Positions 1-64,000 of a stretch of 64,000 bases of DNA are shown here, in pieces (the stretch's first letter is position 1; each line of letters opens with the position of its first letter). Source of the stretch: Histomonas meleagridis 2922-C6/04-290x (taxonomy: Eukaryota > Protista > Parabasalia). A program made the position numbers and the translations under genes. The notes beneath the pieces were generated by a model. The model did not search any database. It was not told where the DNA came from and saw nothing but the letters and a program-made list of their open reading frames with translations. The stretch is taken from contig JAANOX010000011.1 in assembly GCA_020184695.1 (NCBI GenBank), positions 310,001 to 374,000 of the forward strand. The letters run 5' to 3'.

Positions 1-248
1 TTTTGAGATGAAAATGCATAATAAATCAAAGTACAAATAACAGAATTAAATGAATATGGATATTTTGAATTAAATAGCTCCATTGTTCGTCGAATTGATA
101 ATTCAATATTTTCATTAGTTAAATTAAATATTACTTGTTCAAGAGATATAAGTATTTTTATATAACTAGTTTGAGTTTCATTAACTTTACTATTTCTCTT
201 GGGAGAACTTGAAGATTTTGTTGTATTACGTTTGTTAGTTTTAGGCAT
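1..248 (-). CDS. 5' end of a DUF3447-like/ankyrin family gene running off the left edge of the window
   Basis: Manual translation from ATG at 248: MPKTNKRNTT...LEQVIFNLTNENIELSIRRTMELFNSKYPYSFN. Homologous to the N-termini of the ORFs at 61409, 42639 and 13210. Absent from the ORF track because it is incomplete. Confidence 0.75.
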   Translation of the reverse strand, partial: MPKTNKRNTTKSSSSPKRNSKVNETQTSYIKILISLEQVIFNLTNENIELSIRRTMELFNSKYPYSFNSVICTLIYYAFSSQ

Positions 249-719
249 GCCTAAAGTTTGTGTTTATCTTCAGTTGCAAAAAAGTGAAATATTTTAAATA
301 GTTTACGATTATTTGAATGCAATTTCATCGTTATCATCTTTTGTTATGTTCAAATTCTTTTAAATATAAATTTTGAATTTGTATTATGAAAAAAGTATTA
401 GTAAAATCTCATTGTGATCATCCCAAACCTTTTCTCATTAAAAAAAATCATATTATGTAAAATGTATTTTGGAATTAACAAAATTAACAAATAAATATTT
501 ATTTGTGATATATGAATCTTTTATCCCGTTTAAGCTTTTGGAAACATATTTTTTCATAAATATGTTTCATTTCAGATATCGCCAAAATATGTTCGAAACA
601 TTATGGCAAAAAACCTGAAGCAGAATTCCTAATATTTTACGACCAGTTTGTTTGGAAATAATTAAATAGTTTATTCTTATGGATTTAGGGGTCGAGTAAA
701 CCGTCAAATATTTGAATGT

Positions 720-1270
720 TAAATCACGGTTAAAACTGCCATAAATAATTCTACTATTTCTAGAAATTCATCAGAAGAAATCAAGGAATAACATATTGAC
801 ATATCTAAATTCACCTGAACCTTCATAATCAGGATTATCAATGAACCCATACTTGTCCATTTTTTCTCTGAAAATTCTTCGTTGATTAATGCTCGTTCGG
901 GATCTATGGAGAAATTGATCAATAATAAGACCATCGATTTCAAATGCCTGATATAGATAAACACATATACAGATATTCTGAAATTGTTTCTTTTTTGATA
1001 GATTTCAATGCCCTTGCAATTCGATCTATAATTGTTTCTTTATTATATTTAGATGTTACTCTTAACATCTCTTTTAAATAGAATCCAAACGTGACCAGAT
1101 CTAACAGTTGAAAGATGCGTGATGAATGTTATCCTGTGTCTGGTCACTGTTTTTATGAATTCGCTATTGAGTAAACTAATAAAGTGTCCCCTTATTGTGG
1201 CATTGATAAATTTACATAGACAATCATGATTTCTTGCTTTTACCCTTAGTACACCAAAAAATGCATATTT
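720..1270 (-). mobile_element. Degenerate pogo/Tigger-like (DDE_1) transposase remnant
   Basis: An alternative frame near 1085-1140 reads HSSRIFQLLDLVTFG, resembling the PHSSxxxQPLD motif of DDE_1 transposases. It is followed by IARALKSIKKETISEYL. Stops and frameshifts are present. Confidence 0.5.
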
Positions 1271-2085
1271 CATTTTTAACGAAAAACGAAATATTTAAAT
1301 TAAGTATAAAAAAAAAATTGACCATTTTTTTCTTTTTTATTTTCAAATATGATTATGATGATGATTTGGTTGAAATGATATCAAAGTTTTATTGAGATTC
1401 TTCTGCTGAGTTTTGAGAAAAAGTTGTTAGAATATGCACGTATAACGCATAATAAATATTTCCTTCTTCCGACGATTATTTTTAATTCAAAAAGTTTATA
1501 GCCATAAAATATTTGAATTCTAAATCGCGGTTTTTAAACGGTCGTGCAAAATACCACTTTTCCTCGAAATTCAGCATAAGAAATCTATAAATATTTCAGA
1601 AAAATTAAATTTTGTATATATAAATGCTTACATAAAATTTATAAGAGAAAAAAAGGATGAGTTTTTAGAGTCTTGATGATTTTTTGGCATGTAAATATTA
1701 ATAATAAATATACTTTTTCTCAAAATCAATAATATTTATTTTATAAAAAACCTAATAGTATATATAGCAATGTTATTGTGCAAATTAATATGTATAAACA
1801 ATAAAAAAATTATGTAAAATTTTTTAATCAAATTTCGAATAATTCAATTTTCTAAATTAAAGTCATATACTCAAATAATCCGAATCTAGCCAAATAATTT
1901 TTACTATAAAATTTTATTTATATTATAAGTGTATATGCTTGAAAAAGTAATTACAAATTTTCTGAAGGGACATCTCGAAACGGTTTACTAACATTTTCAA
2001 TTGAAAATTGCTATGATTTCGCCATCCAGTCTTTGCTTAGATGACCGTTTGTGTATTGTATCATACACGAATTTGAATGGAAAGA

Positions 2086-2228
2086 TTTTTTCGGCTCGCG
2101 TCAAAACCGTTTTAACCGAAAAAGGCCTTGGCCAGAAATTTCCGGCTAATGGACAATTTTTTCGGCTCGCGGCCGTTTACTTCAAATGCCGATCATTTCG
2201 TGGCCAGAAATTTCCGGCCGATGGACAG
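2086..2228. repeat. ~72-bp tandem duplication in a GC-richer patch
   Basis: ttttttcggctcgcg at 2086 and 2157; tggccagaaatttccggc at 2129 and 2201. Confidence 0.85.
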
Positions 2229-2249
2229 ATTTTCGTGTCCGGTACTGTA

Positions 2250-2746
2250 AAAAAGTATTGGAATTATTCGATTTAAATTTTCCAAATACATTTAATATTA
2301 TTATAGGTAGCCTGGCTTATAATGCATTTTCATCACTAAAACATGAATTTGATATTTACTTAAATTTTTTAAAAACACTTCAAACGAAAGAAGAAGAAAA
2401 TAATCAAAGTGTCGATAAACTAATTTCAATTTTTATCAAACGTATAACTGAAATCAACACACAAGAATCATATTATTTACTTGAGAAACTAATTGAACAA
2501 AATTTAATTGATAAAAATATCACAAAAAATATTAGATCAAAATATTTTGTTCATTATAAAACAGAAGAAGAAAACCAAAATCGTTTCGCATTATGGTTTT
2601 ATCGAAATGATCCAATACTAAAATACTTTTTTGAACATTATGAAGAACTATCAAAGAATGATTGGGAGCTTCATAAGAAACTAATTGAAGAAGGAGTTAA
2701 TCCTATTGAAATTGCAAAAATAATTCGAAATAAACGAAAATTTTAA
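2250..2746 (+). pseudogene. Truncated N-terminal fragment of the DUF3447-like/ankyrin family
   Basis: ELFDLNFPNTFNIII...EELSKNDWELHKKLIEEGVNPIEIAKIIRN matches the 61409 and 28514 ORFs, then stops. No ankyrin repeats follow. Confidence 0.75.
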
Positions 2747-3113
2747 TCAAAATCTCCTTATGTAAGCATCAAATCTTCATTTTAAATAAGAAATGAAAAT
2801 GAAGCGTATATTGCTACAAATCAAAATCAACTCGAAGATCAAATTTTTGCAGTAAACACTAAAAAGAAAATTACCAAAAGTGTTGATGTAAACACTCAAA
2901 CATATGAAAATCAACAAAATCACAATATACATTATAATAAATATATTCGCAAAGCAAAATATAATTACATAAAAACAATAATATTATAAAGTGTATTATA
3001 AGAAAAACTTCAATATTTTTAATATAATCTATTTTATGCTTAATAGATTTATAAAAAAAACATCAAAAATTTTTTTTATTAACTTTTAAATATTAAAAAA
3101 TATTTTTATAATA

Positions 3114-3510
3114 ATGAATAGCAGATTAAATGTAAAAGATATAGATAATATGATTGAATATTGTATACATCAAAATAAAAAAATATTAAAACAAGAATTA
3201 ATTAACAAAATTCATCCTGATATAAATGTACCTTATAATTCTATAAATATAGCAGTAGGTAGACAAAGAAGTGGTAAAACTCAATGTATTATCAGAGAGA
3301 TTATTAACATTAGTCAATTTTTTCCTAGAACTCATTTATTAATTTATATTAATAGAAATGGTGATAGATCTGATCCTACATTTGAATCATTAAAACCTTT
3401 AATTCGAATTCCAATATTAGATGTATCACAAGATGATGCAGAAAAAATTGTTAATGATATTATAATATGGAAACAATTTTATAATACTTTAATTAAAGAA
3501 ATTTTTTTAT
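3114..3510 (+). mobile_element. Truncated P-loop ATPase resembling a Maverick/Polinton packaging ATPase
   Basis: Walker A-like NIAVGRQRSGKT followed by THLLIYIN. The ORF loses coherence after about 130 aa and runs into the 3' end of the FKBP gene. Mavericks are known to be abundant in trichomonads. Confidence 0.55.
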
Positions 3511-3534
3511 TGAAGAGTAAAATTGTTTTTTTAT

Positions 3535-4356
3535 TTACTTGCTCATCATCTTCTTGAAGAGTTCGTTTTCTCTAGCGTGCTCTTTCTTTTCAGCAGCATT
3601 GAGCTTTGGAATCATGCTCTTGAATGCAGGATCATTCTTTGTGATGGCAAGGCCTTTATCGAGAGCTTTATGAGCCTCTTCAATGTTGCCAAGGTTGATA
3701 AGTGCCTCAGTCTTACGGAGTAATGCTTTGACATCATTAGCATCTGTCTTAAGAACTTGTTCTGCATATTGGAGAGATTCTTTCCAGTTCTGAACTCTGT
3801 AGTAAGCAATAGATAAGTTACGTTGTACACGTGTTTTCATCTTATCGATATCTTCACCGTATTTATTTGTAACGGCATCAAGTGCATTCTTATATTCAGA
3901 AATAGCTTCTTCAAACTTGCCGCCGCGGAAGAACTCTGTAGCCTTATCACAGAATTTGTTTGCAGCTTCAAGAGCTTCTTCATTTGAGTTATATTGGATT
4001 GGAATTGACAAAAGTTCGATATCAAAAACTAATGTAGCACCTCCTGGGATTTTTGGTGGTGATCCTGTTTCACCATAGCCATACTTAGCAGCAATATGGA
4101 ATTCTGATCTTTCGCCAACTTTCATTGTGGCAACACCAAGACTCCATCCCTCAATAACGCCAGATCCAATCTTGAATTCAAATGGTTGGCCTCTGTCTCT
4201 TGAAGAATCAAACTTTTCGCCATTACTTTCAAGTGTACCAGTGTAATGTACGCGAACAGTTTGACCTACCTTTGGTTGTTCTCCTGTACCTTCAACCTTG
4301 ATGATTTTGTAAACTAATTGATCTTCTGTGATATATATTTTTTCTTCACCTGACAT
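3535..4356 (-). CDS. FKBP-type peptidyl-prolyl isomerase with TPR domain (273 aa)
   Basis: VRVHYTGTL...[14 protein letters not shown]...[13 protein letters not shown]...[23 protein letters not shown], then TPR helices. Start set at MSGEEK, which follows an Inr-like TCACA. Confidence 0.93.
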
Positions 4357-4960
4357 TGTAAATGTGAATTGACTACTTACGATTAAATGGCCGGCCATTT
4401 AAAATAAACGGTTTCTAATGGGGCACGTTTAGGGTCTCTTCTCAACAAAGGGAAAAAATGTTTCTTTTTTGGTGAAAATAATCCTTTTTTAAATTTATTG
4501 TAAAATATTTAAAAATATTTTGCTGCATATGTTTATAGTTCCTAATAAGATGTTTGCATCAAAGAAAGAACTAAATTTGATTTTTTTTTATCTTATGTTT
4601 TGTCTTCTAAAAAGGTCTTCATAAAATCACATGATAAATACTTCTCAAAAAAAATTTATACTAAACACATTACACGTGAAACAAAGAAACAACGATTGAA
4701 AAAAATTCTCCTAAACATAATATTGTTTTGGAATCTTTTTTTAAAAATTTGTATTTGGAATCACTATGAACAAAATTAAACAAGTTCTATAAGAACTTAA
4801 TTTATGAGTCACACTAACTTGAAAAAATTCTTTCGAAAAAACAATACAGTTTTCTGGTTCTTATATAAAATTTAAAGAATTAATATTAAATCAAAAGTTT
4901 TGGTGAATATCAGCAACAAAGCGCAATTAAAACGGTTTTCGATGAATATACGAACAAACC

Positions 4961-6262
4961 ATGTCAATTCAAAACAATATGAATTTAACAATTTCATTAC
5001 TATCCTTATCAAGTCTTTCTCGAAATCCAATAGTATCTATTTCTCCAGGCTCTCAGAAATTTTTTACTTCATTTTCCAACATTCATTTTTTTAAATCATT
5101 TTCATCTTTTTTATATCAATCTTCATATTCGAAGCTTCATATTGCTGACTCACACTTTGTTAGTGTCCTTGATACACCTATTATTGTCAACCAATTTCAA
5201 GCCAAAAACCAATCATTTTTTAAAAAATCAATTTCGTATGGGTGTACAGAAGGGATTGATATTAGATTTTCAGAATTTAGAGATTGCACTTCAACAACGC
5301 ACAAAGGTGGAGCTGTCAGTATCGGAACTCTACAATGTAAATTATATCATCAAGTTATATTAACACAAAATTCCTTTACTCGATGTTCCTCACTCAATGG
5401 TGGCGCTCTCTACATGTTTGCGGCTGCAGTGTATTCCACCTACAACTGCTTTATTGAATGTCAAGCGTTAATTGAGAATCATGCATTTTTCATCTGGACA
5501 ACACAAGACAACCAATCACGTCATCGGATGAATCTCATATACAACTGTCACAAAAACCAACAAAAAGATTATTCTTTTCAACTTTCCCATGGAATCATTA
5601 CCATGGAATACATCAATTCTACTTCGAACTTTTGTAAATCTGGATCATTTGGTAAGTTCATGTCGGCCATCTCTCAGGTCACATTGAAGTATCTCCAAGT
5701 CGAAGGCCACGATTCGAACGACATCATTTTTTGTAAGGAAATTGAATACATTACAATTGACAACTCTCAATTTGTCAACAACCAATTTTACCAACACGTG
5801 TTTATTTTCCAGTCTTCTTCAACTGATCCTTCAAAGCTTAGAATCAGGAACAGCTGTTTTTTAGGGCAAACTAAGTCACAATATTTAACAACAAATTTAT
5901 CAGAAAGTTTATATCTTCTTTACATGGATACAAATGTAGTAAATGACCAAGATATTTCAGTTGATTGGAAGACAGACGTGTTTGGAGAAAGCGCAATAAT
6001 AACAATTAACCAAATTCGTAATTTTAACACTTTTACTTATACGCTAATGCAATTACAGCAATGTAATGTTCAACCAACGAGTGTGACTGAGCCAGATGAA
6101 AACCCAAGTTCATTAAGATCAGCTGTAGCTATAGCCGTTCTATGCATTATTGTTACATGCATAGTAACAGAAATAGCATTCTTAGTCGTCTTCTATATTA
6201 GAAGAAGAAAAACTATTGCAGAATGGATAGAAGACACAGAAGACCCAAAACAAAATAATTAA
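4961..6262 (+). CDS. Single-pass membrane protein with Pmp-like GGA(V/L) beta-helix motifs
   Basis: N-terminal hydrophobic stretch, KGGAVSI and NGGALYMF motifs, C-terminal TM segment followed by RRRK. Confidence 0.65.
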   Translation: MSIQNNMNLTISLLSLSSLSRNPIVSISPGSQKFFTSFSNIHFFKSFSSFLYQSSYSKLHIADSHFVSVLDTPIIVNQFQAKNQSFFKKSISYGCTEGIDIRFSEFRDCTSTTHKGGAVSIGTLQCKLYHQVILTQNSFTRCSSLNGGALYMFAAAVYSTYNCFIECQALIENHAFFIWTTQDNQSRHRMNLIYNCHKNQQKDYSFQLSHGIITMEYINSTSNFCKSGSFGKFMSAISQVTLKYLQVEGHDSNDIIFCKEIEYITIDNSQFVNNQFYQHVFIFQSSSTDPSKLRIRNSCFLGQTKSQYLTTNLSESLYLLYMDTNVVNDQDISVDWKTDVFGESAIITINQIRNFNTFTYTLMQLQQCNVQPTSVTEPDENPSSLRSAVAIAVLCIIVTCIVTEIAFLVVFYIRRRKTIAEWIEDTEDPKQNN

Positions 6263-6540
6263 CGGTTTGGGGGCCCCCGCGTGTTTAACGTTCTTTTTGT
6301 AATTAAAAAATTTTTATGTTCGAATTTTTTAGTTAAATAATCACAACCTATATTATATTTCGATACAATATGAAGTTTCGAAGTCAAATATAGAGAAAGA
6401 GTTTGGTGTGAAATGGGATTTCAAATCATTCAGCGGCTGAATCCAACATTAGAATTACCACCGTTTACATATAAACTTTTTCAATGTGATCACATTGAAA
6501 AATGTAACACAATTTCGGCAGATTTAAGAGGTTTATATAA

Positions 6541-9500
6541 ATGACCATTTCAATTTTTTCTGTTGTGCACAACGGTCGAAAAATGAATAATGGAACTCAG
6601 ATGTTTCAATCAGTTCTAACACGACTGATAGAATGTTTCATATCACCAATCAATCAAGCAATCAATTCAATCGATTTATTTCAAGGAAATACAAAATTAC
6701 CAGAAGAAATATTAAATGATGTATTTCGCAATTTTCCAAGAAAGCTTCCACAGTATACCAACGTAATTTGCTCTCTAGCAAAAGTTGCCAAATATAATTT
6801 TTCCCCTGTAATAGATTATCTTGCAGATACTTGTAGTAAAGCCTTGAAGGATAAACAAATCATTTTATTCTCATCAATTCATGGGCTTTCTACATCATTT
6901 CAGTTTAGTAATCAACTTCACACAGATTTAATTTTTTATTTTGAATTACTTTTTATTTCTGATTTAATAGCACAAATTATTTCTCACCGTAGCCCTGCTA
7001 GTTTAACGACACATTTAATTGATTGTAGTATTTCATTAGCCAAATTTTCTACAGATTATCCATTTCTTTATAAAAAAATTCTTAAACAATGGGCTTTGAT
7101 TCTTTCAATTTTAAGTGAAAGTTCTATCACTCCGATACTTGATTTTTTTAAATCCCAATTCGAAACCAAAGAATCATTTGAAAATGTATTTAGATTAATT
7201 CAATTCACACGTCTTGATATCAACCAAGAACAAGCTTCAAATTTCCTTAATGCTCTTCTTGAAAAGCTTAAATCTCTTTTAAAGAAGAGAATTCTAAGTA
7301 GTACAATCCTTAAATGTACATCTAAAGTTATTACTTCAGCGCATGGAAATGAAGAGATACTTCAAAATATTTTTGATTTTGCATATACTCTCAAAAAAGA
7401 GAAATCATTTAAGGATGGATGTTTAGAGCTCGTTTCGTCACTTTTCCCTAAACTTCCGAAAAATGGGCAACATATCCAAACTTTCTACAAAAATCGAGTA
7501 TACAAACACACAGGTAATGATGAAAAAGTTCATCTTTCACTTAAACTATTTCGGAAACTAATTTTTGGCGATGAAGTCAATGTGAAATGGCTTTATTGGT
7601 CTTGGGGTGAAATGCATCGTACTTCTTCTCTTTGTTTTATTCATTGGAATAGTGAGCCATTGAAAAAAATGAGTGATCCTGAATCATTTTCATCGATATT
7701 TATTCATCATTTTTTTAACAAATCTAATTTTTCTGTGTGCCCACGATTATTTCGTGATATTTTAATCCATTTAGCGTCACTTGATTTCCAACATTTTTTA
7801 TATAAACTTTTATCCAATTTTATAACATTAGATATAACTGATCCGAGATTAAATGTTTTATTAATGACTGTTCCATTTATTAATTCCAACGACTTTAAGA
7901 AATATGCGTTTAAAAAAATTAGTAATTCTGATATAGATAATTTTAATGCAGTAATCCGTGCAACTATAATTACTCATTTTAAACAATTTGATTCGATTAT
8001 ATCAGATACAGATTATGGAATTTGTGTAGAAAATGATAATAATGTTATTCAAGATGCCGACCAAAAAGTTCGTGGAATTTTGGAAGAATGGAATCTACAA
8101 AATATTCAAAACTTAGTTATATCATTAAATCGATCACAACGTATTAAAGGGAAAATTAATATTCAGTTAAACATATTAAAATGTTTTCAATATGTATTAA
8201 AAAAGAAAGACATATTAAAACCAGATACAATGAATTTACTATTAAAGTTATGTTTTAATAATAATTTTTATATTTCTTCTTCAGCAATTTCAACATGTCT
8301 TTCAATATCAGAAAACGAAGAATTTTTATTAGCATTTATTAAGTTAATTCTTTCATATCTTAGTACATTTCCAAATGATGAAACACAATTTATATGTATA
8401 GCATTATTAATACGATTAATTAAACAATTTAATACAACGTTTGAAATAGAATTAATTTATGATATCGAAATGCAAGCAATGTTAGGCTTAGCTTCAATTC
8501 ATCCTGAAACAAGATTCTTGTCATTAAAATTATTAAATTCTATTAATCAATTTTTGAAAAATAAAGGAGCGCTTTCATATATTAATTTAAAGATTCATTC
8601 AATCGAATCGATTGTTAAGCAAAAAGTTTTATTATTAAAAGATTCTGAAGTTCCTTTAATGAAACTTCATATACCAAAATCACAAATAACATTTTCATAT
8701 GTAGCGTATTCTCATTATTATGAGATTTGGCTTTATTTTATTACGGAGATTTGTAACATATTAATTTCTGTTAATTATTCGCATTTATTAACACGAATTA
8801 ATATGAATTTTCCTTTTGATTGTATAAATTCATCAAATCAAAATAATATCGGATTATTAATATTTTATTTTAATTCATTTTTGATTAACATGAAAATCGA
8901 TAAAAATAATTATTTAAATTCATTGAAACAATATGAAGAAATGAATTCTTATAAATTATTAAAATCTTTATTAGAAAGTTTATTTAAAGAAGAAGAAGAA
9001 TGGAAAAATAAATTAGGTATAAATATCATAAATCATTTAAATATTTCATTTTATCCATTAATTTTTAAAGAGATTTTACCAATTATTCCACAAAATCAAT
9101 TTAAAGATTTAACAAAAACTTTAGTTGAAGTTCTTCGTTCACCACAATTAACAAATGAATTATTTGAGTTAATTCGACCAAATCTTATTTCATTTATAAC
9201 AACGTTACAAAATTATTTTATAAAAATTAAAGTAAATTCACCACGTGTAATCAAATGGAAAACAGAATCACAAAAAATCCTTGAAGATAATTGTTCATTT
9301 TTATGTGATTACTTATATTTAATATGTTTAACATTTAATAATTTCCATGAAAATGAAGAAAATCCTTTATGGCCAATATCAAGTCGTGAAATAGTTTTTA
9401 TGTTTTTATTTAATTGGGCTATGACAAAATTAAGTTCATTAGAAGTATTACGTTCATATGTTTCAAGAACATTTGGGATTATAGTTAAAGTTGGCACATT

Positions 9501-11841
9501 ATTTAATGATAATTTATTATTTAATGACAAAGCAATTAATTATTTTGTGTCAATTGAATTATCAGGAATTAAAGTGTTAAACTCATTATTATTAAATCAT
9601 ACAAATTTATTACTTGAAATTTATGCGAATGCATGTTTAATGCAATCGAATGAATCATCCGAAATATTTTTTGAAGCATTATATAATATATTAGATTATA
9701 AACATATAAATGAAATATATAATTTAAGTGGTTTATTAATATTTATTGGTATTCTTTATAAACAAATCGAATCAATAAAAGCAAATAATTTCTTGAAGAA
9801 ATTATTAGATATATTATATCAATATAAAAATGATCCAAATCCAAAATATGATTTAAATTCACTTCCACGGAAATTTTCATATTGTTCAGAAGATGTTTTA
9901 TACAATGCATTAATATATATTCAAAGGCAACAATTACAAAAATATGTTAAAGATATTGTTGAAGCTATTAAGCCATGGATTAATTCATTACGACTTTTAC
10001 CTAAACAAACAAGTTGCGTACCACAAACAATTAATATTTTTAAGCATTTCACGCCATTTAAGTTCTTAGAATCTTTAATGAATGCAACAGAGAATGTTCG
10101 AAGTGAAGATTTCCGATATATGGTAACATTATGGGATGAATTACTTAAATGTCCAGATCATACTGAATTAATTCCATTATTTATATCCGAATGGCCACAA
10201 GTTGAAACCAAGAAGAAAATATTTTTACATTTAATCGAAACGAACACGTCGAATGTAATCCAACTTTTATTACAACATTGTTCATTTGCTTATCATTTTC
10301 ATGTGACTTATTGTATGTCTAAATCATTTGAAGAAGAAATGTGGATAATTCCATTATTAACGAAAATATTTAAGCGAAATTCATTTGATTTATTTGATGA
10401 TATTTCGAATGTATTACATTTTACATTTCTATTTGCTGATTCTGGCGCTTATTCATTGTTGGAAATCCTTTGTCAACATTTCGATATTGATATTCCTGAA
10501 GGAGAAATTGACACCGAAATATTAATACAATTAATTCCTCAATTCATCAACAAGCTAAATAAAAACTTACAAAATTGGGGAACGGAAGCTTTAAGATGGG
10601 TATTAGGGAGTCAATCATTAAAATTTGTTTATCTTTCATTAATGATATATAATAATATAATGAAACCAATTGATTCGAATATTATTCCGAAAGTTTGTAA
10701 AGCAGTATTATATCATATATCAAATTCGGATACAAGTTCACATTATTTCACTGATTTCATTGGTGAAACATTTGTTTTTTATTCAAATGTATTCCAAGGA
10801 AATGAAAATTACGCATTTAATTACGCAAACGCTTTTCTCGATTGTGACTTTTTCATTCGAAATTGTTTATCGAAAGCTGCTCCTTTATTCTTAAAATGTC
10901 TTTCCTCAGCTGCCGTTAATCAATATGCTTGGGAAAACATTATTAGTATAATTAGGCCAATGTTAATTGACTTAGAAACAAATGAATCGTCACAAAAAAT
11001 TTTCGACATTTTAATTAAAACTTCTAAAAATAAAGAATTGATGTTAATAGTCGCTCCAATGAAAGAATTATACCCGCATTTGTTCCAATCGTCATTACCA
11101 ATTTATCCATTAATTAAAAGTGTGAACGAATCAATGCTTTGTAAGTCTTTGACGCATTATTCACTGATGATAGAAACCGCTTCTTCACAATTATTGAATC
11201 AGATATTCAAAACTGTCATAACATTTATTCAAAAAGTCGCAAACGAAAATAACCGCTCGCCACTTTTAAAGTTATATAAAGCAGCTTTAAATAATTTAAA
11301 TAATTGTCAATACGCAATTAAGTTCATATGTAAACTTTCGAAATATCTTCCGAATATTGCGTCTGACAGTGTTTTTGAGTTTTATGATTGGAATCGAAGT
11401 ATTGATGATGTATCACATGTGTTAAGTAAACTTATAATTAATGAAACTAACACTGTGACAATTACGGATTGTACATCATTGACATCTGTTTCTAATTTGC
11501 TTAGTAACGAATTGATGCCAACGATAATTCCATTTGCTACACAAAGAGAAATGATCGAAGGAATGGAAAGTGTTGTAACTTCTGATTCAGTTAAGCCTTC
11601 GATGTCATTACGCAGATATAGTAGTCATGGAATGAATTGCGTATTGAACAAAAACGATGTTAAAACATTTGTTACGTCAATCGAAATGAAATTTGATCCT
11701 TTGGAACTGCCGTCGAAACTTATTAGCGAAGAATGCGATAAATTTGTTGTGCCTGAAACTTCATTGGTTGCGAATGCGGACGACTTTTTGAAATCAATGA
11801 TTGGCAAGGAGAAAAATGAAAAAAATTCTTCTGTAAGTTAG
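6541..11841 (+). CDS. Large HEAT/ARM helical-repeat protein, possibly Furry/Tao3/MOR2-like
   Basis: 1766-aa intact Leu-rich helical ORF. The segment IKPWINSLRLL resembles Furry. Family assignment is inference, and the start may be a downstream Met. Confidence 0.5.
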   Translation: MTISIFSVVHNGRKMNNGTQMFQSVLTRLIECFISPINQAINSIDLFQGNTKLPEEILNDVFRNFPRKLPQYTNVICSLAKVAKYNFSPVIDYLADTCSKALKDKQIILFSSIHGLSTSFQFSNQLHTDLIFYFELLFISDLIAQIISHRSPASLTTHLIDCSISLAKFSTDYPFLYKKILKQWALILSILSESSITPILDFFKSQFETKESFENVFRLIQFTRLDINQEQASNFLNALLEKLKSLLKKRILSSTILKCTSKVITSAHGNEEILQNIFDFAYTLKKEKSFKDGCLELVSSLFPKLPKNGQHIQTFYKNRVYKHTGNDEKVHLSLKLFRKLIFGDEVNVKWLYWSWGEMHRTSSLCFIHWNSEPLKKMSDPESFSSIFIHHFFNKSNFSVCPRLFRDILIHLASLDFQHFLYKLLSNFITLDITDPRLNVLLMTVPFINSNDFKKYAFKKISNSDIDNFNAVIRATIITHFKQFDSIISDTDYGICVENDNNVIQDADQKVRGILEEWNLQNIQNLVISLNRSQRIKGKINIQLNILKCFQYVLKKKDILKPDTMNLLLKLCFNNNFYISSSAISTCLSISENEEFLLAFIKLILSYLSTFPNDETQFICIALLIRLIKQFNTTFEIELIYDIEMQAMLGLASIHPETRFLSLKLLNSINQFLKNKGALSYINLKIHSIESIVKQKVLLLKDSEVPLMKLHIPKSQITFSYVAYSHYYEIWLYFITEICNILISVNYSHLLTRINMNFPFDCINSSNQNNIGLLIFYFNSFLINMKIDKNNYLNSLKQYEEMNSYKLLKSLLESLFKEEEEWKNKLGINIINHLNISFYPLIFKEILPIIPQNQFKDLTKTLVEVLRSPQLTNELFELIRPNLISFITTLQNYFIKIKVNSPRVIKWKTESQKILEDNCSFLCDYLYLICLTFNNFHENEENPLWPISSREIVFMFLFNWAMTKLSSLEVLRSYVSRTFGIIVKVGTLFNDNLLFNDKAINYFVSIELSGIKVLNSLLLNHTNLLLEIYANACLMQSNESSEIFFEALYNILDYKHINEIYNLSGLLIFIGILYKQIESIKANNFLKKLLDILYQYKNDPNPKYDLNSLPRKFSYCSEDVLYNALIYIQRQQLQKYVKDIVEAIKPWINSLRLLPKQTSCVPQTINIFKHFTPFKFLESLMNATENVRSEDFRYMVTLWDELLKCPDHTELIPLFISEWPQVETKKKIFLHLIETNTSNVIQLLLQHCSFAYHFHVTYCMSKSFEEEMWIIPLLTKIFKRNSFDLFDDISNVLHFTFLFADSGAYSLLEILCQHFDIDIPEGEIDTEILIQLIPQFINKLNKNLQNWGTEALRWVLGSQSLKFVYLSLMIYNNIMKPIDSNIIPKVCKAVLYHISNSDTSSHYFTDFIGETFVFYSNVFQGNENYAFNYANAFLDCDFFIRNCLSKAAPLFLKCLSSAAVNQYAWENIISIIRPMLIDLETNESSQKIFDILIKTSKNKELMLIVAPMKELYPHLFQSSLPIYPLIKSVNESMLCKSLTHYSLMIETASSQLLNQIFKTVITFIQKVANENNRSPLLKLYKAALNNLNNCQYAIKFICKLSKYLPNIASDSVFEFYDWNRSIDDVSHVLSKLIINETNTVTITDCTSLTSVSNLLSNELMPTIIPFATQREMIEGMESVVTSDSVKPSMSLRRYSSHGMNCVLNKNDVKTFVTSIEMKFDPLELPSKLISEECDKFVVPETSLVANADDFLKSMIGKEKNEKNSSVS

Positions 11842-12312
11842 CAGGAAGATTTATGAATTAGTTTTGTAAATTATATGTAATTTATTACATATTTTTGTTG
11901 TTGTGTGTTAGAATTATGTGAATATGTTTAAATTACAAATGAAAAAATCCAATTCGATTTCAAATTCGTTGTTTTAATATTGGAAAATTTTCAAATTTAT
12001 TATTTGTTTTTAATTTCATTTAGCAGTTTGACTATTTATTTTAATTCAATATAAAATTCCTTTTTTTCAAGAAGAAAACTCCAGAGATATCTCTGTACAA
12101 AATATTAATTTTTCAGAGATAAATATTATTATATGGAAAATAATAAATCAAAATCATTATATTCTATTTTTTATTCAAATGAGTTAATTGTTTTTCTTTC
12201 AAGACTACACACAAATTCTACTTTTGAATTTTCATTTGCCTTTCCTCTTCAAATATTTTGATTAATCTTCAAAAACTAATTTAAAACATAAAATTACTAA
12301 AACAAATTAAAT

Positions 12313-13210
12313 ATTTTTTTCATTGGCATCAATTCCTTCTTTTTCAAGAAGCAATATTACAATATTAATGTTATTTTGAGCAAATGCAATTCTGACTGCT
12401 GTATCAAATATTTTTTTGAATTTCCAAATATTATTTTAAAATATCAAATTATTAAAATAAATCCGAAATAGGATAAACAAATATCTTTAACATTAACATC
12501 AATATCTTCTTGTTCAAGAAGTAATTTAACGATTTCGATGTGACCTTTCCAAGATGCCCAAATAAGAGCTGTTCGAAATAGTTTTTATAATTTCTAAATA
12601 TTATTTTAAAATTTCAAATTAATAATATAAATACCAAATAAAACAAATAAATATTTTTAGCATTAATATCAATTCCTTCTTGTTCAAGAAGTAATTTAAC
12701 TATTTCTGTATGACCATTTTCAGATGCTTTCATAAGTGCTGTTTTAAATAATTTAAATAATTTCCAAATATCATTTAGAAATATTAAATTATTAAAATAA
12801 ATATTAAATAAAACAAATAAACATCTTTAGCATTAATATCAATTCCTTCTTGTTTAATAAGTAATTTAGTTGTTATTTTATATATTCAAATAGACACAAA
12901 AAAAATTTATAATATTTGGAAAATACTTCTTGTTTTCTGCTTCTTTGGCTAGAATTATTTCTAAATAATTAACATAAATATCATCAATAAAAATTCTTGA
13001 ACAATAAGCATAATAAATTAAATGAATTAAGATTAAATTATATGTAAACGGGAAATTTATATCAAATAAATTCATGGTTTGTTCAATTGAAGATTCTAGA
13101 TTTTCTTGTGATAAATTAAAAATAATTTGCTCAAGTTCAGACAATAATTCGATTTCTGTTGAATTATTAATTGCTTTGTTTGTGGGTTCATTTGATAATT
13201 TCCCTTGCAA
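12313..13210 (-). pseudogene. DUF3447-like/ankyrin locus with an internal deletion; ankyrin repeats separated by three 80-nt spacers
   Basis: The N-terminal fragment joins a partial repeat (KLLIKQEGIDINAKD). Spacers at 12743-12822, 12573-12652 and 12403-12482 decode to NNGK, GERR and RDGD. Confidence 0.8.
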
Positions 13211-13491
13211 AACAAAATTTAAAAAGTGGTCGCTTTTAAACGTTCTTTAAAAACCTTATTTAAAGCTGCATCATGATATAACCCCCCTAAATTATAAATA
13301 GTATTATGAAATAAAATTATTATATATAATATCTCTTTATTTTTAGTAATAGGTTTAAATCAAAGAATATGTATTGCATAATATTTATAAAAAATTTAAT
13401 CTCATTAAAATTTATTTTAATCGTTTTATTAAAGATATCATTTAAAACTTTCTTTATAAATTACAAACACAATTTATTATAAAAAATTTTT

Positions 13492-14850
13492 TTATTCAAT
13501 ATAGTTTTCTAACAACGAGTCAATATGTACCATTACTTCATCTACTTGTCTTTGGAATTCTTCACTAAATTCCTCGTTATGAAAGGCATTTTGAAGCATT
13601 CTTAGCAATTCAATGTTTTCCTGGCACATCGCTGATGTTTTCATAATCAGATCAAAAAAAATGTTTGCGAATTCTTCTCCCAACAAATCCAATTGTTCAA
13701 ACAATGTCAATACGAACTCTTCAGTCACTATCCTTTGTAATTGATAAGCTTTAGCATTTTGTGACATTCGAAGAAGTAAATCAGTCATCAGCAATTTAAC
13801 GGAAACAGGTTGCTGCCGACAAATTAAAGTAAAGTTAATGTTAGAGATCTCGTCAAGAAGCAAAAAATAATATTCGGTAGTGTTAAGAACCCACTTTAAA
13901 AAAAAATCTAATGAATTCCCAACAATTAATGTTGACCTGGAACAATTAATTAATTCACGTACTTCAGTAATAGTATGGAAATTTACCATACCTTTTAACG
14001 CTTTGTCTTTGTAAAAACATAAGTTGACAAGAATTTCGATAGTAGCAATTTGAAGGGCTTCGTTCGGAATTGTGAGGAACGATGTGAAATCCTCGAGCAA
14101 ACTTGTTTCAGAAATGTCCTCGAGAAGTACGTATGAAGAAATATCATAACCATTTGTAAGGAGCTTGTTAAGTCCTTTAATTCCATTAATTTCCTGAATG
14201 ATGTGGAGTGATCTGATAAAATTAATAAGAATATTGATAATTTTTTCTGGAAAATGATTGGGATAAGAAGGACTCACTGTCATTAAATAAATAATTTCGG
14301 ATGTTTCATCTATGTATTGCTCTTCTTCAATGATGAGAAGTAAAATGCGATAACAATTGCTCGAATAAAAGGCATTTCGAATTTGTATATTATCTTGAGG
14401 AGCAGAAGACTTAAAGATTTCGATAATTACACGAAGTGATTTTTGACACCTTTCACCAGGCATTTTTATATATTGTTCAATTACTTCAAAAAAATCTTCT
14501 TCAAGAAGATTTTTTGTAATATCTGGAATCAAGTGAAGAAATCTAGTGAAAGTTATTATAGCAAAATCGAAAAAATTTGGATCTTTTAAAAGAAGAACTA
14601 ATTTCGAAAAATGATTAGGATCAAAATAATTATATATTTTTTCATTATATTTATCAATGGCAAGATTTATTTTGTCTAAAATAGGCGGTTGTTGTTCATT
14701 TGGTAAGATTAAAAAATTGTAAAATAAATCTGTTAAATATTTATCATAATCTTCTTGAATTATCCCACTTTCTGCAGAAGGTATCTTTATTGGAAAGATA
14801 TCGGCAAAAAGAAAATCTGTTTTTTGTCTTGGAGTAACTTTGTACTCCAT
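13492..14850 (-). CDS. Hypothetical ARM-repeat-like protein (452 aa)
   Basis: Intact ORF with helical Leu/Ile-rich periodicity; no specific motif recognised. Confidence 0.7.
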   Translation of the reverse strand: MEYKVTPRQKTDFLFADIFPIKIPSAESGIIQEDYDKYLTDLFYNFLILPNEQQPPILDKINLAIDKYNEKIYNYFDPNHFSKLVLLLKDPNFFDFAIITFTRFLHLIPDITKNLLEEDFFEVIEQYIKMPGERCQKSLRVIIEIFKSSAPQDNIQIRNAFYSSNCYRILLLIIEEEQYIDETSEIIYLMTVSPSYPNHFPEKIINILINFIRSLHIIQEINGIKGLNKLLTNGYDISSYVLLEDISETSLLEDFTSFLTIPNEALQIATIEILVNLCFYKDKALKGMVNFHTITEVRELINCSRSTLIVGNSLDFFLKWVLNTTEYYFLLLDEISNINFTLICRQQPVSVKLLMTDLLLRMSQNAKAYQLQRIVTEEFVLTLFEQLDLLGEEFANIFFDLIMKTSAMCQENIELLRMLQNAFHNEEFSEEFQRQVDEVMVHIDSLLENYIE

Positions 14851-14943
14851 ACAAAGCAGACTGTATGTAAATCATTCAAATAGGAATAAACAACAGAAAA
14901 AGTTAGGGAGCTCGTTTACTAATTAGTACCAACACACCAAAGT

Positions 14944-15537
14944 TCACCACTGTGCTCCGTAACCTTGAAACGGCATTCCATAATGCGGCATTTGAGGGTA
15001 CATAACATTTTGTGGAGGAAATCCTTGATAATTATAATATTCAGGAAATTGTGGGTCGAATTGAGGCTCTGGTGAAGGAGATGCTTGGTTTTCATATTCA
15101 TCATCACTCTTCTTATCTTCCCATCTATGGTATCTCCAATAGTGTGGTTTAGAATAAACCATTCTACGAAGATACATTTTCCTAGTGCTTGGAATGGTCC
15201 AGGCTTCAAATGCTGGCCTATACTTGAACCAATATTGTGGTGGTCGCTGCTCTTGTTGAGTGTCTTCACTGGAAGATGGTTTTTCATCTTTCTTATGTTC
15301 TTCTTTTTTCTTTTGGTGAGAAGCCTTGCGCCTATTTCTTCTTATCCTCTTTTTAATAAGTTCATCAAGCTCGTCTCTCATTCTTATAAGAACTTTATCA
15401 TAATATTCTTCTTCATCAGATGAACTTTCAGAAAACGAACTGGAAGAGCTTTCACTGCTGCTTTGATCACTATCAATTTCGATTACTTTTGGGTTCTCAC
15501 CCTCATTGTCATTGATTTCCTCATAATATTCATCCAT
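14944..15537 (-). CDS. Low-complexity protein (acidic/Ser-rich, basic NLS-like, Pro/Gln/Tyr-rich tail), 197 aa
   Basis: First ATG (MDEYYEE) is preceded by Inr-like TCACATTTCA; the ORF track start is a non-ATG codon. Confidence 0.7.
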   Translation of the reverse strand: MDEYYEEINDNEGENPKVIEIDSDQSSSESSSSSFSESSSDEEEYYDKVLIRMRDELDELIKKRIRRNRRKASHQKKKEEHKKDEKPSSSEDTQQEQRPPQYWFKYRPAFEAWTIPSTRKMYLRRMVYSKPHYWRYHRWEDKKSDDEYENQASPSPEPQFDPQFPEYYNYQGFPPQNVMYPQMPHYGMPFQGYGAQW

Positions 15538-15992
15538 TGGATTTGAAATGTGAAGTGAATGCCAAATTCTTGGTAAATAACCGTCAAATTTCACGTCTTC
15601 ACAATTTTGAATGCTTCTTTTGTGCTCGATATGATCTGGTAGTAAACGGTCGTTACTTATGAAGAAGTAAAAACAAAAAAATTTTAGTTAACTTTAAATT
15701 ACAATATATATATATATATATATAACCTCAAAAGGTCTAAATGTATTATTTGATGGATTGATAACTTGTTCTTATCTTCAAGTAAGAAAATTTAAAATTT
15801 TAAATGATTTTCAATGATAAGATATCACATGATTTCCCAAAAATGCAAACCCATTATTTTGTTTAATTTCTTTATAATACTTAAAATTATAGAAATAGAC
15901 CTCAGGTTGTAAATTCGGTTTTTTTTGTTTTCACATTTTTAAAATAAAACTTTTTTGAAAAGTTTATATGCCACTTTTTTCACAAATAACAT

Positions 15993-16958
15993 TTATTGGA
16001 TATTACACTTACTTTCAGGTTCTGCTTCAGTCATGTATGGCATAAGGCTCAGCAGGAACCCAGTTGGATCGTTGTTACCACCAGGCTGTGCATTTTGTAC
16101 CTTTATTCCTTGCCATTGGTAAAGGTATTGATTCTTAACTATGTTCTTAGCGAGAGCACGGTGTAAAAGTTGATAATTGGGCTCATCAGCAAAGCCTAAA
16201 GATTCTACGTGATTTGCAAACTCTACGAATCCGGGTCCAAGAGGTTTGCATAAAACTGATAATTTATGTTGTTTCTTTATATTGCCGATTTCCTGAATTC
16301 CTTGAGTTGACATCCACGGAAGGCGATATTTGGAAATGGAAAGAATTGAGTAAATAAGTGATATCAAATCATCTCTGCGTGAGAGATCAACTTGGTTATG
16401 TGAATTGACTGATGCATAAACAGGAGAGCCTCCTCCACTTGGATGTCCGCGAGCCTCAATGTGCTGGCCATTCTGATTAAGATATAATTTGGATATGCCA
16501 AAATCAAGAAGACATATAGCAACATTACCATTCAATCGAACAACAAAGTTTTGAGGTTTGATATCGCGGTGAACATAACCATGTTTATGAACTGCTTCAA
16601 TGCAATACAGCATCTCGTCGGCAAGTTTAGCAATGTAGCAGTCTTCAAAATATTGACCTGGTAAATGTTCAGTAATTTTGAAGAGGTTGGGCCCGAGAAG
16701 TTCCTCTACAAGAAATCTTTTTGTTTCATCAGAACCATCAAATACATATTTGGGAAATCGCTCAGAATTTGCCAACCTCTTTAGAACACCTATTTCGAAT
16801 GCTAGTGTAGCCCTTTTAGCTTGTAATGGTTCGATTTTCATTGCATAATATTTATCGTCTTCTGTTGACTTTACTTTCCAGATGGAACCAAACCCTCCAT
16901 TTCCAATTTCTTCTCTTAATGAAAAAAATCCAACAGTTTGTCCCTTTTTGAGCTCCAT
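15993..16958 (-). CDS. Casein kinase 1 family kinase
   Basis: IGNGGFG, YAMKIE, ELLGPNL, HRDIKPQN, LLDFGISK, YASVNSH, SRRDDL. Confidence 0.93.
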   Translation of the reverse strand: MELKKGQTVGFFSLREEIGNGGFGSIWKVKSTEDDKYYAMKIEPLQAKRATLAFEIGVLKRLANSERFPKYVFDGSDETKRFLVEELLGPNLFKITEHLPGQYFEDCYIAKLADEMLYCIEAVHKHGYVHRDIKPQNFVVRLNGNVAICLLDFGISKLYLNQNGQHIEARGHPSGGGSPVYASVNSHNQVDLSRRDDLISLIYSILSISKYRLPWMSTQGIQEIGNIKKQHKLSVLCKPLGPGFVEFANHVESLGFADEPNYQLLHRALAKNIVKNQYLYQWQGIKVQNAQPGGNNDPTGFLLSLMPYMTEAEPESKCNIQ

Positions 16959-17364
16959 TTTGACTTTTAGAGAAAATATAAAAGTGCCGGTAAAAACCGT
17001 TTAAATACATCGTTCTTTGAATTGTCACCGTTTTTAATTTTCAGTGATATTTTACGGTTATTTTTCCCTCCAAAATGGTTACAACAAATCTCAATAACCC
17101 CTGTTATTCATTCAATTACTGTGATGATTTTGGTAAAATGATTTGATATCCATCAAGAAAGTAATAGCATATATGAATTTTGATCCCAAGAGATACGAAA
17201 ATCAATGCCAAAATAAAAGAGAAAAAATAAAACGATTACCCTGAAGCTAAAGGCGGTGACTAAATGATTTAATAGAGCGACAGCAAAGAATTATATTCAT
17301 GCTTTTTACTGGATGTTTCTTTCAGAAGGTTTTATCGTCATCATCCAGATAACGTTTAAAATTT

Positions 17365-18141
17365 ATGATGGTTTTGGTTTCTTTGTTCCTGGCCATCCTT
17401 GGCTTTATATTCGGAATCATCATATTCATTTTTATTTATCTTGCTTTAGGTTTTAGGTTTACAAGTAAGAATCATTGCCATAAAATTAATCCTTATTATT
17501 CTAATAATTTAAAAAGTGATAAAAATCTATCATTAATTTGGTTAAACAGATTACTTTGGAGAGCTTATCCTCGTTTTATAAGTAGAAAAGCGTTAGAAAG
17601 TAAATTGATCCAAATATTCTCCGAAATTCCAAATGGAGTTCAAGCAATTCAAAAAATGGAACTTAACAATTTTAAATTCCATTCAATGCCACCATCAATG
17701 CGCACAATACAAATGGTTGAAGATGGATTCACTTTTCAAATTGATTATGAACCAAATCTTATCATTGACGCAACCACAGAAGTTCAAATCCCATACATTT
17801 CACCGGTGTCTCTCCAGGTTCAATTTGAGCTCCACCAATTTCAAGGTGATTTTCAAATATTAATTACAAAAGATGGAATCATACAGATGAGTTGCTTGGA
17901 TTCCACACATCTGAACTTTGATATAAAAACATCAATTGTTAGTACAATATCAATTGGTAAAGAATTACTCGAAAGCGTTTGGAATAAGCTTAAACAGTGG
18001 GTCAACGCTTATATCCACCAAGTCATTGTATACTTTGTTATAGAGGATATAATAAACTTCATATATGAATCGAGTTCATCAGGTTTCGGAAAACTTGTTC
18101 ATGTTAGTATGAAAAATAGAGGAAAAAAATTCACCATTTAG
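17365..18141 (+). CDS. N-terminally anchored SMP/TULIP-like lipid-transfer protein
   Basis: N-terminal TM segment, then WLNRLLWRAYP and beta-rich segments typical of SMP domains. Confidence 0.6.
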   Translation: MMVLVSLFLAILGFIFGIIIFIFIYLALGFRFTSKNHCHKINPYYSNNLKSDKNLSLIWLNRLLWRAYPRFISRKALESKLIQIFSEIPNGVQAIQKMELNNFKFHSMPPSMRTIQMVEDGFTFQIDYEPNLIIDATTEVQIPYISPVSLQVQFELHQFQGDFQILITKDGIIQMSCLDSTHLNFDIKTSIVSTISIGKELLESVWNKLKQWVNAYIHQVIVYFVIEDIINFIYESSSSGFGKLVHVSMKNRGKKFTI

Positions 18142-18327
18142 AGAAAAAAATTGTTAATAAAATTGTTTATGATTTTTATCATTGAGTTTGACAAGTAATA
18201 TCTTTATAAAGGAAACAAAAAACAACGATAGCTTGTTTTCAATGGCATTTTAACGTAAACTGCTGGTTCTAGAACCATTGAAAATTCAAATGTTTATTGG
18301 AGGTTATTCTCTTCACGCCACGTCCAC

Positions 18328-19413
18328 ATGAAGAAGGTGACAAAAAAGGAACGAAAAACATTCGAACCAGGGACAATTGTACAAGGATATGAAATTATTA
18401 AGTTAGTTGGACAAGGAAGTTACGGTGATATATATCATGTTAAAAAACAAAATACTGATTTTTCTTGTGCCTTAAAAGTTGAATACACTCTAAGTATCAA
18501 AAAGGCTCTAGCAAAAGAATATAATTTTTTTAAGCAGTTGAACAACTTACCATATTTTCCTGCTTTTTATGAATACAAAGAAGCTATTAACTTGAAATGT
18601 CTTGCAATGGAACTCCTAGGACCATCACTTACAGACGTACGTAAAATACTTCCTAACAAATCATATTCTATTTCAAGTACAATCAGACTTGGTATCGAAA
18701 TACTTCGCGCCCTGGAAGCATTCCACTCCCTAGGCTTCATTCACAGAGATGTTAAACCATCTCAAGTTCTAATTCGACCAAATCGTTCTCATCCGATAGC
18801 TCTCATAGATTTCGGTCTTAGCAGAAGGTATCTCACTGATGAAGGTGAATATGTTTCACCAAGGAATCGTCCAGGTTATGTTGGAACTGCTAGATATGCA
18901 TCACTTAATGCACAAAGAGGAAAAGAACAAGGTCGACGTGATGACTTATTCAGTTGGTTTTTCTCTCTTCTCGAGTTATATACCGGAGAGTTTCCATGGG
19001 CTGTCTCCAAAGAGCGGAAAGAAATTTTTCGAGCCAAACTTAATGCAGATATCCATTCCTTCTTGGTAGAGAAAGGTTTTCCGGAACAATTCTGGGTTAT
19101 ATATAGGCTTATAAAGTCTCTCCGAGTTAAGGATGAGCCTAACTATAAGTTGATTTACGCGTATTTGATGGATGCGCTGAAAAGTGTCAACGGTTCTATG
19201 GACGATGGATACGAATGGGAAAGTTTACCGCCCGAAGAAATGGCGAAATTATCAGAAATAAACTTGATCCCTGGGCCAGAGGCTGGTCAGCCACTGCCTC
19301 CAACTGACTTACCTCGACTTTTGGAAAAAGAAGAAATTGATGATTTGCAAACAGAGTTTTCATCAGATGAGCTGAATTTTGTAGATAAGATGAACCAATG
19401 TGCAGGGTTTTAA
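18328..19413 (+). CDS. CK1/TTBK family kinase with an atypical catalytic loop (HRDVKPSQ)
   Basis: GQGSYG, CALKVE, MELLGPSL, HRDVKPSQ, IDFGLSR, GTARYAS, GRRDDL. Confidence 0.9.
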   Translation: MKKVTKKERKTFEPGTIVQGYEIIKLVGQGSYGDIYHVKKQNTDFSCALKVEYTLSIKKALAKEYNFFKQLNNLPYFPAFYEYKEAINLKCLAMELLGPSLTDVRKILPNKSYSISSTIRLGIEILRALEAFHSLGFIHRDVKPSQVLIRPNRSHPIALIDFGLSRRYLTDEGEYVSPRNRPGYVGTARYASLNAQRGKEQGRRDDLFSWFFSLLELYTGEFPWAVSKERKEIFRAKLNADIHSFLVEKGFPEQFWVIYRLIKSLRVKDEPNYKLIYAYLMDALKSVNGSMDDGYEWESLPPEEMAKLSEINLIPGPEAGQPLPPTDLPRLLEKEEIDDLQTEFSSDELNFVDKMNQCAGF

Positions 19414-19843
19414 ACAAGATACAAAGGTGTTTGTAAAATTATTGTTCTAATTTCGTTTTTAAATGAAACACATTATTATTTAATAAGTAAGAAAATTCTC
19501 TTGTCAATAGAAAAAATTGTCATAAGTAATATGGTAGAGTATAAAAACTTCGATCATTGTGAAAAAATAGAAAAGATTTCGATTTTAAAATGAAATTTCG
19601 TGTATAAATAAGACACTGTCAACCAACTTTCCCTATTATAGATTTCTTTTTAATTTTAAAATTATTTGTAATGTATTTGGTTGACAGCGTCTTGTGTAAG
19701 TGGGGTTTTAACATTTGAATTTTTTATTTTAAAAACAAAGATTCACAATAATTTTAAGAGAAATATTACGGATATAAATGATATTTCATTCCAATTAATG
19801 TTAAAAAATTAATAATATTATTTTTTATTAAAATATTTTTTTT

Positions 19844-21500
19844 CTACTTAGTTTTAAGTAAATTGACAATATCTGTAAAACCTTGTGATGTTGCATAAAT
19901 CAAAGCATCGTTAAATAATTTTAGGGAATACCGAATATTTCTTTGGAATTCTAAATTTTCTAAATATAATGTAAATAAAAAAAACAAGCATCTACAACAT
20001 CAATTTTAATACGTTTTTGTTCAATAAGTAATTTGACTGCTTCTGTATTGCCAGCTAAGGAAGCCCAAATAAGTGCCGTTTTAAATATAGAAAATAATTT
20101 CCAGATACTATTTTGAAACATAAAATGATTAATACAAACATTAAACACAATAAATAAAAATCTTCTTTGTTAATATCTATTCCTTTATGTTCAAGAAGTA
20201 ATTTAACAATATCTGTATGTACAAATTGAGCTGCAAACATAAGAGCTGTTCTATTTAATTCGAATAATTTCCAAATATTTTCTATAAATATCAAATTAAC
20301 AAATCAAATTCGGAAATAAACATAAAAACATCTTTAAGATTTACATTAATTTTCTTTTGTTTAAAAAGTAATTTCACAATTTCTACATGTCCTTTTTTAG
20401 ATGCTTTCATTAATGGAGTGTGAAATAATATAAATTATTTCCAAATATTCATTTAAAATAAAATATTATTGAAATTAACTCTATTATAAATAAATAAATG
20501 GTTTTTGAGTTAACATTAATTCCTCCATACTCAAGAATTAATTCAGCAATTTCAGTTAGACCTCTTTGAGATGCAATACTAACGGCTGTACTAAATAATT
20601 TCAATAATTTCCAAATATTAGTTTGAATTTTTAATTATTTTATATAAAAAATAAATAATAAAAATAAATAGTTTTATGATTTAAATTGATTTTTTGGTTC
20701 ATGAAAATTTTTGCTATATCACTATGATTATTTTTCAAGGCTAAAAGAAATGCATTACTGAATAAATTATATAAAATCCAAATAATATTTAGAAACATCA
20801 AATTATGAAAACAAATAGGATAAAAAACATATTAAACACATGTGATATTAATATCAATTCCTTCTTGTTCAAGAAGTAATTTAACTATTTCTGTATAACC
20901 ATTTTTAGATGCTTCCATAAGTGCTGTATAAAATAATTTAAATAATTTTTAAATATTATTTTGAAACAAAAAATTATTAAAAGAAATATTAAATATAATG
21001 AATAAATATCTTTAGCATTTACAGCAATTCCTTCTTGTTCAAGAAGTAATTTAACGATTTCTATATAACCTCCTTTAGATGCATATATTAGTGCAGAGCT
21101 AATAAATTAATATTAATTCCAAACATTATAATCACATATCAAGTTAATGACAAAAAAATTATCTTTAATATTTACATCAATTCCTTCATGTTCAAGAAGT
21201 ATTTTAACTATGTCAGTAAAACCTTTCCAAGATGCAAAAATTAATGCAGTTTTATATAATAATAAATAACACCAAAAATCAAAAAGAAATATTAAATTTT
21301 TTAATCAAACTTTAAATAAATATAATAAAAATTTTTTTCATTTACATCAAAATCAGCTTTTTCAAGATATTTAAAGATATCATTCCGATAAAATTCAGTT
21401 TCTACTTCACATGAACGCGAAATCAATAATTTCAAGATTTCCTCCTGCAACAGCAAAAGGCCTGAACATTTTATAGCAGGATTATTTAACATTAAGTATT
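19844..21500 (-). pseudogene. Ankyrin locus with a decayed DUF3447-like 5' part and nine spacer-separated repeats
   Basis: Spacers of 80, 63, 80, 81, 80, 80, 80, 80 and 80 nt. Loops decoded from the eight non-81-nt spacers: KNGK, NDGS, NFKY, IKGS, RFGH, RDGR, NYGK, TRGN. Stop at 19844. Confidence 0.8.
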
Positions 21501-21780
21501 TAAAACGTTTGATTAACCAAAGAATGCTGCATAATATGTTAAAAAAACATTATAGTCAAAAATTGAACTTCTTTCATAAGTAGAAAAATGAATTACTTGA
21601 TTAAAATCAATGTTTGTGATGATATTTTTTGAAGTTTTTTTTATGTTTCTAGGTTTAAAACTACTAGCAAACATTTTGAGTTTGTATTATAACATTTTTC
21701 AATTAGCGTTTTTATATACAGCAATCATGGTTCTAAAGTTTAAAATAAAAAAAGCAATATGTTAAATTTTAATTTTTCAA

Positions 21781-23007
21781 ATGCTCTTCCTTTATATTTC
21801 AGCATTGTTTATTCAACATAAAATTATATTTTCTGGTGGAGATCAAAATGCACTTAAAGAAGCTGGTAAATTCTCAGAACTTTTTGAAAAAGAATGTATT
21901 AGGACATCGAACCCAAATAAAGATAAATGTGAAATACTGAAAACGATTGCTAAAGAATTTCGTGCATCAACTAAATTCCTACCCTTCTTTGATATAAATG
22001 ATTTATATAAAGAACTTTCAGGTGTTGAATCTGCCATCATATTTGTTGGAGATGATAACAAAGATTCTCTAATTGATCTTTCTAAGATTTCAGGCACTAA
22101 AATTGCAATAAAAGGCTTAAGTGGTGTTGATAATATTTATGTTAAAGGTGGTGATTTCTCAAAAGATATTCCTGTGATTGTTTTTGATGCTAATAATATT
22201 GTTTTTGATAGTGATTTTATCGGAGACACAATTTTTATTAAATCATTTGAAGGTGGAAATATAAAAGCAAATCGTGCCATTATTCCAAAAACAATAGATA
22301 ACAAAGTTGAAGCAAATCAAAAACAAATTTATATTGATTCTGCTACTCTAAATATTAAAATAGAATCCACAGAAGGGTGTGTTAATGATATTTGTTCTAA
22401 TTACCCTTCAGATTTTGTTATAAATCCATATATTTTGGGCTTAACAGAAATAAATACATTATTACAAGAACCTAGTGCTAAAACATCAACAATTTCAATT
22501 TTTTTTGAGAATCCATTTCAAAGTCTTTATAATAACTTCTTTAAAAATTTCAATCTTGAAGGTCATTTCGATATAAAAAGTTTTGTGCAAGGAAAACCAC
22601 TTCCCGAAATTAAGTTCATATATGATACTAATAATTGGGATCAAGCAAATATCAAAATAGATATTATAACTTCACCAAAAACCACAAAGCTTATTAATTT
22701 GAAATCTCTTCTTCAAAAAATTAAAGGCAAGCGCAAAATTGATAAAGTTTTTGAAATAGGACCTCAGGAACCAGATGAACCACAAGAATCTGATGAACCA
22801 CAACAATCAGATGAAACAAAACATGAAAATCCTCCAAGCTCTGAATATTCAGATAATACTACAATTCCAAATCGAATTAATGAAAAAAGCAACAAAGTAA
22901 TTCTGATAATCGTTGTGATTATTTCTTTAATGGTAATAATTGGAATCATAGGGATATTACTCTATTCAAAGCTTAACACAAAAAAAATCTCAATAGAGTA
23001 TATATAG
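21781..23007 (+). CDS. Type I membrane protein (signal peptide, acidic Pro/Gln/Glu stalk, TM)
   Basis: Hydrophobic N-terminus, PQEPDEPQESDEPQQSDE repeats, C-terminal TM VILIIVVIISLMVIIGIIGILLY. Confidence 0.75.
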   Translation: MLFLYISALFIQHKIIFSGGDQNALKEAGKFSELFEKECIRTSNPNKDKCEILKTIAKEFRASTKFLPFFDINDLYKELSGVESAIIFVGDDNKDSLIDLSKISGTKIAIKGLSGVDNIYVKGGDFSKDIPVIVFDANNIVFDSDFIGDTIFIKSFEGGNIKANRAIIPKTIDNKVEANQKQIYIDSATLNIKIESTEGCVNDICSNYPSDFVINPYILGLTEINTLLQEPSAKTSTISIFFENPFQSLYNNFFKNFNLEGHFDIKSFVQGKPLPEIKFIYDTNNWDQANIKIDIITSPKTTKLINLKSLLQKIKGKRKIDKVFEIGPQEPDEPQESDEPQQSDETKHENPPSSEYSDNTTIPNRINEKSNKVILIIVVIISLMVIIGIIGILLYSKLNTKKISIEYI

Positions 23008-23444
23008 AAAAGAATTAGATTGGTTTTTCTAATGAAAGAACTAGCAAAATTCCAATAAATTCATAATAATAAAAAACACCTAAAATATGAATTCCTTTTA
23101 TTTTTTTATAAGAATGAACATATGTATCTGAAGAAACGTTTCTTGTATTTAATGAAAAAAATTCAGTCTTTATGTCCTGTTTAAATTTATTTCCAACCAT
23201 CAAAGAAAAACAAAGTTAATAAAGATCTTATTTCCAATGTTTTAAATATAAGGAATTCGATAATAAAAAAATTCATTTTTTGAAGAATCATATGGAACTA
23301 CAAAAGAATATTTATATACTTTAGTTTAATATTATAAAAGACATGAAGTATCAATCGGTGCACTGTAAACTGATGAATTATTTTGGGAGTACCACAAAAA
23401 ACCGAAAAACTCATACCAAAAGTGATACATTTCCATCCTGCAGG

Positions 23445-24346
23445 ATGGAATTAATGCAAAAATTAAAAGATTTAACCAAAATTATATTTAACACTAGCCA
23501 AAATAATTGTAGCTTATCAGTTGAAGCAACCATGAAACATTTTGATAAAACTATACCTTATTCATTTAATCTTATTGTTTCTCAAATAACATTTTCTGCT
23601 TTCACAATAAAAGCTCTAGATGAAAATTTATGTTTTCAATATTTAAAAGAAATTGAAATAAAAGAGAAAGAAATTGATGATAAAATACCAAAAATTTTTG
23701 ATGTTTTCCGACAATATCTTCTTTCAATAAAAAATAATGAATCTAATTTTCTACTTGAAAAGATGATTGAACACGGAATAATTAATGATTTTGATCGAAA
23801 TCTTGTCAAAAAATTCCATTCTTTCCAACGTATATATTTTGCACATAAATTATCAAAAAAGAATGTTTTAACAATTATCAATAGTTTTAAAATAAATTAT
23901 TTAAGGCCACCATATCCATTTTCACAAGAAATTATATCAAACATTGAAGAACTTTCAAAAGACGATTGGAAGCTTCATAAAGAATTCATTATGGAAGGAA
24001 TCAATTCAACACCTATTGCATAAATTCTTCGAAATGATGAAATTGAAAGACTTCAAGAAATAGCATCACAAACAAGTTTTGATTTTAATCAAACTATTGA
24101 GCCATCACTATATGAACGATATTCATTTATAAACAAAGAAATCGTTACATTAATTGATTATTGCGCATTTTTTGGTTCATTGAATTCTTTTATTTAAGAT
24201 TTGTATCCGGTTATTTTATTTAAGATTTGTATCCGGTTATTTTATATTTCTTTGTTTATATTGGAAACACTGCAATTAAACTCGCATATAAAAATGCTAA
24301 TAATAAAATCGCGAAATTACTTGATACAAAAATAAAGAAAATATAA
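23445..24346 (+). pseudogene. DUF3447-like/ankyrin pseudogene
   Basis: Premature TAA at 24021 with homology continuing past it (ILRNDEIERLQE...YCAFFGS). An internal deletion with a 26-bp tandem duplication (24191-24242) precedes a terminal repeat GNTAIKLAYKN. Confidence 0.8.
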
Positions 24347-24637
24347 ATCATTTAGCAACTCAATAAATTATTTTTTTATATAAATTTTTATCCACATCCT
24401 GTTAAACATTAAATTTTTAATATGTAATTAATCTTAATTATTAATACAAATATATCCATATAATATTATTAACCTTTTCTTTCAGTAAAGTTTACAGTTA
24501 ATATTTTCAAAATATTAAAAGCGCTTTTGCCTTAAAAAACAGCGAAGTTCATTTTCTGAAGTTTTATCAATATCAACAAAATGTAATTCGAGTTGCGAAT
24601 GTTGTCACAAATTGAACAGTTTACATCAATTCACTAT

Positions 24638-26059
24638 TTACTGTGATAAATATTCATCCACGAAACCCAATAAAGTCAGTGCCGATTCCTGTGTGCACCC
24701 ATTCATCAAAGGCAAGTTCTTTGCCACGTCCTTCATATTAGGGAATATCCAAGACGGCCTCAGCGCCCTTCTCATCCATTCGTTCCTCATTCGCAGCGAC
24801 TCCTCGGCGAGCAGCACAGCCCTCGCGACCTTATTCTTGTTGGATATTGCGTGCAAAGTCATTCTGCACAAATGTTTCAACGATTCGTCGTCTCTAATAT
24901 TCATTTGTCGCGCGATCCTATAAACGAATTTCTTATCGAGTTCGAATTCCTTTTCATACGCCCATTGCGATATCACTTGTAGCACGCCCGCTAACACGAA
25001 ATCACTTTCGTCGTTAAGTAATTCGTATAACTTTTCGATTAATTCGTTCGGCATTTCTTTAGGATCAGCATGAGTCAATACAAATAATCGAGAATAAAGA
25101 TATGGTTCAATGGTATTAAAACGTCCATAATTTAATGCTGAGATATCATCGATCTCTTCGAACTCATATTTCGGATCTAAAATCGACTGAACACAAACTG
25201 TAGTCAATTCAGGTGATAATTGTAATGAATGTGATGGCATAGTATGGAACCAATCAACAAATGAATACTTTTGTGGTGGAGCAGTACGTAATATCATACG
25301 TAATAATAAGTCTTTGTTCCAAATGTCACTGTAAAAACGGATAACTTGATGAACATCGGATAATGTGAAGGTGTTTTGCTCGTCAAGCCATTGCTCAAAC
25401 TCTTCTTGCGTCATTGTGTCTTTAAGTTCTTGTGATGCAATCATGAGATCGACAACTAAATGTGGTGGAAAACGCTTGAGAATGGGCTTGAGAGTGGGAA
25501 CAAAGGAGGATTTGACGTTCGGATGACAAACTACAAGTTGATTAAAGAGAATTGAGGCATCAACATCATTAGTATGTGTAAGACCATTCATAAGATCAAA
25601 AACAGACTCTTTGGAATCAATTAGAAATGAAACAATCTTGGTGGGATCTTTGACGATGAGATATTTGGCAAATATTTCAATCACTTTTTTGTTGAATTTT
25701 CCATGCTCATCAAGACCAGTGTGAAGGAAAAGAGCTGCAAGAAAGTCTGGGTCTGAATAAAGTGTGTTATATGGATCAGTTTCTGGGATATTGGGATTGG
25801 CTTTGGATAACATTAAAAGTAAAATTGAAAATAATGCCTCATTAACTTCTCGTGGTGTAGTGTTAGTGGCAATCAAATTTGTAAGCTTTGGAAAGATTTT
25901 GGAAATGAGAAGAGAACTGAAATTTGGTATATATTTTTTAAACTCTTCAATAATAGGAACAAGATTCTCAACAGAGGCTTTGTTAAACTTTTCGGCTGCA
26001 TCCGAACATTGACGTTGTTGAAGTTCTTTTTCTTTCTTTTGTTGTTCAGCAGTTTTCAT
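24638..26059 (-). CDS. Hypothetical helical-repeat protein (473 aa)
   Basis: Intact ORF; no diagnostic motif recognised. Confidence 0.7.
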   Translation of the reverse strand: MKTAEQQKKEKELQQRQCSDAAEKFNKASVENLVPIIEEFKKYIPNFSSLLISKIFPKLTNLIATNTTPREVNEALFSILLLMLSKANPNIPETDPYNTLYSDPDFLAALFLHTGLDEHGKFNKKVIEIFAKYLIVKDPTKIVSFLIDSKESVFDLMNGLTHTNDVDASILFNQLVVCHPNVKSSFVPTLKPILKRFPPHLVVDLMIASQELKDTMTQEEFEQWLDEQNTFTLSDVHQVIRFYSDIWNKDLLLRMILRTAPPQKYSFVDWFHTMPSHSLQLSPELTTVCVQSILDPKYEFEEIDDISALNYGRFNTIEPYLYSRLFVLTHADPKEMPNELIEKLYELLNDESDFVLAGVLQVISQWAYEKEFELDKKFVYRIARQMNIRDDESLKHLCRMTLHAISNKNKVARAVLLAEESLRMRNEWMRRALRPSWIFPNMKDVAKNLPLMNGCTQESALTLLGFVDEYLSQ

Positions 26060-26162
26060 TTTTGCTTTTTATCAAACAAACATAGTCAAATTTTCATCGG
26101 CGTTTCCAATATATCTAACAAACCTTGTCAAAATCAAAAAAATTGAGAACCATAAATTTCTT

Positions 26163-27746
26163 TTAGAATCCATTTCCGTAAGAGCCACCAATGGATTGGC
26201 CACCTCCTCTTACAACTTGTTGTGGCATTCCATGTAATGTTCGCGGCTTTTCTCTTAGATCAAGGTTCACCAAATCGCCAAATTCATCAAGCATTCCACC
26301 GCCTTGGCTTTGTTGTGGCTTTTGCTGTGGTGGAGGAGGAGCTGAACCACTATCATGGAGATCCAAGAACGAATTGTTGTATTGCTGCTGCGGAAGTTGT
26401 TGCGGTTGGGGTTGGGGTGCCCCAAATAATAAGTCATCAAAGTTTTGCTGTTGTTGTACAGGTCTTTGTTGCTGCTGTTGGAAGTTGTTTTGTGACTGTT
26501 GTCCAAATCCTTGTTGTTGTGGTTGACCAAATACATCAAATCCTTGTTGTTGCTGTTGTTGTACTGGTCTCTGTTGTTGTTGTGGTTGGCCAAAGACGTC
26601 AAATCCTTGTTGTTGCTGCTGTTGCATTGGTCTTTGTTGTTGTTGTTGATGTTGACCAAATACATCAAATCCTTGTTGTTGCTGTTGAACTGGCCTTTGT
26701 TGTTGTGGTTGTCCGAAGACGTCAAATCCTTGTTGTTGTTGTTGCATTGGCCGTTGTTGTTGTTGAGGTTGACCAAATACATCAAATCCTTGTTGCTGTT
26801 GTTGAACTGGCCTCTGCTGTTGTTGTGGCTGGCCAAACATATCGAACCCTCCTTGCTGTTGTTGCCTTTGTTGTTGTGGATATTGATCAAATGAACTTCG
26901 ATGAGTTTGATTCTGTTGTTGTGGCTGTTGATTGAAGATGTCGAATCCTCCTTGTTGCTGTTGTCTTTGTGGTTGTTGTTGCTGCTGAGCAAATGGATCA
27001 AATGTGTTTTGATTTGATTGGCTTTGTTGTGGACTTGCAAATGGATCAGATGCCCTTCTGTCCGACTGTTTGTTTTTAGCACGCGGATCGAAGTCAAGTT
27101 CTTCGTCGTCAGATGATGATGTGGATTTCTTTCGGGAATTCTCAGTTGGAGTATAGACGTTTGGTGATATTGGATTGATACCTCCAATGGACATGTCCAT
27201 GGGTACTACGGTCGTATCGATCATAATACCATTCATTTCAAATGGTTCAACATAAAATTGTTTAACTTGCCTAATTTGAGCAACTGATGAATTTCTAATT
27301 TGTTCATACATTTCATCCGATTTTAATATTTGCATCAAATTTCCAGCTAAGTTTCTGCAATCATCTTCTGCTCGATAATTCCTATGATCAGAAGGTGCTG
27401 TAGTGTATGATTGAGACACAACATTCAAGCTACTGATGAATTGCATAGCATTTGAACGCATAGTGTCGGGCCCATACTTGACACAATAATCAAGAATTTG
27501 AAGAGATTTTTGACATGACACCACATCATCAGCGATTCTATCGAACCTCTTTATGAGTGTTTTATTGATACTTGGGAGAGCGGCTTGAACATAACAAAGA
27601 TGAGCAATTGTTTGAAATTCGCTTTCTGTCACATGGTCATCATCATCGCGTGAAGCTTCTAAAACAATCTTTTGAACAGGGTCTTTTCCTTTGAAAACAT
27701 ATTGTGTTTTGCGTGCAGCTTCTTTGGCTTTTTTCCACACTTGCAT
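26163..27746 (-). CDS. Epsin/epsinR-like ENTH-domain protein with a Gln-rich repeat tail (527 aa)
   Basis: N-terminal ENTH features (KIVLEASRDDD, KSLQILDYCVKYG), DPF motifs, repeated GFDVFGQ, C-terminal DEFGDL. Start set at MQVWKK. Confidence 0.85.
   Translation of the reverse strand: MQVWKKAKEAARKTQYVFKGKDPVQKIVLEASRDDDDHVTESEFQTIAHLCYVQAALPSINKTLIKRFDRIADDVVSCQKSLQILDYCVKYGPDTMRSNAMQFISSLNVVSQSYTTAPSDHRNYRAEDDCRNLAGNLMQILKSDEMYEQIRNSSVAQIRQVKQFYVEPFEMNGIMIDTTVVPMDMSIGGINPISPNVYTPTENSRKKSTSSSDDEELDFDPRAKNKQSDRRASDPFASPQQSQSNQNTFDPFAQQQQQPQRQQQQGGFDIFNQQPQQQNQTHRSSFDQYPQQQRQQQQGGFDMFGQPQQQQRPVQQQQQGFDVFGQPQQQQRPMQQQQQGFDVFGQPQQQRPVQQQQQGFDVFGQHQQQQQRPMQQQQQQGFDVFGQPQQQQRPVQQQQQQGFDVFGQPQQQGFGQQSQNNFQQQQQRPVQQQQNFDDLLFGAPQPQPQQLPQQQYNNSFLDLHDSGSAPPPPQQKPQQSQGGGMLDEFGDLVNLDLREKPRTLHGMPQQVVRGGGQSIGGSYGNGF
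26490..26990 (-). repeat. Coding minisatellite: GFD(V/M/I)FGQPQQQQRP(V/M)QQQQ units with CAA runs
   Basis: Directly visible ~51-60-bp units, about 7 copies. Confidence 0.9.
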
Positions 27747-28513
27747 TTTGTATGCCAAACGCCTCAATTTTTGAATACACGAAACGGCAACAATGCTTTG
27801 AAAAGTAAAGATCGGTTTCCCCAGAAATCTTCGTACTTTTGGTGTTTGTCAATCGCTTTTGATTTAAAAAGTCAATCGTAGATTCAATTTTCTGAAGTTA
27901 AAAAAGAACCACTTTATTTGGGCATTGATATCATTTGGCATCCTCCAAATCCATAATCCTCGAAAAATGTAATTAACTCTTGGCGTATGACTCAGGTTTA
28001 ATAAAATGTGAGGATAATTCAAAATGAGAAAAGAAAAATTTACAATTATATACCAAACTATATCGTATTAAGAATTCTAAAGTTGTCACTTCTTTTTGAA
28101 TTGGAAGTATTAAGGTTTTTAACTTCGACTCGCTGACAAGTTTGTTCCTAAGTTTTACATTTTTTTTATTTTGTCATTGTTCATATCACATCACTTTCCT
28201 TTGAAATAACTGCAGTTATTGAATTAAAATTTCAATAACACCAATATGAGGTGAAATGACCATTTAAATGGGACAACCCGAACTCATGGTGCAAGAATTT
28301 GAACATGAACTCAATGATAAGTATCATGGATTTCATGCCAACAAATACTTTCATCCAAATAGTTCAAACCAAACAAAATAACTGTTATTTGAATAACATC
28401 CTTCACACATATTTATATAAATGATTTTTGAATTGATATTTGGACTACGGTTTTTATCATGGTATCGTTAGTGGTTATTTCATCCAAATTCTTTTTATTT
28501 CAAAAGTGACAAT

Positions 28514-31037
28514 ATGAAACCAGTAAGATTGAGCAAAAGTTCTACAGAAGCAATAGTAAATGAAATATTAAACTTAAAGTCACTTGAAGAAATTGTTTTG
28601 AAATTGAATTGTAATAATGTTAAAGAATCAGTTGAATCAATTTTTAGTATGTTTGGGCAAAATTATCCATATTCAGTTTTTTCTATTTCATGTCAATTAG
28701 TGTATTCAGCGTTTGTTTCACTGTTGAATGAATTTGATGTTTACTTTAATTTTTTAGAAGCATTATCAAGAAAATATGAACAATTTTGTAAATTTCACAT
28801 AATAAACATTTTCACAAATTTTCTTCTTTTCACCCAAACTCAAGAAGCAGATTATCTTTTAGAAAAGCTGTCTGAATATAATTTAATTAATAATAACTTA
28901 TTAATCAAAAGGGGCTCTTTATATTTTCTGCATTTAATGACAAAAACAGATTATTATTATGATGTAAAAAATTTAAATCTGAGAAAATATAATTCGAAAA
29001 ATTTAATTTTTAGTGATAATATTGAAAAAAATGATTGGGAACTTCATAAGCAATTAATTAAAGAAGGAATTAATCCAAATGAAATTGCAAAAATAATTCG
29101 AAATGATGAAATCGAAAAACTTCAAGAAATATCATCACAAGATAATTTTGATTTTAATCAATATATTGAGCCATCAATTTATGAAAGATGTTCATTTATT
29201 AATCAAGAAAATGTTAAATTAATCGATTATGCAGCATTTTTTGGATCAGTTAAATGTTTTAAATATTTACTTATGAATAATGCAAGTGTAGAAAACACAG
29301 GTAAATATGCAGTTGCAGGTGGAAATCTTGAAATTATACATTTGTGTGAACAAAATCATTCATCATTTTATGGATCATATGAAATAGCAATTGAATTTCA
29401 TCGAAATGATATCTTTAAATATCTTTATGAAAATATTATTATTAAAACTATCGATTTGAAAATGTTTTATAAAAAATGTATTTTAAATAATTCGTATGAA
29501 ATTCTTTCATATTTGTATGAAATTGAAAAAATGAAATTTGAAACATTTATTAATGAGTTTTCATTTATAGGAAATTTATTCATTATGAAATGTTTTCTTG
29601 ATGATAATATAAAATTGCTAAATAATGTGTTTATATCATTTGCAAGATCAGGTAATGTAGAACTTATTGAATACATTATTAAAAATAAAAATATTGATGT
29701 TAATATGAAGGATGTTTCTAAAATATTTTTGAAATTTGTTTGAATAATATGATATATCATAATAACATTTGGTAAATATTTAAATTTTTTAATACAGCAT
29801 TTATAATAGCTTCTAAAAATGGACACATTGAAGTTGTTAAATATCTTCTTAAACAGAAAAAAATTAAAATCAATGTTCGAAATATTTTTTTTATTATATT
29901 AATGATTCTTTTAATAATTTTATATATCAAAATAATATTTGGAAATTATTTAAATTATTTGAAACAGCACTTATGTATGCATCTTCAAAAGGTTATACAG
30001 AAATAGTTAAATTACTTCTTGAACAAAAAGGAATTGATATTAATGCTAAAGATATTTATTTGTTTTATTTAATATTTATTTTAATAATTTATTATTTCAA
30101 AATAATATTTGAAAATTATTTAAAATATTTGGTACAGCATTTATTAGAGCATCTCAAAATGGTTATACAGAAATTGTTAAATTACTTCTTGAACAAAAAG
30201 GAATTGATATTAATGCTAAAAATATTTATTTTATTTTCTATTTCAAAATAATATTTGGAAATTATTTAAAATATTTGGTACAGCATTTATTAGAGCATCT
30301 GAGAATGGTAGAACAGAAATTGTTAAATTACTTCTTGAGCAAAAAGGAATTGATATTAATGCTAAAGATATTTATTTGTTTTATTTAATATTTATTTTAA
30401 TAATTTTATATATCAAAATAATATTTGGAAATTATTTAAATTATTTGAAACATCACTTATGTATGCATCTTCAAAAGGTTATACAGAAATAGTTAAATTA
30501 CTTCTTGAACAAAAAGGAATTGATGTTAATGCTAAAGATATTTATTTGTTTCATTTGATATTTGTTTTAATAATTTAGAATTTAAAAATAATATTTGGAA
30601 ATTATTTAAATTATTTGAAACAGCACTTATGTATGCATCTTCAAAAGGTTATACAGAAATAGTTAAATTACTTCTTGAACAAAAAGGAATTGATATTAAT
30701 GCTAAAGATATTTATTTGTTTTATTTAATATTTATTTTAATAATTTATTATTTCAAATTAATATTTGGAAATTATTTAAAATATTTGGTACAGCATTTAT
30801 TAGAGCATCTCAAAATGGTTATACAGAAATAGTTAAATTACTTCTTGAACAAAAAGGAATTGATATTAATGCCAAAGATATTTATTTGCTTTATTTAAAA
30901 TTTATTTTAATAATTTTATATTTCGAAATAATATTTGGAAATTATTTAAATTATGTAAAACAGCACTTATTATAGCATCTGAGAATGGTAGAACAGAAAT
31001 CGTTAAATTACTTGAACAAAAAAGAAATATCATTTAA
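28514..31037 (+). CDS. DUF3447-like + ankyrin-repeat gene; 400 intact codons, then ankyrin repeats interrupted by 17-nt inserts
   Basis: ORF is open to KD at 29713, followed by eight spacers (80, 80, 80, 56, 80, 80, 80, 80 nt) and 90-nt stop-free repeats. Stop at 31035-31037. A full product requires insert removal (inference). Confidence 0.8.
29714..30959 (+). repeat. 170-bp tandem array: 90-nt ankyrin helix unit + 80-nt spacer of 4 x (17-nt insert + codon)
   Basis: Repeat starts at 29794, 29964, 30134, 30280, 30450, 30620, 30790 and 30960. Confidence 0.95.
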
Positions 31038-31166
31038 TTGTTATATCACACTCATAAATTATTATGTATACCTTTTAGAAAAATGATTTTTTTATAAATT
31101 ATGATTTTTTTTGTTTCAAAATTCGTATTTTTATGTTTTTGACATTTCATCTATTTAGAATTTAAT

Positions 31167-31320
31167 GTAAGTATACTTACGCACTTTTTTCCTTTCTCGC
31201 CTGTGAGTTGACTTGATATAGGGAATAAATGGCCAGCACGATGCACGGGCGCAATTTTTTTCCTATATCAAGTCAAACGGTGAGATCCCACATATGCCAA
31301 TCTGATTCCCTTTTTTTATT
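31167..31320. other. GC-richer hairpin segment (candidate structured ncRNA or transposon end)
   Basis: Perfect 14-nt palindrome gtaagtatacttac (31167-31180). Perfect 15-bp inverted repeat at 31208-31222 / 31262-31276. T-run at 31311. Confidence 0.4.
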
Positions 31321-31484
31321 AATTTTTTTTCTTTTTTTCTTTTCTCTACTCTTAATTTTTTTTTCTTTATACTTTATTCTTTTGTTAAAATAAAATTTTT
31401 TTTATCTATTAGTTTTTATACTTATTATTTAAAAGTAATTCATTTTTTATAATTTGGGGTGTATGGGGATTTCACATTGTAAAA

Positions 31485-31900
31485 ATGGCTCCAAATGGTA
31501 TTTCAAATAATAGCCAATATTTCATTGATAATATTATAATACCATTAAATGAAAAAAGTAATACGATCTGGTCAGGGAGGGGAAAACATAAAACAAGGCT
31601 CCATCTCGATAACTGTAAAGTACACAATTCTCAATCAACGATAACTTTTATCAATAAATCTCCATATGAAAGAGCCCACCTTATTCCCCAGATATTGCCC
31701 CATCCGATTTCTTCGAATTTGGTTATGTAAGAGGAAAGCTCAAAGGGAATTCGTTCGATACCCCAGAAGATTTTTTTGAAGCAGTGATTGAAATTTTAAA
31801 TCAAATTTCACACGATACTTTGATTCAAGTTTATCTAGAATGGAAGATAAGATGCAACTGGATAGTTGAACACAATGGTGAATATTTTCACGCTGAATAA
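31485..31900 (+). mobile_element. Tc1/mariner transposase C-terminal remnant (frameshifted)
   Basis: LHLDNCKVHNS, then after a frameshift near 31675 PPYSPDIAPSDFFEFGYVRGKLKG...VEHNGEYF. This is the mariner YSPDLAPxD motif. Confidence 0.88.
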
Positions 31901-32307
31901 AATGATGATTAAAAATTTCTATCATGCCAATTTTTCAAATATGTGAAATTACTAAAAATCTAAAACTAGTTTTTGAAATTAGTATTTTAGGGAACAATTT
32001 CTTATGATTTTTGATTAAATCTTCAGCAAGTTTTGTTTTCTGATTATCCATCTTTCCCACCTTAAGCATTGGGAATACTGTTTGTTTTTTTGATTCTAAC
32101 CAGAATAAATTTCTTTAAAGAAATAAATTTCATTTCATTCCTCATTTCTTATGATAAAAGAAGAGAAGACATCAATGTTTCTTTGATTTTTCCTCTTGTT
32201 ATCTCATGTCGAACGCAGAAGTTTTTGTACACAGTGTAAATGCTATTTAAACTTGACAAAATTATAATGATAATAACTTTTAATTATAATTAAATAATCT
32301 TTAAAAA

Positions 32308-33258
32308 TCAAACTTCTTCTTCTGCTATTGCCTGAACAAATCTTTGATAGTGCCGAATATTATGTTGAACCAAAAGTGTGCCAATCAGCATCTCGTGTAC
32401 TTCGAGCAAATGATACAAATAAGATTTGGTATGATGTTGGCAGCACTGGCAATCACAATCTTCTGAAATAGGGCTGTGATCGTGCTCGTATTCGGGTGAT
32501 TTTAGATCGATGCAAATTGATTTCGATTCACTTTTCCCATCAAATGAAAATGTCATAGCAAATCCACGCTCTGCAAATACGAATGGAAGACGAGGAATTA
32601 ATAGGTCAAAGCCAAGAGAAATGGCCTTTCGGAGATCTGATGGATATCCATCCATTAAAATCATACGTGGTAAATTTTCCGGGCGTCTTGAAATGGCACT
32701 GGTGATTTCATCTTCAATTTCTTCAGTTAGTTCACCACATTGAACAAATAAAGCATTTTCATCATTTTGACTGATATGAGAAGTAAAGTTAATAGTGTTT
32801 TCGTATTTTGTAGAAAACTGTGTTGCCATTTCTGTTCTTATCTTCTTTTGCCTATTTGATGTATTTGGAAGAATTGATGAATAAAGAGATATTATTCCTT
32901 GAGGTCTAACAGATTCTACAAGTAAAGAATAATCCTCTGGTGTAACAAACTTGAGAGAGCCATTACGTGCATAAATTTTGATGCCTTTTGCTGTTGGACC
33001 TTCATCAAAGTTAAAAAAATCTGTTCCTGGTCCCATAAAAACCCATCTTTGTCCCATCCCTACTCCGACTGGAATTGGTACATTTTTCGGGAGTGCGTTT
33101 TCGACAAAATCTCCTGCAGAAAAGTAGACAGGAATATCATCAATAATGTCAGGTGTAAGATGCGGAATCATTCCCATTTCTGTTAATGCTAGAATGCAAG
33201 GTGTTTTTAAATTTGGTAATTTTCCTTGTGGATCTTCAATATTTAAAACTCTTTTCAT
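32308..33258 (-). CDS. QTRT2: Queuine tRNA-ribosyltransferase family protein, accessory subunit-like
   Basis: GMIPHLTPD, Zn site CDCQCC...H, TKSYLYHLL..HEM...LLVQHN. The catalytic-subunit motifs were not seen. Confidence 0.75.
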   Translation of the reverse strand: MKRVLNIEDPQGKLPNLKTPCILALTEMGMIPHLTPDIIDDIPVYFSAGDFVENALPKNVPIPVGVGMGQRWVFMGPGTDFFNFDEGPTAKGIKIYARNGSLKFVTPEDYSLLVESVRPQGIISLYSSILPNTSNRQKKIRTEMATQFSTKYENTINFTSHISQNDENALFVQCGELTEEIEDEITSAISRRPENLPRMILMDGYPSDLRKAISLGFDLLIPRLPFVFAERGFAMTFSFDGKSESKSICIDLKSPEYEHDHSPISEDCDCQCCQHHTKSYLYHLLEVHEMLIGTLLVQHNIRHYQRFVQAIAEEEV

Positions 33259-33351
33259 AATTTTTGATTACGACCAAAAAATCTAAAAATTCTCAATTTA
33301 GAAAGCGTCAATTTGAATTCAATCGTTTTAAAAACGCCACTTCATATATAC

Positions 33352-34110
33352 ATGAAAATCTATTTTCGAACTACATTTGGGAAGCCATATATCTTAGAGG
33401 TTTCTGGTCCAACTTCTGTCAGTGACATCAAGACAATGCTTAGTAAGAAATTTGGGTTTAATACACATAAAACATCACTTTTATTCGGAAACATTGTTTT
33501 AAATAATTCTACAATTTTAGATCCATCTCAACTTGAAGATACATTTGTCGTCATTCATGAAAGCATAAATAATCATAAAATGGTTCGGTCAATTCTTTCG
33601 CAATCTATACCACATCAAATTTCAAGACAAGAAACTACTACACCTCAACAAACACAAATCCAGTCAATACAACAAAATGGTATTCCACCCGATTTTGATG
33701 AGCATGTCCGTATGCTAGTTGATCAAGGATTTGACAAAGCCAAAGTTATTGAGTTTTTTCAAGCAGCAAATTACGACTACGACACCACATACTTTGCTCT
33801 TGTTCATGATCGGAAGCCAGAGGACAAGCCAAAGAAAAAGATAATTCCTGTTGAATCTGAAATTGAAATGAAACCAGAAGAGCTAAAAGTACACGACGAA
33901 GACGCAGATGTTTCTGAGCTCGATAAATATGATTTTGGCCCGCATAAAAAACATTTAGATAAAATGACAAATCAAGAAAAAGCCGGACTCTTAGATATCA
34001 TAAAAGCTTTTCCACAAACAGAACCATCTGTTGTGTTACAATTTTATGTTTCATGCGAAAAGAACTTTTCCACCACTAAAGAAATTATGAACAAAAATGG
34101 ACTTGTTTAA
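33352..34110 (+). CDS. UBL-UBA protein (Rad23-like), 252 aa
   Basis: N-terminal ubiquitin-like domain (MKIYFRTTFGK...LLFGNIVL), UBA (MLVDQGFDKAKV), and a C-terminal segment ending SCEKN as in Rad23 UBA2. Confidence 0.75.
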   Translation: MKIYFRTTFGKPYILEVSGPTSVSDIKTMLSKKFGFNTHKTSLLFGNIVLNNSTILDPSQLEDTFVVIHESINNHKMVRSILSQSIPHQISRQETTTPQQTQIQSIQQNGIPPDFDEHVRMLVDQGFDKAKVIEFFQAANYDYDTTYFALVHDRKPEDKPKKKIIPVESEIEMKPEELKVHDEDADVSELDKYDFGPHKKHLDKMTNQEKAGLLDIIKAFPQTEPSVVLQFYVSCEKNFSTTKEIMNKNGLV

Positions 34111-34203
34111 ATAAAAATCTATAATTTGTTATCTCAATTGTTCATCAAAGTCTATACAATCATCAAATATAATATTTTATTATCATTATAAATTTAGGCT
34201 AAG

Positions 34204-36310
34204 TTATAAAAATTTTTCTACAAGATCTAAATTCCCATTTGATATTTCAAAATAAAGTGCAGAGCGAAATGATTTTAATTTATTTCAAATATTATTTTGA
34301 ATTTTCAAATAATTAAAAAGATTTCTAATTAAATTATAAAAATATCTGTTGCATAGAGATCAATTTCTTTCTGTTCGAGAAGAATATCAATTATTTCATT
34401 ATGATCATTAGAAATAGCAAACATTAATGCGGTCATACCTAATATAAGTTATAAATATTAAATGAATAAAATCGATATTATCTTTTAAATTGATATCAAT
34501 TTGATCAAATTTTAGAAGCACTTTAACAATATCTACGAAACCTTTGGTAGATGCAATAATGAGAGCTGTTTTAAATATATTGATGATATACCAAATATTA
34601 TGTTTAATTTTTAAAACAATAAAATAAATACATTTTGTGCATTTAGTTCAATTCCTTTTTGTTCAAGAAGTAATTCAACAATGTCAACACGATTATGTTG
34701 TGTTGCAATTGTAAGTGCTGTTTCTAATAATTTACTTAAATTCCAAAAATATTATTCAAACATCAAAACACTAAAATAAATTGAAAATTTAAACATAAAA
34801 CATTTTTTGAATTTATATCAATTTTTTCTTGAATAAGAAGCAATTTAATAACTTCAATTCTATGATATTTTATAGCAAAGATTAGAGCTGTATCGAATAA
34901 TTTGAGTAAATTCCAAATATTATTGATATATATAAAATCTTTGATAAGAATATCAAATAATATCATTAAACATTCTTAAAATTATCAAGATCTTCCTGTT
35001 GAAGTAGCAATTTTCCGATTTCATTATGTCCTAACATAAATTCTTTTGTGATGATATTCTTGATTAATTAGAATAAATTTGAAATATTTGATAAAAATAG
35101 CAATTAATTTTAATAAACTTTGGATGATATTAATAAAAATTTTTTATATTTATTTCTATTTCTTCTTTTTCAAGAAGTAATTTTACAGTTTCAATATGAT
35201 TTCTTTCAGATGCATACATAAGTGCAGTACAAAATAATTATATTTAAGTCCAAATTCATTATTTAAACATAAAATCAATATAATCGACTATATATAGAGC
35301 GATTTTACATCTGTTGCATTTATGTCAATTCCTTCTTGATCAAGAAGTAACTTTACAATAATAAAATTGTTCTTTTTTGAAGCGCTCATAAGTGCTGTTC
35401 TAAATATTTTAAATAAATTCCAAATATTAGATAAAGTTTTCATTAAAATTAAAGGATCATATAATTGTATTATTAAATATTACTTGCATTTATACTGAAA
35501 TTTTTTATCCCAAGAATATATTCAACAATTGCAATGCTTCCTTTTTTACATGCCTTAAGAAATGCCAAAACAAAAAAATATATAGAACATTATATAATAT
35601 TTTGAAATAATAAAAATTAATAAACATTTTGTATAAGAAATTAATTTCATCAATATTATCATTAGGAAACATTTTTTCAAGATATATTTTAGCACATTCA
35701 ATTAACTCTTTTTTAAGTCTTTCAAAATATAATACATCAATTAATTATAATAAATTCCATATGTTACTTTAAAATGAAAAAAATATCGATAACACTATGA
35801 TGAATATTCACTATTTCTTCAAGAATATATGTAAATATAACATTAATATTATTGGCTGATATCTTATTCGAAGAGAATTTAAATACTATTGAAAAATATC
35901 AAATAAAAATCAAAAATATCAAATTTCCAAAAACGTTGAAAAAAAAAGAACACATATCATTGTGTGATATTATATCAGCTTGTTCAAGAATCGAAACAAC
36001 CATTTCTTTAAAACTATTTTGGATTAATGGTTCATATAAATCACCAAATAAAAACATGAAATAAAAAATTGGAATATACATCAAATGATTCATCAAAATC
36101 AATTTCTTTATCACCAAGAAAGCTTATAATGTTTGTAAGTAATTCATTACTTATAGAATTCCTGAATACTGTGTAATATAATTTAAATAAACTTTATAAA
36201 TTGAAATAAGATATTTTCAGTGTCAAAATAATTTTCTGCTTTTCTTGCAAGAAATTCAACAGAACTTATCATACTATCTTGATAAATATCATTCAAAATT
36301 TTATCATCAT
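34204..36310 (-). pseudogene. DUF3447-like/ankyrin locus with a decayed 5' half and spacer-separated repeats
   Basis: Stops in the 5' region. Measurable spacers are 80, 80, 80, 80, 62, 46 and 80 nt, plus one degenerate repeat. Loops YEGR, IYGC, DYGD, SDGE, NNGM, REER. The 5' boundary is approximate. Confidence 0.75.
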
Positions 36311-36325
36311 CTCCAAAATTTTAGA

Positions 36326-37271
36326 TTAAATGTTACAGAAATTAGAATGAGTTTCTTTATGATGAATTAACATTTTAACAATATCATCATAAGCTGAAGC
36401 ATAAACAAGTGCAGAGTTAAATATTGATAATAAATTCCAAATATTATTTGGAATTTTCACATAATAAATATAAATTCTAAATTAATTAAAGAAACATCTT
36501 TAGCATCTATATCAATTCCTTCTTGATCAAGAAGGAATTTTACAATATCCTTGTTTCCCATTTTTGCAGCAAGTATTAATGGTGTTTCAAATATCATTTT
36601 AAAATATGATATTTTTGAAACAAACTTTAATAAAACATCATTAACGTGATTCGTACAATTTATATCAATTCCTTTTTGCTGAAGAAGTAATTTAATGATA
36701 TTTGTTCTCTCATTTATAAATGCAATCATAAGTGCTGTATCATATATTGTAAGTAATTTCCAAACGTTAATTAAAAATATTAAATATTAAAAAGAAATAT
36801 TAAAGAAAACAAATAAAAATTTTTATCATTAATATCAATTCTTTTTTGTTCAAGAAGTAATTTAACAATTTCAATTTCATTATATTTAGATGCTAGCATA
36901 AAAGCAGTATCAAATATTATGGGTAATTTCCAAATATTATTTTTTAACTTTAAGTTATTATAATAAATATCAAATGAAACAAATAAAAATTTTTAGCATT
37001 AATATCAATTCCTTTTTGCTGAAGAAGTAATTTAACAATTTCAATTTTATTATTTTCAGATGCAATCATAAGCTGTATCAAACAAATTATATAATTTCCA
37101 AATATTATTCTCAAATTTTAAATTATCAAAACGAAATTTAAATAAAATTATTTTATATTTTTAAAATCTATATCAATATTTTTATGTTGCAGAAGTAACT
37201 TAACAATATCAAATAAATTATGACTAGTAGCATAATGAAGTACTTTTTCGAATATTTGAAAAAAAATCCAT
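36326..37271 (-). pseudogene. Ankyrin-only locus; six repeats, with a 2-nt deletion in repeat 2
   Basis: ATG at 37271 (MDFFQIFEKVLHYATSH). Spacers 80, 80, 80, 63 and 80 nt decode to KKGD, DKGD, NNGD, HKHE and REGN. Deletion near 37072 (acagcttatg). Confidence 0.7.
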
Positions 37272-38059
37272 TTATGAATTTGGAACATCATTTTAAAAAA
37301 TACCGGCCACACTTTTCGAATGCAATTCTATTAAAGACGATCGAAGAGGAAAATACTTATTTTGGCTGGGTTTGTGATTCATAAGAACTTTTTATAAGCC
37401 AGAATTTCATATGGGGTTCATAATTCATTACATACAGTATATTCATCACATATGTATATTATTTTCATTTCGAAAAAAATGATTATCATTTTTCATTTCA
37501 TTGTTAAATAAATATACTGTGCAATTTAAACGCCCAGTCAACAGCAGTCATTATAAAATGTGCATTCATACAATTTTTGTGATGATTCTTCCGAAAATAA
37601 AAATCCAGACTCACTCAGTATCGTAACAAGATAATTTAAACCGTTTTAATTCAATAGTAGTACTACTATTGATATTTTTCAATTTTGATAAGCGGATTCG
37701 GTTATTTTCAATTGGGTATTAACAAATAACCGCTATTTAAAAAGTTATAACTTGCTTCAAAAAGAAATCAATAAAAATTCTCATAAGACATTAAAGCAAC
37801 ACATAAAATTATAATATGAAAATTTTAATTTGGTCATGTTACATGTACAATTTTTGATCAAATACTTAAGATTATTTCAATCGATATGCAAAATGATTTT
37901 ATAACAATAAAAAAAATTTTGAATAAAATTGAATATATTTTAATTGCCGATTAATTAAAGGACATTAATCAAATTTAAATCATGTTTGCGTAAGGATATC
38001 AGTTCGATGGAACACCAAAAAGTATTGAAAAAACCGTCAGTCAAAAAGTTCAATCCCAA

Positions 38060-40006
38060 ATGAGCGAAAAATCATATTTCGAATATAAGACGGATGATGG
38101 GACACCATATTACTACGACAATGACACAGGCGAATCTACATTTGACAGACCAAATGATGGTGTAATATATGATCCAGAAACAATGGAAATATTATACTCG
38201 GTTCCTGATGCTTCAAATCAACAAGCTACTGAAGCGCCAACGGAGCCCAGTGAGCCCAATAAAACCAATGAAATAAATGAAACACCAACAGAAGAACCAC
38301 CACAAGAACAACCTAATACTAATACACAGAATGAAGAAACCAATCAACCAGTCAATACAGAAACCACTCAACCTGAAACCACAGAAACCGTACAAGAACA
38401 ACCACAAGAACAACATTCTCGTACTAGTAGTAAAGGTAGTCATGTATCCATAGAAGAATCACGTGTCAAGAAGCCCAGAAAATCGAATGTCAAAAATCAA
38501 AAAGCCACCAAAAAGGCCGGTCGTGTCACCAAGAAGAAGAACAATGACCCCAAAAACAAACCCCAATCCAAACAACCTGGCAATATCAGACAAACAGATT
38601 CGCAAATTATGGGGCGTGCGCTTGTCAAAGCCAATCACAATCGCTCAGCCTCCAATGGGAACAAGATTGTACTTGGTAATATCCAAGCCATGCAAATGCT
38701 CAAAAAAATCCGCATAGTTATCTCCCAAACAGAAGAAGAGCGTGCCTCGAAAGAGATCACTCGTGCAGAGATCGGCGACACCCATCATCCGGTTGGTCAA
38801 GACATCAAAAATGTTATTGATAAATATCAGATGCCGACATTTGCCCAAAGCCACTTCCAAACCCACATCCGCGGCAACATATTCCGTCGTAAGAACGTTC
38901 CTTTAGAAGAGCTCATTGAATTCTCCGATAAGATGATCACAAAACCGTTACTCAAAAGCACTCCAAAGTCATTAGAGAAACAAGCGCGACAAATCTTTAA
39001 GTGCATTCTCATGTACAGTGGTGTTGCGAAGAACAAAAAAGGCATGTCACCCATCCAAAAGTTTGTTTCGTTAGTTGGTTCCGATCCAGTTCTAATTGAC
39101 GAAGCTTATTTCCAACTTATGCGACAAACTCGGAATAATCCGAATGTCAAATGGCGGATCCGAACATGGAAATTATTTTTAGTATTAGCGACAGTATTTC
39201 CACCTTCAGAGCCATTACAGATGCAAATCTCGTCACATATCATTCGTAGCATGGCGGACCCGGAGCCACGTGTTGTTACTTTAGTCCAATTTACATTTAT
39301 TCGCTATGAAACGCGATGTTCATTAGGCGAAACATTACAAGAGCCGAACTTGATGACGTATGTCTTAGAGATTCCGAAACATCCGCAAATCTCCAAGAAA
39401 CAATTTAATGTCTCATTATCCGAAGTAATGTGGACACAGCGCACGACGATGCCGAAGTGTCCGATCCCATACATCGAGTATGTAATGTGCCAAACGATTA
39501 TCGAAAAAGGTGGATTCCATACTGAAGGCCTCTTTCGGCTGCCGGGGAGCATGCGGATTGTGAACGAGTTAGCAGACAATAGTAACGAAATATTCGAAGC
39601 ATTAAAGAGTGATAAAGTGGGGATACATGACGTCGGATCACTACTGAAGATGTGGTTCAGGAAGTTGTCCACGCCAATTATACCGGTGAACATGATCAAC
39701 GACTTTAGGGCGTACTGCGAACAAGGCGAATACGTCGCGTTCACTGCGCTCCTACCGAAGACAGATATGTACACGCTGATGTACTTGATCGGATTCTTGA
39801 AGGAATGCGCTAAACATGTGAACGAAACAAAAATGGGTGACGTGAACTTGGCAACGGTGTTCGGACCAAACATTCTGCTCCTCAGAGAGGCAAACGTGGA
39901 GTTCATGCAGTCGTCGTCAAGAATGGCAAACGATTTCATATTAGAATTGATTAGGAATTGGGATACGTCTCAATTGTACCCACTGCCGCCCGATTTACTG
40001 AATTAA
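38060..40006 (+). CDS. WW-MyTH4-RhoGAP protein (ARHGAP39/Vilse-like architecture)
   Basis: TDDGTPYYYDNDTGESTFDRP (WW-like), DEAYFQLMRQTRNNP (MyTH4), EGLFRLPGS...LLKMWFRKL...NLATVFGPNIL (RhoGAP). Confidence 0.9.
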   Translation: MSEKSYFEYKTDDGTPYYYDNDTGESTFDRPNDGVIYDPETMEILYSVPDASNQQATEAPTEPSEPNKTNEINETPTEEPPQEQPNTNTQNEETNQPVNTETTQPETTETVQEQPQEQHSRTSSKGSHVSIEESRVKKPRKSNVKNQKATKKAGRVTKKKNNDPKNKPQSKQPGNIRQTDSQIMGRALVKANHNRSASNGNKIVLGNIQAMQMLKKIRIVISQTEEERASKEITRAEIGDTHHPVGQDIKNVIDKYQMPTFAQSHFQTHIRGNIFRRKNVPLEELIEFSDKMITKPLLKSTPKSLEKQARQIFKCILMYSGVAKNKKGMSPIQKFVSLVGSDPVLIDEAYFQLMRQTRNNPNVKWRIRTWKLFLVLATVFPPSEPLQMQISSHIIRSMADPEPRVVTLVQFTFIRYETRCSLGETLQEPNLMTYVLEIPKHPQISKKQFNVSLSEVMWTQRTTMPKCPIPYIEYVMCQTIIEKGGFHTEGLFRLPGSMRIVNELADNSNEIFEALKSDKVGIHDVGSLLKMWFRKLSTPIIPVNMINDFRAYCEQGEYVAFTALLPKTDMYTLMYLIGFLKECAKHVNETKMGDVNLATVFGPNILLLREANVEFMQSSSRMANDFILELIRNWDTSQLYPLPPDLLN

Positions 40007-40412
40007 TTGATTTAATAAAAAGCAATTTGATAATACATGAAAATGCGAATTAATGACATTAACGAGTGAATGTGAATGCGAATGCGGTGTCATATGGAAT
40101 GGTGTAAACACTTCGCTTTTGTATAATTTATAGTTGAATTAGAACTATAATTTTTTATGGTGATATTGTTGTTAGAAATAAATTGATAATAAGTTTTACA
40201 GTTTTCATGTGAAAAAATTAAATTATTTTTGCTTGTGATATTTTGATCATATATTTTTTTATTTATGGTGTGTTTCTTCGTGTCTTTTGGTTTCTCTTCC
40301 TTTTTTTCGCTAATCTCAGCGAGGAAGTAAATATTGTTTTGTAACATGTGAATTAATTCCGGATTATATTTGAAATATTATATTATTAAAACAAACATCA
40401 AATGAAATAAAT

Positions 40413-40590
40413 ATCTTTTGCATTAATATTAATTTTTTCATGAGTTAATAGTAATTTAACTATTTCTGTTTTGTCATTTTTTATTGCTATCATAAATGTT
40501 GTTTCATTTAATTTAAACAATTTCCATTCATTATTTTAAATATTAAATTACCAAAATAAAAATCAAACAATAGAAATAAATATCTTTATT
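40413..40590 (-). pseudogene. Orphan ankyrin repeat with a 79-nt spacer downstream of the 42639 gene
   Basis: KD at 40584, spacer 40503-40581, then TTFMIAIKNDKTEIVKLLLTHEKININAKD. Confidence 0.7.
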
Positions 40591-40614
40591 AAGGTAATTA
40601 TTTTAAATCCATTT

Positions 40615-42639
40615 TCAAAATTTCGTGTATTCTTGGTGTGCAAATTTCAAATTGCATCGTCTAGTTTTATTTATCATTCCTGATTCCAATAATTTAACAA
40701 TTTCAGTATGTCTATAATATTTTGCAATCATTATTGCTGTTTGAATATATGGAAAATAACCCCAAACAGATGTTAGAATCTTGGAACTTTCTAACTAACC
40801 ATCGATTAAGGTGTGTAAATATTTTTTACATTTATATCAATTGCCTTGTGTCTTATCAGTAATTTTACAATTTCATTAAAACCTAATATTGATGCTTCCA
40901 TTAATGCAGTATTGAGAAATTTATATAAACTCCAAACAACATTTTGTAACACGAATTAAATAAGATAAAGACTAAAAATAAAAAATAAATATTTTTTTCA
41001 TTTACATTCGTTTGCTTACACTTTAATATGATTCCAACAATTTCAGTATAGCCAAAGTCTGTGGCACATAAAAGAGGTGTATTAAAAAACATAGATAAAT
41101 TCCATATAAAGTTTTAAAAAATCATCAAATATATATTATTAATAGATTTGAAATTTAAATCAAATCCTTTGAGAGTAGCAAAAAATTTAATAATTTCAGT
41201 ATTTCCATTTTGAATTGCTATATGTATTGCTGTATCAAATTATATGAACTAACACCAATCATTAAAAATTATCTCTAAAAAATTGATATTAAAATTGATA
41301 ACAATAAAAAAATATTTTTTTCATATAAATTAATTTCTTTTTCTTTAGAAACTAAACTCACAAATAAGACATGACCATTTTTACATGCTTTCATAAGTGC
41401 TGTATTAAATAATTTAATTATACTCCATTTTTACTTTAAAACAAACACTAAAAAATATTCGAAAACTTTAAAATTATAATCAATTTTACCTTTCTTTTGG
41501 AGATATTGAAGAATTTCTATGTTTCCAGAATTAGCTGCTTTTATTAAAAGCAAATTTATGTTTAATTTTTTATTGAAATTAAGAATTGGGAAAATATTTC
41601 CAACTTTTATAAATGTTCTAATAAACTGTTCATTAATTTCCATTCCATTTTGTACTAAATAGAAATATATCTCGTAATTATCATATTTAATACAATTAAT
41701 TCCTAAATTCTGAATAATGTTTTGTGATTTTTTCTTATTATTTCTTTTATCAATAATTTCTTTTTCATAAAAATATTTAAAAATATCATTTCGATGATAT
41801 TGAATTGAAATTTCGAATTTATTTTCAAAAGATAAATTTTTTTGTTCACATAATTTAACAATTTCTAAGTTTCCTCCAGCAATAGCATATTTTCCTGTAT
41901 CTTTCAGCCCATTAAGTTTTGGCAACAAATATTTAAAACATTGAATTGCACAAAAATATGCACAATAATCAATTATTGATACATTATCATTATTAACAAA
42001 AGTACATTTTTCATATATTGAAGGCTCAATTTTTTGATTAATTTTATAATATCTTTTTGATAATATTTCTTTTAATTGTTCTAAATCATCATTCCGTATA
42101 ATTTTTGTGATTTCTAATGGATTAACTCCTTCATTAATTAGTTCTTTATGAAGTTTCCAATCATCTTTCGAAAGTTCTTCAAAGTTTGAATCAAAATATT
42201 CATAAAATTGATTAAATTCTATTAAATTATATACATTTTCTTTTGGAAGATAATTTGCAAAATATAAATTATTTTTAGCATAACTTGAAGGAATAATTCC
42301 TTTTTCAATCATTTTTACTAAAAAATAATTTGATTCTTGAGTTTTCATTCCACGAAGATATTCTTTGAATATATTTAAAATTGGATCTGTGTAAGGGCAA
42401 ATTTGATTCTCATTGACTTCAATTAATTTTAAATATTCAAAATAAAGCCCAGGCTCTTTCATTTGGGTAACAAATGCTCTATATACAAAACGACAAATAA
42501 TAATATTAAATGAATAACAAAAATTTCGATTAAATAAATTCATAGAACTCTGTACAGATAATTCCATATTATCATAATTCAGCCCAAAAATTATTTCTTC
42601 GAGTGTTTGAATCATTTGTTCCCAATTAAAATTCATCAA
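40615..42639 (-). CDS. DUF3447-like + ankyrin-repeat gene; reconstructs to an intact 572-aa ORF after removing the 17-nt inserts
   Basis: 391 open codons, spacers of 63, 80, 63, 80 and 80 nt (SNGN, NRGD, DDGN, SRGN, DQGQ), four 30-aa repeats and a 41-aa end. The parse of the first spacer is tentative. Confidence 0.8.
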
Positions 42640-42702
42640 AAATTAAACTTATTTATACAAAAGTGACGACAAAATATAAACAATTATAAAATTTGGATTT
42701 AC

Positions 42703-45700
42703 TTATTTCTCCTTGAGTAATTCCTCAGGTACTGATTCATAGCAAATCATCTTCGGGCTAATCATTGGCATTTCACCGTATGGTTGAATTATCATACCAT
42801 AATTCAAACTTCCACAATCTTTTCCGCTAGTTGTTTTCAGGTTCAACCAACCAGTAACAGGTACTCCGACTTGCATTGCATTAATTGGGATTGCGATGAC
42901 ATCTGAAATTTCTTTAGATTTTGTTACGTTTTTGTCGAATAATTTAACTTCAACAGCATCGTCCATTGTTGTTAAAACGAATGAGAACACACTTCCCCAT
43001 TGAGGAGTTTGTGTATTATCACATACACTTGACGTTACTGAATAGATATCAGATGAAAGCTTCAAAGAACAATAACAATCATTCTTTGATAATTTGTCAA
43101 CTTTTGGAATGTTAATTGCTTCCATAAGAACGAAATGAAGTTGAAGTGGTATAAATGGCTGTGGAACAAATGCCTTTTGAAGTGGTGCTGCAAGATGTAA
43201 TGATATATTAATATTTTGACCTCCAGTTCTAAAGTTTATTGTTGTATCTTTAGTTAACCCAAATCCTACGTCCATAAGTCTGAATGTTTCTTTATCAATA
43301 ACTTGATCTTCTTTATAGCTATTGAAACGGATAAGTTCAAATAATAACATAGCAGTATTAAGTCCTATTACGTCAATTCCTATGATATCACTTTTACCTT
43401 GTTGTTTAGATATAATTCTTGAATATGCATAAGTTGTTGATTTTTGATTAAGGAATGAAACTCTAATATAATAATAATGTAGAAGTTGTGTATTATTTAC
43501 CTTCATGTATACATGCATATTCTCACTTTCACCAGGTGAAATAGGTTGAGGATTAAATGGTACACCATCATGTGGGATAAGTTGATATTGTACTTGTACA
43601 TGTCCTGGATTTAAGTCTAATTCATTTGTATATACTTTATTGAGTTCTAAATTCGTGAGTGGAATACTTTGAGGTTTAGTTTTTTCTTCAGTATGTTCAA
43701 GTGAATATTGACATAATGATATATTAAGTTTATCATTTGGCATAGGAATATATTCAAAGTCATCTGAAAATGCATTTCGTATTGTTGAATATGATGGATT
43801 TAAATCACTTTCAAGTTTGACATTTAATAATGAATTAAATCCAAGTGAACCTGAATTACCAATAACACGAACATTAAGTCGATTCATATTAAATGGTGCG
43901 TCAACGTATGATGTTTGACCAGGTGCTGTAATTTGATATATTATTTGAAGCTTAGTATTTTTATGAGTTATATCACGATGTTGTACAACACCAAGTTTAT
44001 TTTGATTATAATATATATATTCTACAAGCATTGATTTCTCGTTATCATATTTATCATTGACAAATATTGTAAGAATTTCTTGTTCTATACTTCGAATAGG
44101 GATATGAAATTCTTGATTCCAAATTGGAGATTTATTATTTTCAATAGCTCTTGTGCTTTGTTCAAATGTTTTTGATTTTAATTTTACATAAGGTATAACA
44201 AATTCATTGTTAGAAAGATTATAACCTCTGGTTATTATAACATGCATCATATATTTATCTTCTGTAACTTTATCATATACTTCAACAAAATCAGTAAATT
44301 TAGGTGTGCCTTCAATTACAAGTTGATAACGAACAAATATTTTGTTTTTGTCTTCAAGTGTTAACCAGTTTTGATAAGTTTTTCCTATTTCAAGTTCACA
44401 TAATTGAAGTGTAGTTTTTGTAATTTGTTTAGAATCTTTATCATTAATTTTATCCATAACATAAAATGTTATAGAATCTGTTTGAGGATTAGTAATATAA
44501 TATTCAATAAATTGATACCATTGTGGTGTTGAAGTTTTATGTAATATACTTGTACATGAACCAACTTTCACATCATTTATTCCAACTTTACAATATGGAT
44601 TATATTTAGATAATATTCCTGGAGTTATTTGTCCAATAATTGCTTCATTTACTTGTAGATAAAGCTTATGAAGTGTAAATGGTTGTTGATCAACAAATGG
44701 AATTTGTCCTGGTGCTGTAACATGTATTCTAATATGTAATTGTGCGTTACCTTTAAATGTTAACCATTCATCAAATACAATTGAACGTGGGAATTCCGAT
44801 ACATATTTCCTAAATTTACCAATTAAATCATCTTTTGAAACATGATAATCATAGTCATAAAGTTTAATTTTGAGTTTATCCCATTGATAACTTCTAATTT
44901 CTCTTGAAACTATATAATTCCATTTAGGATGTAATGTATTTCGAATTACTGGTGTATAGAAATCTTTATCTGAGAAACTAATCTTACAATAAGGATCAGC
45001 AGAATTATCAACATCTTGTGCTTCAATTCCGACTGCTTCAATAAAGTGCATATGAATCATATAATTTGAATATGATTTAAGTGGTGGTGGAGTATTAAAT
45101 TGTTGTCCAATAAAGTATTCTTGACCAATTGGAAGAATTTGGCCAAAGCATCGAATGTCTTCATCAGAAAGATCAACAACTTGTCCAATAGTCATATTCG
45201 ATAATGATATTATCTTTTCACATACTTTAACTGGTTCAACTCGTTCAAGAATTGGTGATGGGATCTTATAACCAGTTAATATTAATTTATCACGATTCAA
45301 ATCAGTAATAATAAATGAAAAGTTTTCTTCCCATGTAAAATCAATTCTGTTAGTTGTTGATTCACAATATAAATCATTCTCAAGTTGTAAACGGAAGAAC
45401 ATTTCATTGTTGCCTTCCTTATTACTTTCAACTGGTTTAAGATATTGTGAAATATGGAAATGAAGTTGATTAGGTACAAATAATTGTTCAATAAATGGCG
45501 TTTGTCCTTCAGCTGCAATATGATAACGAAGTGTAACACTTCCTAATCGAGAATGATCATGATAACCTGAAAGTTTAATTGTTTCATAGTATACTTTTCC
45601 ACATTGAAGTGAATTTAATGGAATTAAATGTGATGAAAGTTTAGTATCAACACCAACATTACTATCATAAAATGTAAGTTTAAATGTATCTGTTGATAAA

Positions 45701-48700
45701 CTTGGAATATCTAAGCGGAAATATTGATTATAGTATGGGAAGCTGGATTTATCAATGGTTCGTGTAGTAAATGTTGTGTTTTTCCTTCCAATAAATTCAA
45801 GTTTAGCATATGGATTAATCTTTTGTGTGCTGAGATTGCTGGCAGATATAATGTGAACATGGAATTGTGTTCCTGTTGATGGTGATTGAAGAGGTTGTGG
45901 TGCATATGGAGCTGTATCTAATGTTAATGTATTCATTGGATCAACAAGAACTTTAAGATGAATTTGACCATAATTTTCACTTGATTTAACTGTCGGTTCA
46001 AGTGTGTAATATTCATCATAAATTAAATTAGGTTCAAATTTAGATAATGGTAATTTCAATTGACATATTGATCGATCTTTAACATTACCTTCATCATATA
46101 CTTCAACAATAAGATCATCAGTGGTTTGTGAATTCATTATAAATGACATGTTTTGGAACCATTGTGGTGTAGAACTGTCTTGAATAGCTTTAGTTTTGGC
46201 TTTAGTGATATCATGCTCAAGTGAGACTTTACAGAAGCAATCGTTTTTAGTTACCTTGTCAACTCGTGGTAAATCAAATGCATCATGAATACAGACATGA
46301 ACTTTGCCTGGTTTAATTTGATGTTCAACAAATGCATATTGATTAAAATCTGTCACTTGTGAGACAATATGAATTTCACCTGTACGATTACTTACTGGTA
46401 ACCATTCATCTTTAATAATTCCATTGCCCATGTCTGAAACTTTATATGTAAATGTACATAATTTATCATCTTTATTGTTCTTATCATAATCATATAATAC
46501 AACTTTAATAATATCTGTACCAAAACTATCAATTGGAATATGGAATATTTGATTAAATGTCGGATTTAATGATTTGAAGATAACTCGTGTCATAGAAATA
46601 TATTTCTTATTAGTATCATTCTTCTTTTCTTTAAGTTTTTCACGTGTTGTTGTAAAGTGCATATATTTTTAACATATGCATCAGTGAGACCTCGTGGTCC
46701 ATCTGCACGTGGTAAATTACATGCTTCTTTAATATGAAATGCGCATATCGTTGTTCACCAATAAATGGAATAATAGTTGGTTGATTATATGTAAATGGTG
46801 TGTTAATAGGTAATATAGTTATTAATACTTTACATTTACATGTAATAGAACCTTTGAGTTCAACTTCTTGTTCAACTGTTTGACCTTGTTGAATAGATTC
46901 TAATAATAATAATCCTTTAGAAATATTCTTAGATGTAATAATTTTACCTTCTTGATATTGTTCATTAAGATTAATTTGAATCTTATCATTACTTGGATCT
47001 GTTAATATAAAGCGTGATTCCATATTAAATAATCCAGTATTTGATACTAATGATGGTTCTGATTTAATCTCATCTTCTAATTGAACATCACAGAAATAAT
47101 TAGTTTTATCTTTAAGTCCTTGAATTTCTGTTAATCGGAAATGTGCTTCAAATGGTATAAATGGATTTTGAACAAATGGAATATCACCTTTGTTAGTTAA
47201 ATGATAAATGACATGAAGTGTACCACCTTTGGATGACCCAAATGAATTCAAATCAATATATTGATCATATACAACTCCTGGTTCAATAGAACGTAATAAA
47301 AATGATGTATATGAAATCGCTTTGTCTTTATCATATAATGTAATCTTAAATTCATCACTATTTAAAATAACTTTATCAAATGTAAATGTTTGATTCCAAT
47401 ATGGCATACTAGAATTCTCAATAAGTCGCGTCTTTTGAATAGTTTTTATCACGTCCAACAAATTCTAATTTACAATATGGATTAACCGTACCAATAATTT
47501 TAGATTTGGCATTAGATAAATCAATGATTTTAATATTAAATTGAACATTACCTGCTGGCTTAAGTGATGGTTTATGTGCATATGATGCTGTATCTAATGT
47601 TAATGTATTCAGTGGATCAACAAGAACTTTAAGATGAATTTGTCCTTTCATTTCTTTAGTTTCAACTGTCGGTTCAAGTGAATAATAATCATCATAAATT
47701 AAATTAGGTTCAAATGTAGATAATGGTAATTTCAATTGACATATTGATCGATCTTTAACATTACCTTCATCAAAGATTTCAACTTTAAGAATATCAGTAG
47801 TTTGTGAATTCATTATAAATGACATGTTTTGGAACCATTGTGGTGTAGAACTATCTTGAATAGCAATGGTATTAGTAGTACTAATATCATGTTCAAGTGA
47901 TACTTTACAGAAACAATCGTTTTCACTCGTTTTATCAACTCGTGGTAAATCAAATGCATCATGAATACAGACATGAACTTTGCCTGGTTTAATTTGATGT
48001 TCAACAAATGCATATTGATTAAAATCTGTCACTTGTGAGACAATATGAATTTCACCTGTACGATTACTTACTGGTAACCATTCATCTTTAATAATTCCAT
48101 TGCCCATGTCTGAAACTTTATATGTAAATGTACATAATTTATCATCTTTTATTGTTCTTATCATAATCATATAATACAACTTTAATAATATCTGTACCAA
48201 AACTATCAATTGGAATATGGAATATTTTGATTAAATGTCGGATTTAATGATTTGAAGATAACTCGTGTCATAGAAATATATTTCTTATTAGTATCATTCT
48301 TCTTTTCTTTTAGTTTTTCACGTGTTGTTGTAAGTGCATATATTTTAACATATGCATCAGTGAGACCTCGTGGTCCATCTGCACGTGGTAAATTACGTGC
48401 TTCTTTAATATAGAAATGCGCATATCGTTGTTCACCAATAAATGGAATAATAGTTGGTTGATTATATGTAAATGGTGTGTTAATAGGTAATATAGTTATT
48501 AATACTTTACATTTACATGTAATAGAACCTTTGAGTTCAACTTCTTGTTCAACTGTTTGACCTTGTTGAATAGATTCTAATAATAATAATCCTTTAGAAA
48601 TATTCTTAGATGTAATAATTTTACCTTCTTGATATTGTTCATTAAGATTAATTTGAATCTTATCATTACTTGGATCTGTTAATATAAAGCGTGATTCCAT

Positions 48701-51700
48701 ATTAAATAATCCAGTATTTGATACTAATGATGGTTCTGATTTAATCTCATCTTCTAATTGAACATCACAGAAATAATTAGTTTTATCTTTAAGTCCTTGA
48801 ATTTCTGTTAATCGGAAATGTGCTTCAAATGGTATAAATGGATTTTGAACAAATGGAATATCACCTTTGTTAGTTAAATGATAAATGACATGAAGTGTAC
48901 CACCTTTGGATGACCCAAATGAATTCAAATCAATATATTGATCATATACAACTCCTGGTTCAATAGAACGTAATAATAAAAATGATGTATATGAAATCGC
49001 TTTGTCTTTATCATATAATGTAATCTTAAATTCATCACTATTTAAAATAACTTTATCAAATGTAAATGTTTGATTCCAATATGGCATACTAGAATTCTCA
49101 ATAAGTCGCGTCTTTTGAATAGTTTTATCACGTCCAACAAATTCTAATTTACAATATGGATTAACCGTACCAATAATTTTAGATTTGGCATTAGATAAAT
49201 CAATGATTTTAATATTAAATTGAACATTACCTGCTGGCTTAAGTGATGGTTTATGTGCATATGATGCTGTATCTAATGTTAATGTATTCAGTGGATCAAC
49301 AAGAACTTTAAGATGAATTTTTCCATTTGTATCTTTGATTTTATCATTAGATCCCTCTAAATTATAATAATCATCATAAATTAAATTAGGTTCAAATGTA
49401 GATAATGGTAATTTCAATTGACATATTGATCGATCTTTAACATTACCTTCATCAAAGATTTCAACTTTAAGAATATCAGTAGTTTGTGAATTCATTATAA
49501 ATGACATGTTTTGGAACCATTGTGGTGTAGAACTATCTTGAATAGCAATGGTATTAGTAGTACTAATATCATGTTCAAGTGATACTTTACAGAAACAATC
49601 GTTTTCACTCGTTTTATCAACTCGTGGTAAATCAAATGCATCATGAATACAGACATGAACTTTGCCTGGTTTAATTTGATGTTCAACAAATGCATATTGA
49701 TTAAAATCTGTCACTTGTGAGACAATATGAATTTCACCTGTACGATTACTTACTGGTAACCATTCATCTTTAATAATTCCATTGCCCATGTCTGAAACTT
49801 TATATGTAAATGTACATAATTTATCATCTTTATTGTTCTTATCATAATCATATAATACAACTTTAATAATATCTGTACCAAAACTATCAATTGGAATATG
49901 GAATATTTGATTAAATGTCGGATTTAATGATTTGAAGATAACTCGTGTCATAGAAATATATTTCTTATTAGTATCATTCTTCTTTTCTTTAAGTTTTTCA
50001 CGTGTTGTTGTAAGTGCATATATTTTAACATATGCATCAGTGAGACCTCGTGGTCCATCTGCACGTGGTAAATTACGTGCTTCTTTAATATAGAAATGCG
50101 CATATCGTTGTTCACCAATAAATGGAATAATAGTTGGTTGATTATATGTAAATGGTGTGTTAATAGGTAATATAGTTATTAATACTTTACATTTACATGT
50201 AATAGAACCTTTGAGTTCAACTTCTTGTTCAACTGTTTGACCTTGTTGAATAGATTCTAATAATAATAATCCTTTAGAAATATTCTTAGATGTAATAATT
50301 TTACCTTCTTGATATTGTTCATTAAGATTAATTTGAATCTTATCATTACTTGGATCTGTTAATATAAAGCGTGATTCCATATTAAATAATCCAGTATTTG
50401 ATACTAATGATGGTTCTGATTTAATCTCATCTTCTAATTGAACATCACAGAAATAATTAGTTTTATCTTTAAGTCCTTGAATTTCTGTTAATCGGAAATG
50501 TGCTTCAAATGGTATAAATGGATTTTGAACAAATGGAATATCACCTTTGTTAGTTAAATGATAAATGACATGAAGTCTTCCTCCTTTATCTTCTTTATAA
50601 GGAATCATATCAATATATTTATCATATACAACACCTGGTTCAAGAGTTTTTAGTGCAAATGATGTATATGAAATTAGATCATCTTTTAATTTATCTTTAT
50701 CCATTATTATAAATCTGAATTCATCACTATTCAAACTTTTAACTTTAAAGAAGAAATCTTGATTCCATAATGGATTCAACGAGTTATCAATAATACGAGA
50801 TTTCTGAATAGTATCATCACGACCAATAAATTGCATTGAGCAATAACCATCACTTCCTGTTACATCCATAGTTGGAAGATTCGTAGCGCCAATTAATCTA
50901 ACATTAAATTGTAATGATTCACATTGTGGAAGAGGTGGCTTAGGATCAATAATTCCTTTAAATGGTTCAACGTTAGGGTTATCATGATGTAATATTAATC
51001 TAATTTTACCTCCATTCTTATAAGATTTACATGGTACTAAATCATACCATTTATCTGTTACATGGCCAAACTCTAATGATGAAAGTGGAATTTCTAATGA
51101 AGATACTTCTGTATTCTTTACACCTTGATCTTTTAATACTAATTTGAATATATCTTTTTCTGAATTTGTTACAATAACTTTTTGCTTTTCGAACCATTGT
51201 GGTGAAAGTGTATTATCTTTAACACTTGTTCTCTTCTTCTTTAAATCTTCTACAAATCCAAATACACAATATGGATCTGTTTTACCAAGTGTATCAACTT
51301 TAGGAATATCCATAGCTTCAGCGATTTCTACGTTAAGAATAGTTGGAACAAATGGAACATTAATGAATTTAGGTTGAAATGCTCCAGCTAAATGAATGAT
51401 TAAATGTATTGATGTAGATGTATTACTTGAAGTTGACATTTTGAGGTTGTAGAACTTGTCATTAACAATTCCATATTCTAATTCGCAAACATTTAATATT
51501 AATGAACCGATTTTATCATCTTTTCCAACTTTATCATGATCATATAATACTAATTCAAATTGATCGGATTCTAGACATTTTATAGGGAAATGGAATTCTT
51601 GATTCCAACTTGGAGTAAGTGTTTTAGGTTTAATTTCTGTTTTAACTGGTTCATCTCTATCTATTATTCTAAGTTTACAATATGTATCAGCAAGTCCATT

Positions 51701-54700
51701 ATTATCCATTGCAGGAACGCCAGTAGCTTCAAGAACTTTAACATATAATGTAACTTCATCAATTGTTGCTGGTGGTAAATTAGCATCAAGGAATGGCATT
51801 TGATTTGGCGATCCAAGTTGAACATACAAATGTGTACTTCCTCCATTTGAAAGTGGAATATTTTGTTCACTTGTAACTTCATATTGTAATGATTTTAATG
51901 GGAATTCACATTTACCGATTAATGATTTCGTTGCATCATTTGAATAATCTAAACAAAGAATATCTGACTTTGGATCTGTTACTAAGAAGAAGAATTCTTG
52001 ATTATATGTTGGATTTAATGTATTTTGTTTAATTGAACTTCTTTGAGCATTAGTATCATTCTTAAGTTTGATGGTAAACATTGAGTTAACTTTTTTATCT
52101 TTGCATTTTGTATCTTTAATATCAACTACACGAACATTTAATTGATATGGAATAAATGGTACATTTGTATAAGGAATTTGATTAGGTGCAACAATTTGAT
52201 ATTTCATTTCAATTTGTCCTCCATATTTATTTCCATGAACAGGAGTGAAATCGAATTTTCCATATTGAACAATACCTGGAGGAATTGTATTTAATGGAAT
52301 ATCATAAATTGATATTTTATCATCTTTTCCAACTGCATCATGATCCATAAGTTCAATACGAAGGATATCTGATCCAAGACTTAAGACATCCAATTTAAGT
52401 TGATCATCCCAACATGGATTAAGTGTCTTATTTAAGATTCGACTTTTAACAACTTCTTTACGTCCAATAAATGAAAGTGTACAATAAGGATCTGCTTTAC
52501 CATTTGCATCAACAGCAGGAATATTAAATCCTTGAATTAAATGAACATGAAGTGTTAATTTATCACTTGCTGGAAGTGGTGGAGGAGGCACAGGAGTTCC
52601 TTGCCATGCAGGTATATCTGATGGAGAAATGTGAATCTTTAATTTAATTTTTCCTGCATTTTTAACATTTTTAGCTGGCTTCATATCAAACCATTGATTA
52701 TAAATATAACCAATTTCAAAGCCTTTTAATGGTAATGTAAGATAACCCATATCTTCATCTTTGAGTTTATCTTTATCTCTCATTACAATATTTAAGCAAT
52801 CATTTTGTAAAGATGTAATCAAGAAGTCATAATTAATCCACCATTGAGGTGATAATGTATTTTCTTCAACAAATGTTACTTTAGGACGAACATCATTTGA
52901 GATTGTTATTGAACAATATGGATCACTTAAAGAACCAATATCCATCTTTGGTAAATCTTTAGCTTCACATACACATAAATGTGCAACATAAGGTTTAAAT
53001 GGTTGTTCATAAAATGCAACTTGCCCAGCATCTGCAAGATGTATAATCATATGTACTTTTCCTCCTTTTTTAACACCTTTATGTGGTGCAAAATCAAACC
53101 ATCTATCTAATACAACTCCAGGTTGTAATTGCGAAATGTCAAGCATATATTTACCAATTTTATCATCACCACCAACTTCATCATAATCGAAAAGTCCAAT
53201 TTTCATTGTATCTGTTCCAATACTTTTAACTTCGAAATGAAAATCTTGATTCCAAACAGGTGTTAATGTCTTCTTAATGATCTTTGATTTTACTGGTTTA
53301 TCTTTTCTTCCTAACATTGCAAATTTAACATATGGATCACTTTTACCATTAAGATCCATTGCTGGAATATCTGTACCTTCAATCAAACGAATATTTAATG
53401 TAACAGTATTACCAATATATCCATCTGGCTGTAATAATGGAAGTCCAGGAAATGCTGGTTTTCCATATTCTTCACGATTAAATATAAGTGAAATCTTTGA
53501 TTTTGTTTTTGGTAAATCATAAGTCTTTTCAACATTTTTACCAAGTGCAAAATCTGAAAATGGTAAAGTTAATATTGATAATTGTTGTTCCTTTTTATTT
53601 GTTGTCCATAATTCAACGATAAATTTATCTTCTAAACCATCAGTAACATAGAAATGAAATTCTTCATTCCATTTATTATCTGATTTAACTTTAGTTGATT
53701 GATATTTCTTATCATTTGAATAATAAAGTCTGAAATATGCATCAGGCCCACAATTTTGACCTGTTAAAACACGTACATGGAACATTTGAAACATAAATTG
53801 AGCTGGAACAAATGGAACATCTGTTTTCCTTGCAAGATGATATTCTAAATATAATTTTCCTCTATATTTATTTGGATTACTTGATTTTGTAATATTAAAT
53901 TCACCATTATTAATAATTCCTGGTTGAATTGTATAAATTGGAATTTGTACATGTCCAATTACATCATCTTTTCCTACTGCATCATGATCATAAACATCGA
54001 TATTTAATATATCTGTTGATACACTTAAAACATTTAATGCAAAGAATTCATTCCAAACTGGATTTAATTCTTTATGAATTGTTGATGTCTTTTCTTTCTT
54101 ATTCTTTTGATCATTCATCATTAAAACACAATATGGATCACTAAAACCATTTGAATCCATTGCTGGTAAATCAACAGCACGAACAACATTGACATAAAGT
54201 GTAAGACCCGAATCAAATGGTTTTAATTCTTTTGTAGTTTTAGGCTTTTCTTTACGTGATTTATGTTTCTTATAATGACCAGAACTTGATTTTCCATGAT
54301 GTTCTTTCTTATGCTTCGATTTTTCTTGTTTCATTCTTTCTAATTTAAGTTTATGTTGTTTAATTCTTTCATTCCTTTGTGATTCGTCAAGTGATCTAAA
54401 TGAAATACCTTGGAATGGTGTAACACCATCAAGAACGAAATCGAAATAAATATGTAAATCACCTCCATAATCTACACCTTTAACTGGATTTAATGTTACC
54501 CAAAGATCTTTAACGCCAGGTTCAGAGAATATTTCTAATGGAATATCAACAGATCCGATTGGTCTATCTTTTCCTACATTAGAATCTAACATTTCCACTT
54601 GAAATACTTGAGTTACTACATCATGACATGTATAAATAAATGTTTGATTCCATACTGGATACATTGTATCATCTTGAACTGATGTTTTATCCCAATTTTT

Positions 54701-56005
54701 GTTTTTATTTAATTTCACTTTACAATATGCATCAGTTTTTCCAAACGTATCCATTTTAGGGATATTTAATGCTTCCATAACATGTACATAAAGATTACCG
54801 AATTGTAATTGCATTGGTGTAAATGGTGCAAGTCCTTCTGGAACTAATTGATACATAATATGCATTGAACCATTTGATGTTGAACTATTTTTATAAATTT
54901 CAACCCATTTATCAACAAATCCACAACTTTTAAGTTCATTTCCTGGAATTCTAATGCTTCCAATAAGATCATCTTTGCCAACTCCATCATAATCATAAAC
55001 TTCAATGACATAAGTAGAAGTATCAACATTAGAAACATTAAATGAGAATACAGAGTTCCAACGTGGGTTTAATGTCTTTTTGATTATTCTTGTCTTCTTT
55101 TTGTTTGCTGAATCTGATGTATCATAAATAACACAATATGGATCACTAGAATTTCCAATGTCCATTGCTTTAAGGTTCTTAATTTCAACGATCTTGAAAA
55201 AGGCTTGAAGTGAATCTGGTGGTGAAACAGGATCTTCAAGTTCTCCTGCAAATGGAATATCTTGAATTGCACATGGATGGATAGCGAGTCTGATTTGGCC
55301 GATCTTTTTGTTTTCTTTGACAGACATCAAGTCAAACCATTGCTTGGTTACGGTTCCTGGTTGAAGTGCGCTAAGTTGTATTGAAGTAGTTGCAATTGAT
55401 TCTTTTTCATTTATTGATACTTTGATTATTTTTTCATCAAACGTACATGTAATAAATGTAAATTCTTGTTCCCATATAACACTATCTGTGTATTTTTCAC
55501 TTCTTGTGCTTTGAGTAAAATTATCAATTGTTAAATCACATGTAACAGTACCAACGCTACGATCAAGCTTGGCTTCAATAGCGCGTATATGAGTAAGATT
55601 GATTTGGAATGGGCGAGCAACAAATGGGACATCATTTAAATCTGCAAGATGATATACTAAATGAATCCTTGGATTCTTTGTCAAACGCATTATTGGATGC
55701 ATTTCATACCAATCATCATAAATTGTGCCTGGTGCAAGATATTTTGGTTCGATTGTGTAATCTGCTATCACATCATCTTTTCCTACTTTGTCGTAGTCGA
55801 TCAAAGTAATACTTAAGGTGTCGTCGTTGAAGTTGTTTATTGGAATATGATATTCATTTCTCCACATAGGCTTTAATGAATTTTCAATTTTTCTTGTTTC
55901 ATATTTTAATTTCCCGATTTTAAGTTTGCAATAGCCGTCGCATAGAGAGCCTACGTCGACTTTCGGTAAGTCTTCGGCTTCGATGACTTTAATGTGTAAA
56001 AGCAT
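42703..56005 (-). CDS. Giant multi-C2-domain protein (~4,430 aa if six 1-nt indels are corrected)
   Basis: Repeated C2 motifs (EAxDLPxMDxxGxSDPY, WNQxF, DYDxVGxDDxIG). Four track ORFs join when aligned to the intact copies of the internal repeat. Confidence 0.88.
45900..50576 (-). repeat. ~1680-bp near-identical intragenic tandem repeat, about 2.8 copies
   Basis: The sequence at 50521 recurs at 48841 (offset 1680) and at 47164. The left boundary is approximate. Confidence 0.92.
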
Positions 56006-56312
56006 TTTTGATCAGAAAAATGAGAAAAATGTAAAGAAAAATTGAAATATTTACACAAGATATATTATCAAAACAGACAACGTTCTAACAAAAAGTTCAA
56101 TTGAAAATATGTGCGTAATTTGTTTCGGTTAAAATTATCAACCCTTTTTTGATCATCTTTTTTTAACCTCAAATGAGTGTGCAAACTTCCTTTTATTGAC
56201 AATTTAGTTAGAACATTTCATTATAATTTCAACAAAACAAAAAATTTTAGAAAATTGATTACCAAAAATTATGATATATTTCTAAATTAAGAAGTTAATG
56301 TTTTTCTCTTGT

Positions 56313-57110
56313 TTACTCCAAGTTAATGTTGACCTTTGTTACTTTGAATTCGTTATCCTTTGCGAGGATATCACTATATTGAACAAATGGATGTGGTTCT
56401 GGTTCCTTCTGCTCCCATTGATCTGGTGTGAGGAAGGAATATGTAGCTTCTATTGCCTTGTATGTAGCAACAAGGAAGTTAGCAGATGTCTTAGTGTTAC
56501 CAATTGATGATGTGAAGAGATCTTCAAAGCCGGCCATGGCCAAGAGCTTCTTAGCGACTGAACCAGCAACAATGCCTGAACCACGTGGTGCTGGAATGAG
56601 TCTAACACGAACTGATCCACATTTGCCTGTAACTGTATTTGGTACAGTATGTGGCTGGCCAATCTTGTTACCCCAGTAACCGCGACGTACTGGAAGAATA
56701 GAAAGCTTTGCATAAATTAAAGCACCTTTGATTGCGTTAGCAACTTCAGCAGATGTTTTGATACCAAGACCAACGTGTCCATCATAGTCACCAACGGCAA
56801 CAACTGCCTTAAATCGTGTACGTTGACCTGCACGTGTTTGTTTCTGAACTGGCATAATCTTCATGACTTCATCCTTTAAATTATCGCCCAAAAGGTGATC
56901 AATAATTTCTGGCTCCTTAATTGGCATAGCATGGAGATATATTTGTTCGATAGATGTGATACGACCAGAAAGAACTAAACGTCCTAATTTGGTCTTTGGC
57001 TGCCACTTATCTTTTGCTCCTGGAGCACCACGTGGACGTTCACGTTGACGTCCACGCATTCCACCTTGACGCCTTTCAGTTCCACCTTGTTTTGGGGGTT
57101 GTTCAGACAT
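56313..57110 (-). CDS. RPS2: 40S ribosomal protein S2 (uS5), 265 aa
   Basis: [50 protein letters not shown]. Start at MSEQPPK. Confidence 0.97.
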
Positions 57111-57348
57111 AGCAAAGAAAGGTTCGGCCAAACCACCAAACCGTTTTTTGGTATACCCCAAAAATCTTTCCAAACCAAAACAAAAGCAAACAACAGAATA
57201 AGCATGTTCAAGGTAAATATTCCTAAATTAATAACCTATGCAAACGTGAAATTTGTGGAATATAAATTTTTTTTTTGTATCTTCAAAATTAAGAGTTAAA
57301 TTGCATTTTCATAAAACAAATTACAATTTATTAAATTAATAAATAGTT

Positions 57349-58398
57349 CTACTCTCTTGTCAGTTTGTCGAAAAATTGATGCTGTAAAGCCTCTTTTGCC
57401 GAAATTCTTTTCATATGATCCACAGTTAACAACTTTTTCAACAAATCTAAGGCATCATTATCTCTCAACTCAGGATTCATTTCTGAAACCATTTGTCCCC
57501 ATTTTGGGAAATTATACTCTGGCATAGCTGATAAATATGCATCGCATACCTCAATTCCTAATTCATCTGCATACACAAGAATCGAAGATCCAGAAAGCAA
57601 ATCTGCAATTTCACCAATTATTTCATCATGAGATCGGCCTTGGAAAAAAGGATATCTTATAAGCATTTCACCCATTGTAACCCCGACAGCCCAGATATCA
57701 ACACCATAATCGTATAGGAGATAGCCAAGGAGAAGTTCTGGCGCTTTATATCTGAGTGTTCCAACTCCTGGAGAATATTGACGTTTCGGAATATAAAGTT
57801 CGGCAAGACCCCAATCTATTATAGCAAGTTCACGCTGCGTATGGTTGATGAGTACATTATCTGGTTTTATGTCTCGATGCATTATTCCTAGAGAATGACA
57901 TTTATCTAAAGTTTGAAGTAATTTATATATGTAATACCGGATATCATCAATAGTAAACTGGGGAAATAATGTTCGACATTTTTGATTAACAAAAAAATCT
58001 GATATTAATGAAATTGTTCCTGTTAATTTATCTTGAACAACATCACGAATATTAATAACATTAGGGCAAGACTTCACTGCATTGGTAAAATATATTTCTC
58101 GTTTTATAAAATCTGTATGTACTTCACGATATGATTTTATTGCATATAAATTTCCTGATTTATCTTTGGCTTTGAAAGCAACACAAAAACGCCCTGAACC
58201 TATATAGCCAATGATTTCGTATTTTTCTATGTTACCATAATTAAAAGTAATGTTTTCAAATTGAAAAAAATTAGAAATTGAAGAATTTACATTAGCATAT
58301 ACTCTTGAAATACTATTTATCCTGTAGTTTGTTTTGACTGTTGGTATTACAAATGGGCGATTTTCTACTTCCTGGGTTGTGTTCTTTTTGTACAACAT
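57349..58398 (-). CDS. CK2 alpha-like CMGC kinase
   Basis: HSLGIMHRDIKPDNVLI, IIDWGLAELY, YKAPELLLGY..YDYGVDIW, LLTVDH..RISAKEALQH. Confidence 0.9.
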   Translation of the reverse strand: MLYKKNTTQEVENRPFVIPTVKTNYRINSISRVYANVNSSISNFFQFENITFNYGNIEKYEIIGYIGSGRFCVAFKAKDKSGNLYAIKSYREVHTDFIKREIYFTNAVKSCPNVINIRDVVQDKLTGTISLISDFFVNQKCRTLFPQFTIDDIRYYIYKLLQTLDKCHSLGIMHRDIKPDNVLINHTQRELAIIDWGLAELYIPKRQYSPGVGTLRYKAPELLLGYLLYDYGVDIWAVGVTMGEMLIRYPFFQGRSHDEIIGEIADLLSGSSILVYADELGIEVCDAYLSAMPEYNFPKWGQMVSEMNPELRDNDALDLLKKLLTVDHMKRISAKEALQHQFFDKLTRE

Positions 58399-58871
58399 TT
58401 GTTAAACGCCATTTGTCTGTTTTGAATGATTTATATTTAATATTTGGATTGATTTTGATCCACCTTATAAAATTAAGGGATCTCTTTATGGAAAAACAGT
58501 TTCGATTTTAATTGCCCATGTTATATGCTAGTATCTGTTGCTAGTTAGGAAGAATTATAGGGTTGTCTTAAAAAAATTTAAAATGACTAAATAACATTTC
58601 CAGACAATTTTTACTTTAAAGTTTAAATGTTGTTTTGAAATCTTCAAATTGCCATATTTATTGTTTTGATAATATCAATTATAATTGAATCGGTTTGTTA
58701 AGGATTAAAGTATTTATTTGGTTGCTGTAACTTCTCCTTGTAGTATCAAAAAATTTAGTCTAAAAACTGTCACTTTTGATGAGGATCTGATCTAACTTTT
58801 TGAGTAAAATCGTTTCAAATTGACTGTATTTCGATCGTCAGCGTCAGGAATATTCCATTACATTTAACCTA

Positions 58872-59687
58872 ATGAAGATTATAGAGTTCCGTATTATTCT
58901 TCCAACAAATGTCACACAATACCAAATTGGAAACTTGTACATGTGTGCACAACGTACTCGTGAGGAATCTGGTGGTGGAGAAGGGATCGAAATTTTAAAG
59001 AATGAACCATATAGTGATTGGAATGGCGAAAGCGGACAATTCACCCACAAGGTACTTCACTTTAAATCAAGGATTCCAGCTTTCATTCGTTGGGCAATAC
59101 CCGACAAGTATCTTCATGTTCATGAAACATCTCATAATGGTTACCCACATTTCCACACAGAGTATCACATACCTGGCCAAGATGACTGGTTTTACATGTT
59201 AGTTGAATCTCAACATATCCCTTATTCTAGAGATACCCCAATCCCAGATAACATAATGAATCTAAAACCAGAGGAACTTGCTATGCGCAAAGTATGCTAC
59301 TTAGATATTGTTAATTCCAATCCAAAACCACAAAAGAAGGAATGGGATATGCATAATTTTGTATGCCCTGAAGCAGAAATTACCACTCCATTATCAACAC
59401 CAAAGAATACAAGAGACGAAACAAAGCCACCCGAATGGACAGAGACATATCCAGGAACGATGATGGTTTGCGTTAAGATTGTCAAAATCATGTTCAAATG
59501 GAAGGGCCTCCAAACTGCAGTCGAAAAGCTTGCAACAGATTCTGTCTTCCATGATGTATTCCTTGATTCACATCGTGCAATGATGAGATGGGCTGATAAA
59601 TGGTTCCCGATGAATATGGAACAAATAAGAGCAATGGAGCAAGAGCTTCAAGATGAGCAAAAAACTCAAAAATTTGACCAGGAATAA
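58872..59687 (+). CDS. Phosphatidylinositol transfer protein (class I/II PITP)
   Basis: IIEFRIILP..V.QYQIGNLY, GGGEGIEILKNEPY, GQFTHKVLH, HRAMMRWADKWF.MNMEQIR. Confidence 0.95.
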   Translation: MKIIEFRIILPTNVTQYQIGNLYMCAQRTREESGGGEGIEILKNEPYSDWNGESGQFTHKVLHFKSRIPAFIRWAIPDKYLHVHETSHNGYPHFHTEYHIPGQDDWFYMLVESQHIPYSRDTPIPDNIMNLKPEELAMRKVCYLDIVNSNPKPQKKEWDMHNFVCPEAEITTPLSTPKNTRDETKPPEWTETYPGTMMVCVKIVKIMFKWKGLQTAVEKLATDSVFHDVFLDSHRAMMRWADKWFPMNMEQIRAMEQELQDEQKTQKFDQE

Positions 59688-60287
59688 AAAGTAGAATATT
59701 CAAAAATAAACATCCTGGATTTAATTGGTTTGGAAATTTTTGTTGACATTGACCTTAAAATCGTTATGAAATTTATCAAATGGGAAAATTTTAATTGCAA
59801 AAAAAATGCAAATTGATGCTTGACTTTACGTGATTCCTTGGTAATTATTGGCCGATGTTTAATTTGGTTTTTGCATTTGTTGTAGTTTGGAATGATTGTC
59901 TTTATATCATGTTTATTGATGAATCTGAATTTTCGATCGTACGATCATGTTTAACGTACTTTAGCTCAAATGCTTTCTGTTTTTAACCAATAGCTAATCT
60001 TATCATATTTCATTGTCACCCAAAAATTATTTTGAAGCGCACCAAATAGAAATAAAGAAATAGGTAAAATCAAAATATTTAGAGAAAGCGGGAATTGAAA
60101 TCTTTTATGCAAAGCCATTTTATATTCTAATACAGTAGAAGTGAATAAACATAAGACAAATAACTAAAAGTACAATTAAATTAAAAAAGTGTGATCACAA
60201 AAAATATGTGGTTTGTTGAACAAACTTTGTTCAAAAACTCAGCAATATAATTATTTGAACTTATTGTTTTTATTAACAATTTATTTT

Positions 60288-60704
60288 CTAATTTCTTTCA
60301 CCTCTGATGCGTTGTGCAAGTTGAACATCACGTTCCATAATTGTAACACGGTTAGCATGAATTGCGCAAAGGTTTGTATCCTCAAAGAGACCAACAAGAT
60401 AAGCTTCGGATGCTTCTTGAAGAGCTGCAATTGCTGATGATTGGAAACGAAGATCACCACGGAATCCTGATGCAATTTCACGAACAAGACGTTGGAATGG
60501 AAGCTTACGGATTAAAAGATCTGTACTCTTTTGATATTTACGAATTTCACGAAGAGCAACTGTACCTGGTCTGAAACGATGTTGTTTCTTAGCACCTTGT
60601 GAATCAACAACTGGTGTTGACTTACGAGCTGCCTTAGCACCGAGTGACTTACGTGGAGTCTTACCACCAGTAGACTTACGAGCTGTTTGTTTTGTACGAG
60701 CCAT
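60288..60704 (-). CDS. H3: Histone H3 (trichomonad-type tail), 138 aa
   Basis: [15 protein letters not shown]...[37 protein letters not shown]. Confidence 0.98.
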
Positions 60705-60890
60705 TAGGAAAAATGAGTTGGATAAATTGGAGGGGAAAAATATCACACATTTTTTGCCATTTTAACCCCATTTATTTTGAAAGAATTTTAAATATTTTCT
60801 ATAATAAGAAATGATGGGTTCAAAACGTCATTTGATTTTTTTAAAGATTTTACGAAAAAGACCGGGATTTTAAAATTGAAAAAAATGTGA

Positions 60891-61259
<369 letters not shown>

Positions 61260-61408
61260 ACTGTATAATTCAGAAAAATAAATTCATTTTACACTTTTTA
61301 CTAAAGACTAAATAAAACTTTTTTTGTTTCATAGAAAATAGAGATTTAACAGGTTAAATCAGCTGTCAAAATGTTATTCAAATATTTAACAAGGGCCAAC
61401 CTATATCC

Positions 61409-64000
61409 ATGGATTTTTTGAACTCATTAGCGCAAATAGTATTTAATTTAAATGAACAAAATATAGAACAATCTGTTCATCAGACTATGAATTTATTTGA
61501 TCAAGTTTATTCTTATTCATTTAATATTCTCATATACAGTATGGTTTATACAGCATTTTGTTCCCAAAGAAATGAATTTAACATATACTTATGTTATTTG
61601 CAATTAATACAAAAGGAAGAAGAAGTAATTGGAAATAACTCCAGAATTATTGATGATTTTGGTAAATTCATATCAAAAATCGATTCACAAGAATCATATT
61701 TTCTTTTGAACAAATTAATTGATCAAAATTTAATAGATGAAAACATAATAGATAATATTGAATCATTATATTTTGTTCATCATACCTTGTTAACAAAAGC
61801 TGAAATTAAAAATGGTAATTATCAATTTTCTCAAAGCCTACTCAATAATTATGAAGAACTTTCAAAGAATAATTGGGAACTTCATAAGCAATATATTGAA
61901 GAAGGACATAATCCGAATGAAATTGCAAAAATAATTCGAAATGATGAAATAGAAAAACTTCAAGAAATATCATCACGAATAAAATTTGATTTTAATCAAA
62001 CAATTGAACCATCACTTTATGAAAGGTGTGATTTTGTTAATGATTTGGATGTTAAATTAATTGATTATGCAGCATTCTTCGGATCTATTAAATGTTTTAA
62101 ATACTTACTTATGAATGGTGCAAAATTAGATAATGCATTTAAATACGCAGTTGCAGGTGGAAATATAGAGATCATTCATTTATGTGAACAAAATCATTCA
62201 TCATTTGAAGATGATGCATATGATACAGCAATTAGATTCCATCGAAATGATGTGCTGAAATATATTTATGAAAATAAAATTGTTGAAATCAATGATTTGG
62301 AAGAATTAGGAAAGTTGTGTATACCATATCATAATTATGAATTTTTTTCATTTTTGAAAGGAAAAAGTTTGAAAATTAATAATAATATTATAATTGAAGC
62401 AGCAAAAACAGGTAACATTTTTCTTGTTAAATATTTTTTAAGAGAAAATCGAATACCTAAAGATATTTTGGCTTATTCTACAGAATCAGGTAATATTGAA
62501 CTTGTTAAATATATTTTAGAACAAAAAGGAATTGATATTAATATTGGAGATATTATTTTGTTTTATATGAAATTTGTTTTGATAATTTTGGATTTCATAA
62601 TAATATTTGGGAATTATTTTAAATATTTGAATCAGCACTTATAAAAGCATCTGAAAATGGTTACACAGATATAGTGAAATTACTTCTTGAACAAGAAGGA
62701 ATTAACATTAATACTAAAAATTTTTGTAATTTCTTTGTTTTGTTAAATTCAATCATTTGATATTTTAATATAATATTTGAAATACAATTAAATTATTTAG
62801 TACATCACTGATTTTAGCATCTGAAAAAGGTCACATCAAAATAGTAAAACTGCTTCTTGAACAAAAGGGAATTGATATAAATGATAAAAATATTAATTTA
62901 TTTTAAGTAATAATTTTAATAAAATTTTTATATTTATATTTTTAATTTGAAGTTTATAAGAATTATATGCAAATGCATTAATGAAGGCAACTGAAAATAA
63001 CCACACAGAAATAGTTCGATTACTTCTTGAACAAAAAAGAATTGATATAAATGCTAAAGATGTTCATTTATTAGATTAAATATTTATTTCCGTAATATGA
63101 TATTAATGAATAACATTTGGAAATCATTTTAATTATTTAAAACAGCACTTCTGTATGCAGCTTATAATGGGAACGTAGATATAGTAAAATTACTTCTTAA
63201 ACAAGTTAGTGTTGATATTTGTGTGAAAGATATTTATTTATTTTATTTAATATTTTTTTACGTAATTTGATATTAATGAATCATATTTGGAAATTATTTG
63301 AAATATTTAGAACAGCGCTTATGTATGCATCTGATAATGGTAATCCTAATTTATTTAAATTACTTCTTAAACTAAATATTTTTGATATTAATGCTAAAGA
63401 TATTTATTTGTTTTATTTAATATTTATTTTAATAATTTTTTATTTCAAAATAATATTTGGAAATTATTTTAATTATTTCAAACAGCACTTATGATTGCAT
63501 CCGAAAATAATCAAAAGGAAATAGTTCACTTACTTCTAGAACAAAAAGGAATTAATATTAATATTGTGAATATTTATTTATTTCACTCGTTAATTCAAAT
63601 TATAAAAATATATTTCAAATGAATATATGAAAATTATTTTAATTATTTAGAACAGCCTTACTGATTGCAGACGAAAAACATAACACCGAAATTGAAAATT
63701 TAATAAAACAAAACAAGGCTGAAAATAAAAAAGATGATTGTTTAAATAATTTTGGATCTCAAAATAAGATTTGGAATTTATCTAAAATGTAGGAGACTGT
63801 ACTTATATGGGCATCTTCGAAAGGTTATACAGAAATTGTTAAAGTTCTTATTGAAAAAGAAAAAATAAACATCAATTTCAAAGATATTTATGTAACTCAA
63901 ATAAAGTGTATTCCTGGATATTAATGTTTCAAAATAATATTTGGAAATGCTTTAATTAATTTAAGGCAGCACTTATGATTGCATCTGAAAAAGGTTTCGT
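61409..64000 (+). CDS. DUF3447-like + ankyrin-repeat gene interrupted by 17-nt inserts; runs off the right edge
   Basis: 381 open codons to GD at 62551, then eight 80-nt spacers (EWGE, FDES, NYEA, NDGK, NDGR, NFGQ, VYER, KNGK) and one 60-nt spacer (WGE). Confidence 0.8.

Follow-up and report, generated by a model that had tools for sequence, protein, structure and literature searches.

The ankyrin gene at positions 28514–31037 (+ strand) of the DNA analysed here raises the question of how a continuous repeat protein could be made from 90-nt units that are separated by spacers. The DNA is from Histomonas meleagridis, a poultry parasite. The window, i.e. the whole stretch of 64,000 nt under analysis, contains seven ankyrin loci composed of 90-nt exons and spacers, and all coordinates are positions within it. 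A preliminary description had proposed that the cell skips 17 nt at four points in every repeat and so makes a continuous protein. We consider it probable (about 0.75) that each spacer carries four 17-nt inserts which are removed at the RNA level, the micro-exons between them being joined into a continuous ankyrin array.

The first exon (28514–29713) is an uninterrupted open reading frame from ATG and represents a 400-aa N-terminal part with DUF3447 (Pfam PF11929) and degenerate ankyrin repeats (Ank families); homologues occur in H. meleagridis and Tritrichomonas. It is followed by spacer 1 (29714–29793, 80 nt), for which the sequence agrees with the coordinates and the fourfold 17 nt + 3 nt parse given in the preliminary description. 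The inserts 29714–29730, 29734–29750, 29754–29770 and 29774–29790 alternate with the micro-exons GAA (29731–29733), GAT (29751–29753), GGT (29771–29773) and AAT (29791–29793), encoding E-D-G-N. With four inserts of 17 nt removed, the 12 nt expected here in the message are GAAGATGGTAAT. Ankyrin exon 1 (29794–29883; 30 aa, T-A-F...R-N) is covered by spliced RNA contigs without mismatch. Behind spacer 2 (29884–29963, 80 nt; grid codons AAT TAT GGA GAA, NYGE) lies ankyrin exon 2 (29964–30053), which, like exons 1 and 3 to 7, was found by the unit search. Taken alone, this exon belongs to the ankyrin repeat family by the curated Pfam cut-off: it matches positions 4–32 of the 33 in PF00023 (E=3.7e-9; 36.8 bits, cut-off 21.1), so that the four residues left over put the conserved Gly at slot 3.

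Spacer 3 (30054–30133, 80 nt; AAT ATT GAA GGT, NIEG) and ankyrin exon 3 (30134–30223) are followed by an aberrant spacer of 56 nt (30224–30279), which has lost 24 nt compared with the 170-nt unit (146-nt period). It is off the grid, with the order 16-nt remnant, insert 3, GGA, insert 4, GGT, and it breaks the frame unless the remnant is removed too. The remaining parts are regular: exon 4 (30280–30369), an 80-nt spacer (30370–30449; AAT TAT GGA GAA, NYGE), exon 5 (30450–30539), an 80-nt spacer (30540–30619; GAT AGA GGA GAA, DRGE), exon 6 (30620–30709), an 80-nt spacer (30710–30789; AAT ATT GGA GGT, NIGG), exon 7 (30790–30879) and the last 80-nt spacer (30880–30959; AAA TAT GGA AAA, KYGK). The last ankyrin exon (30960–31037) ends with the stop codon TAA at 31035–31037, and RNA contigs continue to 31135.

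Across the window, a PSSM search detected 39 ankyrin units of 90 nt. Twenty-two spacers, each flanked by two detected units, are exactly 80 nt long (the strict set), and a direct scan with the four-insert grid returned 33 genuine 80-nt spacers once two false hits had been dropped; the 37 of 46 counted previously are of the same order, though the two figures differ. Each 80-nt spacer parses as four times 17 nt plus a codon. As had been claimed for 148 grid codons, none is a stop (0/132 in the 33 spacers). The dominance of Gly at slot 3 likewise holds, with GGA in 24 cases as before, but the other figures given earlier (30/37; GGT 4, GGG 2) fall to 27/33, GGT 2 and GGG 1. When all offsets of the 22 strict spacers were compared, a window-scale version of the genome-wide tally named in the preliminary description, Gly codons numbered 20 on the grid, 3 at the next offset and 0 at the remaining 18. 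Stops reached up to 42 per 88 triplets at off-grid offsets, but stop-freeness alone does not discriminate, as offsets 0 and 14 are stop-free too. The spacers are paralogous, and these counts are not independent trials. GC content amounts to 33% in grid codons vs 7.7% in inserts, and mean pairwise identity is higher for the inserts (70%) than for the grid codons (53%).

The other six loci of the window show the same organisation. Three 80-nt grid spacers (NNGK, GERR, RDGD) are present in the second locus (12313–12902, − strand). The third (19990–21330, −) and fifth (36496–37326, −) combine 80-nt spacers with one of 63 nt that is devoid of insert 1 (21098–21160, N-D-G-S, and 36586–36648, respectively). 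In the fourth (34344–35478, −) the inserts are diverged; it includes a 62-nt spacer, equal to 63 minus 1, and a 46-nt spacer (34434–34479, N-N-G-M) without inserts 1 and 4. The sixth (40413–41160, −), downstream of an N-terminal ORF (41431–42639), has the diverged grid spacers IDGN and SRGN. The seventh (62462–63965, +), downstream of the N-terminal ORF 61409–62644, contains seven consecutive 80-nt spacers with strongly diverged inserts. The 63-, 63- and 46-nt spacers thus equal 80 nt minus one or two whole inserts; a 78-nt spacer corresponds to 80 nt with a 1-nt exon deletion. The 17+3 register is kept in the strongly diverged spacers 35308, 34801, 40990 and 62722 and at further loci, namely L002, another H. 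meleagridis locus, and L001, L003 and L006, metagenome contigs that are about 50% identical in the N-terminal domain. A 63-nt spacer in L002 again lacks one whole insert at a grid boundary. The L002 array sits behind a transposon. L003 and L004 are near-identical, which made their comparison for insert polymorphism uninformative.

No 17-nt inserts were found in the non-ankyrin genes of the window. Of two candidates, 5058–5085 proved a false positive and the one at about 48220 a frameshift by 7-nt duplication. A search of the window for trichomonad-type intron motifs revealed no convincing conventional intron. In the Tritrichomonas foetus homologue P0020 the loop is uninterrupted.

Evidence on the message comes from sequencing runs whose type was inferred (label "RNA?") and whose contigs are blind to rare forms. 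Gene-specific RNA support covers the first and the last spacer; for the others it is family-wide, with paralogues mixed at ≥90% likeness. Two contigs (X4 rec19, X5 rec26) match 29463–29714 and 29790–29884 with 0 mismatches and have 7 letters in between, so that exactly 12 nt stand in for the 80 nt of the DNA. Into the spacer, the match reaches 1 nt from the 5' exon and 4 nt from the 3' exon. These five outer letters agree with the four-insert model, the seven inner ones being unread; the latter fit neither flank, which excludes a single 68-nt intron at spacer 1. At 29884, where spacer 2 begins, the contigs depart from the genome as the model predicts. At the other end of the gene, X3 rec16 and X4 rec23 match from 30957, where the slot-4 codon of the last spacer begins, to 31135 with 0 mismatches, and X4 rec23 has 6 extra letters without a match to the upstream genome. 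Together, the break points 29714, 29790, 29884 and 30957 are those predicted for four 17-nt inserts, one-letter chance extensions included. With 12 nt found for 80, they support the earlier proposal of four 17-nt skips in each repeat.

Family-wide, there are RNA loose ends at 30054, 30224, 30540 and 30710, in each case running on through 12 nt into the next exon; at 30054, where they pile up, the 12 nt are followed by ACAGCACTT. The loop consensus in RNA reads GGA, which fixes the insert boundaries as drawn; boundaries all moved by −1 or +1, yielding GGT or AGA, were rejected accordingly. Canonical GT..AG use of spacer 1 (GT at 29714, first AG at 29797–29798) was rejected as well, given the exact match of the RNA contig to 29790–29884. 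Depth of coverage tells the same story in a bin wholly within the spacer 30540–30619 (30540–30601), where RNA amounts to 1.5–5% of the adjoining exon bin vs 59% for DNA, and in a bin of spacer 30710–30789 (30726–30787), with 0.2–1% vs 37%. For the family as a whole, the ratio of spacer to exon depth is 0.002–0.05 in three RNA runs vs 0.37–0.59 in the DNA run. The sampled words of the locus are present at 0.55–0.64 in RNA runs, close to the exon-only expectation, vs 0.71–0.80 in DNA.

The preliminary description had left the route open and had suggested looking for excised forms at the DNA level. Of the 15 best-supported joined forms, 14 had 0 contigs in the DNA run X1. Joined forms and the dip in spacer depth thus appear in RNA runs but are missing from the DNA run, which favours non-canonical introns of ultrashort length, with micro-exons of 3 nt, over excision from DNA and ribosome hopping. 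Excision from DNA in some or all cells, in the manner of eliminated sequences in ciliates, would suit inserts that are short, AT-rich, of fixed length and inside coding sequence. We regard it as very improbable, since the DNA run retains the spacers at 0.37–0.59 of exon depth and lacks these joints, the spacers are present in a long-read genome assembly, and we know of no nuclear dualism in parabasalids. Assignment to germline-limited eliminated DNA was rejected, the joined forms being missing from the DNA run (14/15) and from the window. Short non-coding gaps are bypassed during translation in phage T4 gene 60 and in the yeast mitochondrial byp elements. By this precedent, and in view of the residual spacer depth in RNA runs, the inserts might remain in the mRNA and be skipped, or translation might not proceed past the first spacer. 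The gap is, however, not retained: RNA contigs carry 12 nt for the 80-nt spacer, and spacer depth in RNA is 20–500 times below exon depth, making this the least probable reading of all. The likeness to bypassing lies in short non-coding gaps of an ORF that are, as proposed here, absent from the protein; the difference is that bypassed gaps stay in the mRNA.

Two further explanations accept RNA without spacers. The inserts might be removed with another geometry, as one 68-nt intron or as two introns around a micro-exon of at least 7 nt, in which case the grid would be a side effect of how the repeats evolved. The 7 unread letters could indeed be a contiguous 7-mer taken from the spacer interior. 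A single intron, however, would leave 12 nt contiguous with a flank, of which the contigs show only 1 nt (5') and 4 nt (3'), and spacers short by exactly 17 or 34 nt at grid boundaries, the Gly codons on the grid and the GC content all argue for four separate units; we judge this geometry unlikely. Alternatively, the spacer-bearing arrays may be decaying pseudogene repeats and the spacer-free RNA may stem from intact paralogues or processed copies elsewhere. Frameshifts or stops in several units (the spacers of 56, 78 and 62 nt, the L002 array) would fit such decay, as would the fact that paralogues supply most RNA joints. Yet RNA contigs link the unique N-terminal exon to ankyrin exon 1 with 0 mismatches over 252 + 95 nt, whereas paralogues differ by about 10%. 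Furthermore, the DNA run is without 14 of the top 15 joined forms and without the depth dip, no joined repeat junction exists in the 64 kb of window DNA with its seven loci, and coding constraint on the grid codons persists even in diverged copies. Decay is thus, in our estimate, quite unlikely.

Some observations speak against RNA-level removal of four inserts per spacer. The 56-nt spacer (30224–30279) is not processable in frame under a strict 17-nt rule, and protein collections yielded no cDNA or peptide. A search of the N-terminal domain against 5.8 billion proteins returned only genomic ORFs that end in insert 1, without any cDNA or spliced protein, and a profile-free, exhaustive comparison with 1.84 billion representatives likewise gave genomic ORFs only. 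An 83-aa piece, sized for short RNA contigs, had no match in protein collections, and metagenome scans for the spacer core and for the joined junction gave no matches.

According to our model, each 80-nt spacer would consist of four separate 17-nt phase-0 intervening sequences with the consensus 5'-RUUUA...AUUU-3', placed between successive codons of the inter-repeat loop (Pfam Ank positions 33, 1, 2 and 3). They would be transcribed and then taken out of the RNA, probably each on its own by intron definition under a strict 17-nt length rule. The four single-codon micro-exons, presumably the 12 nt seen in RNA, would join to form the x-x-G-x loop, and the 90-nt exons a continuous ankyrin array.

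At the DNA level the insert consensus is RTTTA...ATTT. Inserts start with AT (69/132), AA (29/132) or GT (21/132) and mostly end with TT (107/132). With AG ends in 0/132, they do not qualify as U2-type GT-AG introns. None of the 132 is GT-AG, as the preliminary description had held, or AT-AC, and the trichomonad branch-site core CTAAC is found in 0/132. The U12-type was rejected on the same absence of AT..AC and on a 5' consensus of ATTTA, not ATATCC. An A occupies position 14 in 75 of 88 inserts and, judged from sequence, could serve as branch point. Folded together with their flanks, five spacers were no more stable than shuffled sequences (z −0.56 to +1.4), AU-only helices being poorly scored by such calculations; structure-guided splicing is thus unsupported, and recognition may well lie in primary sequence and length rather than in folding. 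Introns removed by structure-guided enzymatic splicing, i.e. tRNA/BHB introns and the IRE1-cut introns of XBP1 (26 nt) and HAC1, need defined helices or loops. Those of 14–26 nt that are processed by endonuclease and ligase resemble the inserts in being very short and without GT-AG, but differ in this dependence on structure.

Ultrashort spliceosomal introns of protists measure about 15 nt in Stentor, 18 nt in Bigelowiella and 23–25 nt in Trichomonas type B (PMC12316389). Like the inserts they are tiny, U-rich, of near-fixed length and removed from pre-mRNA, and Trichomonas belongs to the same phylum. They are, however, GT-AG introns between normal exons, with the branch site TCTAAC or ACTAAC in Trichomonas, whereas Histomonas inserts mostly start with AT or AA and stand four in tandem with single codons between them. 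The nonconventional introns of euglenids, in nuclear pre-mRNA, share with the inserts the lack of GT-AG borders, a weak border consensus and a removal machinery that is not known (PMC12501133, PMC11170887). In Euglena the code comprises mutually pairing CDG...CHG motifs, fixed spacers and a purine in the acceptor exon (PMC12501133, PMC11170887). The inserts are far shorter, of fixed length and without predicted pairing, and membership in this class was rejected because base-pairing CDG...CHG borders are required (PMC12501133), vs 7.7% GC and no stable fold here. Animals and plants have 3-nt micro-exons that persist in the mRNA, as proposed for the single codons here, but these are isolated between long canonical introns (PMC8042270, PMC8831610), unlike four in a row, 17 nt apart, in each of the ankyrin loops of a gene family.

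As to the machinery, our best guess is that the spliceosome is used in a strongly divergent way, because the purine-U 5' end, the conserved A at −4 and the U-rich body are reminiscent of the minimal introns found in other protists. The main alternative, somewhat less probable, is a dedicated endonuclease with a ligase. A splicing system of Histomonas's own is less likely than not; in it, length-measuring non-conventional machinery would excise 17-nt AU-only RUUUA...AUUU elements and join single-codon exons four times running. It might consist, for example, of a sequence-specific endonuclease and an RNA ligase, or of a separate set of snRNAs. To our knowledge, no machinery removes introns with a UU end, and there is no precedent for 3-nt exons flanked by introns of 17 nt.

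The literature searched contains no paper on a layout of 17-nt inserts and single-codon exons, in line with the preliminary description, which knew of no mechanism with such geometry. An intron-exon structure with four single codons and 17-base AT-rich inserts per ankyrin loop would thus be new. If confirmed, the inserts would rank with the shortest known nuclear introns, would be the first class without both GT/AT-type 5' ends and AG/AC 3' ends, and would flank the first runs of single-codon exons, challenging the accepted minimum sizes of introns and exons and the AG/AC rule for the 3' splice site. With four events in 80 nt, the spacer offers a compact natural substrate for studies on how splice sites are measured. 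The published annotation of H. meleagridis lists 573 introns in total and never more than one per gene (PMC8529796). The proteome on which proteomics and virulence studies of this parasite are based therefore probably lacks a large ankyrin family or contains it in truncated form.

The focal ankyrin gene (28514–31037, + strand) has its ATG at 28514, and its N-terminal part, 400 codons without a break, comprises DUF3447 and degenerate ankyrin repeats. From 29714 it continues as an array of 90-nt units (30 residues each, T-A-L...K-D) with AT-rich spacers between them, and the array ends at TAA 31035–31037. The window as a whole is AT-rich (GC 21–43% in 2-kb windows, mostly 22–35%); a GC-richer ORF (39% GC) at 26163–27767 on the minus strand carries 57–63-nt tandem repeats over 26504–26864. 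The nearest named protein is from H. meleagridis, its contig being in GCA_020186115.1. The locus was present in DNA runs of two 2021 samples from one organism, and a few of its words were found in chicken-gut metagenomes. A single 90-nt unit matched positions 4–32 of the 33 in the Pfam Ank model PF00023 (E=3.7e-9), so the four residues absent between units are model positions 33, 1, 2 and 3; the third of these is the conserved glycine. About 170 nt past the stop codon lies an inverted repeat (31208–31276; 26-nt arms, 88% complementary, GC-rich 17-nt loop), which is single-copy in the window and had no match in Rfam.

A profile search returned 39 ankyrin units in seven loci on both strands of the window, with 22 gaps of exactly 80 nt between adjacent units; scanning directly for the four-insert pattern gave 33 true 80-nt spacers. 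The parse of these spacers as four 17-nt inserts each followed by a single codon, as proposed in the preliminary description, was confirmed. None of the 132 grid codons is a stop, slot 3 encodes Gly in 27 of 33 spacers (GGA 24, GGT 2, GGG 1), and the other slots hold N, D, K, R, E and Y; the spacer copies are paralogous, so these tallies are not independent trials. In the 22 strict spacers, 20 Gly codons fall on the grid and three on the offset that follows it; the remaining 18 offsets have none. Off-grid stops reach 42 of 88 triplets per offset, but offsets 0 and 14 are likewise free of them, and absence of stops therefore proves little by itself. GC content is 33% in grid codons versus 7.7% in inserts. 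Mean pairwise identity among copies is higher for inserts (70%) than for grid codons (53%), a pattern that fits variable loop residues lying between recognised non-coding elements.

The 17+3 register is kept in strongly diverged spacers of the window and in four outside loci, namely L002 from H. meleagridis and three metagenome contigs (L001, L003 and L006) with N-terminal domains ≈50% identical. In L003 a DDE_Tnp_IS1595-type transposase ORF (4380–5279) adjoins the related ankyrin gene. All inserts lie in phase 0, between codons, and within the window they are confined to ankyrin loops: when its other genes were searched for 17-nt elements that would connect long ORFs once taken out, there were none. 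Four abutting ORFs at 42703–56005 on the minus strand (2599, 263, 273 and 1319 aa) resemble a single giant multi-C2-domain gene split by small frameshifts. Its breaks are not 17-nt inserts, the one near 48215–48230 being a 7-nt tandem duplication (atattcc atattcc), and could reflect pseudogenisation or assembly errors.

Spacers of other lengths establish modular insert loss. Two 63-nt spacers in the window and two in L002, together with one 46-nt spacer in the window, parse best as four codons minus one or two whole inserts, always at grid boundaries, and give the loops N-D-G-S, H-K-H-E, N-N-G-M, V-D-G-Y and K-L-G-F. The inserts thus act as four separate units, present or absent per copy like introns among paralogues. 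A 78-nt case is an 80-nt spacer adjoining a 1-nt exon deletion, and a 62-nt case is a 63-nt spacer minus one A of a run. In the focal gene, a 24-nt deletion has cut one spacer to 56 nt (30224–30279), with 16 nt left of inserts 1 and 2; if exactly 17 nt must be removed each time, this spacer cannot be read in frame. The frame 3' of it is broken unless the 16-nt element is removable too, yet the last spacer is processed in RNA contigs. In L002 (WSYJ01000186.1, 5190–6500) the annotated ‘caskin’ P0018 ends within a terminal repeat belonging to a mariner-like transposon that has entered an ankyrin gene; past the transposon the grid array resumes, containing stops and spacers of 80, 63, 26, 91, 64 and 75 nt.

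Contigs of three runs labelled RNA (X3, X4 and X5; the label is a guess) and of one DNA run were aligned to window 29300–31150. Two of them, X4 rec19 (374 nt) and X5 rec26 (381 nt), matched 29463–29714 and 29790–29884 without mismatch, separated by seven letters fitting neither side. Between GAT (29711–13) and ACA (29794) the RNA therefore holds 1 + 7 + 4 = 12 nt, against 80 in DNA. A model mRNA reading GAT GAA GAT GGT AAT ACA predicts exactly these breaks: the G of GAA is g29714, the T of GGT is t29790, and beyond these, on either side, model and genome disagree at the next letter. Where the match exits at 29884, the first A of grid codon AAT is a29884 and the second is mismatched with t29885. 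At the last spacer, X3 rec16 and X4 rec23 match from exactly 30957, where the slot-4 codon begins, and show no mismatch from there into the gene's 3' end; upstream of 30957, X4 rec23 carries six extra letters unlike the genome. We infer that the 12 nt are the four grid codons. A single 68-nt intron at spacer 1 is excluded, since it would keep all 12 nt contiguous with one flank, and the sole GT..AG option there (29714 to 29798) is excluded by the RNA contig match.

The same was seen across the family. The commonest loose ends in all three RNA runs (30054, 30223/4, 30540 and 30710) are first bases of spacers, and continue for 12 nt, then ACAGCACTT, as in AAA AAT GGA AAA ACA. Loops read between joined sides were E-N-G-H, N-D-G-N, K-K-G-K, E-D-G-K, R-N-E-N and K-N-R-K. 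Shifting all boundaries one base left (GGT) or right (AGA) was rejected because the RNA consensus at slot 3 is GGA. In two bins wholly within spacers, depth relative to the adjacent exon bin was 0.2–5% in RNA and 37–59% in DNA. Of the 15 joints with the best support, 14 had no contig in the DNA run, and no joined repeat junction occurs in the window DNA with three mismatches allowed. The fraction of the locus's sampled words present was 0.55–0.64 in RNA runs versus 0.71–0.80 in DNA, about as expected for exon-only words. The earlier proposal that 17 nt are skipped four times per repeat is thereby supported in its RNA-level form. In one RNA contig (30596–30709) an exon end appears to be linked to GAT TGT GGA, after which insert 4 is still in place; this could be partly processed RNA, which would hint at stepwise removal of the inserts, or a paralogue that has only one insert.

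The 132 inserts begin mainly with AT (69), AA (29) or GT (21, commoner in diverged copies) and 107 have TT as their last two bases; AG ends, AT..AC borders and CTAAC are all absent. The consensus pooled from the 88 inserts of the strict spacers is R1 T2 T3 T4 A5 ... A14 T15 T16 T17, positions 1 (purine 93%), 14 (A 85%) and 5 being the most informative. Most likely the spacers are part of the pre-mRNA, from which the four 17-nt elements of each loop would be removed, each probably excised independently, so that the single codons become joined. What is recognised seems to be the primary sequence (RUUUA...AUUU) together with exact length, as length 17 is kept where sequence has drifted. We lean towards the spliceosome, used in a divergent way: a purine-U at the start, a conserved A at the fourth base from the end and a body rich in U recall the minimal introns found in other protists. 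The UU end and single-codon exons are without precedent, so that removal by an endonuclease and ligase stays a serious alternative. The inserts lack the tested defining features of GT-AG and AT-AC introns, of euglenid nonconventional introns (PMC12501133), and of DNA-elimination and translational-bypass systems. As for structure-guided enzymatic introns, spacers with flanks folded no better than shuffled sequence (z −0.56 to +1.4).

Introns of 23–25 nt occur in Trichomonas (PMC12316389). According to the genome paper on Histomonas, a gene has no more than one intron; ankyrin genes go unmentioned there (PMC8529796). Full-text searches covering a minority of subscription journals gave no account of 17-nt introns, runs of single-codon exons or ankyrin repeats with interruptions, whether in Histomonas or in another parabasalid; an earlier description may exist. 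The phenomenon looks new and important. In the Tritrichomonas foetus homologue P0020 the loop is uninterrupted (K-D-E-K-G-K-T-P-L), which suggests that the inserts were gained in the lineage leading to Histomonas.
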